Of a stretch of DNA of 64,000 bases, positions 1 through 64,000 are shown one piece after another. How positions within the stretch are numbered: the stretch's first letter is position 1; the number at the start of each line of letters is the position of its first letter. This DNA comes from Candidatus Latescibacterota bacterium (GTDB lineage: Bacteria > Latescibacterota > UBA2968 > UBA8231), in NCBI GenBank assembly GCA_965242865.1, contig CBDETK010000013.1, positions 2,592,001 to 2,656,000 of the forward strand. The letters run 5' to 3'. Below the pieces are notes generated by a model. That model did not search any database and was not told the DNA's origin. It saw only the letters and a program-made list of their open reading frames with translations. The position numbers were made by a program, and so were the translations under genes.

Positions 1-1
1 C

Positions 2-658
2 ACGGGCCGAGCGGCCGCCCGGCTCGGGGTTGAGGTGGTCAACGGCTTTACCGGCTCCTCGATCTGGCCGTTGCTCTATTCATTTCCGCCGGTATCCCCG
101 GACTTGATCGCGGCGGGTTATGCGGATTTTGCCGCCCGCTGGAAGCCTATTCTCGACCAATACCAAGCCCTCGGCGTCCGGTTCGCGCTAGAGGTCCATC
201 CCACGGAAATCGCCTTTGACATTGCCTCGGCCGAGCGCGCCATCCAAGCGCTCGACGGGCACCCGGCCTTTGGCTTCAACTACGACCCCAGTCACCTCGG
301 CTACCAAGGCGTGGATTACGTTGAGTTCATCTACCGCTTCAGCGACCGCATCTTCCACGTCCACCTGAAGGACGTCGGCTGGTCTGCGACGCCGACCGAC
401 GCTGGGGTCTTCGGCGGGCACACCGAGTTCGGCGACCGCCGGCGCTATTGGGACTTTCGCTCGTTGGGCCGCGGCAACATCGATTTCGAGGAAATCATCC
501 GCGCCCTCAACCGCATCAACTACCAAGGACCGCTGTCGGTCGAGTGGGAGGACAGCGGCATGGACCGGGTCCACGGCGCGACCGAAGCGGCCGCCTTTGT
601 CAAACAGGTCGATTTCCCGCCCTCGGACTTGGCCTTTGACGCGGCGTTTGAGGACTAG
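2..658 (+). CDS. Sugar phosphate isomerase/epimerase (xylose isomerase-like TIM barrel), 5' truncated by window edge
   Basis: ALEVHP, NYDPSH, HVHLKD and SVEWED metal-binding motifs; frame open to the window start. Confidence 0.85.
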
Positions 659-660
659 CG

Positions 661-2220
661 TTGCAGGGTCTCGTCGCCCTCCTGCTCGTCGTTCTGCTCG
701 TGGCTTGTGGCCGCGAAGAATCCGCGCAGCAGACGTTGGTTTTTGGCCGCGGCTCGGATTCGGTCGGGCTCGATCCGGCCATTGAAAACGACGGCGAATC
801 GTTTAAGGTCTGCGACAACATATACGAGACGTTGGTGACCTACGACCACGAGAGCACGGCCGTGGTGCCGCAGCTCGCGCGGTCTTGGCACATTTCCGCC
901 GATCAGCTCGCGTGGACCTTTCACTTGCGCTCGGGGGTCCGCTTCCACGACGGCACGCCCTTTAACGCCGAGGCCATGCTGTTTTCCCTCGAGCGGCAGT
1001 GGGACAAAGACCATCCCTTCCACAAAGTCGCCGGCGCTTATAAGTACTGGCAGGCCATGGGCATGGACGACATCGTCGCCGCCCTAGAGGCCCCGGACGA
1101 CTCGACCTTTGTCATCCGCCTCCAAGAGCCGCATGCCCCGTTTCTGGCCAACTTGGCGATGAACTTCTGCGCGGCCGTCAGTCCCACTGCGGTGGCCCGG
1201 CACGGGCGCGATTACTTCAAAAACCCGGTCGGCACCGGCCCGTTCCGCTTTGTCGAATGGCGCAAGGACGAGCGCATCGTCTTGGAGCGCAACCCCGATT
1301 ACTGGGCCCCCAAGCCGCCGCTCGACCGCCTAATTTTCAAGCCCATTCAGGAAGCCTCGGTGCGCTTTTTGGAGCTGGCGCAGGGCGCGATCCACGGCTT
1401 CGACAACCTCAGCCCCGAGTACCTAGAGCCGATCCGCGCCGACCCCAATCTCCACCTCTTGACGCAGGCCGGCATGAACGTCGGGTACTTGGCCATGCAC
1501 ACAGCCAAAAAGCCCTTTGACGACGTGCGGGTGCGCCGAGCCGTAAACCACGCCGTGGATAAGCAAGCCCTCGTGGACAATTTTTACGAGGGCTTGGCCA
1601 TTCCAGCCAAAAACCCCATTCCGCCGACCCTGTGGAGCTACAACGACACCATTGCCGGCTATGGCTACGATCCGGCCAAAGCGCGGGCCTTGCTGGCCGC
1701 CGCCGGTTATGCCGAGGGCTTTGAGACCGAGCTGTGGGCCATGCCGGTGCCGCGGCCCTATATGCCGCAGCCGGGCAAGATCGCCGAGGCGATTCAGGCC
1801 GACCTCGAAAAGGTGGGGATCCGCGCCCGCATTGTGTCGTGGGAATGGGGGACGTACTTGGACAAGGTGTTTGACGGCCAGCACCAGATGGCGTTGTTGG
1901 GTTGGACCGGCGACAACGGCGATCCAGACAACTTCCTCTACGTGCTCCTCGACTCCACTGCGGCCAGCAAGCCGGCCCAGAACATCGCCTTCTACCGCAG
2001 TGCCGAGCTGCACGACTCCTTGGTCGCGGCCCGCCGCTCAACCGACCGCGCCGAGCGTACGCGGCTCTACGCCCAAGCGCAGGAAATCGTCCACCGCGAC
2101 GCGCCTTGGGTGCCCCTAGTACACGCGACCCAGACGGTGGTTTTCCAGCGCCGCGTCACCGGCTTCAAGCTGCATCCCACCGGCAGCAAGTGGTTTCACA
2201 GCACCGCGCTGGCCCCTTGA
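661..2220 (+). CDS. dppA: Peptide ABC transporter substrate-binding lipoprotein (family 5, DppA-like)
   Basis: Lipobox LLVAC; motifs GVRFHDGTPFNA, PVGTGPF, MPVPRPY, GWTGDNGDPDNF. Confidence 0.9.
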   Translation: MQGLVALLLVVLLVACGREESAQQTLVFGRGSDSVGLDPAIENDGESFKVCDNIYETLVTYDHESTAVVPQLARSWHISADQLAWTFHLRSGVRFHDGTPFNAEAMLFSLERQWDKDHPFHKVAGAYKYWQAMGMDDIVAALEAPDDSTFVIRLQEPHAPFLANLAMNFCAAVSPTAVARHGRDYFKNPVGTGPFRFVEWRKDERIVLERNPDYWAPKPPLDRLIFKPIQEASVRFLELAQGAIHGFDNLSPEYLEPIRADPNLHLLTQAGMNVGYLAMHTAKKPFDDVRVRRAVNHAVDKQALVDNFYEGLAIPAKNPIPPTLWSYNDTIAGYGYDPAKARALLAAAGYAEGFETELWAMPVPRPYMPQPGKIAEAIQADLEKVGIRARIVSWEWGTYLDKVFDGQHQMALLGWTGDNGDPDNFLYVLLDSTAASKPAQNIAFYRSAELHDSLVAARRSTDRAERTRLYAQAQEIVHRDAPWVPLVHATQTVVFQRRVTGFKLHPTGSKWFHSTALAP

Positions 2221-2223
2221 GCC

Positions 2224-3234
2224 GTGTACCGCTTCGTCCTCAAGCGGCTCATCGCGCTCGTGCCGACGCTGGCGGGTATTTCGCTGTTGGTTTTTCTGAT
2301 GCTCTACTTGGTGCCGGGCGACCCGGCCCAAGTCATGCTCGGCGAGCGCGCCAATGCCGAGAGCTTGGCCGAGTTGCGCGCGACCCTGGGCCTCGACCAG
2401 CCCTTCCACGTGCAGTGTTACCGCTTCTTCGCCGGCCTGTTGCGCGGCGACTTAGGCCGCTCGATTCGCACTCACGAAAAGATCACCACCGAACTCGTCC
2501 AGCGCTTCCCGGCCACCTGCGAGCTCACGGTGGCCAGTATGCTGCTGGCCGTGACGGTCGGCATCGCGGCCGGCCTGTGGGCGGCTGTGCGACGAGGCAA
2601 AATCGCCGATCTCCTCAGCATGGTCTTGGCTACGGCCGGCATTTCCATTCCCGTGTTTTGGCTGGCCCTGATGCTCGTGTTGCTGTGGGCCTTTTACGTG
2701 CCGCTCTTTCCGGTGTCTGGCCGCTTGAGTACGCACATCTACTTTGAGCCGATCACCTATTTCTACGTACTCGACACGCTGATACAGGGCGATTTCGCGG
2801 CCTGCGGCGACGTGCTGTGGCACCTCTTCCTGCCAGCCCTGACCTTGGGGACCATTCCCATGGCCGTCATTGCGCGCATGACCCGCGCCAGCCTGCTCGA
2901 CGTCCTCGGCGAGGACTACATTCGCACGGCTTGGGCCAAGGGCCTGCAACAGCGGGTGGTGATTGTGCGCCACGCTCTGAAAAACGCCTTCATCCCCACG
3001 CTTACGGTCATTGCCCTCGAATTTGGCTACCTGCTCGGGGGCGCGGTTATCACCGAGACCATCTTTGCGTGGCCCGGGGTGGGACGCTGGCTCTTTTTGG
3101 CGGTGCAGGCGCGCGACTTCCGCGCAGTGCAGGGCGGGGTTTTGCTGCTGGCCACGGTCTTTGTGCTGGCCAACCTCATCGCCGACGTGCTCTACGCTTG
3201 GCTGGATCCGCGGATCCGCTACGACGAGGAATAG
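2224..3234 (+). CDS. dppB: Peptide ABC transporter permease (DppB-like)
   Basis: VPGDPA, GDLGRS, RFPATCEL, DYIRTAWAKG EAA-like loop, C-terminal LDPRIR. Confidence 0.9.
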   Translation: MYRFVLKRLIALVPTLAGISLLVFLMLYLVPGDPAQVMLGERANAESLAELRATLGLDQPFHVQCYRFFAGLLRGDLGRSIRTHEKITTELVQRFPATCELTVASMLLAVTVGIAAGLWAAVRRGKIADLLSMVLATAGISIPVFWLALMLVLLWAFYVPLFPVSGRLSTHIYFEPITYFYVLDTLIQGDFAACGDVLWHLFLPALTLGTIPMAVIARMTRASLLDVLGEDYIRTAWAKGLQQRVVIVRHALKNAFIPTLTVIALEFGYLLGGAVITETIFAWPGVGRWLFLAVQARDFRAVQGGVLLLATVFVLANLIADVLYAWLDPRIRYDEE

Positions 3235-3313
3235 AGTGTGGCTTTGGAGCGTCCGAGAATGTATTGTATATTGACCTCAGTTGTTTTCTGGCAATCATGC
3301 ACGGGAGTGAATA

Positions 3314-3655
3314 ATGGATTTCAGTAATCCTCTGATCTATATAATTCCCGGACTAGCCATTTTTGGCTATATCGTAAAATGGATTATTAAGGTAGAAAGA
3401 TGGATGGGCAAGATAGACGAGTCTATACGCTTGCTTGAAGAAGGTGCCCGCGAAATGAGGACGGATATTACTTCTATTCAGGTTGTGGAGAAAAACAGCC
3501 CGCTCCGCTTGACGGAAGCGGGGCACTCTATTTCCGAGGCGTTGGATGTTAAGGATCGCCCTGTTGGGTGCTTGGAATCGATGCCGATTTTAATACGTCA
3601 TAAGTCCTTGAAAAACAACGACTTACCCCCCCCCCCCCCGAAAATTCTCCGCTAG
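3314..3655 (+). pseudogene. Small AT-rich membrane-anchored hypothetical protein, apparently truncated and fused into the poly-C leader repeat from 3559
   Basis: RBS GGGAG, N-terminal TM helix then coiled coil; last ~31 codons are repeat sequence shared with 21017-21116. Confidence 0.5.
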
Positions 3656-4217
3656 CACCAAGCACTAAACTCTCTACTTCTCAGCATAGGCCGACAGCTC
3701 GTGTGCGGCCGTTGGGCGTCGCGTCGGTCTGGCCGCGTGGCCCCAAGCGCACGCTGCCGTGCGGCCGTTGGGCTGATCCACGTTTACGGCACCACCCCCG
3801 CAACTCGTCTGCCAAAGACCGAGGGCGGAATCTCCTCGCCCCAGATACCGCGAGAACACTAGCAAAGGCGCACCCAAAGCAAGGGGCGCGTCCTGAGCAC
3901 TCCAAGTTAGGCCCTAGGGCTAGCTCTGCCTCTTTCGGGGCGTCATGCCCCTCTTCCAATCTCCACACCATATCCACACAAAGGAGCAAAACATGCCTTC
4001 GTTGAGATCGATAAAAACCCTGTTTGGATTCGTCCTTTTGGGCATCGTCGGTGCTTGGATGGGCTGCTCAGACTCCGCGCCGGTCGCCTCTCGGCCGGCG
4101 GGCAAAGCCACCTGTTCCTTATGCGAATTCTTGGGCGACGAGACTTACACCGCTGCCGACGGGTTGGCCGCCCCCGAAAGCCCTGACACCACCGAGACCG
4201 AAGCCGAAGCTGACAGT
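3559..4217 (+). repeat. Dispersed leader + lipoprotein N-terminus cassette, copy 1 (palindrome, C14 tract, ~350 nt leader, signal peptide region)
   Basis: Aligns by eye along its length with the reverse complement of ~20430-21116, with scattered substitutions and small indels. Confidence 0.9.
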
Positions 4218-4336
4218 ACATCTGGGCGGACTATGGCACGAGTAAAATTCAGCATGCCGACCTAAATGGATCAAACGTCGCAGACCTCGTCACGGGATTG
4301 AATGTTCCATCGAGCATCGCGCTGGAATTTCGGTAG
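3993..4336 (+). pseudogene. Internally deleted lipoprotein of the LRR/YWTD family (paralog of 18901-20667)
   Basis: RBS AAGGAG, signal ...AWMGC and acidic linker; at ~4220 the frame shifts into one terminal YWTD-type repeat IWADYGTSKIQHADLNGSNVADLVTGLNVPSSIALEFR*. Confidence 0.8.
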
Positions 4337-4486
4337 TCATGGAGGTGAGGCGACGCGGCAGAACGGGCTAAGGAGCCGAGCGGGAAGGATGGCGACCGCC
4401 TCTACGACTTGTTCAACACGCCCCAAGGTAGGATCTTCAGACCGCTTCTAAGGATTGCCGTAAAAACGCAGACGCGAGGAGTAGCG

Positions 4487-4972
4487 ATGAATGCAGTGCG
4501 GCTGTTGTGCCTAGGGGTCGCGCTCGCGGCTTCTACCGCTTTAGATGCCGATAAAACCACCCGCCGAATCCGGCAAGCCGCGATTGCCTCGACCATCGCC
4601 GTGGTGGCCGAAGGCGACTTTGAGCCGAGAAGTATCGGCAGCTACAGCCTCCGAATATACGCCGCAACCGATCCCCGCTTCCCTTACGACCGCTTTATTG
4701 CCGGGGCTGTCCGGCCACGCGACGGGGTCGTCGAAAGGGTGCAATTCTCCGATCTGGACGACGACGGATCGCCCGAAATCGTCGTGATTGTTCGCTCGGT
4801 TGGCTCCGGCGGCTATCTCTCGGCAGACGCCTTTCAATTGCACGAGAAAGCCCCGACGTGGCTGGCGACGGTGGCTGGCTTGGCGCCGGACGACGACCCC
4901 ATTCGCGCCCTTGCAGTCAAGCTCAAAGCGGGGCCTGAACCGCCTGCGGTTCCAGACGACGACCGCCCGTAG
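4487..4972 (+). CDS. pliI: PliI-family inhibitor of invertebrate-type lysozyme
   Basis: RBS GAGGAG; signal peptide; VVAEGDFEPRSIGSYSLRIY, RDG and SVGSGGY motifs. Confidence 0.8.
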   Translation: MNAVRLLCLGVALAASTALDADKTTRRIRQAAIASTIAVVAEGDFEPRSIGSYSLRIYAATDPRFPYDRFIAGAVRPRDGVVERVQFSDLDDDGSPEIVVIVRSVGSGGYLSADAFQLHEKAPTWLATVAGLAPDDDPIRALAVKLKAGPEPPAVPDDDRP

Positions 4973-6191
4973 CCGGCGACGCGCTGCTGCATATTTCCGG
5001 GTGCTGCTTTAGGTAAGCAAGCAAGGCTTCCGCGGCCCACTGGTGGCCCGTCGCATTCCAGTGGCCATCGTGCGGCCAGTGCGAGTCTTTAATTCTCGCC
5101 CCACGCCCGAGGATGTAGTCGTATTCCTCAATGACGGGAATGCCCCGCGCCTCGGCCATGCTGTTCAGCCGATCGACGAGGAAGTCCTCGCCTCTCCGGC
5201 TGTGTACAGCCAAGATCACCAACGCGCTCCCGTCGCGGTCCGTGCGTTCCTTGAACTGGTCGAGGCCGAAAGCCGTGAATTCGCAGGCTTCCTCAAAGGC
5301 CGGCCCGGCCTCGGGCATTCGCGTTGTTGGCGTCCAATCGGCTAAAAGGGGTGCATAGCGGGGACGCTGGCTGAGAAGCCCCGCCCATGCAATGGCTCGG
5401 GGATGGGCATCGCGCGGAAAGAAGGCCCCTCTCTTGGCATCGAGGTAGTTTACGAACCGAGAAACCAGCCTCATGCGATTCACGAGCTGGTCTTGCAAGG
5501 GCCGCGGCAATCGGTGCTTTCGCCAATCGGGATCAGGCGGGCGCAGTTTGATGGTTCCGTCCGCCCGTCTGGCCGCAGACATCCACGGAAACCGATCCGG
5601 ATCCAACCCGGACGTGAGGGCGTGCAGAATCGCGGAGTTGTTTTGGAAATCGTTTGGAACGAAGACGAGCACTACGAGTTTGGGGCGCAGAGGCCGGGCG
5701 AACTCATCATAAAACGGCAGTTGATTGATCTGCCCGGTTCCAGAAATCCCAAAGGCCGAGGTCGTGACGTCCAGATGGGGTGCTGCCCGACCCGCGAGTT
5801 GTTCCAGCCGAACTTGAAATTTGTCGGCGATGGGAACGTGCATCGCATCGACAAAGGAATCGCCGATTATGGCGATGTGGCAGCTCTCGGCCGCACGGGC
5901 ATGGCTCGGGGGTTCGCGGTCCACGAAGCCCAGACTGTTGGTGCGGGAAACGGTCCAGAAATCGAGAAAATTCGTATGGCGCACCTCTGCGTTGGGTTGC
6001 CGGATGAGGCCCACCTTGGGAACGAAGCGAAAGGCACGCTCTTTGCTCGTAAACGGCCACGGACGAAGCAGGCGGAAATACGCCTCCCCGGCGATGGCGA
6101 TTAGGACCAGCCCGGCGATGAACAACAGCGCGTTCCAGCCGACCAATTGCAGCACCCGGCGGATGCGTGGCGGAGTTAAACCGTTGTCCAC
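4923..6191 (-). CDS. Membrane-anchored SGNH/GDSL hydrolase-like protein
   Basis: N-terminal TM helix; IIGDSF, FVPNDF and DGHWN blocks. Confidence 0.75.
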   Translation of the reverse strand: MDNGLTPPRIRRVLQLVGWNALLFIAGLVLIAIAGEAYFRLLRPWPFTSKERAFRFVPKVGLIRQPNAEVRHTNFLDFWTVSRTNSLGFVDREPPSHARAAESCHIAIIGDSFVDAMHVPIADKFQVRLEQLAGRAAPHLDVTTSAFGISGTGQINQLPFYDEFARPLRPKLVVLVFVPNDFQNNSAILHALTSGLDPDRFPWMSAARRADGTIKLRPPDPDWRKHRLPRPLQDQLVNRMRLVSRFVNYLDAKRGAFFPRDAHPRAIAWAGLLSQRPRYAPLLADWTPTTRMPEAGPAFEEACEFTAFGLDQFKERTDRDGSALVILAVHSRRGEDFLVDRLNSMAEARGIPVIEEYDYILGRGARIKDSHWPHDGHWNATGHQWAAEALLAYLKQHPEICSSASPATGGRRLEPQAVQAPL

Positions 6192-7312
6192 TCGCCCCGG
6201 TTGTTGGACGATTCGACCGCGGCCGCGACGAACTTCATGCCGGCGACGCCCTCTTGCACGCCCGGATGGGGAAAGGCCGCGGGCACATCCGGCTGGCCGC
6301 GGCGCGTGCGGATGAGCCGCTCGATCGTGGTGTGGAGGTTGGCGAGGGCCGGGAAGAAGTCCTCGTGGTGCCCCGAAGGCACCCGCAAGTACGAGACAAC
6401 GGCCGCGGGCAGGCCAAATTCAGCACCAATCCAATAGGTAATGTCGCGGCCATCGCCGCGGCGCAGGAGCAGGCATTCGGCCCGTTCCTGCCGCCACTCG
6501 ATGGAGCCTTGAGTGCCAAAGACGCGGAAGCCATTGTCGTTGCGGTAGCCGACCGCGATTTGCGTGGCCGTGATCAGGGCGGTGCCGCCGTTTTCCAGCT
6601 CGCCGATCACGTTGAAATCGTCGTCGAGTGCGCGGCCTTCAACAAAGGTGTTGAGGCGCGCCGACACCCGCTCAATGGCCAGCCCGGTCACCCAAGTCGC
6701 GGCGATGAAGGCATGGGTGCCAATGTCGCCGCCGCAATTGGAAATACCCGTGCGCTCGGGATCGGTGCGCCAAGACGCCTGCTGCTGGCCGGTCTGTTCG
6801 AGGGCCGTGGCCAGCCAGCCCTGATTATACCAAGAATCCACCTTGCGGATTGGGCCGATTTCGCCGCTCTGGATCATTTCTTTGGCCAGCATCATCATGG
6901 GATGGCCCGTATAGGTGTGGGCCAGCACAAAGGGCACGGACTCGCGCTCGACAATGCGCGCCAAGTCCTCGGCTTCGGCCACCGTCATGGTCATTGGCTT
7001 TTCGCAGAGCACCGGGATGCCGGCCTGCAAAAAGGCTTTGGCTGGCTCGTAGTGGGCGAAGTTGGGGGTGACGATGGTGACGTAATCAAGGGCTTGCTCG
7101 CCGCTTTGCGCGGCCGCCAACAGGGCCTGATAGGTGGGATACCCGGCAATGCCGTAGTCGTCGGCCGCGCGCATGGCCGCCGCGGGGTCGGACCGCAGCG
7201 CGCCAGCGACCAATTCGCGGCTGGCGTCGAGCGCGATGGCGCGGTTGTGAACCATGCCAAAAAAGGAATCCGGGCCACCGCCGCCGATCATACCTACTTT
7301 GAGTTTGTTCAT
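6176..7312 (-). CDS. Gfo/Idh/MocA-family oxidoreductase
   Basis: KVGMIGGG, VTPNFAH, CEKP, GDIGTH; RBS AGGAG. Confidence 0.9.
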   Translation of the reverse strand: MNKLKVGMIGGGGPDSFFGMVHNRAIALDASRELVAGALRSDPAAAMRAADDYGIAGYPTYQALLAAAQSGEQALDYVTIVTPNFAHYEPAKAFLQAGIPVLCEKPMTMTVAEAEDLARIVERESVPFVLAHTYTGHPMMMLAKEMIQSGEIGPIRKVDSWYNQGWLATALEQTGQQQASWRTDPERTGISNCGGDIGTHAFIAATWVTGLAIERVSARLNTFVEGRALDDDFNVIGELENGGTALITATQIAVGYRNDNGFRVFGTQGSIEWRQERAECLLLRRGDGRDITYWIGAEFGLPAAVVSYLRVPSGHHEDFFPALANLHTTIERLIRTRRGQPDVPAAFPHPGVQEGVAGMKFVAAAVESSNNRGEWTTV

Positions 7313-7338
7313 AATGTTCTCCTAGTGGATTGTGGGTC

Positions 7339-7435
7339 TAGAAGCGTTCACGGTCTAGAAGGGCGGTCGCGGGGGACGCGCCCCTACGTGTCGCAACGTG
7401 CGTATTAAAAACGCATCCGACTTGGGGCTGTCAAA
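7339..7435 (+). repeat. 97-bp direct repeat, left of TA module; contains a GTAG-type REP-like palindrome (7361-7387, minus)
   Basis: Identical to 8009-8105 by direct comparison. Confidence 0.95.
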
Positions 7436-7453
7436 CGCCGGAGGCAGTTAAAA

Positions 7454-7801
7454 TCAACCAATGATGGTTTTGACTATCCGCCGAAGTTGGTCTTGGTCCG
7501 CCGGTTGCAGTTGCCCCAGCTTTTTAATGACCAACCCTTTTTCGATGGTAGTGATCACCGGCTTTACGACCGAAGGTTTGAGCAGTCCGGCTTGCCGCCA
7601 GCCAGCTATCGAGAATTCTCCGAGTGTTTGCATTGATTCAACTCGGCTTGTAACTGCTGCGATGACGACATCTGGTTTGGCAGCGTTATAAGCGGATGTA
7701 CTGATGACCGTTGCCGGGCGTTTTTTATGGCTGGTTTGGTCGGTAAAAGGGAACGGCACCAAGACGAGGTCGCCGAAGCTATAGGTTGTCGTATGCTGCA
7801 T
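7454..7801 (-). CDS. PemK/MazF-family toxin (type II TA)
   Basis: GDLVLVPFPFTD..KKRPA motif, 115 aa, overlaps the upstream small gene. Confidence 0.85.
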   Translation of the reverse strand: MQHTTTYSFGDLVLVPFPFTDQTSHKKRPATVISTSAYNAAKPDVVIAAVTSRVESMQTLGEFSIAGWRQAGLLKPSVVKPVITTIEKGLVIKKLGQLQPADQDQLRRIVKTIIG

Positions 7802-7997
7802 CCTCTGAATTGTCCCAGACTCGATTAAAGCTAGCCTCAGCGGTCCTTAATGCAGCCTGAGTTAGTTCCCGCTCCTGATCTTTGTGGTAGAGGAAATCGA
7901 TGAAATCCTCAACCGTGGCAAGGCGTTCCGGCGGCAGTAATTGGAGTTTGTGAAGCACCTGTTGAATGAGTGCTTGTTGGTCCCTAGGTGAAATCAT
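7779..7997 (-). CDS. Putative antitoxin (DUF2281-like)
   Basis: Small ORF directly upstream of the toxin; LPPERL..VEDFIDFL and acidic tail VWDNSEDAAYDNL. Confidence 0.7.
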   Translation of the reverse strand: MISPRDQQALIQQVLHKLQLLPPERLATVEDFIDFLYHKDQERELTQAALRTAEASFNRVWDNSEDAAYDNL

Positions 7998-8008
7998 CGC
8001 AATTCCCT

Positions 8009-8105
8009 TAGAAGCGTTCACGGTCTAGAAGGGCGGTCGCGGGGGACGCGCCCCTACGTGTCGCAACGTGCGTATTAAAAACGCATCCGACTTGGGGCTG
8101 TCAAA
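8009..8105 (+). repeat. 97-bp direct repeat, right of TA module; REP-like palindrome at 8031-8057
   Basis: Identical to 7339-7435. Confidence 0.95.
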
Positions 8106-8106
8106 T

Positions 8107-8853
8107 TCACGGGACGCGCAGCACGGCCGGAGGTAGGCCCTGTTGCAATTGGCTGGGGTCCAGCCCGCTGTTGAAGGCATAGCGTTTGTAGGCCAGCACC
8201 AGCGAGATGTTGGCTTGACGTATTTCCACGCGGCGCGGCAGGTACAGCGCGGCTGCGCGGCGGTATTCTCCCAACTCGCGGAGCAGGACGTCGCCTGCGG
8301 GCAGCGGGCGGCTCTCGCGCACCACCAAGCCGCGGCGCAAATCCAGCCACGCCCGTCGCCCGTCGGTAAGCGCGACCACCGCACGGTCGGCGCGCGGATA
8401 CTCGACCGGCTCGGCGATGGAACCCGGCTCGACGAGGCCGAGCAAGGCGTAGCGCAGATCGCCGGCCCCCAAGTCCAGCCCCGTCAGCGTGGTTAGCAGC
8501 CGGCCGCGCACCGTTCCTTTTAGAGGCTGGTCCATGCCGCGGCCATACACGGTCAGGCTGTCGCCTTCGAGTAGAGCCGTAAAAATGTGGGTGAAAAAGG
8601 GGCCGCGCACTTCAACGCGGAAGAGATCGGGGTTGATTAGCTGCACGAGGGCTGTCCCCCGGTCGCGCCGCGCGCCGCGCCGCAGCTCAATGGCCGCTTC
8701 GGCCGTCAGGTCATCGAACTGGGCCAGAGAGGCCGAGGCCGCGAGCAAGGCGGCCGGTCCTTGGGCCGCGTCCCAGCCTTGGCGCACCACCGGCGGCGGG
8801 GTGCAAGCGAGCGCGAGGGCGCAGAGCGCGAACCGCTTCAACCACACGCGCAT
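8107..8853 (-). CDS. Lipoprotein, LolB/DUF4292-like
   Basis: ATG overlaps the TPR gene stop; lipobox LALAC; beta-rich; typical position after a TPR gene. Confidence 0.55.
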   Translation of the reverse strand: MRVWLKRFALCALALACTPPPVVRQGWDAAQGPAALLAASASLAQFDDLTAEAAIELRRGARRDRGTALVQLINPDLFRVEVRGPFFTHIFTALLEGDSLTVYGRGMDQPLKGTVRGRLLTTLTGLDLGAGDLRYALLGLVEPGSIAEPVEYPRADRAVVALTDGRRAWLDLRRGLVVRESRPLPAGDVLLRELGEYRRAAALYLPRRVEIRQANISLVLAYKRYAFNSGLDPSQLQQGLPPAVLRVP

Positions 8854-10745
8854 CACGGCAGCAGCTTGCGCCGGACCTCTTCGTTGTCCGGCGCGAGTTC
8901 CAGCACCTTTTGCCAGTGGGCGCGCGCCTCGCCCGGTTTGCCGAGCGCGCTGGCAATATCGCCGGCGTGGTCGAAGATCACGGCCTGTTCCTCGGGATCG
9001 CCCTCGTCCATCTGCTCCAAGGCTTGTTGTAGGTAGTGTTCGGCCTGCGCCAGCTCGCCGAGGCGGAAGTAGGCCCAACCCATGCTGTCGAGAAACGCGC
9101 TGTTGTCCGGCTCGATCGCGATCGCCTTCTCCAAGAGCTCGACCGCTTCGGTCAGCCGCATGCCCTTGTCCGCGTACATGTAGCCGAGGTAGTTGAGGGC
9201 GTAGGCGTCGTTTGGGTCGATCGCCAAGAGGCGTTGAAAGGTCTCGATGGCGCGATCGAAGTACTCGTCGCGGCCGAGTTTGCGCGAAGCCTGCTCATAG
9301 CAGGAGCCGAGGTAAAAGAGCGCGTGGCTCTCGTCGCCGGCGAGCGCGACCGCCCGCTGTAGCTTCTCCAGCGCGGCTTCCCAATGCTCCAATTCTTCTA
9401 GTGCGATGCCCCAGTGCAAAAAGGTCGGGCTGTACGCAGAGTCGAGCGCGGCCGCTGTTTCGTATTGGGCCAGCGCGGCTTCCCACTGCCCCTGCCGCCC
9501 CAAGCCGATGCCCCACCGCACGTGCAGCACGGCGTCGTCCGGGGCTACGGCGAGTGCTTGGCGATAGACAGCAATGGCCTCTGCCCAAGCGTCTTGTTGC
9601 TCTAGCGCGAGCCCCCAGTACAGATATATGTCAATGGCGTCGGGCAGGCGCTCGAGGCCGCGCTGGTACACGGCGATGGCCTCGTCGTAGCGCTCGGTGT
9701 TCTCCAAGACGGTCCCCCAGTACAGGTAAATCTCGCTGCTGTCCGGCATGGCTTGGGCCGCTTGGCCGAGGACGGCGGTGGCGGAATCGTAATCCTCCAA
9801 GTAGATGTAGTAGCGCACTAGGTCGGTCCACTGCTCGACCGTTTGGGGTTGCATCTCGACGATGCGCTTAAAAACCAACGTGGCTTGGTCGTACTGGCCG
9901 GCCTCGGACAGGGCCACTCCCAAGTGATAGAGCACCTCGGCGCCCTCTTCAGCGAGAATGTCCTCTAGGTCGTGCTCGGTGACCATGAGCCGCGCCAAGT
10001 AGTAAGGGACGCTGCTGTCGGGCAGGTGTCTAGCGGCTTTTCGGTAGATGGCGATGGCCTCGTGGCGGTGCTCCTGCGCCAGCTTGAGTTCGGCTAGACC
10101 CAGCCAAGCGTCCTCGACCTCGGGATCGGCCGCGAGGACCCGGTGATAGATGCGCTCGGCCTCTTTTTGCCGGTTGATGCGAAAAAAAATGCCGGCGATG
10201 TCCACCGCGACCTCGGGCGGCACTTGCTCTTGGGCGAGCACCCCCTCAAAGAGCGGAGCGATTTGCTCGGGCTGGCCCGTTTCAAAGTAGAGATAGGCCA
10301 AGTGGCGGTAGAGCGGCCAGTTGGCCGGCTCGTAGCGCAGCAGTTGTTCGATGTGGCCGATGGCACGCTCGCGGTCCCCTTCGCGCTCCAAGAGCCGAAT
10401 CAGCATGCGGCGCAACCGCACTTGGCTGCCTTCCAATGCCAAGCTCGCGTGGGCAAAGTGGGCGGCCATCAGGGGGTCGTCGATGCGCTGGTAGTTGTAA
10501 GCGAGACGGGCGTAAATGGTGGGCGAGGCCGGGTCGAGGTCGGCGGCCGAGCGCAGGGCGACGATCGCGCCGAAGTAGTTGTGCTGGGCTTCAAAGACCT
10601 TGGCCTTGACAAAGTATTGCATAGCTTGGTCGGCGTTGGTCGGCCCGGCGGGCGCGGGCGCGTTGTGGCCCCTCAGACCCGCGCAGCCGCCCGCGGACAG
10701 CGCGAGGACGCAGAGCAGGGGGAGGAGATGCGAGACATTGTTCAT
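8853..10745 (-). CDS. TPR-repeat lipoprotein
   Basis: Signal ...AGGC; many TPRs; ALNYLGY..AD and FLDSMGW terminal motifs. Confidence 0.88.
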   Translation of the reverse strand: MNNVSHLLPLLCVLALSAGGCAGLRGHNAPAPAGPTNADQAMQYFVKAKVFEAQHNYFGAIVALRSAADLDPASPTIYARLAYNYQRIDDPLMAAHFAHASLALEGSQVRLRRMLIRLLEREGDRERAIGHIEQLLRYEPANWPLYRHLAYLYFETGQPEQIAPLFEGVLAQEQVPPEVAVDIAGIFFRINRQKEAERIYHRVLAADPEVEDAWLGLAELKLAQEHRHEAIAIYRKAARHLPDSSVPYYLARLMVTEHDLEDILAEEGAEVLYHLGVALSEAGQYDQATLVFKRIVEMQPQTVEQWTDLVRYYIYLEDYDSATAVLGQAAQAMPDSSEIYLYWGTVLENTERYDEAIAVYQRGLERLPDAIDIYLYWGLALEQQDAWAEAIAVYRQALAVAPDDAVLHVRWGIGLGRQGQWEAALAQYETAAALDSAYSPTFLHWGIALEELEHWEAALEKLQRAVALAGDESHALFYLGSCYEQASRKLGRDEYFDRAIETFQRLLAIDPNDAYALNYLGYMYADKGMRLTEAVELLEKAIAIEPDNSAFLDSMGWAYFRLGELAQAEHYLQQALEQMDEGDPEEQAVIFDHAGDIASALGKPGEARAHWQKVLELAPDNEEVRRKLLP

Positions 10746-10789
10746 AATGAAAAGTAAACCTGTATTGGCGGTATCTGGGAAGTCGCGTA

Positions 10790-10975
10790 CTATGCCATCG
10801 CCTCCATGAGCGCGTCGCGGAATTTCACAAAGCTGTGCGAGCGATTGCAGGCCGGATTGATGCGAGCGGCAATGGCACGCGCCGCTTCTACGGGAAACAG
10901 CCGCGGGAGCAATTCACGCAAGAATGCCTCCATAGAAGGCTCTTCGACCAAAATCTCCAGATAGGGATTCTCCAT
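10790..10975 (-). pseudogene. DUF4276-like (TOPRIM-type) ATPase partner with a large in-frame internal deletion
   Basis: N-terminal LEILVEEPSMEAFL joined directly to C-terminal NRSHSF..FRDAL; only 61 aa; coupled to the ATPase stop. Confidence 0.65.
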
Positions 10976-12204
10976 TATTCACTTCCTGCAAGCGGTCCAG
11001 TGGCCCCGCCTTGGTTGACGAGTGGATCGCCGACATTAAAGTAGCCCTCCATCCACAGGTGGCCGAGTTGTGCCCCGTGGTCCATGAATGCTTGCACTTC
11101 CGTTATATCCGCGACCCATTGCGTTTGGGCATAGCCTTGCTCGTCGCGCCAGAGAACGCGCACCTCTTTGGATTGCAAGGCGTTGAGGAAGAACGGCGAA
11201 TGCGTGGTGACCAGCAGCTGAGTGTGCTCGCTGGCCGTGCGGCATTCCTCGGCCAGTTCCCCAAGCAGCCGGGGGTGGAGGAAGTTTTCCGGTTCCTCAA
11301 TACCGATAAAGGGCGGTGGGTTCGGGTCGTGGAGGAGCACGAGGTAAGCCAGCATTTTTAGGGTGCCGTCGGAGGCGAATCGGGCCAGCACTGGGTCGCT
11401 GAACGGGGCGTCCTTGATTTGCAATAGCAGGCGGCCGTCGGGCATGGTATCGGCCAGCACCTTTTCAATGCGCGGGACGCGCCGGCGCAGCACCTCAAAG
11501 ATGTCCTCGAGTCGCGCTGGGTGCTGCTCGGCTAAGTATTGGATGACGTTGGCGAGGTTGTCGCCCGTTTTGCTCAACTGCTCTTGCGGCCCAGCTTCGG
11601 GCTGACCGCGTGCGCTGTCTGCCGAAAGGTAGGATACGTGCCAGCCAGTAATGAACTGGCGCAGTGCCGCCACGCGCGGGTGGTCGGCGAATTGTCCGAG
11701 GGCATTGACTGCCAGCAAGTCGGGTGCGTTCAGGGGGATTTCGATGCGCTGATCTTGTTTGTCTGGCAAAGCACCGCTGATTGCTCGGCCTTGGCCCTCT
11801 TTATAGTCGAGAAATCGAAACGGATATCCGAACCTATCTCGCTTCCATCTCAACCACTCTTCGGCTACAATAGGTGCCCCATTGCGTTCAACAACAGCCA
11901 AGTGATAGGTGATGAGCGGCTGTCCCGGCTTTTCGCGGTACTTGATCTCGATTACTACGGATCCGTCCTCGCCTCGGGACACAAGCTCTTTGCCGCGCCC
12001 ACGCTTATCCCAAGCGCGGCGCAGTCCCAACTCGAAACACTCGGCCAGAAAAGCAAATACGTCGAATACGGTGGACTTGCCGCTGCCGTTGGGGCCGAGC
12101 AACACCGTCAGCGGCGTCAGGTTTTTGAACTCGACATTCCGCAGAGCACGGAAATTCTGCACCTTGAGGTATTCGATGCGGGCTGGAGTGGGAATTGGGT
12201 TCAT
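10975..12204 (-). CDS. ABC-type (AAA_21/SMC-like) ATPase, defence-associated
   Basis: VQNFRAL, Walker [10 protein letters not shown], signature SDGT, Walker B IEEPEN..HP, TTHSP. Confidence 0.85.
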
Positions 12205-12228
12205 CGGTGGTCTCCGTTGGAGGGAAGT

Positions 12229-13074
12229 CTAAATTTTCGGATCTAAGGCGTCTCTGAGCCCGTCGCCAAAGAGGTTGAGCGCGAGGACGACCGCGAAGAT
12301 GGCCAGCCCGGGAAACGCCATGACCCAAGGTGCTTGCAAGAGCAGCTCGCGCCCCCCGGATAGCATGGCCCCCCACTCGGGGGTCGGCGGCTGGGCGCCC
12401 AAGCCCAAAAAGCTCAATCCGGCCGCGTCGAGGATGGCCGTGCCCAAGCTGAGCGTGGCTTGCACGATGAGCGGAACCGCGCAGTTGGGCAAGACGCTGT
12501 AAAACAGCAGCCGCCATTCGCTCGCCCCCAGCGCGCGCACGGCCTCGACGTACGCGGCCTCGCGCACGGTTAGCACTGAGGAGCGCATGAGGCGGGCAAA
12601 TTGCGGCACCAACACGATGCTGACGGCGAGGATGGCGTTGTCGATGCCCGGCCCGATGACGGCGACGATGGCAATGGCCAGCAGGATGCTAGGGAAGGCC
12701 AGCATCAGATCCATCAGCCGCATGATGAGCATGTCGGCGGCCCCGCCGCGATACCCGGCCACGAGGCCGAGCAAGGTGCCGGTCGAAGCGGCCAGCGCGA
12801 TGGCAACTAGGCCGATCCGCAGCGAGATGCGGGCGCCGTACGCGATGCGGCTGAAAATGTCGCGGCCAAAGTCGTCGGTGCCCAGCCAGTGGCTCGGCGA
12901 CGGCGGCTGCAAGCGCGCATAGAGGTTTTGCGCCAGTGGATCGTACGGTGCCAAAAGCGGTGCCAAAAGCGCGACCAGCAACGCCCCGGCCAAGACCCCG
13001 CCGCCGACCAGCGCGAGCCGATGGTTGCCGAGCCGCCGCAGTTGACCGGTGCCGTGTGCAATCATCTCAAGCAT
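12229..13074 (-). CDS. dppC: Peptide ABC transporter permease (DppC-like)
   Basis: [44 protein letters not shown]. Confidence 0.9.
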
Positions 13075-15247
13075 GGCCTATAAGCTCTAGTACCAACGCG
13101 CCCAGCGGCGGCAGGTGCAACCGCGCCGACTGCGGGCGGCCATGGCAAGCGACCGGCTCGGTTTGCACCCAGCCGCCGTGGCCTAGGCCGCTCCCGCCGT
13201 AGATTTCGGCGTCGCTGTTGAGCACCTCGCGGTACGGCCCGGCCGCAGGCAGCCCGAGTTGGTAATCCGCGCGGGGGACTGGGGTAAAATTGCAGACGAA
13301 AATCAGGGGAGGTTCGCCCTCGGCGCGGCGCACAAAAGCCACCACGCTCTGGGCGGCATCCGAGCAATCGATCCATTCAAAACCATCGGGCTGCGCATCG
13401 GTGCGGTGCAGGGCCGCGCAGCGGCGATAGAGCTGGTTGAGGTCGCAGAGCCAGCGATAGACGCCGGCGTGCCCCTCGTCGTCGAGCAGGTGCCAAGGCA
13501 GTTCGCCTTGGTGATCCCACTCTTCCCACTGGGCCAACTCGGCCCCCATAAAGAGCAGCTTTTTGCCGGGGTGCCCGTACATAAAGCCGTAGAGCAAGCG
13601 CAAGTTGGCCCGCTGCTGCCAAGCGTCCCCGGGCATCTTGCTCAAGAGCGAGCACTTGCCGTGGACGACCTCGTCATGCGCCAGCGGCAACACGAAGTTT
13701 TCGCTGTGGGCGTAGAGCAGGCCAAAGGTCAGGTCGTCTTGGTGGTGGCGGCGGTGGATCGGGTCGCGCTGCATGTAGCGCAGCACGTCGTTCATCCAGC
13801 CCATGTTCCACTTGAAGTGGAAGCCGAGGCCGCCGCCGGCGACCGGCCGGGAAACTTCCGGCCAAGCGGTCGATTCCTCGGCGATCATCAAGGCGTCCGG
13901 GCAGTGCTCGCCGATGGCCGTGTTGAGCTGCCGCAGGAAATCGATGGCTTCGAGGTTTTCGCGCCCGCCGTGAGCGTTGGGCACCCATTCCCCTTCGGAG
14001 CGCGAGTAGTCGAGGTAGAGCATGGAAGCCACCGCATCGACGCGCAGGCCGTCGAGGTGAAAGCGTTCGAGCCAAAACAGGGCATTGGCAATGAGAAAGG
14101 AGCGGACTTCGGCGCGGCCGTAGTTGAATATGCAGGTCTGCCAGTCGGGATGCCGGCCTTGGCGCGGGTCGCGGTGCTCGTAGAGGCTGGTGCCGTCGAA
14201 TTGAGCCAAGCCGTGGGCGTCGCTAGGGAAGTGCGCCGGCACCCAGTCGAGAATCACCCCGATGGCGTGGCGGTGGCAGTAGTCGATGAAATAAGCAAAG
14301 TCCTCGGGCGCACCAAAGCGCGCGCTCGGCGCGAAATACCCGGTTCCTTGATACCCCCACGAGCCGTCAAAGGGATGCTCGGCCACCGGCATCAGCTCGA
14401 TGTGGGTAAAACCGAGCGCGGCCACGTGGGCGACCAATTGGTGAGCCAGCGTGCGATAGTCGAGATTGCGCCGCCACGAGCCGAGATGGACCTCGTAGAT
14501 GGCGAGGGGTGCTTCCAACCCGTTGTGCGCTCGGCGCTCGGCCATCCAAGCGTCGTCGCCCCAAGCGAACGCATCGCCCCGGCAGACCACCGAAGCGGTG
14601 CGGGGGGGCCGTTCCGTGGCCAAGGCAAAGGGATCGCTCTTGAGCAGGATGGTTCCTTGGCGACTGAGGATTTCGTACTTGTAGAGCGCGCCCGCGCCCA
14701 CCTCCGGGACGAACAGTTCCCACACCCCGGACGCGCCCAGCGAGCGCATGCAGTGCAGCCGGCCGTCCCAGTGGTTGAAGTCGCCGACCGCGCTGACTCG
14801 GCGGGCATTCGGCGCCCACACCGCAAAGTACGTGCCCTCGGCCCCGTCGATGCAGCGCGGATGCGCCCCCAGCAACTCGTAGGCGCGGTAGTGGGTTCCT
14901 TCGTTGAAGAGGTATTGGTCTTGGGACGCCAACTGCGGCCAGAACGAGTACGGATCGCGGCAGCAGCGAACCGCGCCCTGCGCGTCGGTCACCGCCAGAT
15001 GGTACGCAAAGGACGAGCGGCGGCCGGCGATCCGCGCCTCAAACAATCCCTCGGCATGGGTCTTGGCGGCCTGAAAGCTCGCGCCTTGCCCCCCCCGCTC
15101 CACGACCTGCACGCTCGCCGCCTCGGGCCAGAACACGCGCACGACCCAGCCCTCGTCTAAGGGGTGCATCCCCAAGTGCGAGAACACATCGGCGCATTCG
15201 CCGTGCAAAAGGGCCTCCATTATCTGCGGATCAAGCGTTGTCTGCAT
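13067..15247 (-). CDS. glgB: 1,4-alpha-glucan branching enzyme
   Basis: [47 protein letters not shown]. Confidence 0.95.
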
Positions 15248-15474
15248 GGTCGCACTCGGATTTCGGGGTTGAGCATTCTTAGAGAAGATAGGCCAATTTA
15301 GGGGAACTACAAGCAAACCCTAACGCGCGCCCGTTGCCGAGCAAGGCCGTCGCCCCGTCGCCCTGATTCCGCAAAGTTGGGAAGCGTATCGTATTGTTAT
15401 ATTTTTAGTTGAGGCGAGGGCGACAGCGCAACGTCCGCTTTTTTAAGCGCAAAACCACCCGACTTACTTCGACT

Positions 15475-16806
15475 ATGGACCAAAAAATCGCCACCTCCGG
15501 CTGGGGGCTGTACCCGTGCGTCGCCGCCTCGGTTCGGCGTGCGCGCTACCTAAGCGACCTGTGCCGCGCTGTTGCGGCCCCGATTTTGCCCCAAGGCAAT
15601 TGCCGGTCCTACGGCGACGCCTGCCTATACGAGCGCGTCGTCTCCACCCTGCCCCTCAAGCACCTGCTCGACTTCGATCGGCAGCGCGGGCTTTTGCACG
15701 CCCAAGCCGGCATTACGCTCGCCGAGATCATCCGCTTTGCCCTGCCCCAGGGCTTTTTCCCGCCCGTTACGCCGGGGACCAAGTTCCCCACGCTCGGCGG
15801 CTGCATTGCCGCCGATGTCCACGGCAAAAACCACCACGTCGAGGGGTCTATCGCCGCCTTTGTCGAGTCGCTGGACATGGTGTTGGCCGATGGCTCAACC
15901 GTGCGCTGCTCGCGCAGCCAGCGCGCCGATCTGTTTTGGGCCACGCTGGGCGGCATGGGCCTGACGGGGTTTATCTACGCGGCGACACTGCGGCTCAAAA
16001 AGGTGCCGTCGGCGTACATCCGGCAGCGCGCCATTAAGACGGCGAATTGGGCCGAGACGTACCGCGTTTGCCAAGAGACTCAGCAGCAGTACACCTATTC
16101 GGTCGCGTGGATTGACGGCCTGCAAACGGGCCGGCAGCTAGGGCGCGGTCACGTGTTGTTGGGGGAACACGCCAGCGCGAGCGCACTCAAGGGCAAGCCG
16201 CCCTTTCCCCTCCACGGCGCTAGCCGCTGGGCCGTGCCGTTTTCTGTGCCCAGCGGCATGCTCAATGCCCAATCCCTGAAGGCGTTTAACGCCCTTTACT
16301 ATCATCGCCAAGTGCGCCGGGCGACCGACGCGCTCGTCCACTACGACCCGTATTTCTATCCGCTCGACGCGGTCCGCGGCTGGAATCGCCTATATGGCCG
16401 CCGGGGCTTTTTGCAGTACCAAGTCGCCGTGCCAGCCGCCGATGGCGCGGAGGTGATCGGCGAGCTGCTCGGGCGCATTGCCCGCCAAGGCGTGGCTTCG
16501 CCCTTGGCCGTGTTCAAGACCTTTGGGACGCCGAGCGGCGGCCTGCTTTCCTTTCCCCTCGCGGGCTACACCCTCTCGCTGGACATCCCCTTGCGCGACG
16601 CTGGGACGATTCCCTTCTTGCGCACCCTGAACAAAACCGTCGTCGAGGCCAAAGGGCGCGTCTATTTGGCCAAGGACGCCATTTTGGAAAAGGAGGATTT
16701 CGCCGCCATGTATCCGCAGCTCGACCCATTCAAAGCGGTCAAGCGCAAATACGACCCGGAACACCGCTTCCGCTCCTGCCTGTCCGACCGCTTGGGGATC
16801 ACGTGA
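15475..16806 (+). CDS. FAD-binding oxidoreductase, DprE1-like
   Basis: RSYGD, TPGTKFPTLGG.IAADVHGKNHH, GRVYLAKD. Confidence 0.85.
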   Translation: MDQKIATSGWGLYPCVAASVRRARYLSDLCRAVAAPILPQGNCRSYGDACLYERVVSTLPLKHLLDFDRQRGLLHAQAGITLAEIIRFALPQGFFPPVTPGTKFPTLGGCIAADVHGKNHHVEGSIAAFVESLDMVLADGSTVRCSRSQRADLFWATLGGMGLTGFIYAATLRLKKVPSAYIRQRAIKTANWAETYRVCQETQQQYTYSVAWIDGLQTGRQLGRGHVLLGEHASASALKGKPPFPLHGASRWAVPFSVPSGMLNAQSLKAFNALYYHRQVRRATDALVHYDPYFYPLDAVRGWNRLYGRRGFLQYQVAVPAADGAEVIGELLGRIARQGVASPLAVFKTFGTPSGGLLSFPLAGYTLSLDIPLRDAGTIPFLRTLNKTVVEAKGRVYLAKDAILEKEDFAAMYPQLDPFKAVKRKYDPEHRFRSCLSDRLGIT

Positions 16807-17528
16807 GGGCCTTGGTTTTAGGGGCCAAATCGGCGATTGCCCAAGCCATCGTCGAGCACCTCGATGGCTACGACTTTGCGCTGGCCGCCCGCCGGTGCAT
16901 CGATCTAGAGCCTTTTGCCGCGGACTTGCGGCTCAGACGCTCGTGCCGCGTAGAGCTGATCGAGTTTGACGCCTTGTACTTTGCAGCCTTGGCGGACTTG
17001 CCGCAACAGGTTCACGAGCGCGTCGGCCCCTTCGACTTGGTCGTCCTCGCCTTCGGCTACTTCGGCGACGCAACGCACGATACAGACGAGATCATCCGCA
17101 CCCTCAACACCAACCTCACCGGCGCGGCCCTCGCCCTCGCGCATTTGGCCAATTACCTAGAGCAAAAGGGCACGCCGGCCGGTATCATCGCGATCTCGTC
17201 CGTATCCGGCGACCGGGGCCGCCAAGGCAATTACGTCTATGGAGCGGCTAAGGGGGGGCTTTCGGTTTTCTTGCAAGGGCTACGCAATCGGCTGGCTAAG
17301 ACGCCGGTACACGTCCTGACCGTCAAGCCCGGGTTCGTCGATACGCCGATGACCGAGGGGCGGCTAGACGGGCTTTGGGGGGTCGCTACGCCGGACAAAG
17401 TGGCGGCCGACATCGTGCGCGCCTATCGGCAAAAGAAGGATGTGCTCTACACGCCGTTTTTTTGGCGTTGGATCATGCTCGCGGTCCGAAGCATCCCCGA
17501 GCGCATTTTTAAGAGGCTGAAGTTGTGA
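16803..17528 (+). CDS. Short-chain dehydrogenase, DprE2-like
   Basis: VLGAKSAIA, SSVSGDRGR, YGAAK, KPGFVDTPMT; coupled to the DprE1-like gene. Confidence 0.85.
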   Translation: MRALVLGAKSAIAQAIVEHLDGYDFALAARRCIDLEPFAADLRLRRSCRVELIEFDALYFAALADLPQQVHERVGPFDLVVLAFGYFGDATHDTDEIIRTLNTNLTGAALALAHLANYLEQKGTPAGIIAISSVSGDRGRQGNYVYGAAKGGLSVFLQGLRNRLAKTPVHVLTVKPGFVDTPMTEGRLDGLWGVATPDKVAADIVRAYRQKKDVLYTPFFWRWIMLAVRSIPERIFKRLKL

Positions 17529-17582
17529 CGAGTTGACATGGGTGCGCGTCCTCAACGCCGACGCGAGAGGATGAAGTGCTAT

Positions 17583-17610
17583 TTGCAGAATAGAAATTCA
17601 TTTCTATTTT
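17583..17610 (+). promoter_or_regulatory. Putative promoter with palindromic operator before an apparently leaderless ATPase gene
   Basis: AATAGAAA-TTCA-TTTCTATT inverted repeat at 17589-17608, between TTGCAG and TATTTT; ATG 7 nt later; no SD. Confidence 0.45.
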
Positions 17611-17617
17611 ACCAAAC

Positions 17618-18751
17618 ATGATTTCTAGATTGCTCAAAAGGCAAATTGACGCGCAACTCGCGCGCTATCCGGCCGTGGCCCTGAGCGGAGCGCGCCAGAC
17701 GGGTAAGACGACCTTAGCTAAAGCATTCGAGGGCCATTATTTCGACCTAGAAAATCCCCGCGACCAACTGCGTCTCGACGTCACGTGGGAGGAGCGGATG
17801 GGAACGCGGGAATTGGTCATCCTCGATGAAATCCAAGCCATGCCCGAACTCTTTCCGCGCTTGCGCGCCGCCATTGACGCGGACCGCAAGCGCTGTGGTC
17901 GCTTCCTGATGCTCGGCTCGGTTGCGCCCGCCCTGATGCAGCGGGCCGGTCAGGCGCTCACTGGCCGCCTAGCCCAACTCACCGGCTTTTTGGCGCGGGA
18001 ACGGCCTGTTGAAGAGTGGGATCGCCTGTGGCAACGGGGGGGGTATCCCGACGGCGGCATCCTCGACGCCAGCCGCTTTCCCGACTGGCAGCAAAACTAC
18101 CTCGCGCTCATGGCCCAGCGCGACCTTCCCACTTGGGGCCTGCCGGCCCAGCCCGTGCTCATCCAGCGGTTCTTCCGCATGTTGGCCGCGCTGCACGGCC
18201 AGATGTGGAATGCTTCCCAACTCGGCAAGAGCTTGGGATTGAGTTATCACACCGTCAATACATACGCCGACTTCCTAGAGCAAGCCTTCTTGATTCGTCG
18301 GCTGCCAGCCTATACGGCGAACCTGCACAAACGCTTGGTCAAGCGTCCCAAGCTCTATTGGCGCGACACCGGCCTCTTGCATGCCTTGCTGGGTCTCGAC
18401 CGCGACCGCGATGTATTGGACCAGCCGTGGGTTGGAACGAGTTGGGAAGGATGGGTGATTGAGCAGCTATTAGGCCACCTGCAAAGCACGGGCCGCGCTT
18501 TTGAGGCGTTTTATATGCGGACCAGCGACCAGCGGGAGATCGACCTCGTGTTGGAGTATCGCGGCCACCGCTGGGCCTTTGAGATCAAGCTGAGCAGTGC
18601 CCCGGACGCGGCGGATCTGCGGCGTTTGCAAGACCATGCCGCGCTCGTCAGCGCCGACCGGGTCGCCCTAATCAGCCGCACGACCGAGCCGGTCTGTGGC
18701 AAAGCGGTCGCCTCGCTCAATCTGGCCGCGGCCCTCGATTGGCTGCTCTAA
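17618..18751 (+). CDS. AAA_14 + DUF4143 ATP-binding protein
   Basis: GARQTGKTT, LDEIQ, GGYP, PKLYWRDTGL, EIDL..FEIK. Confidence 0.85.
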   Translation: MISRLLKRQIDAQLARYPAVALSGARQTGKTTLAKAFEGHYFDLENPRDQLRLDVTWEERMGTRELVILDEIQAMPELFPRLRAAIDADRKRCGRFLMLGSVAPALMQRAGQALTGRLAQLTGFLARERPVEEWDRLWQRGGYPDGGILDASRFPDWQQNYLALMAQRDLPTWGLPAQPVLIQRFFRMLAALHGQMWNASQLGKSLGLSYHTVNTYADFLEQAFLIRRLPAYTANLHKRLVKRPKLYWRDTGLLHALLGLDRDRDVLDQPWVGTSWEGWVIEQLLGHLQSTGRAFEAFYMRTSDQREIDLVLEYRGHRWAFEIKLSSAPDAADLRRLQDHAALVSADRVALISRTTEPVCGKAVASLNLAAALDWLL

Positions 18752-18900
18752 ACATCCCGTCATCCTCTTAGAAGCGGTCTGCTCCGCAAATTCTACCTTG
18801 GGGCGTGTTGAACAAGCCGTAGAGCCGGTGCTCGGCTCCTCAGTCCCTATCTGCCGCGTCGCCTCAACGCCATGCAAGCCGGGCCGGTGATCCTCCACGA

Positions 18901-20667
18901 CTACCAAACACCCAGCGCGAGGTACTTTGGAAACATCAACCCCCTAAGGAGGACTCGGGGATTTGAGCCATCCAAGTTGGCGCTCCCCACGTCACCCGGG
19001 ACCTGGTTCACAAAGGTACTCCCGTTCTGGTCCACCCAGTATATCTTTTCGCGCTCCGCATCCACCGCGATGCCCCATAGCTGCGTCACCCCCGCGGGGG
19101 TGACGACTTCGGCGTCTGAGCCATCCCCATCCAAGTCGGCCCGCTGAAGTCTAGTGCCCGTGGCCATGGTCCAGCTCACCCAGTATATCTTTCTGTTCAC
19201 CAAATCCAGCGCGACGCCCGATGCATTATTCGTGTTCGTGTTCGCAAGGAAGTCTTGGCGGTTTGAGCCATCCAAGTCGGCAGACTCAATCTTATTCAAA
19301 ACCCAGTCCGTCCAGTATATCTTTCCGCGCTCCGCATCCACCGCGATGCCCGTTGGAGTATTCAATGTCGAGGTGATGATGTCTGTGGGGGCTGGCGGGT
19401 CATCCAAGTTGGCAGACCCAATAGCGCCGGGGTTCTGGTCCGTCCAGTATATCTTTCTGTTCACCAAATCCAGCGCGACGCCCTGTGGCGAACCCAGGTT
19501 CGAGGCGATTCTTAGCGTGTCTGAGCCATCCAAGTTGGAACGCCGAATCGAACCGGCTGCCATCGCGTCCGCCCAGTATATCTTTCTGTTCGCCACATCC
19601 ACCGCGATGCCATTTGGATTACTTCCGTCGAGGTATCTTGGGATCCGACCATCGGATCGTACATGACCAAAATGAACTCGTGGCAAGGGGATGAAGGATC
19701 GGGCGACTGAGCCATCCAAGCTGACACGCCAAATCTTTGACCGTCTTTCTGTTCGGGGCGAATTTCTGTCACCGTCCGTCACGTATAGGGCGGGCCCTAC
19801 TGCTCCCTGCCCTTCATCCGGTTCTTCTGGATAGACCTGGACGGTTTCGACGCGGGGGTATTTTTCTAGTACCGCTTCGACGCGGAGGCCGCTTGTTATC
19901 GCGGCGGCGAGTTGTTGGTTGGCCGCGTGCTGGCTAAGGGCGTTTTCCATCACGCCCAGCCATTGCAGGTTGGTCAGGCTGGCCAACGGACTCACGTCCG
20001 CAATGTCGTTGTCACCTAGATTGAGAAATTGCAGATTGGTTAGGCCAGCGAACGGCTGTACATCCGTAATTTCGTTGCCCCACATATCCAGCGTGCGCAA
20101 GCTGATCAGGCTGGCCAGCGGACTCGCATCCGCCACCTTGTTGCCCCACAGCGACAACGTTTGAAGGTTGGTCAGGCTGGCCAACGGCTGCACATCGGTA
20201 ATCGCGTTGCCCCGCAGATACAGCGTTGTCAGGGCCGTTGCGTGTTCAAGGCCGGCCACGCTCTCAATGTTTTTATAGCTCGCGTCAAGTTCGGTTAGGG
20301 CCGCCAAGTCCGCCGGGGTCAGTGCTCCTTGCGGGCGATCCAGTGCCTCCCGCACCGCTCGCTCCAAATTGGCGTCGGCGAACTCCACGATGGCCGATTG
20401 GGTGCTGTCGGCGTCAGCGTCGGTCTGGGTGCTATCGGCGTCGGCGTCGGCGTCGGCGTCGGTTTGGGTGGTGTCGGGGCTTTCCCGGGCGGGCAGCCCG
20501 TCGGTAGCGGTGTAGGCGTCGTCGCCCAAGAACTCGCACAAGGAACAAGTGGCTTTGCCGGCTGGCCGAGAAGCCACCGGCGCGGAGTCTGAGCAGCCCA
20601 TCCAAGCAGCGACGATGCCCAAAAGGACGAGCGCAAACAGGGTTTTGAGAGATTTCAACGAAGTCAT
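18901..20667 (-). CDS. Lipoprotein with internalin-like LRRs and LDL-receptor class B (YWTD) repeats
   Basis: RBS AAGGAG; signal ...AWMGC; DADADAD linker; LRRs (LASLTNLQ.L.L..N.I.DV.P); five KIYW(T/A/V) repeats with ADLDGS/ANLDGS. Confidence 0.88.
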   Translation of the reverse strand: MTSLKSLKTLFALVLLGIVAAWMGCSDSAPVASRPAGKATCSLCEFLGDDAYTATDGLPARESPDTTQTDADADADADSTQTDADADSTQSAIVEFADANLERAVREALDRPQGALTPADLAALTELDASYKNIESVAGLEHATALTTLYLRGNAITDVQPLASLTNLQTLSLWGNKVADASPLASLISLRTLDMWGNEITDVQPFAGLTNLQFLNLGDNDIADVSPLASLTNLQWLGVMENALSQHAANQQLAAAITSGLRVEAVLEKYPRVETVQVYPEEPDEGQGAVGPALYVTDGDRNSPRTERRSKIWRVSLDGSVARSFIPLPRVHFGHVRSDGRIPRYLDGSNPNGIAVDVANRKIYWADAMAAGSIRRSNLDGSDTLRIASNLGSPQGVALDLVNRKIYWTDQNPGAIGSANLDDPPAPTDIITSTLNTPTGIAVDAERGKIYWTDWVLNKIESADLDGSNRQDFLANTNTNNASGVALDLVNRKIYWVSWTMATGTRLQRADLDGDGSDAEVVTPAGVTQLWGIAVDAEREKIYWVDQNGSTFVNQVPGDVGSANLDGSNPRVLLRGLMFPKYLALGVW

Positions 20668-21116
20668 TTTTTGCTCCTTTATATGGTTGGGGAAGAAATG
20701 GTATGGAGGTTGGAAGAGGGGCATGACGCCCCAAAAGAGGCGGAGTTAGCCCTAGGGCTATCACTTGGAGCGCTCAGGATGTGCGCCCCTTGCTGTGGGT
20801 GCGCCTTTGCTGGTGTTCTGGCGGCGTCCGGGGCGAGGAGATTCCGCCCTCGGTCCTTGGCAGACGGGTTGCGGGGGTGGTGCAGTAAACGGGGATCTGC
20901 ATAAAGGCCGCACGGTGGCGTACGCTTGGGATCGTGCGGCCAGACCGACGCGACGCCCAATGGCCGCGCACGAGCCGTCGGCCGATGCTGAGAAGTAGAG
21001 AGTGTAGTGCTTGGTGCTAGCGGAGAATTTTCGGGGGGGGGGGGGGGGGTAAGTCGTTGTTTTTCAAGGACTTACGACACATTAAATCCGACGACGATTC
21101 CAAGCACTCAACAGGG
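20430..21116 (-). repeat. Dispersed leader + lipoprotein N-terminus cassette, copy 2 (C17 tract; G17 at 21033-21049 on +)
   Basis: Inverted homolog of 3559-4217. Confidence 0.9.
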
Positions 21117-21221
21117 TTTTGCCCCATAGCAAGGCCCCTGCCTGATATGAAATGCTTAACCATCGTCTCGTTCATCTCTCGTTCATCCGCCAACCAATGG
21201 TGCCAAATTTGCCGCTGTAAC

Positions 21222-21282
21222 GGGCAGGCACGGGGGCCTGCCCCAACGGGATTCTTACGGGCAGGCACGGGGGGCCGCCCCT
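21222..21282 (-). repeat. Two tandem REP-like palindromes (GTTGGGGCAGGCCCCCGTGCCTGCCC and a variant)
   Basis: GGGCAGGC..GCCTGCCC stems at 21222-21247 and 21259-21282; resemble GTAG-family REPs. Confidence 0.6.
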
Positions 21283-21434
21283 GATTGTAGGTTCTTTGCC
21301 GTCGTCAAATAAAAGCCTAAACACAGAAGCCGCAACCGAATCACACAAAAAAATATAGTGTTCAGACAGCCAAAAGAAAAGTTCCGCCGAGCCATGTTCG
21401 ACGGAGCCTGTGCTGCAAGGGATATAGACGCTCC

Positions 21435-21755
21435 TCAGGTGCCCGGGGGCCGGTAGGGCACGCTTTTCCCGATGGCCTCGTCTATGGTTTCCGGGGCGAC
21501 CAGTACGGTAACGCTAATGTCGAGTGCGCCCGCGTTGCCGATGACCATGGACACGGCCGCGGCCGTTGCGTCGTCGGGAAGATCGGCAATGATATAGAGG
21601 TCTGGGGTGCCGAAGGCGTAGTACAGCGATTCCACGCTGCCGCCCATTTCCTCAATGGTCTGGGTTAGGGCCGCCCGTCGCCGCGTGCCGCCTTCCTTCA
21701 GCAAACCGGCCAGCCCGGCCTGCGTGTACGTCGCGCGAAACATGTATTTGCTCAT
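21435..21755 (-). CDS. GYD domain protein
   Basis: MSKYMFRATYT..G..GL, MGGSVESLYYAFG..D; RBS AGGAGG. Confidence 0.8.
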   Translation of the reverse strand: MSKYMFRATYTQAGLAGLLKEGGTRRRAALTQTIEEMGGSVESLYYAFGTPDLYIIADLPDDATAAAVSMVIGNAGALDISVTVLVAPETIDEAIGKSVPYRPPGT

Positions 21756-21934
21756 TGGATTTCCTCCTTTTATCCAAGATGGCTTCCAACGTAAGCAGCA
21801 TTGGCACCTCGGTCAAACCGCAACGACGACCTTTTACCGCCGCGGTGAGATTGGGTTGACTTCACTCGGTAGTTTACCATGTTAGCCACTTGCGCGCTTG
21901 GTCAACTATCCGCCCGCCGAACTCGAGAACAGCC

Positions 21935-22636
21935 ATGCCCACGCTGATTGCCTTTGACGCCGACGATACCCTGTGGGAAAACGAGATTTACTTTGAACGG
22001 GTCATAGACCGCTTTAAGCATTTGCTGTCGCCCGATTGCGACCCGGCGTGGACTGAGCGGGAACTATACGAGACCGAAAGGCGCAACTTGTCTCACTTTG
22101 GCTACGGGATCAAAGGCTTCACCTTGTCCATGATAGAGACGGCCCTCGACCTGACGAAGGGAGCGGTAACCGGGCACCAAATCCGCCAGATTTTGGACTA
22201 TGGCAAAGAGATGTTGCAGATGCCCATTGAGCCGCTGCCCCACGTCGAGGAGGTGCTTACCGGCCTGTCCCGCACGCGGCCCCTGATGCTGTTGACCAAG
22301 GGCGACTTACTGGACCAAGAGGCCAAAATCGCCCGCTCCGGCTTGGCCGACTACTTCACTTACATCGAAATCGTCAGCGAAAAAGACGAGGAAACCTACG
22401 CGGCCCTGCTGCAACGCCACGGCATCCGGCCCGCCGACTTTTGCATGGTGGGCAATTCGCTCAAATCGGACATCCTGCCCGTCGTCGCTTTAGGCGGCCG
22501 TGCGGTCTATGTGCCTTGCCACACCACTGGGCCGCACGAACGCGCCGAGCCTTCGGAGGCCGAATGCCAGCAATTCCACCAAATAGCCCACCTAGGCGAA
22601 CTGCCCGGCCTGCTCGCAGAGCGGTTAGAAGCGTGA
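21935..22636 (+). CDS. HAD-family hydrolase
   Basis: FDADDTLW, TKGD, MVGNSLKSD. Confidence 0.88.
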   Translation: MPTLIAFDADDTLWENEIYFERVIDRFKHLLSPDCDPAWTERELYETERRNLSHFGYGIKGFTLSMIETALDLTKGAVTGHQIRQILDYGKEMLQMPIEPLPHVEEVLTGLSRTRPLMLLTKGDLLDQEAKIARSGLADYFTYIEIVSEKDEETYAALLQRHGIRPADFCMVGNSLKSDILPVVALGGRAVYVPCHTTGPHERAEPSEAECQQFHQIAHLGELPGLLAERLEA

Positions 22637-22662
22637 AGGGGCGGTCTTGCCGGCGGTGAATT

Positions 22663-23010
22663 TTGACCAAACGGGGTATGTATCGTAAGGTGGCCAGCGC
22701 GCTCCTCAAAGCCGTGCATCTGTGGACCGACCGCGGCGAAGGGGATTTCGGCCTGTTCTTTTTGCGCGACAAGCAACAACGCGAAGTCGATTTCGTCGTC
22801 GTCCGCGACGGGCGGCCTTGGTTCCTAGTCGAAGTCAAACGCGCTGGTCGCGCCGCCCTTTCTCCGGCCCTACACCTATTCCAACGCCAGACGGAAGCGC
22901 CGCACGCTTTCCAAGTGGTGCTGGACTTGCCTTTTGTCGAGCGCGACTGTTTTGCCCACCACCAACCCATCATCGTCCCGGCGCAGACCTTGCTCTCGCA
23001 ATTGGTTTGA
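22663..23010 (+). pseudogene. C-terminal fragment of an AAA_14/DUF4143 protein
   Basis: VASALLKAV..FLRDKQQREVDF..LVEVK; ATPase half absent. Confidence 0.7.
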
Positions 23011-23108
23011 CCCAGCGATCTTGAAAGCACCTTGAGAAGGCAATACATTTTTGGCCGTAGAGCGAGCGGCCAACGGCCAGTCCACTAGCAGAGAAAGGAG
23101 CGTACACA

Positions 23109-24044
23109 ATGCGCGTGCTGATCACCGGCGGCGCGGGTTTCTTGGGGTCGCACCTGAGCGACCTTCTGCTAAGGGAAGGCTGCGAAATCATCTGCATGGA
23201 CAACTTCCTCACTGGCCGGCCCGAAAACATCGCCCACCTGCTCGACCACCCGCGATTCCAGTTTGTTCAATGCGATGTGACCAACGACATCCGCGTAGAT
23301 GGGCCGCTCAACTTCATCTTGCATCTCGCCAGCCCAGCGAGCCCGGCCGACTTTGAGCGGTTGGCCGTCAACATCCTCAAAGTCGGCGCGTTGGGCACGC
23401 ACAAGACCTTGGAGTTGGCCGTGGCCAAGCAAGCCAAGTTCCTGCTGGCCTCCACGTCAGAGGTGTATGGCGACCCCTTGGTACATCCCCAGTCCGAGGA
23501 GTACCTCGGCAACGTCAACCCCATTGGCATCCGCGGCGCGTACGACGAGGCCAAGCGCTTTGCCGAGGCCATGACCATGGCATACCACCGCTTGCACGGC
23601 ACGGACGTGCGCATCGTGCGCATATTCAATGCCTACGGCGAGCGCATGCGCCAAGACGACGGCCGGGCCGTGCCCAACTTCATCATCCAAGCCCTCAAGG
23701 GCGACGATCTGACGGTCTATGGCGACGGGCAGCAAACGCGCAGCATCTGCTATTGCAGCGATTTGATCGCCGGCCTCTACAAGCTCATGCTGTCCGAGGT
23801 GGTGACCCCGGTCAACCTCGGCAATCCCTGCGAAATCACCGTGCTCGACTTGGCCCGCAAGATCATCGCCATGACCGGGGCCAAGAGCCGCATCGCCTTC
23901 CGCGATTTACCGCAAGACGACCCCCGGGTCCGCCTGCCCGACATTGCCAAGGCCCAATCCCTGCTCGGCTGGACGCCCCGCGTGGGAGCGGGCGAAGGGC
24001 TGGGCCGGACGATTGCTTGGTTCAAGCGAGAATTGGAGAACTAG
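23109..24044 (+). CDS. UDP-glucuronate decarboxylase family (extended SDR)
   Basis: [40 protein letters not shown]. Confidence 0.9.
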
Positions 24045-24046
24045 CT

Positions 24047-24913
24047 ATGTGCGCCTTTGAACTGCGAGAAAACGCCCTCGGCCTTGAAATCCACGCGGGC
24101 AGCAAGTTGCTCGCCCTGTACCGCGCCACCGAGGAGCTGCCCCGCAGCGAATCCCCCAAGCCCTGCTTCGCGCCCCTGTACACGCTTTCCGGCCAGCTCG
24201 TGACCGAGTACCGCCCGCCCGACCACGCTTGGCACACCGGGCTGTACTTTGGCTGGGTCCACGTCAACGACGCCAACTTGTGGGGCGGGCCTTGGTACTT
24301 GCCAGAGAAAAAGAAATACGAATACGTCGCCGACAGCCACGGCGTGCAGCGGCACGACCGCTTCACGGCTTTAGCAGGGGCCTCGGCGACCGAAGTGCTT
24401 TCTTGGCTCGACGGCCGCGACCAACTCATGGCGGTGGAGTCGCGCTCTTTTGGCTTGTATAGCACGGCCGGCGGCTACTGCTTGCGGATATCCACGCGCA
24501 TTGAGCCGGCCGGCGACCGGCTGGTGATGGGCGCCTCGCGGGCGGCGCGGTACTCGGGGTTGGAATTGCGTATGGGGCCTTCCTTTGCCGAGGCCGACCA
24601 CTATTGCAGCGAGGGACGCCGAGGCCACGCAGACATCATGGGGCAGCGCGCCCGCTGGGTCGGGGCGAGCGGCAAACATGGCGGCTTTGTCGCGCTCATG
24701 GATCACCCCACCAACCCGCGCCACCCGGTCCCTTGGTTTACCCGCGCAAACTTGCTCGGCGCGGGCCTGCTAATGGAGGGCGACTTAGCGCTGGCGGCCA
24801 GCGAGTGCTTGGAACTCCACTACGCTTTCTTCGTCCTAGACCAAGACCCCGGCCGCGCCCAAATCGAAGCCTTGTACGCGGACTTTGCTGCTTCCCCCGG
24901 AGAATTGCCATGA
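24047..24913 (+). CDS. DUF6807-like sugar-related protein
   Basis: KPCFAPL, PPDHAWHTGL, DHPTNPRHP.PW motifs. Confidence 0.6.
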   Translation: MCAFELRENALGLEIHAGSKLLALYRATEELPRSESPKPCFAPLYTLSGQLVTEYRPPDHAWHTGLYFGWVHVNDANLWGGPWYLPEKKKYEYVADSHGVQRHDRFTALAGASATEVLSWLDGRDQLMAVESRSFGLYSTAGGYCLRISTRIEPAGDRLVMGASRAARYSGLELRMGPSFAEADHYCSEGRRGHADIMGQRARWVGASGKHGGFVALMDHPTNPRHPVPWFTRANLLGAGLLMEGDLALAASECLELHYAFFVLDQDPGRAQIEALYADFAASPGELP

Positions 24914-26328
24914 GGCCGTTGTGCCTCCCGCTGCTGGTGCTGCTCGCCTGCGCCTCAGTAGAGGACGGGGCCTCTCCCGTCCTCAGCTTCCCCCCGCCGG
25001 ACCAATGGATAGCTGACGCCTCCGCAGAGCCGGTCGCCGACCGCTGGTGGCGCGACATGGGAGCCGCACGCCTCGACAGCCTCGTGGCCTTGGCCTTAGC
25101 TCATAACTACGATCTCAAGGCCGCTGGGGCGCGTCTGGCCCAAGCCCAAGCCCAAGCCCGAGTGGCCGGGGCCCCGCTCTGGCCCCAGCTCAACGCCAAC
25201 GCCAATGGCGCGCGGCGCAAACAAAACTTCGTCGGCCTTCCCATTCCCGGGCGCGACCCAGACCAAGTCTTGAGTTCTACCAGCACCTCCTTTGGCGTCG
25301 ATCTGACTGCGAGTTGGGAGGCGGACCTGTGGGGTCGCCTGCGGGCCGGGGCCCAAGCCGCGCTGGCCGACGCGGCGGCCGCGGCCGCTGATTTTCGGGC
25401 GGCGCGCCTCTCGCTGGCCGCGCAGACGGCGCGGGCCTATTTCGCCGCGGTCGAAGCGGGGCGCCAAGTCGAGCTGGCGCAGGCCACCGTTGAAAACTAC
25501 CGGCTCTCCACCGACCAGATAGCGGACCGCTATCGCCGCGGCTTGCGCTCATCGCTCGACGTGCGCTTGGGCCGGTCGAGCTTGGCTACGGCCGAAGCAA
25601 CCCTCGCCCAACGCCGCGGCCAACGGGATGCTGCGCTGCGTCAGCTCGAATTGATCTTGGGCCGCTACCCCGGCGCTCAGGTCGAGGTCGGGGGCGAGTT
25701 GCCCGCGGTCCGCGGTCCGATTCCAGCCGGCCTGCCCGCCCAGCTCGTGGGCCGACGGCCGGACCTCGTGGCCGCGGAGCGCCGCCTCGCCGCGGCCGAT
25801 CGCCGGTTGGCCCAAGCTCGGCGCGCCCTGTTGCCGCGCATCAGTCTCACGGCCTCTACGGGCCGCTCGTCGAGCGCGTTGAGCAACCTGCTCGATGGCG
25901 ACTTTTCGATCTGGAGTCTCGTGGGCAATATCACGCAGCCCTTGCTGCAAGGGGGTCGCCTGCGCGCCGGCGTCGATCAAGCCGCGGCCGGGGCCGAGCA
26001 AGCACTCTTTGCCTACGCGCAAAGCGCCCTCAAGGCATACAGCGAGGTAGAGGCGGCCCTGAACGCCGAAGGGTTGCTCGCCGACCAAGAACGCGCCCTC
26101 GCGACCGCGGCCGAAGAAGCCTTGGCCGCACGCGCCTTAGCCGAAGATCGCTACGTCCGCGGGCTTGCCGATCTCATCGCCCTGCTAGAGTCGCAACGCC
26201 GAGCCTTTGACGCCCAGAGCCGCTTGCTCGCCATTCGCCGCCAGCGGCTCGATACGCGCATTGACCTGCACTTGGCGCTGGGCGGTGGCTTTACCCTCGC
26301 CTCTCAATCCGCGGAGCTTCAGCAATGA
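24910..26328 (+). CDS. RND efflux outer membrane lipoprotein (NodT/OprM-like)
   Basis: Lipobox LLAC; WEADLWG, RRPDLVAAE, LALGGG. Confidence 0.9.
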   Translation: MRPLCLPLLVLLACASVEDGASPVLSFPPPDQWIADASAEPVADRWWRDMGAARLDSLVALALAHNYDLKAAGARLAQAQAQARVAGAPLWPQLNANANGARRKQNFVGLPIPGRDPDQVLSSTSTSFGVDLTASWEADLWGRLRAGAQAALADAAAAAADFRAARLSLAAQTARAYFAAVEAGRQVELAQATVENYRLSTDQIADRYRRGLRSSLDVRLGRSSLATAEATLAQRRGQRDAALRQLELILGRYPGAQVEVGGELPAVRGPIPAGLPAQLVGRRPDLVAAERRLAAADRRLAQARRALLPRISLTASTGRSSSALSNLLDGDFSIWSLVGNITQPLLQGGRLRAGVDQAAAGAEQALFAYAQSALKAYSEVEAALNAEGLLADQERALATAAEEALAARALAEDRYVRGLADLIALLESQRRAFDAQSRLLAIRRQRLDTRIDLHLALGGGFTLASQSAELQQ

Positions 26329-27563
26329 TGCGCGTCTTCAAAATAGTCTTGCCCGTCGTCATCCTCGCCCTCGGGTTTGGGGCCTTCCAACTGCTGGCCT
26401 CCATGCGCGAGCCGCCCCAGCGCGTCGCGCCCACCTATGCCGGGCCGCTCGTCGAAGCCATGGCCGCCCCGCTCCAACAGGTCCAAGTCGTAGTTGAGGG
26501 GCAGGGCACGGTGCAGCCCGATGCCCAGATCGACCTCGTGCCGCAGGTGTCGGGGGTCGTGGTGTGGAAGGACGCTGATTTCAAACCCGGCGGGACTTTT
26601 GCCAAGGGGGCGCTGCTCTTTCGGCTGGACCCACGCGACTACGAGCTCGCGGTCCAACAGGCTGCGGCCCAAGTGGCGCAGGCGCGCTACCAACTCGACT
26701 TGGCCCGAGCAGAAGCCGCCATTGCCGCGCAAGAGTGGGAGCGGCTCCACGCCCCAGCCCCAGCCCCCACGGACTTGGTGCTCCGCAAACCCCAGTTGCG
26801 CGCGGCCGAGGCCGCCCTCCAAGGCGCGGAAGCCCGCCTCGCCGAAGCGCGGCTGCGCCTCGATCGCACCAAAGTACACGCGCCATTTGCCGGCCGAGTG
26901 CGCACTGCCCGCGTCGATGTCGGCCAACACCTCAACGCCGGCCAAGCCATCGCCCAGATATACAGCATTGAAAAGGCCGAGATCGTCGTCCCGGTCCCGG
27001 ACGAAGACCTCGGGTGGTTCACCCTGCCGCTGCCCATGGACATCGCGCCGGCCAGCACGCCCGTTTCCGAGCGCAACGCCGAGGGCCATTCCCGCGCCTT
27101 TGCCTTTGGCCGAGAGGGGGCCAGCGCCGTGGTCCACGGGGTCTTTGCCGGCCAACGCCACCAGTGGAACGGCCGCGTAGTTCGCACCGAGGGCGAGCTC
27201 GACCCGCAAAGCCGCATGGTCCGCTTAGTGGTGGAGGTCGAAGCGCCCTACGGCGGCATGGCCGACGGGATTCCGCCGCTGACGGTGGGGATGTTCGTCG
27301 ATGTGGCCATTGCCGGTCGCACGGTCGATGGCGTCCGCGTCTTGCCGCGCGCGGCCCTGCGCCAAGGCGACCGCGTGTGGGTGGTGGGCCGCGATGGCGT
27401 CCTCCGCATCCGCCGAGCGCAAGTGGTGCGGGCGCTCGAAAATGAAGTGCTCTCTTACATCGACTTGGATCCCCAAGAGCGGATCATCGTCTCTCAGCTC
27501 AGCGGCGTCACCGACGGGATGCAGGTGAGGTTGGCCGCTGGCAATGCAGGAGATCCACCGTGA
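26325..27563 (+). CDS. RND efflux membrane fusion protein
   Basis: PQVSG, APFAGRV, GMFV; operon position. Confidence 0.9.
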   Translation: MMRVFKIVLPVVILALGFGAFQLLASMREPPQRVAPTYAGPLVEAMAAPLQQVQVVVEGQGTVQPDAQIDLVPQVSGVVVWKDADFKPGGTFAKGALLFRLDPRDYELAVQQAAAQVAQARYQLDLARAEAAIAAQEWERLHAPAPAPTDLVLRKPQLRAAEAALQGAEARLAEARLRLDRTKVHAPFAGRVRTARVDVGQHLNAGQAIAQIYSIEKAEIVVPVPDEDLGWFTLPLPMDIAPASTPVSERNAEGHSRAFAFGREGASAVVHGVFAGQRHQWNGRVVRTEGELDPQSRMVRLVVEVEAPYGGMADGIPPLTVGMFVDVAIAGRTVDGVRVLPRAALRQGDRVWVVGRDGVLRIRRAQVVRALENEVLSYIDLDPQERIIVSQLSGVTDGMQVRLAAGNAGDPP

Positions 27564-30500
27564 AAGCACCCGTAGCTTGGATGGCGAAGAACCACGTCGC
27601 GGCCAATCTGCTGATGGGCTTCATCATGTTGAGCGGCCTGTTTTCCATGATGCAGACCAAGAAAGAGACCTTCCCCGAGATGTCGCTCGACCAAGTGCAG
27701 ATTCAAGTGCCCTATCTGGGCGCGACCCCGGCCGAGGTCGAAGACGCGGTCTGCAAGCGCATTGAGGAGCGGGTGCGCGGCCTAGAGGGGGTGCGCCGCG
27801 TGCGCTCCACCGCCGCCGAGGGCATGGGCTCGGTCAGCATTGAGCTGGAGCGCGGGGCCGATCTAGACAAACTCCTCGACGACATCAAAAACGAGATCGA
27901 CCGCATCGACACCTTTCCCGCCGAGGTCGAAGAGCCGGTCATCAAGGAACTGACGCGGCGCAATCAAGCCATCGACGTGGTCCTCTACGGCGAGGTCGAG
28001 GAAAAGGCCCTCAAAGTCGCGGCCGAGCGCGTGCGCGACGACCTGCGCAGCAGCGGCGTGATTTCGCAGGTCGAGCTCAAGGGCGTGCGCGTCGATGAGA
28101 TTGCCATTGAGGTGTCCGAAGAGGCGTTGCGCCGCTACGGGCTGACCTTCGCGCAAGTCGCTGACGCCGTGCGCCGCACGAGCCTCGACCTGCCGGCGGG
28201 CCGCGTCGAAAGCGAGGACGGCGCGATCTTGCTCCGCACGCAGGGGCTGATGCGCTCGGGGCGCGAATACGAAGAGGTCGTGGTCCTCACCCGCCCCGAC
28301 GGCACGGCCCTCAAGCTCAAAGACATGGCCACGGTCGTCGATGGCTTTGAGGATACCGAGCTCATCTCGCGCTTCAACGGCCAGCCAGCGGCCGTGGTGC
28401 AAGTCTATCGCATTGGCGACCAAAGTGCGCTCGACATCTCCGCTTATGTCCATCAGTACATCGAGGACAAACGCTCAACCCTGCCGGCGGGAATCCACAT
28501 CAACTACGCACGCGACGACGCCCGCATCCTGCGCAGCCGCATAGACCTGCTGATCCGCAACGCCCGCCTCGGCTTGGTGCTGGTCTTTATCTGCCTGAGC
28601 TTCTTCCTCGATCTGCGCTTGGCGTTCTGGGTGATGATGGGCATTCCCATCAGCTTTTTGGGGGCCTTCGTGCTGATGGAGCCTTTTGACGCCTCGATCA
28701 ACATGCTTTCCCTGTTCGCCTTTATCGTGGCCTTGGGCATTGTGGTTGATGACGCGATCATCGTCGGCGAAAACATCTTTGCCCACCGCGTGCAGGGGAA
28801 ACCCTTTGGCCGCGCCGCCATTGATGGCGCCCTCGAAGTGGGGACGCCGGTCACCTTCTCGATCATGACCTCGATTGCTGCTTTTATGCCGCTGTTTTTC
28901 GTCGAGGGCCTGATGGGCAAGTTCATGTCGGTCATGCCGGTGATCGTCATCTCCGTGCTCCTGCTATCGCTGATTGAGAGCCTGTTCATTCTGCCGGCGC
29001 ACCTATCTTCCGAGGGGGACGGGGCACTCAGCCGCCTCGTTCGCCGGCTCTTGGCGCGCCCGCTCGCTTGGCACGACCGGGTCGTCGTCCTCTTTGACCG
29101 CGGCCTCCAGTACGTCATCCACAACGCCTATCAGCCCACGCTGCGCTTGGCGCTGGCCCACCCGATCTCCAGCGCGGCCTTGGCCTTGTCGCTGATGATG
29201 GGGACCGGCGGGCTGATCGCCGGAGGCCATATCAAGTTCGTGTTTATGCCCGAGATCGGCTCCGATTGGGTGACCATCTCGGTCAACATGCCCCAAGGCA
29301 CCACGGCCAGCCAGACCGCCAAAGTCGTGCAATACATCGAGGAAAAGGCCCTCGCCCTGCGCGACCAGATCGACGCCGAGCGCGCCAGCGAGGATTCCAT
29401 CTATCGCAATGTGTTTACGTACATCGGCGACCAACCCACGGCCCGGCGTTCCTCCTTTGCGTCGGCCCCGGGGGCCGGCGGCCAAGGGCACCTCGCCGAA
29501 ATTACCATTGAGCTGCAACCTTCTGAGGAGCGCGATTTCGACAGCACGGAGATCGAGTCGCAGCTGCGCCAACGGGTCGGCGAAGTGCCCGGCCCGGAAT
29601 CCATTGTTTTCTCTTCGCTGCTGTTTTCCGCCGGCAATCCCATTGAAGTCGAGCTCGCCGCGGACAACTTCGATCAGCTCTTGTTGGCGGTCGATCGGCT
29701 CAAGGGCAAAATCGCCGAGTACGCCGGCGTCGGCGACATCCAAGACAGCTTTGAGGAAGGCAAGCTGGAGATGAAGCTCCAGCTCAAGCCCCAAGCCCGC
29801 ACCCTCGGCCTCACGCTCGCGGATCTGGCCCGTCAAGTGCGCCAAGGCTTTTACGGCGACCAAGCACTGCGCTTCCAGCGCGGCTCGGACGATGTGCGGG
29901 TGATGGTGCGCTACCCCAAAGGCGAGCGCCGCAACCTAGGCGACGTGCGCTCGATGCGCGTCCGCACGCCATCGGGGGCCGAGGTGCCCTTTGGCGAGGT
30001 CGCCACCGTGGCCATTGGCCACGCCTATGCTTCCATCCAGCGCACCGATGGCCAGCGCGTGGTGCGGGTGACTGCCTCGGTCGATGACCAAGTCGCCAAT
30101 GCCGACGAGATCAACCGCGATCTCGAATCGTCTTTGCTGCCCGCCCTCGCCGCGGACTATCCCGGCCTGCGCTACCGATTCGGCGGCGAGCAAAAGGAGC
30201 AGCAGGATTCGCTGCAGAGCCTGCTGTCCAACTTTGCCATCGCTCTTTTTGCCATTTACATGTTGCTGGCCGTGCCCTTCAAATCGTACACCCAGCCCCT
30301 CGTTGTCATGAGCGCGATTCCCTTCGGCATCATTGGCGCGGTTTGGGGGCATCTGCTCATGGGCTTGGACTTGGCCCTGTTGAGCTTCTTTGGCATCGTC
30401 GCGCTGTCGGGCGTGGTGGTCAACGATTCGCTGGTGCTGCTGACCTTCTACAACCAGATGCTGCGCGGGGGGACGCCGCACGCAGAAGCCCTAGTTTCAG

Positions 30501-30763
30501 CCGGGGCGGCCCGCTTCCGCCCCATCCTCCTCACCTCCCTGACGACCTTCTTTGGGCTGTTGCCGATGATCCTCGAAAAAAGCATCCAAGCGCAGTTCCT
30601 AATCCCCATGGCCGTCAGCTTGGGCTTTGGCATCCTCTTTGCCACCTTCATCATTTTGCTGGGCGTCCCGGTGGGCATGCACCTGCTGGTGAAAGCACAG
30701 GGGCTTTGGGCGCGGTTGGGCGCGGGTAAAACCGCCTCGGTCGCGCCGGTTCCTGAGTCTTGA
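27560..30763 (+). CDS. RND efflux permease (AcrB family)
   Basis: 1067 aa; GIVVDDAIIVGEN, GVVVNDS, RFRPILLTS. Confidence 0.93.
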   Translation: MKAPVAWMAKNHVAANLLMGFIMLSGLFSMMQTKKETFPEMSLDQVQIQVPYLGATPAEVEDAVCKRIEERVRGLEGVRRVRSTAAEGMGSVSIELERGADLDKLLDDIKNEIDRIDTFPAEVEEPVIKELTRRNQAIDVVLYGEVEEKALKVAAERVRDDLRSSGVISQVELKGVRVDEIAIEVSEEALRRYGLTFAQVADAVRRTSLDLPAGRVESEDGAILLRTQGLMRSGREYEEVVVLTRPDGTALKLKDMATVVDGFEDTELISRFNGQPAAVVQVYRIGDQSALDISAYVHQYIEDKRSTLPAGIHINYARDDARILRSRIDLLIRNARLGLVLVFICLSFFLDLRLAFWVMMGIPISFLGAFVLMEPFDASINMLSLFAFIVALGIVVDDAIIVGENIFAHRVQGKPFGRAAIDGALEVGTPVTFSIMTSIAAFMPLFFVEGLMGKFMSVMPVIVISVLLLSLIESLFILPAHLSSEGDGALSRLVRRLLARPLAWHDRVVVLFDRGLQYVIHNAYQPTLRLALAHPISSAALALSLMMGTGGLIAGGHIKFVFMPEIGSDWVTISVNMPQGTTASQTAKVVQYIEEKALALRDQIDAERASEDSIYRNVFTYIGDQPTARRSSFASAPGAGGQGHLAEITIELQPSEERDFDSTEIESQLRQRVGEVPGPESIVFSSLLFSAGNPIEVELAADNFDQLLLAVDRLKGKIAEYAGVGDIQDSFEEGKLEMKLQLKPQARTLGLTLADLARQVRQGFYGDQALRFQRGSDDVRVMVRYPKGERRNLGDVRSMRVRTPSGAEVPFGEVATVAIGHAYASIQRTDGQRVVRVTASVDDQVANADEINRDLESSLLPALAADYPGLRYRFGGEQKEQQDSLQSLLSNFAIALFAIYMLLAVPFKSYTQPLVVMSAIPFGIIGAVWGHLLMGLDLALLSFFGIVALSGVVVNDSLVLLTFYNQMLRGGTPHAEALVSAGAARFRPILLTSLTTFFGLLPMILEKSIQAQFLIPMAVSLGFGILFATFIILLGVPVGMHLLVKAQGLWARLGAGKTASVAPVPES

Positions 30764-32394
30764 AGGATTGGTGGGGTGGTCTGTTGCCGTTGTGCATGGT
30801 GGCTTGTGCGCCGGCGGACGGCCCTCCCTTCATTGACAAGGCCGGCGAGTGGGGCTTGGACCGGCCCCACGTCGGCGGCGGCGCGGAAAAGCGCTATATC
30901 GTCGAAGCCAAAGGCGGCGGGGCCGCGCTCCTCGACGCAGACTTGGACGGCGACTTGGACATCTACTGGGTCAATGGGGAGGGCGGTGGCAATGCCCTCT
31001 ACCGCAACGACCACAACGACCGCGCCCGCAACTTTGTCGATAGAGCGGTCGCGGCCGGGGTGGTGGGTCGCGGCTGGGGCATGGGGGCGCTGAGCGCGGA
31101 CTACGATGCCGACGGCGACGCCGATTTGTACGTCACGTGCCTGCGCGAAAACATCCTCTATCGCAACGACGGGTTGGAGCAATTCGCCGACGCTACGGCC
31201 AGCGCCGGGCTGGCGCTGCCGGTGTGGAGTACGGGCGCGGCCATGGGCGACGCGGACTTGGACGGCGACTTGGATTTGTACGTGGCCAATTACGCGGATT
31301 TTGATTCGGCCACAGTGCGGCCCTTGGGGACGCAGTGGAAGGGCCGGGACGTGTTCGTCGGCCCGCTGGGCTTGCCCGCGCAGCCGGATGTGCTCTACCG
31401 CAACGAGGGCGCGGGCGTCTTTACCGATGTGACGGCCGCCAGCGGCCTCGGGCGGCCTGACCCGGGCTATGGGTTTGCCGTGCTCTTCGTGGACAGCGAC
31501 GACGACGGCGATTTGGACTTGTATGTCGCCAACGACTCAACGCCCAATTTCCTCTACCGCAACGATGGTGCCGGTATCTTTGCCGAAGTGGGGTTACGGG
31601 CCAACGCCGCGCTGGGGGAAACGGGCTTGGCGCAGGCTGGCATGGGCGCGGCGTGGGGCGATTACGACAACGATGGCGACAGCGATTTGCTGGTCACCAA
31701 CTTTGAGGACGACTACAACACGCTCTATCGCAACACCGGCCGCGGCACTTTTGCGGACGTGAGCTTTGCCGCTGGCTTGGGGCGCATCAGCCTTCCCTAC
31801 GTGGGGTTTGGCGCGGTCTTTTTCGACTTTGACAACGACGCCGACCCAGACTTATTCGTGGCCAACGGGCACGTGTACCCCCAAATCGAACGCCCGGGCA
31901 GCGGCGCGACCTACGCGCAAGCCAACCACTTGTTCGCCAATGACGCCGGTCACTTCCGCCTCGTTGAGCGCGCCCCAAGCGAGAAGCAGGCGGTCAGTCG
32001 CGGCGCGGTGGCCGGGGACTTTGACGACGATGGCCGCTTAGACCTGTTCGTCACCAACCTCAACGGCCGGCCCTCCCTGCTGCACAACCAGACGACCGCT
32101 GACCACCACTGGCTCGGCCTGCGCCTTGTGGGCGCGGGAAAAAACCGCGAGGCCGTTGGTGCGAAGGTCGTATTGTGGAGCGGCGGTCAAAAGCAGCGGC
32201 GGGATGTGCTCTGCGGCGAGAGCTTCTTGGGCAGCGGCGACCGGCGCGTGCATTTTGGCTTGGGCGCAACGGGCCGAGCGGATTCGCTGCACATCTATTG
32301 GCCGAGCGGGGTGCTGCAACGGCTAATTGACTTGCCGATTGATGAGTATGTGAGGGTTGAGGAGGGAGTTGATGGCGGCGTTGGAGTTTGGTAG
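30760..32394 (+). CDS. CRTAC1-family protein (FG-GAP/VCBS repeats + ASPIC/UnbV)
   Basis: Repeated D.D.DGD.DLYV..N....LYRN; RVHFGLG and WPSG at the C-terminus. Confidence 0.88.
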   Translation: MKDWWGGLLPLCMVACAPADGPPFIDKAGEWGLDRPHVGGGAEKRYIVEAKGGGAALLDADLDGDLDIYWVNGEGGGNALYRNDHNDRARNFVDRAVAAGVVGRGWGMGALSADYDADGDADLYVTCLRENILYRNDGLEQFADATASAGLALPVWSTGAAMGDADLDGDLDLYVANYADFDSATVRPLGTQWKGRDVFVGPLGLPAQPDVLYRNEGAGVFTDVTAASGLGRPDPGYGFAVLFVDSDDDGDLDLYVANDSTPNFLYRNDGAGIFAEVGLRANAALGETGLAQAGMGAAWGDYDNDGDSDLLVTNFEDDYNTLYRNTGRGTFADVSFAAGLGRISLPYVGFGAVFFDFDNDADPDLFVANGHVYPQIERPGSGATYAQANHLFANDAGHFRLVERAPSEKQAVSRGAVAGDFDDDGRLDLFVTNLNGRPSLLHNQTTADHHWLGLRLVGAGKNREAVGAKVVLWSGGQKQRRDVLCGESFLGSGDRRVHFGLGATGRADSLHIYWPSGVLQRLIDLPIDEYVRVEEGVDGGVGVW

Positions 32395-32522
32395 GTTGTC
32401 CGTCGATAGCACTGAATGGCGGTATAGTTGAGGATAGTAGGGCCGCTGTTCCGACACACTTTCACTTCGTGTGACCAGATGCCCCGGTTGCTAGTACACA
32501 TAAACTATTGGAGATGATTAAG

Positions 32523-33917
32523 ATGTTCGAGCGTTTGCGAATACAAAACTTTAAGGGGTGGCAGGATACTGGCCGCATTCGCATGGCTCCTATTACTCTT
32601 TTCTTTGGTGCCAACAGTTCCGGCAAGTCCAGTATCGGCCAGTTTCTGATGATGCTAAAGCAGACGGTTGAATCACCAGATAGGAAGGCGGTGTTTCACC
32701 TTGGTGGGAAAAACACAGCGGTCCAACTCGGCTCCTATCGGGAAATGGTTTTTCGCCGCGATCCAAAAAAGGAAATCTCGTTTGAGTATCAGTGGTCGCT
32801 TCCCAACAGCTTAACAATTAAGGATCCTATTTCAGAGCGATCACTTAAAGGAGATGCGTTAGTTTTTGCAGCAGAAGTAGGATTGAGCGACTCAAATTTG
32901 CTTGAAGTTAAAAAAACCAAATACCGAGTTTTTAAGGAAGACTATCAGTCGCTGTCCGTTGGGTTAGAAGAAGGCGATAAACGGAATTACGCGGTATCCG
33001 CGGAGGGGTACGATCTCGTCAGAAAAAGAGGACGTGGCTGGCCTCTAAGAGGCCCTGTGCGCTTCTATGGCTTTCCAGACGAGGCGGTTACCTATTACCA
33101 GAACGCTGAGTTTCTTCAGGAACTGAACCTAGAGCAAGAATTGTTGTTCAAATCCATCTACTATCTTGGCCCGCTTAGAACAAGGGCCGATAGACTTTAT
33201 ACATGGACTGGTATCACGCCTGAAAGCGTTGGTTTTGCAGGCGAAAATACCGTAGCAGCCATTCTTGCTGCACGAGACCGTAGAATTAGCTTGGGGCACC
33301 GGAAGCGAACCAAGCGATTAGAGGAGATCGTCTCCTCCAAGTTGGAGAAGATGGGATTGCTCGAGAAATTCAAGGTCGATTCCATCCCTGAGCAAAGGCA
33401 AGAATATGAAGTCAAGGTGCACGCGAAAGGCTCAGCGGATTGGGTAGATCTCCCAGATGTCGGCTTTGGCATTTCGCAGGTACTCCCAGTGCTCGTGCAG
33501 TGTTTTTACGCTCCACCGGGATCAATAATCATCATGGAGCAGCCAGAAATCCACCTTCACCCCAGTGCTCAATCGGCCCTAGCCGATGTGATGATTGATG
33601 TGATCAATTCCAAGGAAAATGGTAGAGACAGAAATATCCAGTTGATCATTGAAACCCACTCCGAGCACTTTTTGCGACGCCTACAAAGGAGAATTGCAGA
33701 AGGTGTCATAGATGAGGCAACAGTGTCGGCTTACTTCGCCGATATTAACAAATTTCCCGCCAAGTTAGAGCCTCTACAAATAGACGAGTACGGCAACATT
33801 CAGAACTGGCCGGAACATTTCTTTGGCGATGAGATGGGGGACATTCTCGCGCAGACTGAGGCAGGCATAAAAAGGAGGATGCAATCACAACAAGACACTC
33901 GTGGATTGGAGAAATAA
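32523..33917 (+). CDS. ABC-type ATPase with DUF3696-like C-terminus
   Basis: IQNFKG, GANSSGKSS, YLGPLR, DVGFGISQVLP, EQPEIHLHP, ETHSEH, IDEYGNIQNWPEHFF; low GC. Confidence 0.85.
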   Translation: MFERLRIQNFKGWQDTGRIRMAPITLFFGANSSGKSSIGQFLMMLKQTVESPDRKAVFHLGGKNTAVQLGSYREMVFRRDPKKEISFEYQWSLPNSLTIKDPISERSLKGDALVFAAEVGLSDSNLLEVKKTKYRVFKEDYQSLSVGLEEGDKRNYAVSAEGYDLVRKRGRGWPLRGPVRFYGFPDEAVTYYQNAEFLQELNLEQELLFKSIYYLGPLRTRADRLYTWTGITPESVGFAGENTVAAILAARDRRISLGHRKRTKRLEEIVSSKLEKMGLLEKFKVDSIPEQRQEYEVKVHAKGSADWVDLPDVGFGISQVLPVLVQCFYAPPGSIIIMEQPEIHLHPSAQSALADVMIDVINSKENGRDRNIQLIIETHSEHFLRRLQRRIAEGVIDEATVSAYFADINKFPAKLEPLQIDEYGNIQNWPEHFFGDEMGDILAQTEAGIKRRMQSQQDTRGLEK

Positions 33918-33919
33918 AA

Positions 33920-34445
33920 ATGAAATTCGTCATAGATACCAATGTCGCCATTGTAGCTAATGGCCGAAAGGACGATCTTCCGTCTGATATTCCAAAGAAT
34001 TGCATTAATGAATCTATCGAGAAAATTAAAAATGTCACAGAAAAAAATTATTGTCTCGTTGTTGATGCTGCTGACGAAATTTTCTATGAATACATAAAGA
34101 GCCCCTACCTTTCTTTGAGAGGTCAGCCCGGTATTGGGGACAAATTTGTCAAATGGGTACATGATCATCAATTTAATCCAAGTAAAGTGGCCCGCGTAGA
34201 AATCACCAAAAGCGGAAGCTCTTACAAAGAATTTCCCGACCACCCTGATTTGCATAACGTTTGATTCTTCTGATCGCAAGTTCGTCGCTGTCGCAAATGC
34301 CCATCCTGAAAAGCCGCCTATTTTACAGGCAACGGATAGCAAGTGGTGGGGATGGAAGGATGCTTTGGCCGAAGTTGGAATTACGGTCTGTTTTCTCTGT
34401 CAAGAATTTGTTGAGAAAAAGTACGCGGATAAGATGGGTGCGTGA
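33920..34445 (+). pseudogene. PIN-like nuclease split by one extra base near 34259
   Basis: FVIDTNV start; shifted frame from 34260 reads FDSSDRKFVAVANAHPEKPPILQATDSKWWGW...MGA* and ends in a GTGA overlap with the next gene. Confidence 0.75.
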
Positions 34446-35131
34446 TCGACGCTTTCTTTAAGTTCCCCTCAACGCCACACTTGGCACTCCTCGGCGACGC
34501 CGATGTCAGGAATGATAAGGTCTTGACGGTAGCCGAGCGGAATGAATTTTTGTGCCGTGAGTTGGTCGTCGAAGAAAAAATCGATGGGGCCAATCTCGGC
34601 ATTTCGTTTGATCTCGACGGAAATATTCGCGCCCAAAATCGGGGCGCGTACTTGGAGCTTCCCCGGTCAGGACAATGGAAAAAGCTCTCGGAGTGGTTGA
34701 CGCCGAGAACAGAGACGTTTTTTGAACATCTGTTTGACCGTTACATCCTTTTTGGGGAATGGTGCTATGCTCGGCACACGGTCTTCTACGACCGGCTACC
34801 GGACTGGTTTCTCGGATTCGACGTCTATGATAGGGAAACGGACCGATTTTTATCTTGCGACCGACGCAATGAGCTCTTTCGCTCTATTCGCATTTGTCCC
34901 GTCCCGACCGTCAGACGCGGTTGCTTCACGCTCTCAGAACTGAGCGAACTTCTATTGCAGTCAATGCTCGGCGAGCACCCCGCAGAAGGCATTTATCTCC
35001 GGTCTGATCGCAGTGGCTGGTTGGTTCAGAGGGCCAAGTTGGTTCGTCCCGCCTTTGTTCAGTCAATAGAGCAGCACTGGTCTCGTAAGGACATTGCGCC
35101 CAATCGGTTGAAGTGGGAGGTTCGGACATGA
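34442..35131 (+). CDS. RNA ligase family protein (Rnl2-like nucleotidyltransferase domain)
   Basis: KFPSTPHL, motif I EEKIDGAN, FGEW, FLGFDVY, EGIY, RAKLV. Confidence 0.85.
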   Translation: MIDAFFKFPSTPHLALLGDADVRNDKVLTVAERNEFLCRELVVEEKIDGANLGISFDLDGNIRAQNRGAYLELPRSGQWKKLSEWLTPRTETFFEHLFDRYILFGEWCYARHTVFYDRLPDWFLGFDVYDRETDRFLSCDRRNELFRSIRICPVPTVRRGCFTLSELSELLLQSMLGEHPAEGIYLRSDRSGWLVQRAKLVRPAFVQSIEQHWSRKDIAPNRLKWEVRT

Positions 35132-35158
35132 GTACATCCCTGCTAGCGGCTCAGTGTC

Positions 35159-35409
35159 TTGCTGGTCACCAACTTTGACGACGATGGCCGCTTAGACCTG
35201 TTCGTCACCAACCTCAACGGCCGGCCCTCCCTGCTGCACAACCAGACGACCGCTACCCACCACTGGCTCGGCCTGCTCCTTGTGGGCGCGGGAAAAAACC
35301 GCGAGGCGGTCGGCGCGAAGGTCGTATTGTGGAGTGGCGGTCAAAGGCAGCGGCGGGATGTGCTCTGCGGCGAGAGCTTCTTGGGCAGCGGCGACCGGCG
35401 CGTGCATTT
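35159..35409 (+). repeat. Degenerate duplicate of part of the CRTAC1 gene, internally deleted
   Basis: First ~20 nt match ~31688-31706, then jump at shared ACTTTGA to 32018-32255; several substitutions. Confidence 0.9.
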
Positions 35410-35645
35410 AAATAATTTAGGATGGCTATATCGGTGTGTTAGGCATCGGGAAGGTGGTTTTTTATAAACCGTTGCGTCGTCTTTTTTTCTTATATCAAGC
35501 TCGTATGAGCATCAATCACAATTTCGCCTACCTTATAGCCATTTTTATCTTTCAGGGGCACCCGCCAGATACGATAGCGATCATCTACTTCTGGAAGTCC
35601 AAACTGAATCGCATTGTCGAGATCAATATCTTTTAGATAATTCAC
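35410..35645 (-). pseudogene. AT-rich gene remnant, possibly the N-terminal part of an N4/N6 DNA methyltransferase
   Basis: Reads VNYLKDIDLDNAIQFGLPEVDDRYRIWRVPLKDKNGYKVGEIVIDAHTSLI*EKKTT; family assignment from memory only. Confidence 0.45.
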
Positions 35646-35681
35646 AGAAACAACAGTCTAAGGCGTAACGAACGCACGTGC

Positions 35682-37178
35682 CTAGCGGCGATACTGGTCG
35701 AGCGTCCCTCGTCTCGGATCGAAGGTCGTAGCGTGGTTCCACGAGGCGTCGTGCTGGTGCATCACGTCCCGGATTAGGCGACGGCGATAGAGGCTGTCGA
35801 GATTGTCGGCGGCCATTTTATCGGGGTCGAAGTGGTCTAAAATCAGCCCGCGTAAGTGCGTCTCAACTGCGGCGTACTCAGCCTCCCCGGCGAGATTGTT
35901 CCACTCGCCGGGATCGTTCTCCAAATCAAAAAGCTGTGGCTGGTGGCCGTGGATGTAATTGTATTTGAACCGGTCCTCGCGGACCATGATGCAGGGGGCA
36001 CCCACGGCCTCGTGGGCTTGGGCGAAGATGGGGCGTCCCGCTTGCTGGCCCTCAATAATTGGCAGGAGGCTGGTGCCATCGTGGGGCAAGCGCGCCTCGG
36101 CACCGGCTAATTCGCAAAAGGTCGGCAGCAGGTCGAGGAGTGAGGTCGGCGTCTCAATGGTGGCACCGGCCCGCCACTGGTCGGGGAAGCGGACGATGAG
36201 GGGAACTCGGCAGGACCACTCGTAAAAACAGCGTTTCTGCACCATCTCCTTTTCGCACAGCATGTCGCCGTGGTCGGAGGTAAAGACCACAACCGTGTTG
36301 TCGAGCAGGCCCGTTTGCTCCAAAGTCGCCAGCAAACAACCGACCTTGTCGTCGAGGTACGTCACCAAGCCGTAGTACGCGCGGCGCAGGCGGCGCAGAC
36401 TTGCGGGATCGCGCAAGTTGAAGCGGCGGGTGCCGTGGTAGGTATTGAGCCAGCGATCCATCGCCGAGTAGGTCTCGTCGAGGTGAGCCGGGAATTCGGG
36501 GATGGCAATTTCGGCGTCGGCGTAGCGGTCCCAGTGCGCTTGCGGCGGATGGAACGGCTCGTGTGGGTGGTGGAAGGAAGCGCAGAGGAAGAAGGGGGCG
36601 TCGCCGCGTTGAGCGCGGAGGTACTCGACGGAGCGGAAGAGCGTTTCTTCGTCGTAGCTGAGGGCGTCGTGCCAGAAGTTGACGCGCACGGCTTGGCCGG
36701 TGTAGCCACCAGCGTTGTACGTGGGTCGGTTGCCCATGACCTCTTGGTAGTTATCTCCCTTGGTCTCCTTGATGCGGATCCACTCTTCCTTGACCCACGA
36801 AAAGTCGGGCGGGTAGATGTCGGTCGTCAGCCGGCGGTGGAAGCCGTGTAGTTGGTCTGGGCCGACAAAGTGCATCTTGCCCGAAAGCACGGTGTCGTAC
36901 CCAGCGTCGCTGAGGTAGTGGGCGTATGACGGCACATCCGCGGCCAAGAGCGCGCCGTTGTCCCAAGCACCGATCGCGGAGGCGTGGCGTCCGCTGGTGA
37001 TGCAGGCGCGGCCTGGGGCGCACAAGGGGAACGGAGTGTAGGCCGCGTCAAAGCGGACGCCTTCGGCGGCGAGGCGATTCAAGTGCGGCGTCTGGACGAC
37101 CGGGTGGCCGTAGGCTCCGGTCAGAGCGGCGATGAGTTGATCGGACATGATGAAGAGGATGTTGGGGCGGGCGGGCAT
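35682..37178 (-). CDS. Sulfatase, choline-sulfatase-like
   Basis: PNILFIMSDQ, CAPGR formylglycine motif, GKMHF, SDHGDM, LFDL..DP.E. Confidence 0.9.
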   Translation of the reverse strand: MPARPNILFIMSDQLIAALTGAYGHPVVQTPHLNRLAAEGVRFDAAYTPFPLCAPGRACITSGRHASAIGAWDNGALLAADVPSYAHYLSDAGYDTVLSGKMHFVGPDQLHGFHRRLTTDIYPPDFSWVKEEWIRIKETKGDNYQEVMGNRPTYNAGGYTGQAVRVNFWHDALSYDEETLFRSVEYLRAQRGDAPFFLCASFHHPHEPFHPPQAHWDRYADAEIAIPEFPAHLDETYSAMDRWLNTYHGTRRFNLRDPASLRRLRRAYYGLVTYLDDKVGCLLATLEQTGLLDNTVVVFTSDHGDMLCEKEMVQKRCFYEWSCRVPLIVRFPDQWRAGATIETPTSLLDLLPTFCELAGAEARLPHDGTSLLPIIEGQQAGRPIFAQAHEAVGAPCIMVREDRFKYNYIHGHQPQLFDLENDPGEWNNLAGEAEYAAVETHLRGLILDHFDPDKMAADNLDSLYRRRLIRDVMHQHDASWNHATTFDPRRGTLDQYRR

Positions 37179-37182
37179 GGCT

Positions 37183-38166
37183 TTAGCTTTCGGGTGAAAG
37201 GGATTTCTTTACGTAGGCAACCGACTGCTCGAACTGCTCCAGTTCATAAGCAACCCGCACAGCGGCACTCGCGCCGCGCTCGTGCGGCGTCTGCCAATCG
37301 TCGGGATCGTCGGCCGCCTGATGCAGGGTGCGGATGGCATGTATGGCTTCGTCGAGAGGTCGCTCGGGAAAGGTCGCCCACCAGTCCGCTTCCAACAGGC
37401 GAATGTGGCGGGCGACGCTCGCGCCGAGTTCAATGCAGCCCTCGACCTGCGGCACCGCGCGGTTGAATAGCGCGATTATCTCCGGCCAGTTGACGACCCC
37501 GTCGCCGATGGCACAGCGCTTGAGGCGATAGCCCGAGGGCGTGGGGTGGACCGCGTAGTCCTTGAGGTGGACGTGTTTGAGGATGGGCAAGATGCGCTCG
37601 GCAAAGGATCGGGGATGCTCGCCGACGGCAAGGGCATTGCCTACGTCCATGGTGACGCCGAGTTGCGGGCTGCCGACTTTTTCGCACAGCGACAGCAATT
37701 CCCACGAGCACAGATCCTGGTGGTTTTCAATGCCCACTGGAATACCGTATTCCTCGGCAAGTGGCATGACTTCTTTGAAGGGCTGTACCAAGGCTTCGAT
37801 GTAAGCTCGCATCCCCTCGGCGCCATACTCGGTGCGGTTGCCTTCGACGAGGCGGCTGACAGTGGTGCGCACGGCGCGAGCCCCGGTTTGGTGCGCGGTC
37901 TCAATGGCTTGGCGCAGCGGCGCGATGTCTGCGGCGTAGTCGTCGCCGCCGGTGTCCAAAAACAGATTGAGACCCGCACGCGTCTCGGCAAAAACCGCCC
38001 GCTGCTCGGGCGAGCAGTCGCCCAGCCATTGGGCGGCGAATTCGACGCTGTGGAGGCCCGCGTCCTTGGCCAAGCGCGTCAGGCCCTCGGGGGTGTGGGG
38101 GGCCAGGGCGCGACCGGCTTCGCGGTGGGCGCCGGTAAAGCTCCAAGCGCAGAGGCCGATTTTCAT
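37183..38166 (-). CDS. Sugar phosphate isomerase/epimerase family protein
   Basis: GIENHQD, MDVGN, HVHLKD. Confidence 0.8.
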   Translation of the reverse strand: MKIGLCAWSFTGAHREAGRALAPHTPEGLTRLAKDAGLHSVEFAAQWLGDCSPEQRAVFAETRAGLNLFLDTGGDDYAADIAPLRQAIETAHQTGARAVRTTVSRLVEGNRTEYGAEGMRAYIEALVQPFKEVMPLAEEYGIPVGIENHQDLCSWELLSLCEKVGSPQLGVTMDVGNALAVGEHPRSFAERILPILKHVHLKDYAVHPTPSGYRLKRCAIGDGVVNWPEIIALFNRAVPQVEGCIELGASVARHIRLLEADWWATFPERPLDEAIHAIRTLHQAADDPDDWQTPHERGASAAVRVAYELEQFEQSVAYVKKSLSPES

Positions 38167-38361
38167 GCGCGGCTCGTTTCGGTCAACTGGTCGAGAGGGA
38201 CGTTTTGCTCGACGCCGGTGGATAGGGTTTTGATCCGCACCTGACCGGCGGCCCATTCGTCCGGGGCCAGCAAGACCAGCCGAGCGGCCCCGAGCTGGTC
38301 GGCGCGGCGAAAGGCCCAGCGGACTTTTTTGTCTTCGAGGACCAAGTCAACCGAGCGGCCG
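37968..38361. repeat. 394-bp direct repeat (hisS 3' end + isomerase 5' end), left of RM cargo
   Basis: Matches 40289-40682 with about three substitutions seen. Confidence 0.95.
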
Positions 38362-38388
38362 TTATCCACAGACCGCTCGCTACGAGGA

Positions 38389-38985
38389 TTAGTTTTCCAC
38401 GCTTTCAAATAGATCCAAGTGCTCACCTGTGCCAACGAGTCTCCCATGTAAATGCCGAATGTCAATCACTGCCCCAAAGCGAATGAATATCTTTTCAAAG
38501 TGCTCGTACTGCGGCCCCCAATAGATCAGTGCGCAGGACATCGGGGCACCCTTACCGCCATCCTTCCCGTTTACGAGGAAGCGCAGCCGGGTGTCGTAGA
38601 GAAATGCAACCGCAGTAGCAGTGCCAAACACGTATTGTTTCCAGTGGCGAGTATTCGTGGCGACGGGCACTAGAGCGATCACTTCAACACCATGTTGTAC
38701 GTGAGCTTCGGTGCATTTTCGGAGCCAATCTCGAATCGTGGTGCCTCTCTCGCGGTCCCTGCCGTATGGAGGATTGACGAAAACGGTAGGATAATCCCAC
38801 GACGCCGACAACCCGTCAATCTCAGGCAGGGAGTACTCTACAGTCGCCCTCACGATAGAATGGCGATTGGCGCATGGGTCCAACGCGACTGATCCGGCAA
38901 AAAACTCTCGTATCGCGTTAACGTACTTTGGAGGGGTACACCAATGTTGGCTTAGCACTTCGGCATTGTTGCGTCCTGCGGTCAT
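38389..38985 (-). CDS. DNA N6-adenine methyltransferase (phage Dam-like)
   Basis: WCTP, LDPC, DGL..SW, FVNPPY, LVPV.T.T..W. Confidence 0.85.
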   Translation of the reverse strand: MTAGRNNAEVLSQHWCTPPKYVNAIREFFAGSVALDPCANRHSIVRATVEYSLPEIDGLSASWDYPTVFVNPPYGRDRERGTTIRDWLRKCTEAHVQHGVEVIALVPVATNTRHWKQYVFGTATAVAFLYDTRLRFLVNGKDGGKGAPMSCALIYWGPQYEHFEKIFIRFGAVIDIRHLHGRLVGTGEHLDLFESVEN

Positions 38986-38999
38986 GCCTAGCCGTCCTC

Positions 39000-40115
39000 C
39001 TACCAGTCTTTTGCGGCAAGTTTTCGCAAGTCAGCCTGAAGGTTCTCAATCGTACCGTCACGGGGAGAGATGATGTTAAACCACGTCTCGATCTCAGCTT
39101 CGTGCGCCGTGAAGTAGCTTCGGAGTGCCTCGTCTGCGTCAGTGGCCATGCGCACCTTGGTAAATATATTCGTTCCAGATCCGCGGGGATAACTCGCCAA
39201 GAATGCCTCACGAACAGGTGCCAACTCTGGTGTGGGATTGATCAGCAGCCTGTCAATGAACTGGGACAACCCAGCATCGGTAAGGAACAAAAGCCAGTCG
39301 TATGACTGAGCCAGAACGCGAAGTTCCTTGTTGTGGTTGTCAGAGGTAAACCAGTTACCATGGTTGCTGACGACGCCAACGGAGAGTACGAATCCAGCGA
39401 GTTCGATAATCGACGATGCGTCAATGGCTTCCCGGAGTAGTTCGTCGTATAGGCCGGTTCGAAAGCTACCGTCGGATTGTTCCATGACTCCTTGGAACTG
39501 CCCATTCCTAAGCCGCACTTTTTGCAGGGAAGACACGGACCGTGCAACATAAGCACCCTGTTTTGCCTTTTCAATCGTCTGCGGCCCTTTTCGCATCCCT
39601 TCCTCCACGCCTACGCGCTTGCATTCAAAGATCGCGAACGGATCCCTGGAGAGCAGACATACGATGAGTTTGCAAATAGAACCATTCAATGTATCAACAT
39701 TAGCAATAACTGGACCTGTTTTGCTCTCTATAAGGACAGCTGCGTTGCGCTTCACGGCGTCTTTGCTGAGTACCTGAGTTGATTTGACAGCCATTCCTCG
39801 TAGAAAGGGCAAGTGATGCTTGATCTTTGCGGCCGTGAGAGGAAGGGATAACGAGGCGATCTCGACTTCATGGCGTTCTCTGATGGGGTGAAGTGAGAAC
39901 TCGACGTTGTGCAATATCTCAGGGTTGGCGAACTCAGGCACTGAGCGCTCAATGACGATATGGTCACGAAGATTCCACGTACGGAGAGTGTAAAATGCGA
40001 CGATCTCAACGAGCGTCCCCAACGCACGACCTGCGGCCTTCTTTCGGTCCGCGGCGTAACGGAAGACCGTGTCTGCCAGAGTTCTTTGAAGTGCATCAAC
40101 TGACTCAAAGACCAA
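39000..40115 (-). CDS. Putative type II restriction endonuclease
   Basis: Low-GC ORF directly upstream of the MTase; PD-(D/E)xK-like FECKRVG; RBS AGGAGA. Confidence 0.6.
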   Translation of the reverse strand: MVFESVDALQRTLADTVFRYAADRKKAAGRALGTLVEIVAFYTLRTWNLRDHIVIERSVPEFANPEILHNVEFSLHPIRERHEVEIASLSLPLTAAKIKHHLPFLRGMAVKSTQVLSKDAVKRNAAVLIESKTGPVIANVDTLNGSICKLIVCLLSRDPFAIFECKRVGVEEGMRKGPQTIEKAKQGAYVARSVSSLQKVRLRNGQFQGVMEQSDGSFRTGLYDELLREAIDASSIIELAGFVLSVGVVSNHGNWFTSDNHNKELRVLAQSYDWLLFLTDAGLSQFIDRLLINPTPELAPVREAFLASYPRGSGTNIFTKVRMATDADEALRSYFTAHEAEIETWFNIISPRDGTIENLQADLRKLAAKDW

Positions 40116-40192
40116 TAGGTTTCTCCTAGCTTGTTCTGCTAATCCTGTCTAAATATAGAGGTCAGCCACGGTTTGTCCGCATCGTCTGCCGC

Positions 40193-40682
40193 GGCGTAAC
40201 GCACGTGCCTAGCGGCGATACTGGTCGAGTGCCCCTTGTCTCGGATCAAAGGTCGTAGCGTGGTTCCACGAGGCGTCGTGCTGGTACATGAGACCCGCGC
40301 GCATCTCGGCAAAAACCGCCCGCTGCTCGGGCGAGCAGTCGCCCAGCCATTGGGCGGCGAATTCGACGCTGTGGAGGCCCGCGTCCTTGGCCAAGCGCGT
40401 CAGGCCCTCGGGGGTGTGGGGGGCCAGGGCGCGACCGGCTTCGCGGTGGGCGCCGGTAAAGCTCCAAGCGCAGAGGCCGATTTTCATGCGCGGCTCGTTT
40501 CGGTCAACTGGTCGAGAGGGACGTTTTGCTCGACGCCGGTGGATAGGGTTTTGATCCGCACCTGACCGGCGGCCCATTCGTCCGGGGCCAGCAAGACCAG
40601 CCGAGCGGCCCCGAGCTGGTCGGCGCGGCGAAAGGCCCAGCGGACTTTTTTGTCTTCGAGGACCAAATCAACCGAGCGGCCG
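40193..40682. repeat. Chimeric duplicate: sulfatase 3' end (40193-40289 = 35662-35762) fused to isomerase 5' end/hisS 3' end (40289-40682 = 37968-38361)
   Basis: Direct comparison; implies a ~2.7 kb duplication with ~2.2 kb missing from this copy. Confidence 0.9.
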
Positions 40683-41761
40683 GTCTGCCGCAGTCGGGCC
40701 GCCACGTCTATGGCGGCCGGGCGCAGGTCGGCGTTGAAGGCAAAGACTAGGTCGTCCACGGCCTTGGAAACCGCGGGCAGCAGCCCTTGGGCCTCGAGCA
40801 ATTCGACGATGACCGCGTCGCCACAGCCAAACCCGCAGGCCGGTACGTCTTGGCCGCCAAAAGTCGAAAGCAGCCGGTCGTAGCGGCCTCCGCCGCAGAT
40901 GGCGCGCAGGTCGCCGCCGCGGTCAAAAGCCTCAAAGACGATGCCCGTATAATAGGCCAGTCCCCGCACTAGACTCGCCTCAAACGAGAGCCAATCGACA
41001 TAGCCGTAGTCAGCGGCCAAGTCGAAGAGACGATGCAGTTCGGCAATGCCGGAGTGGTCGGTTCCGATTGCGGCGGCTATCTGGTCGAGTTCGTCCGCGG
41101 AGAGGGCCTCGATAATGCGGTCAACCATGCCGCGATCCAAGCCCAAGGCGGCCATGTCGTCCTCAAGGGCTGCACGCGGCACTTTTTCTAGCTTGTCAAT
41201 CAGGACGCACACCGGGGCGAATCGGTCGTCGGACACGCCGAGGCCCTGGAGCAGCCCTTGGAGAATTTTGCGATTGGATACTTTGATGCCGACGTCCGCC
41301 GGGCCGAGGCCGAGGCCCTTAAAAAAGGTGGTGAGGGCGGCGAGCAACTCGGCTTCCGCGGTCACCTCGGCAACGCCGACAATATCCATATTCCACTGAT
41401 AGTGTTCGCGTCTGCGCCCGCGGGTCATGCGCTCGTAGCGCCAACACTGGGGAATGCTGAACCACTTGAGAGGCAGGGCCAAGGAGCCGCCCTTTTGCAG
41501 CACCAGCCGAGCCAGCGACGGGGTCATTTCCGGGCGCAGAGCTAGGCGGCGTCCACTTTTGTCGGCAAAGTTGTAGAGTTGGTCGGTGATTTCCTCGCCG
41601 GCCTTGCGCGTGTAGAGGGCTTCGGATTCCACGACTGGAGCGTCGTATTCTTCAAAGGCAAAAAGATCCGCCACCGCGCGAAAATGGCCCAGCAACCAGT
41701 TGTGCTGGCGCATATCCTCGGGGAAAAAATCGCGGGTGCCGCGAGGTGGAGACAGGTTCAT
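40484..41761 (-). CDS. hisS: Histidine--tRNA ligase
   Basis: PRGTRDF, LRPEMTPS, WRYER..GR.REH.Q, RGLAYYTG, GGGRYD. Confidence 0.95.
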   Translation of the reverse strand: MNLSPPRGTRDFFPEDMRQHNWLLGHFRAVADLFAFEEYDAPVVESEALYTRKAGEEITDQLYNFADKSGRRLALRPEMTPSLARLVLQKGGSLALPLKWFSIPQCWRYERMTRGRRREHYQWNMDIVGVAEVTAEAELLAALTTFFKGLGLGPADVGIKVSNRKILQGLLQGLGVSDDRFAPVCVLIDKLEKVPRAALEDDMAALGLDRGMVDRIIEALSADELDQIAAAIGTDHSGIAELHRLFDLAADYGYVDWLSFEASLVRGLAYYTGIVFEAFDRGGDLRAICGGGRYDRLLSTFGGQDVPACGFGCGDAVIVELLEAQGLLPAVSKAVDDLVFAFNADLRPAAIDVAARLRQTGRSVDLVLEDKKVRWAFRRADQLGAARLVLLAPDEWAAGQVRIKTLSTGVEQNVPLDQLTETSRA

Positions 41762-41888
41762 AGCGAGGGCTTTCTATAAAAAGGGGAAGGACAGGTTGCG
41801 GCTGGGAGCGAGCCGAGGGGCGATAATTGCGCGACCCTTAGCAGCGAGAAAAGGTTTTGACAGCGGTGATTTTGAGTGGATTGACCCG

Positions 41889-42092
41889 CTAGCCGAACAA
41901 CTTTAAGGCCCCGATGAGGCCCCAGGTCGCCACTTGTAGAACAATGACCCACCGCAAGAGGCTGTCGAGCTTGGCTTCAACGCTACCCAAGCGGATGTTG
42001 ATTTGCTCGACAATGCCCTCCAGTCGGGCGATGCGCCCCTCGTGATCCAACAGATACGGCCGCTCCGGCGGCTTATCGGTCATATTGGTCAT
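41889..42092 (-). CDS. Small coiled-coil + C-terminal TM protein (XhlA-like architecture)
   Basis: RBS AGGAG; RIARLEG..VEAKLD heptads then a hydrophobic tail. Confidence 0.55.
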   Translation of the reverse strand: MTNMTDKPPERPYLLDHEGRIARLEGIVEQINIRLGSVEAKLDSLLRWVIVLQVATWGLIGALKLFG

Positions 42093-42175
42093 ATCAAAAC
42101 TCCTTTTTGTTTGTGCCCATTGATCAAGGTGTCCGCAAGGGCACGGCTGCGGTCGTCTATAATATCAGGCCGCGA

Positions 42176-43060
42176 CTAGCCCAAAGCAAAGACCGCCTCG
42201 CCGACGACGATGGCCACAAGCCCTAGCAACATGCCGACTTTGAGCAAGCGGCCGAGGCGGTCGTCGGCCAGTACTGCGCGTTGGCAATACAACTGCCAGA
42301 GGACGTAGCCGACCAAGGCGTGAACCGGCAGCAGAGCGAACGCGTACAGCGCGCCGTAAAGGCCCATGAAAAACGGCATCCAAGTAAAGCCAACCAACAC
42401 CAAGTACACGAGGGCTGCCAGCATCCCAGCTTGGGCGCGTCCCCAAGCAAGGGGCAAGGTGCGCTCGCGGCGGATTTGGTCTCCGGCGATGTCCTCGATG
42501 TCCTTGATCATTTCTCGTCCCAAGTGAAAGAGGAAGGCAAAGAGCGCGGGAATCCACGAGCGGCCTATACCGCCAGCGGTTAGAGCACCATAAGGAAAGG
42601 CAACGGCCCCGACAAAGGCGACGAGTACATTGCCCCACAGCAGGCTGTTTGTTAAGAAAATGCTATAGAGCGCGAGCAAGGCGACGGCGATTAGGGCGAT
42701 CAATCCATGCCCAGGGCTGAGGCTGAACGCGAGCGCACAGCCGGCGAGGGCGAGAAGCAAACTCTGCGTTCGGGCCGTGTTCGGGCTGAGGCGACCGGCC
42801 GGCAGGGGGCGCAACGGGCGATTGACGCGATCGATGTCTATGTCCATCAAATCGTTAAAGGCATTGCCGGCGCCGTTGATCAAGGCGGCAGAAAGAGCGG
42901 CGAGCACGAGGGCCGGCCAAGCCGGGGCTTGGTCTGCGGTCAAAGCACCAATGCCGACCGAGAGGGCGGTAATCAGGCCGTTGAACGGCCGGGGCAGGAG
43001 GAAAAAGGCACTGAGTTGCGACAAGGGTCTCCGTTTGTAGGCGAGTAACAGTTTCCTCAT
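42176..43060 (-). CDS. UbiA-family prenyltransferase, DGGGP-synthase-like
   Basis: NDLMDIDIDRVNRPLRPLPAG and REMIKDIEDIAGD Asp-rich motifs; multiple TMs. Confidence 0.8.
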   Translation of the reverse strand: MRKLLLAYKRRPLSQLSAFFLLPRPFNGLITALSVGIGALTADQAPAWPALVLAALSAALINGAGNAFNDLMDIDIDRVNRPLRPLPAGRLSPNTARTQSLLLALAGCALAFSLSPGHGLIALIAVALLALYSIFLTNSLLWGNVLVAFVGAVAFPYGALTAGGIGRSWIPALFAFLFHLGREMIKDIEDIAGDQIRRERTLPLAWGRAQAGMLAALVYLVLVGFTWMPFFMGLYGALYAFALLPVHALVGYVLWQLYCQRAVLADDRLGRLLKVGMLLGLVAIVVGEAVFALG

Positions 43061-43242
43061 AAGTACGCGACACTTACTTTGCGTACCTGTTCCTGATGCG
43101 TCCGGGATCGAGGCAAGATGCCCTCGATCCTTGGAACGCTGGTCGCTGGTGTCGTGTAGTAAGCAGTTTTCCTATAAAAGCAAAGGGCGACAGGCGACGC
43201 CAAGCGGCTTTTGGCGGCCAAGGTGCGCGGGCCGATTTGTTC

Positions 43243-43271
43243 TTGACAGGGCCTGACGCGCACAGTACGTT
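43243..43271 (+). promoter_or_regulatory. Putative sigma70 promoter of the M28 peptidase gene
   Basis: TTGACA-17 nt-TACGTT, 35 nt upstream of the ATG. Confidence 0.45.
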
Positions 43272-43306
43272 CCCTAACGTTTTGTTTCTCAAAGAGTAAG
43301 CTAGCC

Positions 43307-45370
43307 ATGAACACAATTAAAGGGGCGTTGTGCGCCTCTCTTTTTTTTAGCGGCTTCGCTTGGGCCGATCCGCCCTTGGTCGGCCTGTCTTGGAACGCAC
43401 CCACCGAACTCGCTGCGATCGCCGAGCGGAGCGAGCAAGTGCGCTACGTGGCGCGCGGCATCGCTTTTGTCGAGGCCAGCGACCGTGCGGTCGCGGAGTT
43501 CGCAACGCGGGGCTTTACCATCCTTTGCCTCGACAGGCCGCAGGCGGGCGACCGCTATTTTGTCGCCGCTCACCTCGATTTGCCCCTGCCCCAAGGCGTT
43601 GAATTGGTCTTTACTCGCGGCGGCGAATGGGCGCTCTTGCGGGTGGAGCCGACCGCCCGCTTGCACGAAGGGCCTTACTTCCTCTGGCCCCTGCCCACCC
43701 ACTACAGCCTAGACGGGTGGTTGGACGCGCCTAAGCGGGCACCCAAGGCCCTGCAAACGGCCTCGCCGGCTGTGGCGGCCCTCATCGAGGAAGTCGCCGC
43801 CGAGCGCTTGCAAGCCCACGTCGAGGCCCTCGCGTTGAAAGACCCGGCTTTGGGCAGCGTCCCCGGCAACATGCGCAGCCGCTTTGCCGTGCATCCCGAG
43901 ATACGCGAGTCAACCGAGTACATCCGCTCGCAACTGGCCGCGGCCCTCGGCGACCAAGCGGTCGAGTTGCATCCCTTCCCCATTGCCTCAGAGCGCGTAG
44001 TCTTTCACGCCTCGCGCCGCGGCAACGAGGGCCACGCCCCGACCGACACCACCGCGTACAACATCATCGGCACCCTGCCGGGCACGGACCCAGCGGCCGG
44101 GTACTACATCATCTGCGCTCACTACGACGCCACCGGGGTGCGCTCGGCCGGCGGCTGGGACTGGATTCGCGAGCCGGCACCCGGGGCCGACGACAATGCC
44201 AGCGGCGTGGCCTTGGTCTTGGAGAGCGCGCGGCTGTTGGCCGCGCAGCAGTTTCCTTGGTCCATTCGCTTTATCGCTTGGTCAGGCGAGGAATTGGGCC
44301 TGTTGGGCAGCCAAGTGTACGCCGACTTAGCGGCCGAGCGCGACGACAAAATTCTCGGGGTGTTCAATTTCGACATGATCGGCTTCAATCACTTGCAGCA
44401 GCGGTTGGAGATCGTGACGAATCCCGGGTCGCGCTGGCTGGCGGCCGAGATGGCGTCGGCCGCCGAGCGCTACGGAATCGGGCTGGCTATCGACGTGCTC
44501 GAAGACCCAGGCTCGCGCATCAGCGACCACGCGCCGTTTTGGAAGTGGGGCTACGACGCCATCGTCGGCATTGAAAACCACCTGCCCGCAGACCCGACGA
44601 CCTACGGCGTGCGCGAGGGGGTCTATCGGGTCAACTCCCAGTACCACACGGTCGTCGATGTACCCGACAGCATCAACTGGGAGCTGGTGCGCCGCACCAC
44701 CCAAGTGGCCGTGGCGACGGTGGCCGAGTACGGGTTGGGAGAAGGCCCGCCGAATTTGGCGGTCTTCACCGGCGACTTGCGCGGCGACCGCACGGACGAT
44801 CTCCGCGTCCGCGTCAGCAATCTCGGGCTGGGCGCGGTCGCGAGCAGCTTCTCGGTGCGGGTCTCGCGCTGCGCCCTAGACTCCAGCCGCTGCCAAGTCA
44901 TCCACCGGGCACAGGCCCCAGCGGGCTTGGCCCCCGGCGCGAGCGCGGACTTGCGCATTCCCCATCAGCGATTCGGCGAAATGGTCTTTTTGATCGAGGT
45001 CGATGCGGAAGGGCAAATTGACGAAGGCAGCGAGGCGGACAACCGCGTCTTTCAGCGTTTGCGCCTGGTGCCCCAGTCCAAGCTCGCCGTCTTTCCCAAC
45101 CCCTTCCGCCTGGGCAACGGCCGCGTGCTTCGCTTCAGCGGCGTCCCGCTCAAATCCTCGGTGCAGGTCTTTGGGCCAGCGGGCGAGCTCGTGTGGGAAG
45201 CGATTGAGGACGACGACGCCCAGCGGCGCTTGGGGGCCGGGGCCAACGAGGTGCTGTGGTACGGAACCAACCTCTCCAACGCGCCTGTGGGCAACGGAAT
45301 TTACATCTATGCGATTTACGACCCAGCAGGAACCCTGCTGGCGAGGGACAAAATCGCGGTCGTGCGCTGA
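43307..45370 (+). CDS. Secreted M28 metallopeptidase with CARDB-like and FlgD-Ig-like C-terminal domains
   Basis: CAHYD, GADDNASG, GEELGL, DMIG, SDH, YHT; tail FPNPF...W.G.N....V.NGIYIY. Confidence 0.85.
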   Translation: MNTIKGALCASLFFSGFAWADPPLVGLSWNAPTELAAIAERSEQVRYVARGIAFVEASDRAVAEFATRGFTILCLDRPQAGDRYFVAAHLDLPLPQGVELVFTRGGEWALLRVEPTARLHEGPYFLWPLPTHYSLDGWLDAPKRAPKALQTASPAVAALIEEVAAERLQAHVEALALKDPALGSVPGNMRSRFAVHPEIRESTEYIRSQLAAALGDQAVELHPFPIASERVVFHASRRGNEGHAPTDTTAYNIIGTLPGTDPAAGYYIICAHYDATGVRSAGGWDWIREPAPGADDNASGVALVLESARLLAAQQFPWSIRFIAWSGEELGLLGSQVYADLAAERDDKILGVFNFDMIGFNHLQQRLEIVTNPGSRWLAAEMASAAERYGIGLAIDVLEDPGSRISDHAPFWKWGYDAIVGIENHLPADPTTYGVREGVYRVNSQYHTVVDVPDSINWELVRRTTQVAVATVAEYGLGEGPPNLAVFTGDLRGDRTDDLRVRVSNLGLGAVASSFSVRVSRCALDSSRCQVIHRAQAPAGLAPGASADLRIPHQRFGEMVFLIEVDAEGQIDEGSEADNRVFQRLRLVPQSKLAVFPNPFRLGNGRVLRFSGVPLKSSVQVFGPAGELVWEAIEDDDAQRRLGAGANEVLWYGTNLSNAPVGNGIYIYAIYDPAGTLLARDKIAVVR

Positions 45371-45389
45371 CGCGAAAGAGAGCTTGCTC

Positions 45390-45947
45390 ATGGAAACCAT
45401 CGGCAATTTGGTGACAGCGGCTCGTCTCGTGGAGCAGCAAGGCGATGGCTACCGCTGTGAATTGATTTTAGGAGAGGTAGTGAAGATGAGCCCGACCAGC
45501 GGCAAACACGGCGTCATTGCCCTTCGCATCGGGCGGTTGCTGGGCAATTGGGCGGACCAGCAGGGCGTTGGGCTGGTGTTTGCCGCGGAAACCGGATTCA
45601 AACTGGCGACCAATCCCGATACCGTGCGCACGGCCGATGTCGCCCTCGTGCTAAATGAGCGCGTCCCCGCTACGGGCGTACCCGACAGCTTCTGGGAAGG
45701 AGCACCAGACTTGGCGGTGGAAGTGCTCTCTCCCAACGACAGCGCGAGTGACGTGTTAGACAAGGTGCGCGATTATCTCGCGGCCGGGGCGGATCAAGTG
45801 TGGATCGCAGACCCCAAAAGCAGCGCGGTTTCCGTGTACAGGTCGTTACAGGACATGCAGACGCTGACGGCGCGGGAGACGTTAGTGGGGACAGGAGCCG
45901 TAGAGGGCTTTAGGTGCGGGGTTGGGGAGTTTTTCGCCGCACGATGA
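45390..45947 (+). CDS. Uma2-family endonuclease
   Basis: ELILGEV..MSP...HG, ADVA, PDLAVEVLSP, YLAAG...VW..DP. Confidence 0.85.
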   Translation: METIGNLVTAARLVEQQGDGYRCELILGEVVKMSPTSGKHGVIALRIGRLLGNWADQQGVGLVFAAETGFKLATNPDTVRTADVALVLNERVPATGVPDSFWEGAPDLAVEVLSPNDSASDVLDKVRDYLAAGADQVWIADPKSSAVSVYRSLQDMQTLTARETLVGTGAVEGFRCGVGEFFAAR

Positions 45948-46600
45948 ACGAAGGGGAACTGGTGATTCGCGCAGTGTTGTGGGACAACGATGGCGTCCTA
46001 GTAGATACCGAGAGGCTGTACTTTCAGGCCGGGCGAGAGGTCATGGCAACGCAGGGTATTGAGCTGACGCCGGAGGATTTTGTTGAGCAGTCGTTGAAAA
46101 AGGGACAAAGCGTATTTGACTTGCTGCCCGACCCAGATGCGGAACTGATAGATCGGTTGCGCTTGCAGCGCAATGCGCGGTACAGCGCGTTGTTGCGGGA
46201 ACAGGTGCGGGTTTTGGATGGGGTGGTGGAGACGCTCCGGGCATTACACGGCCGTGTGCTCATGGGGGTGGTGACCGGGTCGCGGAAGGATCACTTTGAC
46301 ATCATTCACGCCCAAACGAATTTGCTCCCGTTTTTCGAGTTTGTAATCACGCGAGAAGATTACCAAGAAGCAAAGCCCCACCCCGATGCGTACTTGACGG
46401 CCATGCGACTGCATGGGTTGACGCCGGAGACCTGCGTCGTCGTGGAGGATTCGGAGCGGGGATGCGCTGCGGCCGCAAAGGCTGGGTTGCGCGTCCTCGC
46501 GGTGCCGAATGCGTTGTCGCAACGCGGCGATTTTTCACCGGCGTACAAAGTGCTGCGATCCGTCCGAGAGGTGGTGGACGAAGTGGAGCGGTTGCACTGA
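45944..46600 (+). CDS. HAD-family phosphatase
   Basis: WDNDGVLVDTE, KPHPD, VEDS..G. Confidence 0.88.
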   Translation: MNEGELVIRAVLWDNDGVLVDTERLYFQAGREVMATQGIELTPEDFVEQSLKKGQSVFDLLPDPDAELIDRLRLQRNARYSALLREQVRVLDGVVETLRALHGRVLMGVVTGSRKDHFDIIHAQTNLLPFFEFVITREDYQEAKPHPDAYLTAMRLHGLTPETCVVVEDSERGCAAAAKAGLRVLAVPNALSQRGDFSPAYKVLRSVREVVDEVERLH

Positions 46601-46626
46601 GGATCACGGCCAAAGCGCGCCCCGCC

Positions 46627-48390
46627 CTAAAACTCGGCCCCATCGCGCGTAAAGACTACGCGCCCCGCCAGCATGGTCAGCTCGACTTGAATGGCGTGAA
46701 TGCGATGCGGCGGCGTGCTGAACAAGTCTCGTTCTATCACAATTAAATCGGCCTGCTTGCCGGGCGCGATGACGCCCACCTCTTCTTCGAGGCGCAGTTG
46801 GCGAGCGCCGTTGGCCGTATAGCCCAGCAGGAGATCGGCGAGAGCCAGGCGTTGATCGGCTGGCGGCAAGGGCGTGCCTTCCTCGGCACCCGGCGCAAGG
46901 CGCGTGTGCCCGATCTCAATCCCGTACAGCGGCGAGGTTTGCGGAAAAGGCAAACCCGTGGCCGGATAATCCGCGCCAAAGGCAACCAGCGGCGCCGCAT
47001 CCCACATTGCTTGCAACAGCATCACCTCGGCACCGCGCGTTGGGTCGAGCAGGTGTGAATAGAGAGCGAGCGTCCCGCTTAGATCGTGCGCCCAATGGGG
47101 CGTGGTTTGGAGCATGACGTCCAGCGACTTCATGCGGCGCAAATCTTCGGGTGCGGCGAGCATGGCGTGTGCAACGGTGACGCGGCTGTCCGAGGTGGGT
47201 ACGGCCGTGCGGGCCGCGGCCACGGCATCCAGCGTCACGCGCAAGGTGCGGTCGCCAATGGCGTGAATGTGCGCGTCCAAATCGGCCTTTCGCAGCGCGG
47301 CGAGGAATTGGGCAAACGGTTTTCCCGCCAGCAAGACCGCGCCGCGGCCGCCGGCCGCATACGGTTTGAGCACCGCGGCCGTTTCGCCTTCTATCGTACC
47401 GTCGTTGGGAATTTTTACGGTGTGGAGATCGATGAGGCCCGAGGCGAACTCTTGGCGCATTTGGGCCACGCGTCGCGCCACGTCGTCGCCGTGCTCGTCC
47501 GGGCTGTTGAGATACGAGCTGGCGCGGAATCGCACGGGCAGTTGCCCAGCGCGCTCCATAGCGGTGAGGGCTTTCAGCGCGTTTCGCAGCAAGACGTCGC
47601 CGCCGGGAATGCCCGCGTCAAACACGGTGGTGATCCCCATGGCCGAATAATTTGGCAACATGTCGGAAAAGGCGGCGCGGAAATCCGCTTCCGAGCCAAT
47701 GCCAAAAAGCGGCACCAAGGGCCAAAAAGCATTGCCTTCCACCATCCAGCCCGTGGGGTCGCCGTTCTCGTCGCGCTGGTAGTAGTGGACCCCAGGCAAG
47801 GGGTCGGGCGTGTGCGCGGTGATGCCGGCCACTTCCAATGCCTTGCTGTTGACCCAAGCACTGTGCGCGTCGAGGGCGATGAGCATGACCGGGCGGTCGG
47901 AGACGACCTCGTCCAAATCGCCGCGGTAGGGGCCTTTCACGCCTGCAACATTGAGGGCGGTGTTGAGCGCACTCGGAAAGCCAAACCCGAACAAAACCTT
48001 CTCGTCGGGATGGGCGTCGGCATAGGCTTTCAGCGCGGCCTGCACCTCGGCGACGGTCTGCGTCCCGATGACCTGCAATTTGGCGTTGAGTAGGCCGGCT
48101 ACGGCGGGATGCGAGTGGGTTTCCACAAACCCGGGGAGGAGCATTCGGCCCTTGAGGTCAATGACGCGAGCACTGCTGTCGGCACGGCTCGACGCTTCCG
48201 CACGCGGACCGACGTAGTGAATCCGCCCGTCGCGCACGAGCACTGATTCGGCGCGAGGTTGCGTCTGCTCGCCGGTCCAGACCGTACCATTGACGAAGAG
48301 CGTCTCTTCGGCCATCAAGGGGGCCGAAGCGTCCCAAACGAACAGCGCACCCAAAAGCGCGACGATCCCTTTTTTCTTATAAATGCTCAT
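46627..48390 (-). CDS. Secreted amidohydrolase (YtcJ/Amidohydro_3-like)
   Basis: PGFVETHSH, HAIGDR, GADYP, GKQADL. Confidence 0.85.
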   Translation of the reverse strand: MSIYKKKGIVALLGALFVWDASAPLMAEETLFVNGTVWTGEQTQPRAESVLVRDGRIHYVGPRAEASSRADSSARVIDLKGRMLLPGFVETHSHPAVAGLLNAKLQVIGTQTVAEVQAALKAYADAHPDEKVLFGFGFPSALNTALNVAGVKGPYRGDLDEVVSDRPVMLIALDAHSAWVNSKALEVAGITAHTPDPLPGVHYYQRDENGDPTGWMVEGNAFWPLVPLFGIGSEADFRAAFSDMLPNYSAMGITTVFDAGIPGGDVLLRNALKALTAMERAGQLPVRFRASSYLNSPDEHGDDVARRVAQMRQEFASGLIDLHTVKIPNDGTIEGETAAVLKPYAAGGRGAVLLAGKPFAQFLAALRKADLDAHIHAIGDRTLRVTLDAVAAARTAVPTSDSRVTVAHAMLAAPEDLRRMKSLDVMLQTTPHWAHDLSGTLALYSHLLDPTRGAEVMLLQAMWDAAPLVAFGADYPATGLPFPQTSPLYGIEIGHTRLAPGAEEGTPLPPADQRLALADLLLGYTANGARQLRLEEEVGVIAPGKQADLIVIERDLFSTPPHRIHAIQVELTMLAGRVVFTRDGAEF

Positions 48391-48552
48391 GATCTTTCCT
48401 CTCTTTCTGTCTATGAGGAGTCATTTGTATGTTGCCGATTCCTTTTAGATCGGCACGGTCTTTTCTACCTATGTCATCCCGCAAACGCGGGAATCCAGTC
48501 TTGAATAACGTAGGATTGCTATATTGCGGCCTTGGTCGAAGCATTCCCTTTT

Positions 48553-50103
48553 TTATAGAATCAGCAGCATCTTGCGGATGGCCTGCCGACCGTCGGCGTA
48601 TAGCCGCGCAATATACACCCCACTGCTGACGACTTGGCCGTGAGCATCGCGCCCATCCCAAGCCGTCTGATAGGTTCCCGCCGGCCGCATGCCTTCTACC
48701 AAGGTGGCTACCAACTGGCCGTGGGTGTTGAACACTTGCAGCGACACCGCCGATAGCTGCTGGAGAGTAAAGCCGATGTGCGTGGCGTGATTGAAGGGGT
48801 TGGGATAATTCTGCGCGAGATGGAACGAGCGCGGCGCACCGGACATGGACGAGGATGCAATCGCCGTAGGCAGATCGGGACGATGCCACCGGTACAGGCC
48901 CTCGTATGAGGGAATCCACAGATCCCCCCGACTGTCGAAAACCGGGGCACGAGCGACTAGGAACTCCTCCCAAGAGAACCCGGTCCAAGTGGTCCCCTCC
49001 AACATGCCAAAGTAGCCCCCTACCACGATCCACAGTCGACCCGCGGCGTCTTCCGTCATCTCAAAAACATTCCAGAATAAAGCATTCCAGAATATCCCGG
49101 CCTTATGGTAGTACTTCCAAGTCGAACCGTCCTTGACACACAATATCCAACAATCCAACCAGACGCGACCTTGGCTGTCCGGGAAGATCATCTGGACGTG
49201 GGATCGATACTTCGGATCAAAATCGAACGGAGCGGACGGGTCTTTGGAGCGATATGATGTCCACTGCGTCCCATTGAACGTGAGCGGGCGGTTCCATCGC
49301 CTTTCCGTGCCCCTCTCTGAGTCTAGGACTTTCCAAAACTCAAGAAGTGCCCAGAGTGTGCCGGATCGATCCACCGCAATGTTGACAACGTGGACGTCAT
49401 CGAAGCGCGCCTCGCTTTCGATGATGCCCATATCGGCGTGGGCGTAGGTCCACCAAGCCTGCCCGTCAAAACGCGCCAGAAGGAAGTCTGTGCCGCCGGT
49501 ACACCATACATCCCCATTCGGTGCTATCGCGATCGCGCGGCCCCCTCTCTCTTCAAATCGGTAGCGGGTCCAGCGCTGGTCACCGAAGCGGGAAAGCCCA
49601 TTCAAACTCCCCGCCCACACCTGACCTTGACCGTCCACGGCGACCGAGTGGATATGGTCGTCCGCCAAGCCATCCGCTTGGGTGAAGGTCGTCCACTGCT
49701 GGCCATCGAACCGGCTCAAACCCGCTGAAGTCCCCACCCACACATTGCCCGACGAGGCCGCCGCCAAGGCCGAAATTTTTCCATTCGCATAGCTGATCGT
49801 CGGTTGTCCACCCGCGCTGTCCTGGACGACGACCTCCACCGCCGTCAGTCGTGTACCCGTGCCCGTGCCGATCACGGCCGAGACCGGGGCCTCCATCGGG
49901 ATGGGTAGCCCCCCATCTACCACCATTGGCGTACTAAGCAGTCGCTGCTGCGAGCCATTCGGCGTATATAGGGTCACCTGCCGCGTTTCTTGCCCCGAAA
50001 GCCCAAGAGGCAATAGCAGTAATAGCAACAGATAGCCGCTCGCCGGACCAGCGAGCTTGGGACGCAATCGAATAGGAGATGAGGAAGGGCGTACACCGAG
50101 CAT
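48553..50103 (-). CDS. Secreted beta-propeller (two-component regulator propeller-like) protein with FlgD-Ig tail, paralog A
   Basis: RBS GGAGG; repeats VWVGT..GLSRFDG..W; tail QNYPNPFN...WDGRD..G..VSSGVY. Confidence 0.8.
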   Translation of the reverse strand: MLGVRPSSSPIRLRPKLAGPASGYLLLLLLLPLGLSGQETRQVTLYTPNGSQQRLLSTPMVVDGGLPIPMEAPVSAVIGTGTGTRLTAVEVVVQDSAGGQPTISYANGKISALAAASSGNVWVGTSAGLSRFDGQQWTTFTQADGLADDHIHSVAVDGQGQVWAGSLNGLSRFGDQRWTRYRFEERGGRAIAIAPNGDVWCTGGTDFLLARFDGQAWWTYAHADMGIIESEARFDDVHVVNIAVDRSGTLWALLEFWKVLDSERGTERRWNRPLTFNGTQWTSYRSKDPSAPFDFDPKYRSHVQMIFPDSQGRVWLDCWILCVKDGSTWKYYHKAGIFWNALFWNVFEMTEDAAGRLWIVVGGYFGMLEGTTWTGFSWEEFLVARAPVFDSRGDLWIPSYEGLYRWHRPDLPTAIASSSMSGAPRSFHLAQNYPNPFNHATHIGFTLQQLSAVSLQVFNTHGQLVATLVEGMRPAGTYQTAWDGRDAHGQVVSSGVYIARLYADGRQAIRKMLLIL

Positions 50104-50193
50104 AACACGACCTCCATCAAAGGGGGGATGGAAGACATACGTTTGTCTAAACATGCAATAAAATATAACGAATGATCGGCTCGGAGTACACTT

Positions 50194-51639
50194 TCACCTG
50201 AACTCAGTGGTCCCCTTCATCGGTCTCGATCTAGACGGGACAACCGCTCCCAATCCTCTCGGAGTCTGCAACCGTTCCGGTGCTAGGATGCGACCCGGCG
50301 TCACCGTCGCCCATACCGGACCGCTCGCCCCTACATCGTTGACCGCCCGCACCGCAATGGAGTAGGACTGCCCAGGGCTCAACCCGCCCACCGCAAAGGA
50401 AGACACCGCCCCCGGAGCCAATCCCGCCAACGTCGTCGCATCCACGCCTGCGGATGTCCACCCCAAAAGCTGGGCCACCCCTTCGTAGAGTTGGTACTCA
50501 TAGCCGGTCAGTGCCGAGGGGTTGGACATGGGCTTGAACACCGACACGTTCACCCGACCCGCCGCCGAATACACCGACACCTCCGGCGCATCTGGCGCCC
50601 CGGTTTGCACTGGCGCATCCGCATCGCGTTGGGGGTGCTTGCCGGCACCGAGTATGGTGCGCACATGATTAACCACACCTCGCAACACCCAGCCCATAAT
50701 GTCCTTATAGTAGTTGACCACAGCCCATACTACCCGGCCTACATACTCCGCATGCGTGGCGTAGCGAGACCGATCGGGCTCGGCCATCACCGGCCCCGGA
50801 CCGCTTTCGTCCACCTTCACTACTCTCACGGCCACCGGGTAATTGGTAGAGAGTGCTGGCAAGCCGTGGTCGGAGGCCACCACGGTCACCTGATAGTCGG
50901 TGTCGGTGGGAGGGATCCCGGACCGACGTTCGTAGTCTGGCACGAACCGGAACAAAAGGTCCATCGTATTGCGTTCCATGTCGGTGGTGAACGTGAAAGC
51001 CCCTGCATCCCGACCCGCCAGCGACCACGTAATCGGGTCGCCTTCTGCGTCTCGCACCGAGTAGGTGGCCACTATTTCTGGGCCGTTTTCCGCAAAGGAG
51101 ACGCTTTCGAGGCCCGCGATGACCGGCGCGGTGTTGAGCGTCACCACCGCCCTGTTCGAGGCCGGACCCCACCCCGCGGCGTTGTGTGCCCGCACCTCAA
51201 AGGTATAGGTGGCCCCGTTCGTTAAGCCCATCACTCTGTACTCAGCGACGCTGGCGACGGACATATCCTGCCAGTCCTCTGAATCCGGTCGATATTGCCA
51301 AGCGTCGAGGGTGGGATTGTGCGGATGGTCCCAGCGCAACGTGGCCGCGCCATCGCCGGCTTCCGCGACCAAGTTCGTCGGGGCCAAGGGGCGAAAAACT
51401 AGCGGCTGGTTGTTGGCGGTCTCGTAGTCCGTGGCGGCGGATGGCAACGTCCCGCTCAAGCCGAGCAGAACCGTCAGGGTCCCCATCACCGGCCAGTCGC
51501 TAGTACGTGGATAAATTTTTGTTGATCGGCTTGGCCGAAAATTGTCAGAAATACGGTCCGCCAAGACGCGGACCTCGTCGTCGCTGGGCAGGTGCTCTGG
51601 GGCAAAGGCGGAGAAGGATTCGTAGCGCGGCAATTCCAT
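50194..51639 (-). CDS. Fibronectin III + cadherin-like domain protein, possibly a mosaic or degraded gene
   Basis: Fn3 (GLTNGATYTFEVRAHN), cadherin-like (AEN..DAEGD.ITWSL.G.DA), second Fn3; no clear signal peptide at the called start. Confidence 0.6.
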   Translation of the reverse strand: MELPRYESFSAFAPEHLPSDDEVRVLADRISDNFRPSRSTKIYPRTSDWPVMGTLTVLLGLSGTLPSAATDYETANNQPLVFRPLAPTNLVAEAGDGAATLRWDHPHNPTLDAWQYRPDSEDWQDMSVASVAEYRVMGLTNGATYTFEVRAHNAAGWGPASNRAVVTLNTAPVIAGLESVSFAENGPEIVATYSVRDAEGDPITWSLAGRDAGAFTFTTDMERNTMDLLFRFVPDYERRSGIPPTDTDYQVTVVASDHGLPALSTNYPVAVRVVKVDESGPGPVMAEPDRSRYATHAEYVGRVVWAVVNYYKDIMGWVLRGVVNHVRTILGAGKHPQRDADAPVQTGAPDAPEVSVYSAAGRVNVSVFKPMSNPSALTGYEYQLYEGVAQLLGWTSAGVDATTLAGLAPGAVSSFAVGGLSPGQSYSIAVRAVNDVGASGPVWATVTPGRILAPERLQTPRGLGAVVPSRSRPMKGTTEFR

Positions 51640-51758
51640 GCTGTCATCGGCTTTGGTGAAGGCTGATTCCGGGTGCTTGGCCGGCGGCGCACACGATCCG
51701 CGCCGCCGGCCCTAGCCGTTGTCAAGAGCCGTTTCGTCGGCTGACAAGCGGTTTTTTT

Positions 51759-51792
51759 GCGGACCGACCCTTGAGGTTGCGGGTCGGTCCGC
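51759..51792. other. Perfect 12-bp GC-rich hairpin just after the giant gene
   Basis: GCGGACCGACCC-10 nt-GGGTCGGTCCGC; followed by A7 rather than U on the minus transcript, so not a canonical terminator. Confidence 0.55.
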
Positions 51793-51797
51793 TTGGT

Positions 51798-54700
51798 TCA
51801 AGCACCCCGTTGACGGACGGTTAGTTGCAGCGAGTAGGTGTCGGTGTCGCCATCAGTGTCGCGCACGGTCCACGTAATCCCACACTGTCCTGTCGAGCGC
51901 GGCGACCCGCTGACTGAAGAGGATGTAGCCGTTAGGCCAGCGCAGCTACCGCTGACTGAGTACCTCAAGGGCGCGTTGCCACTCCGGGCCGAGGGACGGG
52001 TGAAACTGAAGTACTGTCCCACGATCGCCGATCTGGAAGTGCCCGATGAGGCAAACGTAGGCGACGTGTCAGCGGCGACCGAGATTTGCAGCGAGTAGGT
52101 ATCCGTGTCGCCATCAGTATCCCGCACCGTCCAGCTAATCCCACATCGGCCTGCCGAGCGCGGCGAACCACTAACCGACGAGGATGTAACCGTTAGGCCA
52201 GCGCAACTGCCGCTAACCGAGTAGCGCAGAGGCGAGTTGCCGCCGCTGGCTGAGGGACGACTAAAACTGAAATACTGGCCCGCAATCGCCGACCTAGACG
52301 TCCCCGACGAGGCAAACGTAGGCGACGTGTCGGCGGCCACCGAAATCTGCAACGAGTACGTGTCGGTGTCGCCATCGGTATCCTGCGCTGTCCAAGTAAT
52401 CCCACACTGTCCAGCCGAACTCGGCGACCCACTCACCGCAGAGGTCGTCACCGTTAAGCCAGCGCAGGTGCCCCTGACTGAGTACGTCAAAGGCGTGTTA
52501 CCACCGCTGGCCGATGGACGACTAAAGCTGAAAGACTGACCCGCAATCGCAGCCCTTGCCGCACTCGACGCGGCGAATGAAGGCTCGGTGTCAGCGGCGA
52601 CCGTGATTTGCAGCGAGTACGTGTCGGTGTCGCCATCGGTGTCCTGCGCTGTCCAAGTAATCGCATACTCTCCTGCCGTACTTGGCGACCCACTGACCGC
52701 AGAGGCCGTCACCGTTAGGCCGGGACAGGTCCCGCGGACTGAGTAGCTCACGGGTGCGTTACCACCGCTGGCCGACGGACGAGTGAAACTGAAAGACTGG
52801 CCAACTATTGCGCCCTCTGAGGTCCCCGACGCGGCGAAAGAAGGCTCGGTATCGGCGGCGACCGTGATTTGCAGCGAGTACGTGTCGGTGTCGCCATCGG
52901 TATCCTGCGCTGTCCAGCTAATCCCACACTGTCCTGCCGTACTTGGCGACCCACTCACCGCAGAGGTCGTCACCGTTAAGCCAGCACAGGTGCCCCTGAC
53001 TGAGTACGTCAAAGGCGCGTTGCCGCCGCTGGCCGACGGACGAGTGAAACTGAAAGACTGACCCACGATCGCAGCCCTTGCCGCACTCGACGAGGCGAAT
53101 GAAGGTTCGGTGTCGGCCGCCACCGTGACTTGCAGCGAGTAGGTATCCGTATCGCCATCGGTGTCCTGCGCTGTCCAAGTAATCGCATACTCTCCTGCCG
53201 TACTTGGCGACCCACTGACCGCAGAGGACGTCACCGTTAGGCCGGGACAGGTCCCGCGGACTGAGTAGCTCACGGGTGCGTTACCACCGCTGGCCGACGG
53301 ACGACTAAAGCTGAAAGACTGGCCAACTATTGCGCCCTTTGAGGTCCCTGACGAGGCAAACGCAGGCTCGGTATCGGCAGCAACGGAGATTTGCAGCGAG
53401 TAGGTGTCGGTGTCGCCATCGGTGTCCTGCGCTGTCCAAGTAATCGCATACTCTCCTGCCGTACTTGGCGACCCACTGACCGCAGAGGCCGTCACCGTTA
53501 GGCCGGGACAAGTCCCGCGGACTGAGTAGCTCACGGGTGCGTTACCACCGCTGGCCGACGGACGAGTGAAACTGAAAGACTGGCCAACTATTGCGCCCTC
53601 TGAGGTCCCCGACGCGGCGAATGAAGGCTCGGTATCGGCGGCGACCGTGATTTGCAGCGAGTAGGTGTCGGTGTCGCCATCGGTGTCCTGCGCTGTCCAA
53701 GTAATCGCATACTCTCCTGCCGTACTTGGCGACCCACTGACCGCAGAGGACGTCACCGTTAGGCCGGGACAGGTCCCGCGGACTGAGTAGCTCACGGGTG
53801 CGTTACCACCGCTGGCCGACGGACGACTAAAGCTGAAAGACTGGCCAACTATTGCGCCCTCTGAGGTCCCTGACGAGGCAAACGCAGGCTCGGTGTCAGC
53901 GGCGACCGTGATTTGCAGCGAGTACGTGTCCGTGTCGCCATCGGTGTCGCGCACCGTCCAAGTAATCCCACACTGTCCAGCCGTACTCGGCGACCCACTG
54001 ACCGCAGAGGACGTAACCACCAAGCCGGGACAGGTACCGCGGACCGAGTAACTCACGGGCGCGTTGCCGCCGCTGGCCGACGGACGAGTGAAACTGAAAG
54101 ACTGACCCGCAATCGCAGCCCTTGCCGCACTCGACGAGGCGAATGAAGGCTCGGTGTCAGCGGCGACCGTGACTTGCAGCGAGTACGTGTCCGTATCGCC
54201 ATCGGTGTCGCGCACCGTCCAAGTAATCCCGCATTGTCCAGCCGTACTCGGCGAACCGCTGACCGCAGAGGTCGTAACCACCAAGCCGGGACAGGTACCG
54301 CGGACCGAGTAGCCCAAAGGGGCGTTGCCCCCGCTGGCCGACGGACGGGGAAAACTGAAAGGCTGTCCCGCGATCAACGATCTGGAAGCACCTGACGAGG
54401 CAAACGCAGGCTCGGTGTCGGCGACAACAGAAATTTGCAGCGAGTACGTGTCCGTATCGCCATCGGAGTCTGTAACCGTCCAAGTAATCCCACATTGGCC
54501 GATTAAACTCGGCGACCCACTCACCGACGAGGCGGTCACCCTTAGGCCAGAGCAGGCACCGCGGACCGAGTAGCGCAAAGGAGCGTTGCCCCCGCTGGCC
54601 GACGGACGGGGAAAACTAAAATACTGGCCTATGACCGCGGACCGGGAAGCACTCGACGAGGCAAACGCAGGCATGATATCCGCATCGTTGTCGAGCAGCG

Positions 54701-57700
54701 TCACCGTCGCCTGTCGCGTCGTACCGGCGGCCACTCCCGAAAGCAGACGCCCAAACGACAGCGTCACCGTCTCGTCGGCAATATCGGTGTCCTCGTTGGC
54801 CGTCAGCGTAAACGACTGCGACGACGTGCCAGCGGCAAACGACACCCACACCGTGCCATCCGTCAGCCCCGCCACCGCGTAATCGCCCGCCTCAGTGCCC
54901 GCATCCGCCGACACCACCACCGGAATGTGCAATGTCTGCGCGGGTGCTGGCGACAGCGACACCGTGATGGACGCGCCAGTGCCCCCTTCGGTCGCTTGGT
55001 AGGACACGGCCCCAAACGACGCGGTCCCCGACCAAGCCTGCGGCGGTGCCTGCGGCATCGTCGAGTGCGAGGCCGACGCCCCCGCGCCAGTGCTATTGAC
55101 CGCCCGCACCGCAAACTCGTAGAGCACCCCATTGGTCAGTCCTGTAACCGTACTATCGCGGGCCGTGCTGCCGCCCAACACAGGGGACCAACCCGGCCAG
55201 CCATGCCCCGAATTAGCCACCCGCCATTGAACTTCATAGCGGGTCACTGGCGAGCCATTGGCCGAAGCCGCATCCCATCCCAAGACCACCCGACCATCCC
55301 CCGGCGAGGGCACAAAGTTCGGAGGCGCACCCGGCACCCCGGCGCGCACTGGCGCGGTCTCCATGCTCGTCGCGGTATTGCCCCCGCCGAGGGCGTCGCG
55401 ATAGGATTTGAGCAGTGCTCGCAACGCCCAGCCCACCTGAGCGACCAGCGGCGTGTAGCTCACAGACGCCTCGTCCGACGCCGCGCTCGAAAGAAGCTGC
55501 CACGCCGTCGTACCCGGTTGCTGTCCCTGCCATTGCCAGTCTAGGTGGGTCACACCCCCATCCGGATCGGTCAGTTCCGCGGTCAACGGCACCCCTACCT
55601 GCGGCGAGGACGTACTCAGCGACACTACGCCGGGATCATTCGCATTCGTCACCGTCACCGTCACCGGATAGTTGGTAGCGAGTACCGGCGTACCATTGTC
55701 AGTAGCCACCACGGTCACTTGGTAGATATTGTTTGTGCCGCGGTCTGTCGGAGGCGATTGGTCCGGTGGGTGCGCTCGATCCGTCGGCCCTTCAAAATCT
55801 GGCCTCGTCCGAAAGGTCAACTCGCCGTTCGTACTCAGGTTGAAATCAGCCGAATCCGTACCCGTCAGCGACCACGTAATCGCATGGCTTTCCGCGTCGG
55901 TAGCCATGTACATGGCCACCGTCCCCGTGCCGTTCTCGCCAAAAGAGGGGTGTTCATCGCCCGTGATCACCGGCGCGGAGTTGAGTGTCACCCCAGCACT
56001 GTTCGAGGCTGGCCCCCATCCTGCGACGTTGTGCGCCCGAACCGCAAAGGTATAAGTGGTCCCGTTGGTCAGGTCCATCACCGTATATTCGTCGGTGTCC
56101 GCGTCGCTGTCGGACATAGCCTGCCAGTCCCCCCCATTCTGTTGGTATTGCCAACCATCGATGGTGGAGTCGTCCGGATCATCCCAGCTCAACGTGGCCG
56201 CATCATCGCCGGCGATCACGGTCAGGTTCTCCGGTGCCGAGGGACGAAAAGTGATGTCCACCGTCAGCCTATCGTTGGGGTCGGAGCGGGTGATGTCGGT
56301 GATTGCTAACCCCACATCGCCGGGGTCGGGCTGCCGACCCCCTCCACGCGTCGCCCTCAGAGTCATCTGGCGCAGACCCATCCCAGCTATCTGGGTATCA
56401 ACCGCATTAACCGCCGGCTGTATAAGCCTGACGTCGTCCCCCACCCGCACGGTGTCCGCCGCCACTGGAAACGGATCGTAGAGCATGTCTTGGTATTCAT
56501 GGATGGCTGGGCTATAACCTCGGTCGCGGGCGTTCATGAACCGCCGCCCGTCGGCCGTGATCAGTATCGGACGCTCGATAAGGAAATTGGGATTGAAACG
56601 GCGGCGCCAGATAAATAGACCTGGGTCTCTATCCTCGTATTCGTAATACGACACGTAGCGGCCAAACGAGCGGCCATTACTCCCGTCGTGAGTGCGCCGT
56701 TCCAGCAGGTACTCAACCTGACCCCGGTTGGTTGAACGGATAATCCGATGTACCGTCCCCGGCTCAATGACGTAATCGTCCTGATTATCAGTGATGTCTG
56801 TGGGAGTCAACCAGCCTAGGTCCCACCGATAAAAGGGGTTGATCGGGTTGGGGCAGGAGCGGTAAGCCCTGTAATAGAGTTGCATCGGCCTGCTGCTGTC
56901 TGTCTCTTGCGGCCCGGCCCCCGACCCTTGCATCAACCCCCAATCCATCAGGTTGGCCGTATTATCAGTGGTATCAGCAGCGGCTGATGTGTACGGATTG
57001 GGGCCTCTCCACTGGCCGCCAGGGTGGTTGAGACCCAGCAGGTGGCCGATTTCGTGGGCGTGGATGAAAATCCCGGCGAACTCGTCAATGTCATGGTCGT
57101 TGGTACCCCAACCTTGGCGCTCGCCCATGACATAGCGGTAGCCTACTTGAGTAGGCATGCCTGCCCTATCGGTCCTTGTAACCTCATCCACTCGCGGATG
57201 CAGCAGACCTGTGGGATATCGGGCGGTATAGGTGGCCCCGGAATGCAGGTAAACTACCTTGCGGCGCAAGCGGTGAGCAGTGTCGTAAGAGTCATTGGGG
57301 AGGTCATTGATGGTGTATCCTGCTACCGACTCCCCGCAGTTACGAGAACCCGAAGTCCCGTTCCAGCAGTTCACCGAATCCCGCGCCGCCGCATACGCGT
57401 CGTCCCAGAACCAATTCCTAATGGCTCTGCTCCGGTCATTTGGCAGCGTTCCTAAAGAGTCTCTTCCAATCTCGGCATAATGGGCCTTGGTTTGCGGCAG
57501 TTCAACCCAGCGAGGGAATCCGTTGGCGGCCGGATTGATCATGCGCACGTGCAATTGGAACGCCCCATTGGACACCGAGTCGTAATACGCCCGCACACTG
57601 CCGAACACTTCCGGCAGCGTATGGCCATTGGCCACCGTGACCGTGTCGCCGACAAAAGGCAAATCCGCTAAGCGGCCATAGCCGCCGCTGAATAGCCGCT

Positions 57701-57971
57701 CAAAATCGCGCAGCGTGTAACTGGTATCGGGATCAGGATACGTCCCGTTGTCGTTGGAGCCGTGGGGCCGATCATGGAGGTGATAGTCGAAGTTTCCCAC
57801 GCGCGTTGTCGCATTCTGAAAGGTGACCAGCACCACGTCTAGCGTGCAGGGATATGTCGTGTCCGCACGAAGAGACGCCCGGCCCGTAATCGCCGAACCG
57901 CGAGCACCCACCACAGACGCACTGAGCGTCTGGATCAAGAGGATCGCTAGCAATGCATATCTGTAGTCCAT
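51798..57971 (-). CDS. Giant secreted M6-like zinc metalloprotease/adhesin (protease, Fn3, cadherin-like, Fn3, Calx-beta-like, 11 Ig-like repeats)
   Basis: Signal peptide; GSVRAYY..VS.G, HAHEIGHLLGL.H, WGLM, LGW; recognisable Fn3/cadherin motifs; RBS GGAGG. Confidence 0.8.
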   Translation of the reverse strand: MDYRYALLAILLIQTLSASVVGARGSAITGRASLRADTTYPCTLDVVLVTFQNATTRVGNFDYHLHDRPHGSNDNGTYPDPDTSYTLRDFERLFSGGYGRLADLPFVGDTVTVANGHTLPEVFGSVRAYYDSVSNGAFQLHVRMINPAANGFPRWVELPQTKAHYAEIGRDSLGTLPNDRSRAIRNWFWDDAYAAARDSVNCWNGTSGSRNCGESVAGYTINDLPNDSYDTAHRLRRKVVYLHSGATYTARYPTGLLHPRVDEVTRTDRAGMPTQVGYRYVMGERQGWGTNDHDIDEFAGIFIHAHEIGHLLGLNHPGGQWRGPNPYTSAAADTTDNTANLMDWGLMQGSGAGPQETDSSRPMQLYYRAYRSCPNPINPFYRWDLGWLTPTDITDNQDDYVIEPGTVHRIIRSTNRGQVEYLLERRTHDGSNGRSFGRYVSYYEYEDRDPGLFIWRRRFNPNFLIERPILITADGRRFMNARDRGYSPAIHEYQDMLYDPFPVAADTVRVGDDVRLIQPAVNAVDTQIAGMGLRQMTLRATRGGGRQPDPGDVGLAITDITRSDPNDRLTVDITFRPSAPENLTVIAGDDAATLSWDDPDDSTIDGWQYQQNGGDWQAMSDSDADTDEYTVMDLTNGTTYTFAVRAHNVAGWGPASNSAGVTLNSAPVITGDEHPSFGENGTGTVAMYMATDAESHAITWSLTGTDSADFNLSTNGELTFRTRPDFEGPTDRAHPPDQSPPTDRGTNNIYQVTVVATDNGTPVLATNYPVTVTVTNANDPGVVSLSTSSPQVGVPLTAELTDPDGGVTHLDWQWQGQQPGTTAWQLLSSAASDEASVSYTPLVAQVGWALRALLKSYRDALGGGNTATSMETAPVRAGVPGAPPNFVPSPGDGRVVLGWDAASANGSPVTRYEVQWRVANSGHGWPGWSPVLGGSTARDSTVTGLTNGVLYEFAVRAVNSTGAGASASHSTMPQAPPQAWSGTASFGAVSYQATEGGTGASITVSLSPAPAQTLHIPVVVSADAGTEAGDYAVAGLTDGTVWVSFAAGTSSQSFTLTANEDTDIADETVTLSFGRLLSGVAAGTTRQATVTLLDNDADIMPAFASSSASRSAVIGQYFSFPRPSASGGNAPLRYSVRGACSGLRVTASSVSGSPSLIGQCGITWTVTDSDGDTDTYSLQISVVADTEPAFASSGASRSLIAGQPFSFPRPSASGGNAPLGYSVRGTCPGLVVTTSAVSGSPSTAGQCGITWTVRDTDGDTDTYSLQVTVAADTEPSFASSSAARAAIAGQSFSFTRPSASGGNAPVSYSVRGTCPGLVVTSSAVSGSPSTAGQCGITWTVRDTDGDTDTYSLQITVAADTEPAFASSGTSEGAIVGQSFSFSRPSASGGNAPVSYSVRGTCPGLTVTSSAVSGSPSTAGEYAITWTAQDTDGDTDTYSLQITVAADTEPSFAASGTSEGAIVGQSFSFTRPSASGGNAPVSYSVRGTCPGLTVTASAVSGSPSTAGEYAITWTAQDTDGDTDTYSLQISVAADTEPAFASSGTSKGAIVGQSFSFSRPSASGGNAPVSYSVRGTCPGLTVTSSAVSGSPSTAGEYAITWTAQDTDGDTDTYSLQVTVAADTEPSFASSSAARAAIVGQSFSFTRPSASGGNAPLTYSVRGTCAGLTVTTSAVSGSPSTAGQCGISWTAQDTDGDTDTYSLQITVAADTEPSFAASGTSEGAIVGQSFSFTRPSASGGNAPVSYSVRGTCPGLTVTASAVSGSPSTAGEYAITWTAQDTDGDTDTYSLQITVAADTEPSFAASSAARAAIAGQSFSFSRPSASGGNTPLTYSVRGTCAGLTVTTSAVSGSPSSAGQCGITWTAQDTDGDTDTYSLQISVAADTSPTFASSGTSRSAIAGQYFSFSRPSASGGNSPLRYSVSGSCAGLTVTSSSVSGSPRSAGRCGISWTVRDTDGDTDTYSLQISVAADTSPTFASSGTSRSAIVGQYFSFTRPSARSGNAPLRYSVSGSCAGLTATSSSVSGSPRSTGQCGITWTVRDTDGDTDTYSLQLTVRQRGA
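51813..54683 (-). repeat. 11 tandem 261-nt (87-aa) intragenic repeats
   Basis: Unit ADTEP.FA.S...GQ.FSF.RPSASGGN.P..YSV.G.C.GL.VT...VSGSP...G....W...DTDGDTDTYSLQ counted in the translation. Confidence 0.95.
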
Positions 57972-58723
57972 CAGTCCACCTCCTCCTTGACCTGACCCCA
58001 AGACGACGACGGGATGTTCGTGCTCGTGGGCGTCAACAGGTCTTTATACTCCACCGTGCGACCCCCTAAGACCGCCCAGAAGGAGACTACGAAGTTTTCG
58101 AATACTGGGTAAGAGTCAGAGCCAGGGAAAATCGCCGATTCACATGAGACACAGCCGTAGTTCTTGTGAAACGCACAGCTCCCATTGCCTTGCTCAGTGT
58201 CGCGAAACTCGAACAGAGGGGCGAGCAAAGGATCGGGAGAACTCGGTCTCACCTTAATTATGTCCGTTCCACCGGGCTCGACCGTGTAGCCGGCGTCGTT
58301 AGCCCCATCAAAGCGAAACACAGACCGCTCGCCCTCGGCGGTGCGTTCCATCAGGTGCGTACCCTTCCAGCGCAGCTTCTTGCCAGCGATGAAATACGGG
58401 GGGGCTGGCGGCCAGTTGGCCGGCATATCGCTAAGCACGTAATACGTCTTGCCGTCGATGACCTCTGTGCCCTGCACCGTGATGGTGAACTTGGGAAGTT
58501 GGGTAGATTCATCGAGGGGCGAAAATCTATAGTACGCGGGATACCGCTGAATCTGATCATCCCACTGACTGTCTAGGTCATAGTAATCGTGGACATAGGT
58601 CCACGAGTTGCCCACGGCCAGCGGCAGATAGGCCGCCGCTGCGTCGTCCGTGGCGGTGGCTGGCAGTGCCCAACTCAGGCCGAGCAGCACTGCCAAAAGC
58701 AAGTGAATCTTCTTCATTGCCAT
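57971..58723 (-). CDS. Secreted hypothetical protein with C-terminal SSWGQVK motif
   Basis: RBS GGAGGAG; signal peptide MKKIHLLLAVLL..; YLPLAVGNSWTY; stop overlaps the giant gene ATG. Confidence 0.7.
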   Translation of the reverse strand: MAMKKIHLLLAVLLGLSWALPATATDDAAAAYLPLAVGNSWTYVHDYYDLDSQWDDQIQRYPAYYRFSPLDESTQLPKFTITVQGTEVIDGKTYYVLSDMPANWPPAPPYFIAGKKLRWKGTHLMERTAEGERSVFRFDGANDAGYTVEPGGTDIIKVRPSSPDPLLAPLFEFRDTEQGNGSCAFHKNYGCVSCESAIFPGSDSYPVFENFVVSFWAVLGGRTVEYKDLLTPTSTNIPSSSWGQVKEEVD

Positions 58724-58884
58724 GATGCGTCTCCTCCGTGCGAGATGAGAAATCCGTTCCGTCGGCGATAGGCCAGACAGAGACGGGAAGTGAATGATGA
58801 TTACCAATATACCTAGTGCGGCCTCCTTTTCCGCACCGGCTCCGACTATAATGCACATTTCGTGCCAACGAGCCGACCACGCAC

Positions 58885-59050
58885 AAAAAAAATCCTTCAG
58901 GAAGGCCCTAAAGGATTGAAAAAACAGGAGCTTAAAAAATGTAGAAGTTTTTCTACACTCCGTCGCTCAACCGTCGCTACTCGTCTTGTTAAATAATTTT
59001 TTGTTCCTATTGAACAACCTTCTATTCACTTAAACAACTTTTTGTTTATC
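58885..59050. promoter_or_regulatory. AT-rich control region with several palindromes
   Basis: TGTAGAA-4-TTCTACA (58940-58957), TTGTTC-5-GAACAA (59001-59017), TAAACAA-4-TTGTTTA (59031-59048). Confidence 0.5.
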
Positions 59051-59132
59051 GGCATACACCCTTCCCAAGCCGCCGCCCCAAGCAGCTATGGCAACCCGGC
59101 CCGTGCCGCCAACCGCAGGATAGCACCTCTCC

Positions 59133-60704
59133 TCATTGAACGAGCACCATCTTACGGGTGGCCTGCTGCCCCCCGGCGTCTAGCCGCGCAATATACACCC
59201 CACTGCTGACGACTTGGCCGTGAGCATCGCGCCCATCCCAAGCCATCTGATAGGTTCCCGCCGGCCGCATGCCTTCTACCAAGGTGGCTACCAACTGGCC
59301 GTGGGTGTTGAACACTTGCAGCGACACCGCCGATAACTGCTGGAGAGTAAAGCCGATGTGCGTGGCGTGATTGAAGGGATTGGGGTAATTCTGTGCGAGA
59401 TGGAACGAGCGCGGGATACCGGGCATGGACGAGGATGCAATCGCCGTAGGCAGATCGGGACGATGCCACCGGTACAGGCCCTCGTATGAGGGAATCCACA
59501 GATCCCCCCGACTGTCGAAAACCGGGGCACGAGTGGCACGGAACTCCTCCCAAGAGAACCCGGTCCAAGTGGTCCCCTCCAGCAGGCCAAAATAGTCTCC
59601 TTTCGCCACCCACAGGCGGTCCCCGACGCCCCTCCAACCATAAAGACTCAAACTTTGGTAATACTTCCACGTCGAACCCTCCTTGAAACACAATCCACCC
59701 ATCCAACCGTCCTTGACACTCAATATCCCACAATTCAACCAAACGCGACCTTGGCTGTCAGAGAAGATCATCCCGAAACGGCCCAAGTACGACGTCCACC
59801 GCGTCCCATCAAAGGAGAGCAAGCTACTCCATGTCCGTTCCCCGAAGTCGTCCACGAGCACGTCAAACTCAAGAACCGCCCAGAGTGTGCCGGATCGATC
59901 CACCGCGATGTTGGTAACTTGGACGTGATCAAAAGTGCCAAGTATAGGATGGAACACTGGTTCTAGTTCTATAGGGTGCCACCAAGCCTGCCCGTCAAAA
60001 CGCGATTGCTGGTTGGTCGCGTAGGTCCACCAAGGCTCGCTATCAACGATCCCCATATCGGCGTAGTCGTAGGTCCACCAAGCCTGCCCGTCGAAGCGCG
60101 CCAGCAGGGAGCCTCTGTAGCCAGTACACCACACATCCCCATTCGGTGCTACCGCGATCCTGTGTCCGAATAGTCCTCTATAGCAGGTCCAGCGCTGACC
60201 ATCGAACCGGGTGACATCCCCCCAACTTCCGACCCACACCTGCCCCTGACCATCCACGGCCAGCGAGCGGATGTGATCTTCCGTGAAGGTCGTCCACTGC
60301 TGGCCATCGAACCGGCTCAAACCCGTTGAAGTCCCCACCCACACATTGCCCGACGGGTCCGCCGCCAAGGCCGAAATTTTTCCATTCGCATAGCTGATCG
60401 TCGGTTGTCCACCCGCACTGTCACGGACGACGACCTCCATCTCTGTTAGCCGTGTACCCGTGCCCGTGCCGACCACGGCCGAGACTGGGGCCTCCATCGG
60501 ACTGGGTAGCCCCACATCTACCACCAGCGGCGTACTGAGCAGCCGCTGCTGCGAGCCATCCGGCGTGTACAGGGTCACCTGCTGGGTTTCTTGCCCCGAA
60601 AGCCCAATAGGCAACAACAGCAACAGCACCAAACAGCCGCTCGTCGGACCAGCGATCTTGGGACGCAATCGAATAGGAGATGAGGAAGGGCGTACACCAC
60701 TCAT
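59133..60704 (-). CDS. Secreted beta-propeller protein with FlgD-Ig tail, paralog B
   Basis: Ends highly similar to 48553-50103, middle divergent. Confidence 0.8.
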   Translation of the reverse strand: MSGVRPSSSPIRLRPKIAGPTSGCLVLLLLLPIGLSGQETQQVTLYTPDGSQQRLLSTPLVVDVGLPSPMEAPVSAVVGTGTGTRLTEMEVVVRDSAGGQPTISYANGKISALAADPSGNVWVGTSTGLSRFDGQQWTTFTEDHIRSLAVDGQGQVWVGSWGDVTRFDGQRWTCYRGLFGHRIAVAPNGDVWCTGYRGSLLARFDGQAWWTYDYADMGIVDSEPWWTYATNQQSRFDGQAWWHPIELEPVFHPILGTFDHVQVTNIAVDRSGTLWAVLEFDVLVDDFGERTWSSLLSFDGTRWTSYLGRFGMIFSDSQGRVWLNCGILSVKDGWMGGLCFKEGSTWKYYQSLSLYGWRGVGDRLWVAKGDYFGLLEGTTWTGFSWEEFRATRAPVFDSRGDLWIPSYEGLYRWHRPDLPTAIASSSMPGIPRSFHLAQNYPNPFNHATHIGFTLQQLSAVSLQVFNTHGQLVATLVEGMRPAGTYQMAWDGRDAHGQVVSSGVYIARLDAGGQQATRKMVLVQ

Positions 60705-60718
60705 AACACGACAGCATG

Positions 60719-61426
60719 TTATTGCCGGCGGCCAAGCCCCACCGGACAATCCGCACACCGCTCCCTCGTCCCGCACCATTCCAATTCACACGTCAGCAAG
60801 GCTTCTATCCGCCGCTTCCAATCGGCTGGATAGCGCAGCGTTCCTTGCAAGCGGAAGCCGCGGACCACGGAGCGCAGCAGGGCAAAGCGCGTCTCGCGGT
60901 CGGCGACTTTGGCGCGCACCCGCTGGCGAGCCTCGGCCAAACCGTTGAGGTACGCGGCAAATTCCCCGTCGAAAATTGCGTCGAGGTCTTGCCGCAAGCG
61001 ACTCGATAGCGCCGGGCTGGCGTTGGAGGTGGAGATGCTCAACCGCAAGTGGCCCGGATGGACTAGGGCCGCCATGCCCACGTTGGAATAGGCCGGGTTG
61101 TCGTAGGAGTTGATCAGGGCTTTGCGCACCACGGCGAGTTCATGCACCCGCGCTGTCAGCGCATGGTCGCGCACGGTGTTCAACACCAAGAAGACGCCGT
61201 CGAGGTCGCGCTCGGCAAAGCAGCGCGGCTGGTGAGTGAGGCGACCGGCCGCAGCCCATTCGACGAGCGCGGGCGTCGCACGGGGGCTAACCACCGTCAA
61301 GCGCGCCCCGGCCGCGAGCAAGCGACCGGCCTTGTCTTCGGCCTCGCGCCCTCCGCCGATGATCAAGCAGGGCTGCTCCAGCACGTCGAGCCCCACCTGA
61401 AAATAGGGATTGAGCTGCTCGTTCAC
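60719..61426 (-). CDS. Precorrin-2 dehydrogenase/sirohydrochlorin ferrochelatase (CysG N-terminal/SirC-like)
   Basis: CLIIGGG..A..K, ISTSNASPALS..LR. Confidence 0.8.
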   Translation of the reverse strand: MNEQLNPYFQVGLDVLEQPCLIIGGGREAEDKAGRLLAAGARLTVVSPRATPALVEWAAAGRLTHQPRCFAERDLDGVFLVLNTVRDHALTARVHELAVVRKALINSYDNPAYSNVGMAALVHPGHLRLSISTSNASPALSSRLRQDLDAIFDGEFAAYLNGLAEARQRVRAKVADRETRFALLRSVVRGFRLQGTLRYPADWKRRIEALLTCELEWCGTRERCADCPVGLGRRQ

Positions 61427-61830
61427 GCTAGGGCTGCGTAGCCTTTGTCGTCGCTCGCGCCGGATTCGACCGGAAAGCCGAGGTCCAGCCAGCCGCGCTC
61501 GGTGCGCGATCCGCCAAAACCAGCGGTGACGTTAGCCACATCCACAAAACCAGCCGCGACGAGCGCTTCACAAGCGCGCATGGAGCGGGCGCCCGACTGG
61601 CAGCCGACGAGCAGTTTGGCGTCCGCGGCAAAATGGGCTTGGACCACCCGGACGAAATCCGGGTTGGGAACCATGCCCACGGCGTGGCGGTGCAAGACCG
61701 GGATGTTGAACGCGCCGGCCGGATGGCCGCTCTCGTATTCGGGGATGGAGCGGACGTCGATATAGACCGCGCCCCCATCGCCGGCGAGCAATTCCTTGGC
61801 CTCAGTGGGACTGACGTTTTGATAGCTCAC
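61423..61830 (-). CDS. Rhodanese-like sulfurtransferase
   Basis: IDVRS..EY..GH..GA.NIP, CQSGARS; RBS GGAGG before GTG. Confidence 0.88.
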   Translation of the reverse strand: MSYQNVSPTEAKELLAGDGGAVYIDVRSIPEYESGHPAGAFNIPVLHRHAVGMVPNPDFVRVVQAHFAADAKLLVGCQSGARSMRACEALVAAGFVDVANVTAGFGGSRTERGWLDLGFPVESGASDDKGYAALA

Positions 61831-61928
61831 GATACCTCCGTTTGACAATGTCTATTCTGTGGAGTTGAATACTTGTTAAGGTAACACACTCCTTTCGCCA
61901 CCTACAAGCCCCTAGACCCCGGAGGAAG

Positions 61929-63044
61929 ATGATTTTGAACGCATGGGCAGGCGTACTGTTGTTGGCGGCCGCTTTGGGGGCTTGCAGTGGGCAAGTGGGC
62001 GGCCAAGGCGAGGACGACCGGCCCGACTCAACGGCCCAAGCCGACAGCACGGCCGCCGATAGCCTAGAAGCGGTGCCCGTGGAAGTCGCCCTCGCCCACA
62101 CGGGCGCAATCTCCGCGCATCTGCTGTTCAACTCGACCATCGAGACCGAAGAAGCGGTTGAGATGTATCCCCAAATCAGCGGCCTCGTCCGTCAGCTCCG
62201 CGTGGAGGCGGGCGACCGCGTGGAAGCGGGCGACACCCTCCTCCGCATCGAGGACGAGCAATTGCGCATCGCCGTTGCAGAGGCCCAAGCCAACTACAAC
62301 TACCAGCAGGCCGGCTTTGAGCGCACCGAGGCCATGTTTGAGCGCGACCTCATCAGCGACCAAGAGTTTGAGACCAACAAATACAACTTTGAACAATCGC
62401 GCCTCCGGCTGGCGCGCGCCCGCCTAGACCTAGAATACGCAGCCATCATCGCGCCGTTTTCCGGCGTGATCACCGAGCGCTACGTGCAAGTCGGCGCCCG
62501 GGTCGGGCCGAGTAGCAAGCTCTACGACCTCATCAAGCTCGACGATCTCATCGCCCGCGTCTTTGCGCCCGGCCAGTACCTCACCGCCGTCCGCAACGGC
62601 CAGCAGGCCCTGATCACCTCGGAGTTTTTGCCCGACGAGCAGTTCCCGGGCTGGGTCAAGCGCATCAGCCCGGTCGTCGATCCCAGAAGCGGCACCTTCA
62701 AGGTCACGGTGGGCTTGCGCGACCGCTGGGAGTACTTGCGGCCCGGCCTCTTCGTCAACGTGCGCATCATCACCGACACGCACCCCAACGCGGTGTTGAT
62801 ACCCAAGCAGGCGATCGTGTACGACGGCGGCGACCGGTTCGTGTTCGCCGTCAAGGACTCCATGGCGGCGCGGGTTGAGTTGCAGCCCGGATTTGAGGAC
62901 GCCGACTTTATCGAGGCCCTCGCCGGCATCGACGCCGGCACCCCGATCATCGTCGTCGGGCAAAACGGCCTCAAAGACCGTACGCGGGTGCGCGTGGTCA
63001 ACTCAGCCTCAGCCGAAGACGCGGCCCGTGCAGCAGCCCGCTAG
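61929..63044 (+). CDS. RND efflux membrane fusion lipoprotein
   Basis: Lipobox LGAC; APFSGVI, ISPVVD, LRPGLFV. Confidence 0.9.
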   Translation: MILNAWAGVLLLAAALGACSGQVGGQGEDDRPDSTAQADSTAADSLEAVPVEVALAHTGAISAHLLFNSTIETEEAVEMYPQISGLVRQLRVEAGDRVEAGDTLLRIEDEQLRIAVAEAQANYNYQQAGFERTEAMFERDLISDQEFETNKYNFEQSRLRLARARLDLEYAAIIAPFSGVITERYVQVGARVGPSSKLYDLIKLDDLIARVFAPGQYLTAVRNGQQALITSEFLPDEQFPGWVKRISPVVDPRSGTFKVTVGLRDRWEYLRPGLFVNVRIITDTHPNAVLIPKQAIVYDGGDRFVFAVKDSMAARVELQPGFEDADFIEALAGIDAGTPIIVVGQNGLKDRTRVRVVNSASAEDAARAAAR

Positions 63045-64000
63045 CCCATCTCGCTTCGCGATTGCAACCCGGCGGCCCGTCGCCATTCTCATGGTGGTGC
63101 TGGCCGTCTGCGTTTTTGGCTGGGTCTCCTATCAGCGGCTCTCCCTGAACCTAATGCCCGACATTTCCTATCCGACCCTGACGGTGCGGACTGAATATCC
63201 GGGCACGGCACCAGAGGAGGTCGAGACCCTGCTCTCCCGTCCTTTGGAGCAGGAATTGGGCATTGTCCCGCACCTCGTCAACATCAGCTCGATCTCCAAG
63301 GCCGGGCAGTCGGACATCATCCTCGAGTTTGAATGGGACACCGACATGAACGCGATGTCCCAAGAGATCCGCGAGAAGGCCGACCGCGTCTGGTTGCCCC
63401 AAGACGCCGAAAAGCCTCTCCTGCTGCGCTACGACCCCTCCCTAGACCCGATCCTGCGCATCGGCCTGCACGGGCCGCAGGATCTCTACGCGCTGCGCTA
63501 CCTCGCCGAGCGCGAGATCAAGCGCGAGTTGGAGGCACTGGCCGGGGTGGCCGCAGTCAAAATCAAGGGCGGCTTAGAGGAGGAGATCCACGTCGCACTC
63601 AACGAGCACCAAATCTCGGTGATGGGCCTAGACATCAACCAGATCAACAACCGCCTAGCGCAAAACAACGTCAATTTGCCCGGCGGCAACTTGCGCGAGG
63701 GCCAAGTCGAGTACCTAATCCGCACCCTCAACGAGTTCGCCACCGTCGATGAGATCGCCGAGCTGATCGTGGCGCGGCACGGCAATGCCGATGTGTATCT
63801 GCGCGATATTGCCGAAGTCTTTCGCTCGCACAAGGACCGCGCGATCATCACCCGGGTCAATGGCCGCGAGAGCGTCGAAATCGAGATTTACAAAGAAGGC
63901 GACGCCAATGTCGTCGCAGTCGCCGAACGGGTTCGCAACGCGCTCTTTGGCTCGCCGGCGCAGCGCGAGTACGCAGCCCAAGCAGCCCAAGAACCGCGCG
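63028..64000 (+). CDS. RND efflux permease (AcrB family), 3' truncated by window edge
   Basis: From GTG 63028: ...RRPVAILMVVLAVCVFGWVSYQRLSLNLMPDISYPTLTVRTEYPGTAPEEVE. Confidence 0.88.
   Translation, partial: MQQPASPSRFAIATRRPVAILMVVLAVCVFGWVSYQRLSLNLMPDISYPTLTVRTEYPGTAPEEVETLLSRPLEQELGIVPHLVNISSISKAGQSDIILEFEWDTDMNAMSQEIREKADRVWLPQDAEKPLLLRYDPSLDPILRIGLHGPQDLYALRYLAEREIKRELEALAGVAAVKIKGGLEEEIHVALNEHQISVMGLDINQINNRLAQNNVNLPGGNLREGQVEYLIRTLNEFATVDEIAELIVARHGNADVYLRDIAEVFRSHKDRAIITRVNGRESVEIEIYKEGDANVVAVAERVRNALFGSPAQREYAAQAAQEPR

Follow-up and report, generated by a model that had tools for sequence, protein, structure and literature searches.

Long runs of cytosine in the leaders of lipoprotein genes of a sponge-associated Candidatus Latescibacterota bacterium (6-Mb genome) probably form a slipped-strand switch that works through translation of a leader ORF, by coupling to the downstream gene or by anti-termination. 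We propose a portable, lineage-specific cassette for phase variation whose variable element is the poly-C tract, its length being altered by slipped-strand mispairing at replication. In two of the three frames, the ribosome would halt 2–9 codons past the tract. In the third, it would continue for ~60–130 codons and stop on or right beside the start codon of a separate gene for a secreted protein, an arrangement that can be read directly from the DNA. In this ON frame, the translating ribosome would prevent early termination in the leader, either at U- or pyrimidine-tailed hairpins or via Rho on C-rich, G-poor RNA, and termination-reinitiation would hand ribosomes to the gene start. An OFF frame would leave the leader naked and the gene silent.

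Within the 64-kb window (the whole stretch of DNA analyzed), runs of at least 11 C occur only twice, where shuffles expect 0.09: C14 on the plus strand (copy 1, 3314–4265) and C17 on the minus strand (copy 2, 18901–21300), just as a sequence-only reading of this DNA had reported. Both tract lengths (n) are 2 mod 3. The same reading had proposed that a length divisible by three opens a frame of roughly 115–120 codons in either copy, ending across the lipoprotein start in copy 1 (4005) and by the ribosome-binding site in copy 2 (20679), and that indels between the two copies compensate each other; the frames proved to be 121 and 117 codons long with these end points, and the indels are real. The short peptides of the assembled frames end as it had written, with their starts in need of correction, since both ORFs begin upstream of the ATGs it had chosen. 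Coordinates are collected in Table 1.

Table 1. Features of the two poly-C cassette copies in the window
Feature	Position	Strand	Remarks
Copy 1 leader ORF as assembled, 113 aa	3314–3655	+	ATG 3314 to TAG 3653–3655
Copy 1 cassette core, 27 nt	3599–3625	+	H-K-S-L-K-N-N-D-L; adjoins 5' side of tract
Copy 1 poly-C tract, C14	3626–3639	+	encodes Pro codons
Copy 1 long leader frame, 121 codons + TGA	3640–4005	+	needs n = 0 mod 3
Copy 1 Shine-Dalgarno and lipoprotein ATG	3981–3995	+	AAGGAG 3981–3986; ATG 3993–3995
Copy 1 lipoprotein gene remnant, 90 aa	3993–4265	+	
Copy 2 lipoprotein gene, 588 aa	18901–20667	-	intact
Copy 2 long leader frame, 117 codons + TAA	20679–21032	-	TAA 20681–20679; needs n = 0 mod 3
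Copy 2 leader ORF as assembled	21017–21175	-	conserved ATG 21175, through core and C17, to TAG ending 21017
Copy 2 poly-C tract, C17	21033–21049	-	
Tandem GC-rich hairpin (REP-like) repeats	21215–21300	-	5' of copy 2 leader ORF

Copy 2 is an intact example of the cassette. Its leader ORF contains a second in-frame ATG at 21163, and the TAA of its long frame lies directly 5' of the Shine-Dalgarno sequence, 11 nt ahead of the lipoprotein ATG. The lipoprotein itself carries a signal peptide with a lipobox Cys, an acidic linker, LRR repeats, and LDL-receptor class B (YWTD) repeats. The REP-like hairpin repeats upstream of the leader are common to many cassette copies.

Copy 1 is a decayed member. 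Its leader ORF consists of an AT-rich foreign 5' part (3314–3558) joined in frame to a truncated cassette that begins at 3559. It ends at TAG 3653–3655 because n = 14; the other short frame stops at TAA 3666–3668. The long frame, which holds a palindrome (3911–3920) and a hairpin with a pyrimidine-rich tail (3937–3951), terminates at TGA 4003–4005, 10 nt past the lipoprotein ATG at 3993 and overlapping codons 4–5 of the gene. The first 222 nt of the lipoprotein remnant and its 3' flank align with copy 2, the central part is missing, and the final YWTD blade lies out of frame. Since the cassette is cut at 3559 and the gene deleted to 90 aa, the copy 1 switch is probably vestigial. No Rfam family was matched within the window.

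Genome-wide, we found 29 copies of the leader cassette, which precedes 28–29 of the 30 LRR/YWTD lipoprotein paralogues. The layout is a conserved start, ~17–40 unconstrained codons, a K-S-L-K-N-N-x-L block, and a C tract read as prolines, so that the leader ORF bears the signature K-S-L-K-N-N-x-L-Pro(n) at its end. The conserved ATG, ~38 codons 5' of the tract, is present in copy 2 and 27 other genomic copies; by eye, no clear Shine-Dalgarno sequence was seen at the leader start of the lipoprotein family. Upstream of the tract, the leader ORF is open with an ATG in 28/29 copies, and mutually compensating +1 and -1 indels were found there in five. The lipoprotein genes, 27 of the 30 being intact (474–686 aa), are 80–90% identical in their N-terminal halves and 32–46% in their C-terminal halves.

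Diversity at the three codon positions was 0.075/0.122/0.115 in the long frame, compared with 0.065/0.039/0.152 in the lipoprotein gene, and it was also flat in the N-terminal part of the leader. A flat pattern in the long frame fits a leader in which the act of translation alone matters, and an untranslated leader just as well. We rejected a functional leader protein, as the codon pattern is not coding-like and neither the long-frame product of copy 2 nor the upstream ORF of copy 1 matched a Pfam family.

Downstream of the tract, two frames end after 4 and 8 codons (2–9 overall), and the third runs ~60–130 codons. Over 26 aligned copies, the long frame contains 9 stops; the other two forward frames contain 83 and 97, and the reverse frames 56, 88, and 103. 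The caution of the sequence-only reading that GC-rich DNA often has long open frames by chance holds for a single leader, whose open frame is not significant (5–55% of dinucleotide-preserving shuffles are also fully open), and fails for the family. On these alignments, the long frame is open beyond chance across the family, not at any one locus. It is kept open across three different leader modules with leader lengths of 263–476 nt.

When the downstream gene was defined as an ORF of at least 80 aa, the long-frame stop lay no more than 16 nt from its start at 47 of 67 non-fused loci, 21 of them ATGA overlaps and 14 ATGN7TGA. With a frame-blind definition of the gene start, 44/61 loci matched (null 0.09–0.14 for two large clusters). 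The coincidence was found in seven of nine unrelated leader clusters (Poisson-binomial P about 6e-5, versus leader shuffles) and was absent at 20/67 non-fused loci. Among the 26 copies of the lipoprotein family, the exceptions comprise three frames that pass the ATG in another register, two that stop 51 nt before it, and one that needs a different tract class. An upstream stop overlapping or abutting a downstream start is the geometry of termination-reinitiation, and the earlier proposal of ON/OFF control over a separate downstream gene is partly supported by it; it had assumed an intact gene, which copy 1 does not have. Since the downstream genes possess their own strong Shine-Dalgarno motifs (AAGGAG or GAGGAG), coupling would not be enough by itself to silence them, and the sequence does not imply dependence. 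A programmed -1 frameshift at an A-run before the lipoprotein ATG was considered and dropped, since other families use a plain ATGA with no slippery site.

The same data bear on the possibility that the design is a relic, in which an ancestral in-frame fusion was later split by an inserted leader, the tract and open frame are leftovers, and the genes use their own signals. We regard this as improbable. In-frame fusions do exist (see below), copy 1 is plainly decaying, and 8/29 tracts are interrupted by T or A. The excess of n = 2 mod 3 (17/29 copies) agrees with an ancestral coding frame P-K-I-(L)-R, the open frame of a single leader lacks significance, and stop-creating substitutions in the long frame are not depleted (3 seen versus 3.5 expected, a comparison of low power). 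Against a relic, the frame and its end point are kept by different leader modules, lengths, and indel combinations, and other species show the same design with leaders and genes that are unrelated. Pure tracts of C13–C20 persist in 21/29 copies, whereas a useless tract would be expected to decay.

Beyond this genome, the 27-nt core block was found in 12/31 genomes of the genus and in none of 101 other genomes of the class; the cassette is present in 11 further genomes of the same genus. The 77 cassette loci fall into 10 that are fused in frame to signal peptides, 47 of the stop-start type, and 20 that are neither. At the fused loci, the block, with a GGAG Shine-Dalgarno and an ATG, is joined to the signal peptides of long ORFs, which encode Fn3-GSDH-cytochrome c, arylsulfotransferase-like, and He_PIG proteins. 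Five of these loci are in frame as assembled and five out of frame. Judged from this layout, the 10 fused loci are cases of classical intragenic phase variation, and the cassette is evidently translated there. Scans of metagenome contigs gave no matches to the own-type pattern and one locus with the general pattern, with no strain-level orthologues.

Consistent with a slipped-strand switch, tract length varies freely. Tracts range from 8 to 25 nt in the 29 copies of this genome and from 9 to 24 nt in relatives, as read from assemblies, in which long homopolymers are error-prone; such lengths reach the about 8 nt or more at which homopolymers become hypermutable. Between paralogues, the mean absolute difference in length is ~4 in every bin of flank identity, and orthologous loci in different MAGs also differ (14 versus 12, 15 versus 12). 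Tracts are likewise present in MAGs with MEGAHIT-style "k141" contig names, which we infer to be short-read assemblies. Over positions 19800–22300, sponge metagenome contigs covered the multi-copy cassette in ~80–100-nt pieces, and no piece spans the tract from unique flank to unique flank. The over-represented n = 2 mod 3 class (17/29) and the interrupted tracts (8/29) count against a switch. By architecture, the tracts are placed where their length could determine expression.

As assembled, ON lengths are not favored: only 3/26 aligned copies combine n = 0 mod 3 with a long frame that ends at the start region, and the stop-start loci comprise 11 ON-frame and 36 off-frame lengths. The three loci of this genome assembled in the ON frame carry C13 tracts near genome positions 891,650, 1,175,581, and 5,089,450. 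The scarcity of ON lengths would suit a slippage rheostat, with RNA polymerase or the ribosome slipping on 13–20 C to give mixed frames in each cell and a fixed low expression with no heritable state. Homopolymers promote both transcriptional and translational slippage, the tracts are very long (up to C20–C25), and an identical frame architecture would serve a rheostat equally well. We nevertheless consider it unlikely, since paralogues and orthologues differ freely in tract length, as instability at the DNA level would produce, and the fused loci occur both in and out of frame, like classical contingency genes.

A further alternative is a transcriptional switch, in which the tract lies in or near a promoter or operator, or forms an RNA target in the 5' UTR, its length alters promoter geometry or the binding of a factor (compare Bordetella fim, Neisseria opc and porA, and the G-repeat of H. 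pylori tlpB), and frames are irrelevant. The 27-nt block is conserved at the nucleotide level across the genus, with the rest of the leader ORF unconstrained, which would suit a binding site, and variable G-repeats in mRNA leaders are on record as sRNA targets in the available text of two reports (PMC8295292, PMC12721329). Around the copy 2 tract, we found no sigma-70-type promoter on either strand. Copy 1 has two sense matches, upstream of the start of the foreign ORF, and three antisense ones, the sole match near the tract being on the minus strand. No sense-strand match spans either tract as a promoter spacer would, with the reservation that the sigma-70 consensus may not be that of this phylum. 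Upstream of the leader, nothing conserved was seen by eye or by promoter scan that resembles sigma-54 or sigma-70 sites. Differences within the block, compared by eye, fall mostly at third codon positions, which indicates a peptide and argues against a transcriptional switch. Nor would such a switch account for the in-frame fused loci, for the pair of immediate stops, or for a long third frame that shows stop-start overlaps in seven of nine unrelated clusters. We give it little credence.

For the leader-translation switch, early termination could take the hairpin or the Rho route. At 29/62 loci, versus 6.6 expected, the final 110 nt of the long frame hold a hairpin with a T- or pyrimidine-rich tail, and a terminator consensus tool flags the one in locus L049. 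In the leader of the lipoprotein family, the tool finds none, and the hairpin at 3937–3951 has a weak T tail. Leaders contain more C than G in 14/17 representatives (C/G 1.16–1.69; the genome median is 1.00), and the genome encodes Rho, whose gene scores 672.8 bits and clears the cut-off. The idea that the leader RNA has a special structure was rejected as unsupported: the minimum free energy of -114.1 kcal/mol is no lower than that of shuffles (z = -0.26), and RNAalifold on 17 copies gave 4 pairs changed on both sides and breaks in 21 of 83 pairs.

To our knowledge, simple-repeat phase variation nearly always resides within a gene or its promoter. It is known mainly from host-adapted, small-genome pathogens. 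Intragenic homopolymer switches include Neisseria hpuA, hmbR, pilC, and siaD, and the CTCTT repeats of Opa lie in the signal-peptide region. As in those systems, poly-C or poly-G sits close to where genes for surface or secreted proteins begin, family members would switch independently, and premature termination may add transcriptional polarity. In contrast, the tract at the lipoprotein loci is outside the gene, which is intact in every tract state (27/30 ORFs intact), and the mature lipoprotein has no repeat-encoded residues. Repeats upstream of an intact gene modulate expression in Bordetella fim, Neisseria opc, porA, and nadA, and H. influenzae hmw. The cassette would do likewise; however, those switches use promoter spacing, repressor sites, or RNA processing and are blind to frame, whereas the conserved feature here is the frame architecture. 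Attenuation by leader translation is known from pyrBI. Attenuation that depends on upstream ORFs and Rho has been described for mgtA, corA, and topAI-toiL (PMC12360218, available text). In all of these, leader translation decides whether transcription reaches the structural gene, as proposed for the cassette; they sense metabolites, ions, or ribosome stalling, whereas the input here would be a heritable frame change. For phase variation through Rho, the part of that review available gives only the invertible DNA switches fim and flgB (PMC12360218).

The closest known system is the leader-peptide switch of Streptococcus gallolyticus pil1/pil3 (Danne et al., 2014, PMC3894217). As described in the available text of that paper, a repeat in the pil1 leader-peptide gene controls downstream transcription, which provides an experimental precedent. 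In both systems, a hypermutable simple repeat lies within a distinct leader ORF 5' of the genes for surface structures, and the long form takes the ribosome over a downstream element and turns expression on (proposed for the cassette). According to the same text, the pil1 repeat is a GCAGA pentamer, compared with a C8–C25 homopolymer here; its long form arises by out-of-frame changes rather than as one of three frames; and its end falls within a defined terminator or shortly beyond it, whereas the long frame of the cassette extends 60–130 codons before its stop overlaps the start codon (ATGA). Only some cassette leader families show a clear terminator-like hairpin followed by a T-run, and in that of this genome it is weak. 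The cassette, unlike pil1, recurs at dozens of loci in a genome and serves at some as an in-frame N-terminal fusion, and it is known from sequence alone, in an uncultured sponge symbiont.

The spread of the cassette invites a broader reading, which we offer tentatively. A module conserved at the nucleotide level (leader start, K-S-L-K-N-N-x-L block, poly-C, and two built-in stops) may have spread by recombination inside one genus of sponge symbionts. It could join a signal peptide in frame or precede any gene as a coupled upstream ORF, and the members of whole families of eukaryote-like surface proteins would then be switched stochastically and independently, resembling antigenic variation, in a non-pathogenic animal symbiont. 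The conserved nascent peptide and its polyproline might act as an arrest or slippage element that tunes the switch; the role of polyproline stalling and EF-P, raised by the sequence-only reading, is speculation.

The literature searched yielded no report of phase variation in Latescibacteria or in sponge symbionts. Contact with host cells is the presumed function of the eukaryote-like repeat proteins that sponge symbionts carry. Such repeat domains are recorded in sponge Latescibacterota in the available text of PMC12993501. Here, a single leader-ORF module appears to be such that it would switch ~30 LRR/YWTD lipoprotein paralogues and several other secreted-protein families with the proteins themselves untouched, and the overall picture suggests that, in a sponge symbiont, the members of a variable surface-protein family are switched stochastically, each on its own. 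If true, the pil1-type leader-peptide switch would be extended to homopolymers, to translational coupling, and to a new phylum, the cassette would represent a compact, transplantable design for a genetic switch, and a mutualistic or commensal association with an animal would be shown to include stochastic surface variation.

The window holds two poly-C tracts, one at a locus on the forward strand (copy 1) and one on the reverse strand (copy 2), and no other C run of at least 11 nucleotides was found in it (shuffle expectation, 0.09 matches). We refer to the leader ORF ending in K-S-L-K-N-N-x-L, together with the tract (read as Pro codons), as the cassette, and to tract length as n. As assembled, n = 2 mod 3 in both copies, and the frame through either tract meets a stop codon 16 nt downstream. 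If n is divisible by 3, a long frame (frame 0) is read, ending in copy 1 at a TGA 10 nt 3' of the lipoprotein ATG (3993) and in copy 2 at a TAA immediately 5' of the Shine-Dalgarno sequence. These observations confirm what an earlier sequence-only reading had described: the positions and strands of both tracts, the short assembled frames, and the length and end points of the long frames.

Features of the two cassette loci and other repeats (window coordinates)
Feature	Position	Strand	Remark
Poly-C, C14	3626-3639	+	copy 1
Poly-C, C17	21033-21049	-	copy 2
Stop of assembled frame, TAG	3653-3655	+	copy 1
Stop of assembled frame, TAG	ending at 21017	-	copy 2
Long frame	3640-4005	+	copy 1; 121 codons if n divisible by 3
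Long frame	21032-20679	-	copy 2; 117 codons if n divisible by 3
AT-rich ORF start region	3314-3558	+	runs in frame into truncated cassette of copy 1
Palindrome center, CCCTAGGG	3911-3920		copy 1; equivalent site in other copies
TTG AAA AAC of cassette core	3608-3616		copy 1
TTG AAA AAC of cassette core	21067-21059		copy 2
REP-like hairpin repeats	21215-21300	-	between upstream gene and leader ORF
Perfect 97-nt direct repeats	7339-7435, 8009-8105		flank two small ORFs
Small overlapping ORFs	7454-7801, 7779-8021	-	115 aa, 80 aa
Tandem array	51775-54725		eleven copies of 261-nt unit
Direct repeats	37968-38267, 40289-40588		99% identical
Direct repeats	35671-35762, 40198-40289		95% identical

The stretch from 3559 to beyond 4200 belongs to a dispersed family, with 29 leader copies in the 6.0-Mb genome and 30 lipoprotein genes, of which 27 are intact (474-686 aa) and 3 truncated. 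A scripted search placed the cassette 5' of 28 of the 30 genes; a 29th carries it as a 1-nt variant. The protein encoded by copy 2 combines a signal peptide bearing a lipobox Cys with LRR and LDL-receptor class B (YWTD) repeats, and the 27 intact paralogues share 80-90% identity in their N-terminal halves and 32-46% in their C-terminal halves. In all 28 leader copies other than copy 1, a conserved ATG lying 38 codons 5' of the tract begins the leader ORF, which is open up to the tract; five leader copies carry +1 and -1 indels that offset each other. The leader ORF of copy 2 is preceded by REP-like repeats, GC-rich hairpins arrayed in tandem (2-4 units of ~37 nt), which also occur ahead of most cassette copies. 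As a member of the family, copy 1 is decayed and probably vestigial. Its homology to the other copies begins abruptly at 3559, the AT-rich stretch before this point is atypical of the genome (60.6% GC) and opens an ORF in which no Pfam family was found, and an internal deletion has reduced its lipoprotein gene to 90 aa.

In an alignment of 26 copies from this genome, nearly every copy meets a stop after 4 codons in post-tract frame 1 and after 8 in frame 2. Frame 0 contained 9 stops over the 26 copies, compared with 83 and 97 in the other forward frames and 56, 88, and 103 in the reverse frames. It stays open across leader lengths of 263-476 nt and in three types of leader module whose middle parts are unrelated. 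The long frame ends at a common TGA 10 nt past the lipoprotein ATG in 16 copies, at a TGA overlapping the ATG (ATGA) in one, and at a TAA directly 5' of the Shine-Dalgarno sequence in three; in one further copy it lies in another register and ends at that common TGA, in three it passes the ATG in another register, and in two it stops 51 nt before the ATG. In the assembly, n = 0 mod 3 coincides with a long frame that ends at the start region in only 3 of the 26 copies. Around CCCTAGGG lies a palindrome of up to 18 nt, one frame of which bears three TAG triplets. In 25 of the 26 copies, compensating indels prevent this palindrome from falling in the long frame; in the 26th it is in frame 0, but the long frame there is frame 2. 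The palindrome could be a protein-binding site.

For a single leader, a fully open frame is not significant, being present in 5-55% of dinucleotide-preserving shuffles, and the caveat in the sequence-only reading that GC-rich DNA holds long frames by chance was therefore justified. By codon position, the long frame has diversities of 0.075/0.122/0.115, a pattern that is not coding-like (lipoprotein gene, 0.065/0.039/0.152), and diversity is flat in the N-terminal part of the leader as well. Stop-creating substitutions were not depleted in the long frame (3 seen, 3.5 expected, with low power). Hence the frame, if it matters, acts via translation and not via its product. Leader RNA folded no better than shuffled sequences (z = -0.26).

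The weight of the case is carried by a test across other species, leaders, and genes. Across genome_contigs, every match to the cassette pattern came from a Candidatus Latescibacterota MAG (40 loci in 10 records). The pattern is present in 12 of 31 genomes belonging to the window's genus, this genome included, and in none of 101 genomes of the class outside that genus; a backwards pattern gave no match within the class. Public runs containing the window sequence were sponge metagenomes. After loci retrieved twice were dropped, 77 cassette loci were available: 10 are fused in frame to a long ORF, 20 lack a nearby start at the long-frame end, and in 47 an ORF of at least 80 aa starts no more than 16 nt from the end of the longest post-tract frame (21 ATGA overlaps, 14 ATGN7TGA, and in the remainder a stop lying between the Shine-Dalgarno sequence and the start or next to them). 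Control positions displaced by 60-120 nt gave 65 matches in 334 tests. With gene starts defined blind to frame, as the first Shine-Dalgarno sequence plus ATG/GTG opening an ORF of at least 100 aa (at least 60 aa where the ORF reaches the end of the fetched locus), stop and start matched at 44 of 61 loci; the leader-shuffle null for the two large clusters was 0.09-0.14. Counting sequence-unrelated clusters once, 7 of 9 match (Poisson-binomial P = 6e-5). The downstream genes vary among clusters, and those read start with signal-peptide-like N-termini. At the level of sequence, these comparisons establish the cassette, its three-frame layout, and the stop-start coincidence as a real and recurrent design.

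The 27-nt block 5' of the tract encodes [R/H/C]-K-S-L-K-N-N-x-L and, with poly-C, is also found at loci unrelated to lipoproteins. At these fused loci GGAG and ATG precede the block, and the frame runs via prolines into a signal peptide and long ORF, which shows that the block is a coding element. Classified by Pfam, the fused ORFs include four Fn3-GSDH-cytochrome c proteins, three arylsulfotransferase-like proteins, and one protein with He_PIG domains; one further protein matched no Pfam family. As assembled, five of the 10 fused loci are in frame and five out of frame, and judged by sequence their architecture is that of ordinary intragenic phase variation. The cassette core is conserved at the nucleotide level and the remaining leader ORF is not. 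Immediately before the tract, most relatives have the codons TTA AAA AAC, which contain in frame the heptamer A-AAA-AAC, a -1 slippery sequence of classical type; this genome has TTG AAA AAC instead.

Tract lengths in the 29 copies of this genome range from 8 to 25, with T or A interruptions in eight. Residues mod 3 are 0 in five copies, 1 in seven, and 2 in 17; this over-represented class, with recurring lengths of 8, 14, 17, and 20, corresponds to the coding frame of the fused loci. Mean |dn| is ~4 in every flank-identity bin, including pairs 92-97% identical. Between MAGs, orthologous loci with flanks 93-96% identical have tracts of 14 and 12, and a second pair has 15 and 12.

Across the genome, 68 runs of C or G reach 9 nt or more. 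A second tract class, gene-strand poly-G 2-3 codons past the ATG, occurs in two other gene families with signal-peptide-like N-termini (for example, in coordinates of contig 13 of this genome, G000:C13: 3870535-3870550, 3875003-3875021, 3492055-3492067, 1273848-1273861, 2462705-2462717, and 286111-286120); on manual reading of contexts, some are in frame and some out. Elsewhere in the window, the two ORFs between the 97-nt repeats look, by eye, like a toxin-antitoxin pair, the tandem array (87-aa units, 67-82% alike) is presumably the repeat-domain region of a very large gene, and the two pairs of direct repeats a few kb apart are possibly duplicated genes or a mobile element.

In the mechanism we propose, slipped-strand changes of tract length would select the reading frame. 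Ribosomes in the long frame would cover the leader and then terminate at the gene's start codon; the short frames would leave the leader untranslated and the gene unexpressed. Because the genes own strong Shine-Dalgarno sequences, silencing probably needs premature transcription termination, and the data are compatible with two routes, Rho or an intrinsic attenuator. For the first, the genome has a rho gene, and 14 of 17 representative leaders contain more C than G; the 60 nt immediately following the tract are also poor in G in 14 of these 17 (G, 0.10-0.18), with 0.20-0.22 in the remaining three. For the second, 29 of 62 loci have, within the final 110 nt of the long frame, a hairpin with a T/pyrimidine-rich tail (6.6 expected); this attenuator-like hairpin is clear in the families of two other species and weak in that of this genome.

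A full-text literature search returned no work addressing phase variation in Latescibacteria or sponge symbionts. Sponge Latescibacterota carry LRR, NHL, and other eukaryote-like domains (PMC12993501); the word "homopolymer" is absent from that article. In the sections retrieved of a Rho review, uORF-dependent Rho attenuation is among the listed mechanisms and phase variation via Rho is listed only for invertible DNA (PMC12360218). Within the literature retrieved, the closest system is the pil1/pil3 switch of Streptococcus gallolyticus, where GCAGA repeats within a leader-peptide gene alter peptide length and long forms take the ribosome into a premature terminator, raising transcription (PMC3894217). 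Compared with what is described there, the cassette has a homopolymer in place of GCAGA repeats, only one long frame of three, a long-frame stop that overlaps the start codon, and a spacer of 60-130 codons; it is also reusable, at dozens of loci, and serves as an in-frame fusion as well. The switch originally proposed is partly supported: the design recurs across unrelated clusters, but the flagged copy is decayed and probably vestigial; for the family, we lean, with moderate confidence, towards a leader ORF whose tract length may turn downstream genes ON and OFF.

Follow-up and report, generated by a model that had tools for sequence, protein, structure and literature searches.

The window analysed here, a stretch of 64,000 nucleotides from a Candidatus Latescibacterota contig, holds two inverted copies of a repeat (Table 1). 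Comparison of the window with itself resolves the pair into four blocks, which match 3559-3639 with 21036-21116 (81 nt, 89% identity), 3626-3889 with 20783-21046 (264 nt, 90%), 3911-3974 with 20695-20758 (64 nt, 91%) and 3974-4214 with 20446-20686 (241 nt, 86%). The blocks are colinear and together pair 3559-4214 with 21116-20446, bearing out the two inverted copies of the first-pass annotation. Each copy has a ribosome-binding site (RBS), a signal peptide with a terminal cysteine, a CSLC sequence and an acidic linker. A fifth short match links 4395-4441, in the DNA 3' of copy 1, with 18783-18829, in the DNA 3' of the copy 2 gene, and was the earliest sign that part of the gene is missing from copy 1.

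Table 1. Features of the two repeat copies, in positions of the window
Feature	Position	Strand	Description
113-aa ORF	3314..3655	+	Begins in unrelated DNA, continues in frame into the leader-ORF remnant, ends ...RHKSLKNNDLPPPPPKILR and stop
Copy 1 of the repeat	3559..4217	+	5'-truncated leader and first 74 codons of a decayed family member
Conserved 25-nt motif, copy 1	3601..3625	+	TAAGTCCTTGAAAAACAACGACTTA; codons (..T)AAG TCC TTG AAA AAC AAC GAC TTA = KSLKNNDL
C14 tract, copy 1	3626..3639	+	Proline codons
Long conditional frame, copy 1	3640..4005	+	121 codons, GAA...TGA; stop 13 nt inside the main ORF
Shine-Dalgarno (SD) sequence of the copy 1 main ORF	3981-3986	+	AAGGAG
Remnant main ORF, copy 1	3993..4265	+	90 aa; signal peptide, Cys, CSLC and acidic linker, followed by out-of-frame sequence
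Last YWTD blade, stop region and conserved 3' flank, copy 1	4222..4452	+	Junction of a deletion of ~1.3 kb at 4220/4222
Copy 2, complete family unit	18767..21337	-	~2.5 kb
Main ORF, copy 2	18901..20667	-	588 aa: signal peptide and Cys, CSLC, acidic linker, LRR_4, Ldl_recept_b (YWTD) repeats
Long conditional frame, copy 2	20679..21032	-	117 codons
Leader ORF of copy 2, present phase	21017..21163	-	48 aa: MVKHFISGRGLAMGQNPVECLESSSDLMCRKSLKNNDLPPPPPPKILR and stop
C17 tract, copy 2	21033..21049	-	
Conserved 25-nt motif, copy 2	21050-21074	-	
REP-like GC hairpin units	21221..21281	-	GGGGCAGGCCCCCGTGCCTGCCCGT...; on the 5' side of the unit; number differs among copies

Copy 2 is a complete unit. The stop codon of its long frame (TAA, 20679-20681) overlaps the SD sequence and lies 11 nt upstream of the main ATG. 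Pfam searches of the encoded protein returned LRR_4 (7.9e-30) and Ldl_recept_b/YWTD (2e-25), and the LRR part resembles internalin LRRs at scores far under the family cut-offs. Public contigs that match this locus come from four runs (X1-X4) of two studies and support a sponge habitat; the two runs of one study are recorded as sponge metagenomes, and those of the other have a coded source. The public sequencing runs listed for the locus include no RNA run. When aligned over 18600-21600, these contigs have lengths of 84-419 nt inside the unit, and none spans the C tract. On the low side, they end at 18795-18796 (X1, X2 and X4) or 18799 (X3), and on the high side they resume at 21308 (X1 and X2) or 21370 (X3), X4 having no cover there. 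The contig ends in X1-X4 agree with unit borders larger than the 660-bp repeat.

In its own genome (6.0 Mb, 13 contigs), the window repeat has 53 matches. Grouping of the blastn hits gives 47 places, 28 of them at least 558 bp long, so that the two copies first reported are far from the full number. All 28 are on the 5.6-Mb contig, scattered across 5.4 Mb of it with no single clustered locus. In an all-against-all comparison, and counted from the boundary at 3559, the repeated unit spans about -250 to +2200/2400; it comprises a longer upstream region, the entire gene and 100-150 nt of 3' flank, with no homology beyond. At the 28 places, 24 ORFs are 474-596 aa long, one diverged member is also open, and three are truncated (90, 228 and 236 aa). 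Apparently intact units therefore number 25 of 28, and they encode putative lipoproteins with an LRR domain and a YWTD propeller.

Against this family, copy 1 is a dead member, a pseudogene relic cut at its 5' side and missing about 1.3 kb internally. Window positions 4150-4220 align to about +600-690 of other units, through the acidic linker, and positions 4222-4452 align to about +1980-2240, comprising the last YWTD blade, the stop codon and the 3' flank. Thus, copy 1 lacks the leader-ORF start codon, the LRR domain and all YWTD blades except the last. The truncation and the internal deletion therefore produce the apparent sharp 5' boundary and the apparent divergence after about 75 codons, both of which had been taken as properties of the repeat: only copy 1 starts at 3559, while the other 27 extend 71-332 nt further upstream and are homologous through the entire gene. 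The further suggestion that copy 1 truncates an unrelated ORF was not confirmed, as the ORF at 3314-3655 enters the element in frame. The sole relative of this ORF is a 75-aa frame that matches residues 1-56, and the ORF itself matches no Pfam or NCBIfam family.

The first-pass annotation had proposed a discrete, portable regulatory and export cassette of about 660 bp, placed before different C-terminal repeat domains. Portability survives in part, since the first part of the leader, a small ORF with a C tract, precedes unrelated families of secreted proteins, and the separate histories of the 5' and 3' halves of the gene also fit such a cassette. However, 660 bp is not a discrete unit: what is repeated is the entire gene of about 2.5 kb with its flanks. 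All full members have a single LRR and YWTD architecture, which speaks against the proposal, and its stated boundaries are contradicted, both edges of the 660 bp being lesions of one pseudogene, copy 1. A reusable leader module exists, but it differs from the 660-bp cassette, which is a very improbable reading of the repeat.

Single-gene units at 28 dispersed sites, with homology ending at the unit ends, could also be expected of a non-autonomous mobile element, derived from a MITE or IS, that carries a passenger gene. The ends themselves speak against this, as the 5' ends of the units are ragged (-71 to -332). In a crude test on blast-defined ends, neither terminal inverted repeats (mean 5.8 nt, vs 5.4 nt in shuffled sequence) nor flanking direct repeats (5.5 vs 5.1 nt) were in excess, and the unit had no match among 72,556 plasmids. 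The mobile-element candidate was rejected and is the least credible of the explanations considered, with barely any probability left to it. The end motif, AGGATTGCCGTAGAAGTA, is confined to 5' ends except for a single occurrence 3' of copy 1.

Common to the family are the conserved 5' region and a putative lipoprotein signal peptide. Residues 1-290 are almost invariant, and the propeller is highly variable. In all members the signal peptide ends in ...LLG(I/V)V(G/A)AW(M/T/I)GC followed by SDS. From the classical lipobox, L-[AS]-[GA]-C, this ending differs at positions -3 and -2 (W, M). The main ORF has a median dN/dS of 0.25 over its leader peptide region (dS 0.225), 0.24 over the LRR part (dS 0.30) and about 1.2 over the YWTD part (dN 0.53, dS 0.40), where the repeats are hard to align. 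Upstream of the gene, Jukes-Cantor (JC) distances amount to 0.04-0.08 between -64 and +160, to 0.05 around the RBS and to 0.14-0.17 in the stretch that separates the two. The upstream core (0.04-0.08) thus evolves 3-5 times slower than synonymous sites of the adjoining coding sequence (dS 0.22-0.30), and the upstream DNA is not neutral.

Recombination was assessed by distance correlations together with a custom four-gamete and PHI-like permutation test. Distances measured in the LRR part do not correlate with those in the YWTD part (rho 0.05), and most nearest neighbours change from one segment to the other. In addition, 57% of the pairs of informative sites fail the four-gamete test, and none of 1000 permutations gave a PHI-like statistic as low as that observed. 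Taken together, these results argue that the paralogs exchange sequence.

In silico, each gene of the family lies behind a translated-looking leader in two parts. The first part is a small leader ORF whose C-terminal end, which the genus conserves, reads [RH]KSLKNN[DN]L and continues into a run of prolines from a variable C tract. The codons of the 25-nt motif are (..T)AAG TCN TTR AAA AAC AAY RAY TTA (CCC)n, giving KSLKNN[DN]L-Pro(n), and the variable motif positions (4, 7, 10, 19 and 22) are third codon positions. The reading frame was followed in 114 motif instances, comprising the 40 of this genome that passed the script criteria and 74 from nine relatives and one metagenome locus. In 91 of the 114, the KSLKNN frame has an in-frame ATG within 100 nt upstream and no stop, vs 13 of 114 for each of the other frames; the remaining 23 instances lack an in-frame ATG within that distance.

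Several unrelated classes of leader ORF are distinguished by their N-termini (MVKHF..., MLDNL..., MLRKSL, MAVPCSTLEITP..., MVNQLNYERML... and MPLPLAQPAAP...), and the last nine residues and the tract are constant across these classes. For the LRR-type leader peptide, cross-genome pN/pS is 0.41-0.91, a sign of weak constraint. A weak test within the family counted 12 of 29 variants as synonymous, vs 21% expected. No clear SD sequence precedes the leader ORF in the LRR family. Among 5.8 billion proteins, no match of similar length was found and only three longer ones, two of them from this genome, and Pfam and NCBIfam contain no family that matches the peptide. Gene callers overlook leaders of this kind.

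The association between motif and tract is close: the genome contains 68 C or G runs of at least 9 nt, and 33 of them directly follow the motif. Tracts range from 5 to 22 C in the 40 instances of this genome and from 6 to 26 in relatives and differ in length between paralogs, these lengths being taken from a single assembly in which homopolymers may be miscalled. A degenerate motif pattern allowing up to three mismatches finds 41 sites in this genome, and its reversed control finds 0. Motif sites are also present in 15 of 30 other genomes of the genus and in four of 101 genomes outside it, while two metagenome scans for the module returned 0 loci and 1 locus.

The upstream part, which had been interpreted as a regulatory cassette, reads better as a translated leader than as a promoter or untranslated region. 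A sigma-70 promoter scan found 0 sites on the gene strand of both window copies. Two promoter candidates were rejected: a sigma-54 reading of the upstream TGGCAC...TTGG, inspected by eye, has the wrong spacing and the segment is missing from several copies, and a promoter formed by TTGAAA ... GAAAAT would need a spacer of 21-34 nt.

Alternatively, the 25-nt motif and the C tract may act as nucleic acid, whether as an operator bound by a dimeric regulator, a 5' RNA hairpin or a C-rich site for Rho loading within a structured leader RNA. The consensus of the motif, TAAGTCGTTG-AAAAA-CAACGACTTA, forms a perfect 10-bp inverted repeat, its AAA AAC codons show no synonymous variation, and the 50 or so nucleotides past the tract are C-rich and G-poor. 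Furthermore, the consensus leader folds at -87.8 kcal/mol. Nevertheless, the variable stem positions pair in just 28-50 of 76 distinct motifs, and the hairpin was rejected, its central pairs being frequently mismatched. A structured leader RNA was likewise rejected, with an RNAalifold covariation term of -1.47, four of 93 pairs compensatory and no measure above shuffles (78-184 of 500 shuffles were as high). The Rfam search proposed earlier gave no match in the whole window at the gathering score, or in 20600-21350 at E<=1. Moreover, a role as nucleic acid leaves the asymmetry of ATGs among frames (91 vs 13 vs 13) without explanation, and it is considered improbable.

The second part of the leader is the frame that follows the tract (GAA AAT TCT...), which is open through the entire leader (263-476 nt) in 21 of 27 copies. 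The 27 leaders contain nine stop codons in this frame (frame 0), vs 88 and 100 in the two remaining sense frames and 58-109 in the antisense frames, although the copies are paralogs and such counts are not independent. The median probability that a shuffled leader is free of stops is 0.03. Frame 0 extends for 83-198 codons. Measured from the main ATG, its stop lies at +13 in 16 of 27 leaders (ATGN7TGA), at -11 in three and at +4 in one. The other two frames stop 5 and 9 codons past the tract in nearly all copies. Leader length is 2 mod 3 in 21 of 27, across 11 different lengths, and the leaders fall into three types with non-homologous middle segments. Frame 0 has no codon periodicity, its synonymous fraction being 0.32 vs 0.26 expected, with 0.35 in another frame. 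The openness and register of the long frame are kept, and its amino acid sequence is not. Variants that create new stops are not rarer in frame 0 of the 17 type-A leaders (two, vs four and one in the other frames), so the openness may partly be inherited from one ancestor.

A comparable layout is found across the genus. Of 101 leaders that measure at least 100 nt, 67 contain a frame without stops that reaches within 30 nt of the main ATG, often with an ATGA overlap, while shuffled leaders gave 12.1 +/- 3.2 open cases with a maximum of 26 in 200 shuffles. This layout occurs in 10 of 18 leader clusters, including a Calx-like secreted family in two other species (27 of 31 leaders), whose leaders are unrelated in sequence to those of the LRR genes. 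In 17 further instances, for example those of FN3-type lipoproteins, the tract forms part of the main ORF and separates the KSLKNN.L peptide from the signal peptide. Of the 111 instances for which a main ORF was called, 27 follow neither layout. Overall, in this genome and 15 of 30 other genomes of the genus, the module heads LRR lipoproteins, the Calx-like family, FN3 lipoproteins and a PEGA-like lipoprotein. As assembled, the tract phase currently selects the long frame in 18 of the 67 leaders with an open frame (four of 23 in this genome), and nine of the 17 fused genes are in frame. Mixed phases are what a stochastic switch predicts, and neutral drift predicts them equally.

These data can also be set against an ordinary paralog family, in which the copies would share a promoter and 5' untranslated region and undergo gene conversion, the C run would be neutral, and the long frame would be a relic of ancestral coding sequence. 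The heavy recombination among copies, the missing codon periodicity of frame 0, the undepleted new stops of type-A leaders and the nearly random tract phases are all compatible with it. It has difficulty, however, with 11 leader lengths and three leader types that keep one frame and a stop at the main ATG, with the recurrence of the layout behind unrelated leaders in other families and species far beyond shuffled expectation, and with the slow evolution of the upstream core relative to neighbouring synonymous sites. An ordinary family is thus unlikely, though it deserves more credence than any of the other alternatives.

The favoured explanation, which is probably correct, is that the window repeat is the 5' end of a recombining family of putative lipoproteins with at least 28 units, equipped with a candidate switch in which the C tract phases the leader ORF. 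Slipped-strand mispairing would change the length of the tract and switch each copy heritably between two states. Of the three tract phases, one would let ribosomes read the whole long frame as far as the main start, and the remaining phases would halt them 5 or 9 codons past the tract. The arrival of ribosomes at the main start would turn the lipoprotein gene on, the long frame being assumed to represent the ON state. This could occur through translational coupling, by termination and reinitiation, or by ribosomes shielding the otherwise naked leader of 260-480 nt from Rho-type polarity; the 50 or so nucleotides that follow the early stops are C-rich and G-poor. Coupling would not be obligatory, because the main gene carries its own strong SD sequence (AAGGAG), of which RNAalifold pairs no more than four nucleotides with CUCC after the tract, a weak pairing. 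The outcome would be a mixed population in which cells show different subsets of about 25 variant surface proteins.

A wider form of this proposal is a lineage-wide "ribosome relay" contingency switch, in which slippage of the tract gates a ribosome run through an arbitrary spacer ORF of at least 100 codons; its chance is put slightly below even. The same near-even but sceptical estimate applies to the scope of such a switch, by which one module would gate about 40 genes in this sponge symbiont, among them the LRR/YWTD family of about 25 members with its diversifying propeller, and several further families of secreted proteins in half of the genus. In this wider form, stalling at the prolines and the embedded slippery heptamer A-AAA-AAC could add intermediate expression levels; a -1 slip would shift the commonest phase (...PPPKILR and stop) into the long frame. 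Should the switch exist, a marine symbiont that is not a pathogen would possess stochastic, heritable surface variation on the scale of Neisseria, Treponema and Mycoplasma. Its route would be a leader ORF phased by a repeat and coupled to the gene start, of which no description was found in the literature searched.

Eukaryote-like repeat proteins are thought to help sponge symbionts handle host cells. In the available part of a paper on sponge Latescibacterota, the eukaryote-like repeat domains are only counted (PMC12993501). Among the papers listed by full-text literature searches, none linked sponge symbionts with phase variation, and none was found to describe a uORF phased by a repeat.

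Homopolymers of G or C in the 5' coding regions of surface-protein genes are described, in the sections available, for hpuA, hmbR and pilC of Neisseria and for the poly-G genes of Campylobacter (PMC3786947, PMC8355987). The features of such contingency loci seen here are a long mononucleotide tract and its location inside an ORF, where a change in length alters the frame; an effect on expression is presumed. The 17 instances in which the tract precedes the signal peptide within the main ORF share this layout exactly. The LRR family and 67 of 101 leaders, in contrast, carry the tract in an upstream ORF that is distinct from the gene and 100-480 nt away from it, where it would choose between a short and a long leader frame. 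With a median of 13-14 and a maximum of 26, the tracts are also longer than usual, and in every case a single conserved peptide or nucleotide motif precedes them. A second parallel is the tpr/tprL system of Treponema pallidum, in which surface-protein paralogs each have their own variable upstream homopolymer (PMC7864442). According to the portion of that source available, the tract lies in the promoter and alters transcription initiation (PMC7864442), whereas the tract here is read as codons. Unlike the poly-G tracts of T. pallidum tpr, it is flanked by no sigma-70-type promoter.

The vlp genes of Mycoplasma form a variable lipoprotein family of comparable kind. The Mycoplasma vsp and vpma genes, as far as the cited text describes them, likewise combine a conserved 5' untranslated region and signal peptide with a divergent, repetitive mature part (PMC2268961). 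However, those genes are clustered and undergo site-specific inversion by Xer1 (PMC2268961, in the part available), while the genes here occupy 28 dispersed sites. Here, a C tract inside a leader ORF, rather than an Xer1 inversion, would do the switching.

In tnaC and similar systems, the occupancy of a leader ORF by ribosomes decides downstream expression through coupling or Rho-dependent attenuation, and phase variation by exposure of a Rut site is described for fim and for flgB of Clostridioides difficile, according to the available sections of a review of uORFs (PMC12360218). Those sections name no case of a uORF phased by a repeat (PMC12360218). As in coupled uORFs, an upstream ORF with a start codon is kept as a reading frame here, and the upstream frame terminates at or next to the main start (+13 in 16 of 27 leaders; 67 of 101 genus-wide). 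The input in tnaC and fim, as presented there, is a metabolite or a DNA inversion, whereas the proposed switch would take its input from a heritable frameshift of the uORF. Variable simple repeats that act after transcription start are known upstream of the surface-protein gene tlpB of Helicobacter pylori, the target of RepG (PMC8295292), and a variable simple repeat lies in the mRNA leader of hmw in Haemophilus influenzae (PMC12721329), both as reported in the excerpts available. Those repeats work in untranslated leaders, by sRNA pairing or RNase III processing, unlike the tract described here, which would act through the reading frame. What would be new, then, is the placing of the tract within a conserved leader ORF, where it would pick a long spacer frame that runs up to the gene start; the fused members of the module retain the classical contingency layout.

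The conserved 25-nt motif that precedes the C tract (read as KSLKNN[DN]L), in this genome and its relatives, contains (TTA/TTG) AAA AAC, which in most relatives amounts to the -1 frameshift heptamer A-AAA-AAC. Synonymous variation within the motif is almost nil at the AAA and AAC codons, yet it is present at neighbouring codons. With a -1 slip at this heptamer, the most frequent tract phase would be read in the long frame, the one phase of three that is open from the tract to the main start. In one family member (L018/L029), the leader, the region between the tract and the main gene, has its initial ~120-210 nt tandemly duplicated; it is 476 nt long as a result, and its long frame is still open.

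In the lipoprotein itself, the YWTD propeller half of copy 2, the complete unit, and of its paralogs has a dN/dS of about 1.2 and pairwise distances of up to 0.70, whereas distances in the LRR half are no greater than 0.18. In combination, these sequence comparisons suggest diversifying selection or blade shuffling in the propeller.

The gene beside copy 1, the decayed unit, matches PF16743 (E 1.3e-39) and encodes a periplasmic lysozyme inhibitor of the PliI type, directed against I-type (invertebrate) lysozyme; it is plausibly a host-defence countermeasure in a sponge associate. Elsewhere in the window, a 261-nt (87-codon) unit is present in eleven tandem copies with 67-82% identity, presumably as part of a gene for a giant repetitive protein. 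There are also direct repeats, one of which is perfect and flanks two small overlapping ORFs, and other duplicated genes lie within the 30 to 60 kb region.

Coordinates of the features (window positions unless marked)
Feature	Position	Strand	Remark
Motif, copy 1	3601-3625	+	
Motif, copy 2	21050-21074	-	
REP-like GC hairpin units	21221-21281	-	5' edge of copy 2
Propeller half, copy 2	18901-19800	-	
Family member with duplicated leader	G000 C13:5563866-5564649		genome contig coordinates
PliI-type inhibitor gene	4409-4972	+	
Direct repeat	7339-7435 / 8009-8105		97 nt
Flanked ORFs	7454-7801, 7779-8021	-	
Direct repeat	37968-38267 / 40289-40588		99% identity, 2.3 kb apart
Direct repeat set	48555-49976 / 59135-60577		74-93% identity, 10.6 kb apart
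Tandem array	51775-54726		

In public contig sets aligned to copy 2, each of the four runs has a contig in which the 3' flank of one unit is linked to the 5' edge of a unit by the same 21 letters (window 18770 / 21337). Thus, a unit stands head to tail somewhere with either another unit or a remnant of a 3' flank, and a remnant of this type is also found upstream of several family units. The 5' edges of most units carry one to four copies of a REP-like GC hairpin of about 37 nt, and hairpins resembling them are present in many copies in genomes from a different family within the class.

Follow-up and report, generated by a model that had tools for sequence, protein, structure and literature searches.

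What system is encoded by three adjacent low-GC genes, for an ABC-type ATPase, a PIN-like RNase and an RNA ligase, in a Candidatus Latescibacterota genome, and what would the ligase do in it? The genes lie within a stretch of 64,000 nucleotides (the window), and the original prediction had taken them for a candidate defence system whose three-part combination had no name. Here, we find that the ATPase and PIN pair is HEC-03, which has been named in PADLOC and tested (bioRxiv 10.1101/2024.01.29.577857), so that two of the three genes match a described system. On balance, we favor reading the 2.7-kb cassette as a horizontally acquired HEC-03 phage-defence system of the common three-gene type, in which the ATPase would control the PIN RNase and a dedicated ligase would reseal its cuts, and which survives here as a decayed copy.

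A low-GC cassette of the HEC-03 family

The GC content drops from 0.62-0.68 outside to 0.44-0.52 across 32500-35000, and the GC profile together with alignment breaks delimits an inserted cassette at 32461..35158. Its left edge was placed where similarity to the paralogous locus L218 of the same genome ends (~32460), and its right edge where similarity to the same-genus cassettes G012 and G030 ends (~35158). Only 2 nt separate the ATPase stop codon (TAA, 33915-33917) from the ATG at 33920, the ligase GTG (34442) overlaps a TGA at 34443-34445, and the ligase stop codon (35129-35131) shares nucleotides with an ATG at 35128. The predicted low-GC, tightly coupled operon is thus recognizable in the GC drop, the short gap and the two start/stop overlaps, although the PIN gene is not a single open reading frame. 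Likewise, the predicted GTGA overlap is real, but its TGA closes the frame 34260-34445 and not the frame begun at 33920. A scan for sigma-70 promoters and terminators returned sites no commoner than in shuffled sequence. NCBIfam gave sub-threshold matches only.

The first gene (32523..33917, forward strand; alternative TTG start at 32508) is an intact open reading frame for a 464-aa ABC-type ATPase with a DUF3696 tail, assigned by PADLOC and Pfam as the HEC-03 sensor/regulator subunit. Among 107 PADLOC matches, the best was the HEC-03 ATPase model of PADLOC-DB v2, PDLC04148 (4e-130, 432.9 bits, positions 1-456 of 458); the second-best, the NsnB model (2.7e-61), scored far below it. Pfam agreed with the original call of an ABC ATPase carrying DUF3696 (AAA_15, 5e-25; AAA_21; DUF3696, 5.4e-8). 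The protein contains a Walker A motif (GANSSGKS), an ETHS motif and a Walker B motif (IMEQPE) in which E-Q replaces D-E, a dyad present in 73/73 aligned family members. A sequence search of the PDB gave a best match at only E 0.009.

The PIN-like RNase gene follows in two pieces. The first (33920..34264, forward strand, 114 codons) ends at a premature TGA (34262-34264) and matches the HEC-03 PIN model PDLC04147 over positions 1-104 of 159 (2.7e-23), and the second (34260..34445, forward strand, +1 frame, 61 codons and a stop) matches positions 108-155 (4.1e-7). Pfam returned zero matches for the first piece, and none of its PIN models matched. Support for the predicted PIN fold comes from the structural model of an intact relative, L074 (pLDDT 94.9), for which each of the top 15 VIA-align rows was a protein with a PIN domain. 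Of these, 12 were VapC or FitB toxins (Z 9.1-7.2), the best being VapC21 (Z 9.1, rmsd 3.1 over 124 aligned residues) and VapC15 (Z 9.1). Foldseek against the PDB gave nothing at E<=0.001 for the PIN model, with matches only at E>=0.059. The intact partner has ~176 aa and consists of the PIN fold only. Among the acidic active-site residues, D10, D117 and D120 do not vary in 94 relatives, conservation of E61 and D141 is at least 90%, and all five are retained across the two pieces in the window. An upstream VapB-type antitoxin gene was not found, and the ATPase gene sits in that place.

The third gene (34442..35131, forward strand, intact open reading frame) encodes a minimal ATP-dependent RNA ligase of 229 aa, and PF09414 (1.5e-31) upholds the original identification. 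Residues invariant in 94 relatives, K46 (EEKIDGAN), E106 (LFGEW), E182-G183 (EGIYLR) and R197/K199 (RAKLV), cover the lysine of motif I (KxDG) as well as motifs III, IV and V. The model is a single domain (pLDDT 88.7), and its top Foldseek matches, REL1, NgrRnl, Rnl3 and T4 Rnl2 (E 2e-8 to 2e-6), are confined to the nucleotidyltransferase part of these 320-380-aa ligases (TMt 0.35-0.54). By length and by model, a C-terminal domain of the T4 Rnl2 type is absent behind the nucleotidyltransferase domain. Zero PADLOC models matched the ligase, and the best E in a sequence search of the PDB was only 0.07.

HEC-03 (Hma-embedded candidate 03) consists of an ABC ATPase and a VapC-like PIN protein according to the text of Payne et al. 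(bioRxiv 10.1101/2024.01.29.577857), which reports defence in E. coli by the two-gene form, requiring both genes, and states that the system was left uninduced because it seemed toxic. Its mechanism is still described as unknown in a 2026 preprint. PADLOC names the ATPase B and the PIN protein A, and the text of Payne et al. does the reverse.

An RNA ligase as third component of most HEC-03 relatives

The original prediction was to be judged by whether the ligase co-occurs with the pair elsewhere. The PIN gene was present in 77 of 80 ATPase-centred loci; a full ligase gene stood directly behind it in 45, was cut by the contig end in 3, was partial in 4 and was lacking in 20, and 5 loci were unassessable. 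Of the 72 loci that could be assessed, drawn from many phyla, 52 thus have the ligase gene behind the PIN gene. In the other direction, when 80 metagenome loci were centred on close ligase relatives (46-70% identity), the PIN gene was upstream in 72 of the 77 that could be assessed, with the ATPase only in 3, neither gene in 2, and 3 unassessable. Co-occurrence is therefore strong in both directions. Gene order and strand are fixed, start/stop overlaps are frequent, and the gaps between PIN and ligase genes measure 0-50 nt except in L042 (a 73-nt overlap, estimated) and L073 (2449 nt). The linkage extends across many phyla, one archaeon and one plasmid, and on a conjugative plasmid of Aeromonas salmonicida the trio stands alone beside AbiEii and Hok/Gef genes. 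Judged by gene neighborhoods, the RNA ligase is a third component in most HEC-03 relatives that had gone unreported until now. The main text of the HEC-03 preprint (bioRxiv 10.1101/2024.01.29.577857) never uses the word ligase, although the supplementary tables of embedded genes may mention the enzyme, and a literature search for ATPase, PIN and RNA ligase in combination found nothing relevant.

PglXI was found upstream in 6 of 49 relative loci scanned. In 8 distant loci the gene next to the ligase encodes a helicase of ~900-980 aa (SNF2 by Pfam in 4 checked, BrxHI by PADLOC in 2 scanned); this gene is part of the surrounding system and not of the cassette. The ligase-less loci form a deep 9-row clade, with further members scattered in the main clade, in a quick IQ-TREE tree of the 72 of 80 loci that passed a length and stop filter. 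No substitute RNA-repair gene was seen in them among 14 neighbors scanned by Pfam. The 20 loci without ligase, taken with the published two-gene defence, indicate that the ligase is dispensable for defence.

This dispensability would also be expected if the ligase were a passenger, or an independent RNA-repair gene that shares defence islands with the pair but has no functional tie to the PIN protein, a reading that we consider unlikely. It would fit the size of the ligase family, with 3691 clusters at E<=1e-3 and members also in phages and beside other partners, and the same-genus genome G030, where an intact ligase gene (94% nucleotide identity, dN/dS 0.32) adjoins a split Tiamat TmtA gene without the ATPase-PIN pair, so the ligase is able to persist alone. 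However, the last ~9 PIN codons remain ahead of the G030 ligase, which points to a recent replacement and not to a free-standing ligase gene. The linkage in both directions, its constant arrangement and its phylogenetic breadth also speak against a passenger. Furthermore, the HEC-03-linked ligases are the closest group (at least 46% identity) and more distant ones are unlinked: the pair was absent in 41 of 44 assessable loci of relatives from viral contigs (<=45% identity), and a ligase at 34% identity on a P. aeruginosa plasmid adjoins an "AAA family ATPase" gene without HEC-03 genes, presumably as a repair-type pair.

A possible cut-and-reseal mechanism

We tentatively suggest that HEC-03 occurs in nature most commonly as a three-enzyme cut-and-reseal module, in which the ATPase unleashes the PIN RNase and a ligase of the host itself rejoins the RNA, making the arrest reversible. 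The ATPase would hold the PIN protein inactive through its C-terminal DUF3696 helices, by analogy with models of the Menshen proteins NsnB and NsnC. A phage cue perceived by the ATPase might then free or activate the PIN protein, and nicking of cellular or phage RNA would stall translation. The ligase would reseal the nicks, buffer leaky toxicity and permit recovery, acting as an enzymatic antidote and not as the killing step. PIN domains cleave by metal-assisted departure of a 3'-O leaving group (PIN review), and such metal-dependent cleavage is expected to leave 3'-OH and 5'-phosphate ends, a direct substrate for an ATP-dependent ligase. The built-in repair enzyme of the original prediction is, as far as sequences can tell, a plausible idea.

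The small size of the ligase complicates this scheme. T4 Rnl2 without its C-terminal domain is unable to perform the RNA-adenylylation step, so that a single-domain ligase might need a partner or have a role other than sealing. A complex prediction for the PIN protein and the ligase, run without controls (alignments A4 and A5), scored 0.00 and 0.00, which speaks neither for nor against their binding.

One such role would be in the attack itself, the ligase adenylylating, circularizing or mis-joining the PIN-made ends so that the damage is irreversible to phage repair, or serves as a signal. The restriction to the nucleotidyltransferase domain agrees with this possibility, as do the label "ATP-dependent RNA circularization protein" that relatives carry in one source and the fact that the nearest unlinked relatives are phage-borne ligases, which fits an arms race over RNA ends. 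Against it, the tested system and 20 natural loci do without the ligase, and all sealing motifs, motif V included, are invariant. We know of no precedent for a ligase in such a role, and rate it slightly less probable still than a passenger.

If most natural copies carry the coupled ligase, the tested two-gene HEC-03 represents a minority layout, it very likely acts on RNA and leaves 3'-OH/5'-phosphate breaks there, and whether RNA-cleavage defence is suicidal or reversible becomes directly testable. If cut-and-reseal holds true, leaky activation would be harmless and an abortive-infection system would contain its own enzymatic antidote, inverting the classic case of the RNA ligase as a phage counter-weapon.

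Decay of the cassette in this genome

The cassette is decayed in this genome: the PIN gene has a 1-nt insertion, and beyond the ligase, on its right, the DNA is pieced together from gene fragments. Two relatives aligned at the DNA level locate the insertion, an extra G on the forward strand at 34259..34259 that shifts the PIN frame by +1 (AAC-G-TTTGAT in the window, AGC-TTTGAT in G012, AAT-TTTGAT in G047). The PIN gene had been predicted as a single open reading frame, and this extra G is why the frame from 33920 ends early. The first piece corresponds to the N-terminal 110 residues in alignments with intact relatives, the second contains the acidic motifs FDxSD and ATDSKW and is 80% identical to L074, and the two protein pieces abut with zero residues missing. 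In 67/67 relative loci holding both halves the frame is continuous. Contigs from public runs of two studies share the extra G; a search of sequencing runs for this DNA listed no RNA run. Contigs X1 (32406-35201) and X2 (32226-35201), which may come from the window's own source sample, span the frameshift and the junction between the ligase and the duplicate with 0 differences and 0 gaps, and X4, which derives from another study, shows 0 differences over 33986-34273 and 34966-35385. At precisely the position of the G, similarity to the congener G012 rises abruptly from 59% to 84-88%, which resembles a faulty recombination joint.

The window therefore has a full-length match to the HEC-03 ATPase model and an adjacent match to the PIN model, but the latter across two frames, so that the genes are not both intact. 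As both were required in the published test, the locus is HEC-03 by descent and probably no working system; it is probably inactive in this genome, though the ATPase and ligase reading frames are whole. It is very improbable that a +1 slip at GUU-UGA bypasses the frameshift to give a low dose of PIN protein and an active cassette: this site resembles a +1 slippery stop site, the 0-frame stop directly follows GTT, a slip would preserve full length (...HNVDSSD...) with a V where relatives have V, L or F, the downstream piece is otherwise undamaged and the extra G occurs under two organism labels, but the relatives are uninterrupted, F is at least 90% conserved at the slip position, a Shine-Dalgarno-like stimulator is not seen upstream, the insertion lies at the similarity jump and the flank is plainly degraded.

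That flank contains one copy of the predicted duplication, a 238-nt direct repeat (32018-32255 and 35172-35409, 97% identical). The right copy (35172..35409, forward strand) is an internal fragment of an FG-GAP/UnbV_ASPIC gene whose left counterpart lies within the intact gene 30760-32394, and a third copy (95%) lies inside a truncated paralogue (G000:C13:182039-182276). A target-site duplication or att site was considered for this repeat and rejected, since its right copy comes from the interior of a gene and is not contiguous with the left junction, and the paralogue holds the third copy. Further right, 35469..35651 (reverse strand) holds part of an SPPY-type DNA methyltransferase gene (~codons 24-84) and matches G000:C13:3451289-3451471 at 95%, where the full copy is a 396-aa open reading frame with Gln at the position of a stop in the fragment. 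The flanking open reading frames scanned with Pfam, two on the upstream side and a fragment downstream, were assigned to AcrB and FG-GAP/UnbV_ASPIC. The overlap at 35128 had been thought to lead into a gene cut off by the repeat. The overlap is there, but the frame (35128..35178, forward strand) has only 16 codons and is probably no gene: its counterpart in G012 and G030 is a non-coding spacer with other genes beyond, and in G012 ATA replaces the ATG. Thus there is no evidence of a truncated fourth gene, and the closest relatives lend the idea no support.

One chromosomal spot in species of a single genus can thus be seen with its defence cassettes swapped and broken. G012 has the trio with an intact PIN gene, the window genome has the frameshifted PIN gene, and G030 has the split Tiamat gene and the orphan ligase.

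Comparison with known systems

Like HEC-03, the cassette pairs a DUF3696-tailed ABC ATPase gene with a downstream gene for a VapC-like PIN protein, in the same order and with matches to both HMMs, full-length for the ATPase. Related cassettes (L033, L034, L069 and L074) likewise lie between a PglXI-type methylase and a large helicase, which Pfam assigns to the SNF2 type in L034 and L069 and PADLOC to BrxHI in L034; it is presumably the same in L033 and L074, as a shared N-terminus suggests. Such BREX/Hma embedding between methylase and helicase is not seen in the window, where the FG-GAP/ASPIC gene and gene fragments flank the cassette. The window also differs in its frameshifted PIN gene and, together with most relatives, in adding to the two published and modelled genes an RNA ligase gene translationally coupled to the PIN gene.

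Menshen (NsnABC; Millman 2022) has a similar ATPase, to judge by the NsnB model, with an altered Walker B that reads E-N in NsnB where the cassette has E-Q (PMC12065111). Its partner also has a PIN-like fold, and AlphaFold models place NsnC between two DUF3696 tails (PMC12065111). In contrast, the ligase has no counterpart in Menshen ("ligase" occurs 0 times in PMC12065111). The cassette keeps the acidic PIN residues that the PIN-like domain of NsnC has lost, and lacks the BECR nuclease domain. As originally noted, the DUF262/ParB subunit NsnA is absent: 32461-35158 holds three genes only, and the scanned flanks hold AcrB and FG-GAP/UnbV_ASPIC.

Conflict systems that combine an effector with repair were reportedly predicted by Burroughs and Aravind in 2016, and some overlap of these with the cassette is possible. 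A table entry of this type in PMC5499597 lists PIN_3/COG1569 proteins, also with an HNH nuclease. Compared with this one entry, the cassette lacks an HNH nuclease and a Pfam PIN match.

DarT-DarG is a damage-reversing toxin-antitoxin pair acting by ADP-ribosylation of DNA. The likeness is one of logic only, one enzyme damaging nucleic acid and its neighbor reversing the damage, as proposed here; chemistry and folds are unrelated, and DarT-DarG has no ATPase sensor.

In the case of the anticodon nucleases PrrC and RloC, it is the phage that brings the ligase and uses it to overcome the defence. The PrrC nuclease is fused to its ATPase and is not a PIN domain, and a kinase-phosphatase, absent from the cassette, has to heal the ends of its products. 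As in the contest of PrrC and RloC with T4 Pnk and Rnl1 (compare PMC2610378), an ABC ATPase would control an RNA-cutting effector and an RNA ligase would reverse the cut, but here the ligase is encoded by the cassette itself and not by the phage.

Results

The cassette's ATPase, PIN-like RNase and RNA ligase genes follow one another in the same direction (+ strand), in a stretch (about 32461–35158) where the GC profile of the window falls from 0.62–0.68 to 0.44–0.52. The ATPase gene (32523–33917, 464 aa; a TTG at 32508 is an alternative start) is followed by the PIN gene, whose first frame starts 2 bases further on, at 33920, and runs to a stop at 34262–34264. A second PIN piece in the +1 frame (34260–34445) ends with a TGA (34443–34445) that overlaps the GTG start of the ligase gene (34442–35131, 229 aa). 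The operon-like spacing of the original prediction is therefore upheld, while its single middle ORF gives way to the two frames 33920–34264 and 34260–34445.

The ATPase matched Pfam families AAA_15, AAA_21 and DUF3696. In PADLOC it matched the HEC-03 ATPase model from end to end (4e-130), with Menshen NsnB far behind (2.7e-61). The Walker A motif is of the standard kind (GANSSGKS). Walker B is IMEQPE, and the pattern h-h-E-Q-P-E was present in all 73 aligned ATPases (window plus 72 relatives). ABC ATPases carry D-E at the position where the HEC-03 family has E-Q, a replacement that hints at slow hydrolysis. The same alignment has GFG[IV]SQ at the usual LSGGQ position of ABC ATPases. In the window's own genome, 28 further places matched the HEC-03 ATPase model, the best being C13:3919949-3920704 (8.5e-40) and C13:5471161-5471736 (2.5e-26); the genome thus carries several more ATPase genes of the AAA_15/DUF3696 type.

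Neither PIN piece had a Pfam match, and together they matched the PADLOC HEC-03 PIN model at positions 1–104 and 108–155. The structure model of an intact relative (L074, pLDDT 94.9) gave weak Foldseek rows only; with VIA-align, PIN-domain proteins headed the list, VapC21 and VapC15 scoring Z 9.1. The PIN acidic residues were conserved across 94 relatives and present in the two pieces of the window.

The ligase matched PF09414 at 1.5e-31, and its motif I (K46), III, IV and V residues were invariant among aligned relatives. Its structure model (pLDDT 88.7) matched RNA ligases of the Rnl2, Rnl5 and Rnl3 types (E 2e-8 to 2e-6), the match being limited to their nucleotidyltransferase domain. The dN/dS ratio was 0.20–0.32 over three pairwise comparisons among the window and the same-genus genomes G012 and G030.

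Co-occurrence of the ligase with the ATPase–PIN pair elsewhere, on which the three-gene prediction depended, was found from both directions. Among 80 loci centred on ATPase relatives (about 39–74% identity, many bacterial phyla and one archaeon), the PIN gene stood beside the ATPase in 77, was absent in two assessable loci, and in one the locus ended too early. A full ligase lay directly behind the PIN gene in 45 of these 77, with gaps of 0–50 nt except in L042 (an estimated 73-nt overlap) and L073 (a 2449-nt insert). The rest comprised three ligases cut by a contig end, four partial ones, five loci not assessable and 20 without ligase, half of the latter (10/20) being a distant group with ATPase identity of 38–43%. 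Cultured non-pathogens with an intact three-gene cassette include Desulfobacter vibrioformis DSM 8776 (L038), Akkermansia glycaniphila Pyt (L034) and Desulfoferrobacter suflitae (L033). In the reverse test, a ligase alignment was compared with metagenome contigs. Among the best 80 of 464 confirmed matches (46–70% identity), the PIN gene was upstream of the ligase in 72, accompanied by the ATPase in 63 and with the ATPase position beyond the contig end in nine; three others had an ATPase without a PIN match, two had neither and three were not assessable. The linkage is tight and two-way, and the ligase belongs to the cassette as a genuine third member. A conjugative plasmid of Aeromonas salmonicida carries the trio too, next to AbiEii and Hok/Gef genes; the annotations of the three genes there are "DUF3696 domain-containing protein", "hypothetical protein" and "RNA ligase family protein".

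On viral contigs, only three of 47 ligase loci had the pair (44–47% identity), which was absent in 41, all at 45% or below. Given this identity split between linked and unlinked ligases in metagenome and viral contigs, the HEC-03-linked ligases are a distinct close group with next relatives on phage and giant-virus contigs. Three contigs labelled GVMAG (giant-virus MAGs; L177, L179 and L181) carried ligase relatives at 35–39% identity, and further ones were on phage contigs of 100–440 kb. The Pseudomonas aeruginosa plasmid pF051 (L225, 3956–5974) carries another PF09414 ligase (34% identity), followed directly by an "AAA family ATPase" gene and without HEC-03 genes; these two may be a ligase–kinase repair pair. 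In a quick, unrooted ATPase tree, nine ligase-less rows formed a clade on a long, fully supported branch. A second clade of 64 rows held 47 with ligase, 11 without and six unknown; its ligase-less rows were scattered, forcing at least four changes.

The original prediction also took an ORF at 35128 for a fourth gene cut off by the flank. Read from the window sequence, this ORF (ATG at 35128, + strand) has 16 codons. The stretch behind the ligase is common to the window's genome, G012 and G030 up to about 35158, and in G012 ATA replaces the ATG; these same-genus loci thus rule out a truncated fourth gene. G012 holds an intact trio with a PIN of 179 aa that matches the HEC-03 model at 2.2e-27; behind this trio lies a DUF4159 gene in convergent orientation. 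In G030, the ligase (94% nucleotide identity) is preceded by the last approximately nine PIN codons and a Tiamat TmtA gene in two ORFs. The site, downstream of an FG-GAP/ASPIC gene, resembles a hot spot of defence-cassette turnover. The two TmtA ORFs of G030 overlap, stand in place of the ATPase–PIN pair (G030:C1:3297000-3309000, locus positions 2580–6782) and match PADLOC PDLC03967 at positions 4–211 and 214–1057; an IS4/5 transposase lies near this locus.

In eight distant loci, an ORF of 908–983 aa, or a contig-cut one, started right behind the ligase; it was an SNF2-type helicase in the four checked and BrxHI by PADLOC in the two checked. Upstream, 15 of 49 scanned neighbours matched defence models, six of them PglXI. 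With a PglXI-type methylase on one side and the helicase ORF on the other, the trio is embedded between them in L033, L034, L069 and L074, as the "embedded" concept of the HEC candidates predicts. This helicase is part of the host system rather than of the cassette.

Aligned with intact relatives, the two PIN pieces of the window abut without loss of residues ("...FPDHPDLHN", then "FDSSDRKFVAVANAH..."), and a DNA alignment with two relatives located one extra G at 34259. All 67 related loci that hold both halves have them in a single frame. Contigs from public sequencing runs covering 32406–35201 (X1) and 32226–35201 (X2) showed no differences and no gaps to the window. Since both may be the window's own source, the only independent support for the extra G is X4, from another study and with another organism label, which covers 33986–34273 without differences, extra G included, and stops 14 bases past 34259.

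Similarity to G012 changes along the cassette, nucleotide identity being 62% for the ATPase (dS 2.517), 59% for the first PIN piece (dS not computable, the method returning -1), 84% for the second (dS 0.462) and 88% for the ligase (dS 0.344). The jump falls exactly at the extra G (window 33920–35131 compared with the G012 locus, L236). We infer from this pattern that the G probably marks a faulty recombination joint between two cassette lineages; an ordinary insertion that happens to fall where a conserved block begins could also explain it. Contigs of run X6 matched 33778–34217 and 34283–35130 at 95–99%, the ATPase body before 33778 being unlike.

At the left edge of the cassette, about 32460, the similarity to a paralogous locus stops. 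Beyond 35158, the sequence is a patchwork of gene fragments. A 238-nt internal FG-GAP/UnbV_ASPIC fragment (35172–35409) shares 97% identity with a segment of the intact gene 30760–32394, and a third copy occurs at another place in the genome; a 183-nt fragment of an SPPY methyltransferase gene (35469–35651) contains a stop codon. Side by side, and 95–97% identical to complete or partial copies elsewhere in the genome, both look as though they had been copied in as filler when a deletion was repaired. A second GC dip (0.50–0.56) lies about 3 kb right of the cassette, at 38500–40000.

Given the frameshift in its PIN gene and the degradation of its flank, the cassette is unlikely to be active in the window's genome; a +1 slip at GUU-UGA that would bypass the frameshift is conceivable but unsupported. 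Decay is also seen in other cassette relatives. In L073, 2.4 kb (7526–9972) are inserted between the PIN and ligase genes and the ATPase is split, and behind the PIN gene L010 and L015 retain no more of the ligase than its first 48 and 37 codons, respectively.

Discussion

The accessible part of the preprint by Payne et al. (bioRxiv 10.1101/2024.01.29.577857) presents HEC-03 as one of nine "Hma-embedded candidates", composed of an ABC ATPase and a VapC-like PIN protein. Defence in E. coli required both genes, and the system was left uninduced owing to apparent toxicity. Taking this description together with the PADLOC matches, the ATPase–PIN pair of the window is a member of this named family, which was missed when the three-part combination was taken for no named system. 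The original observation is confirmed in part, and its interpretation is partly supported.

By analogy with the Menshen NsnB–NsnC models, as far as the accessible source describes them, the ATPase may hold the PIN protein through its DUF3696 tail until a phage cue releases or activates it. The activated PIN would then nick RNA. PIN chemistry involves assistance to the 3'-O leaving group, according to the part of a PIN review available to us, and cleavage should accordingly leave 3'-OH and 5'-phosphate. An ATP-dependent ligase seals such ends without an end-healing enzyme, and none is encoded in the cassette. The ligase might therefore serve both as an antidote to leaky activation and as a way back from arrest. 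This role would fit the toxicity reported for two-gene HEC-03 and the dispensability of the ligase. Against it, the ligase consists of the nucleotidyltransferase domain only and persists alone in G030, and the scanned neighbour genes of ligase-less loci included no other repair enzyme in its place.

Menshen NsnB has E-N in Walker B and altered motifs, according to the part of its description available; the HEC-03-family ATPases, with E-Q, are similarly altered. HEC-03 is still listed as active with its mechanism undescribed in the accessible part of a 2026 preprint, and the word "ligase" occurs zero times in the main text of the HEC-03 preprint (bioRxiv 10.1101/2024.01.29.577857; supplements outside the count). 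As far as literature searches reach, the conserved ligase defines an undescribed variant of HEC-03, and this variant makes the HEC-03 mechanism testable.
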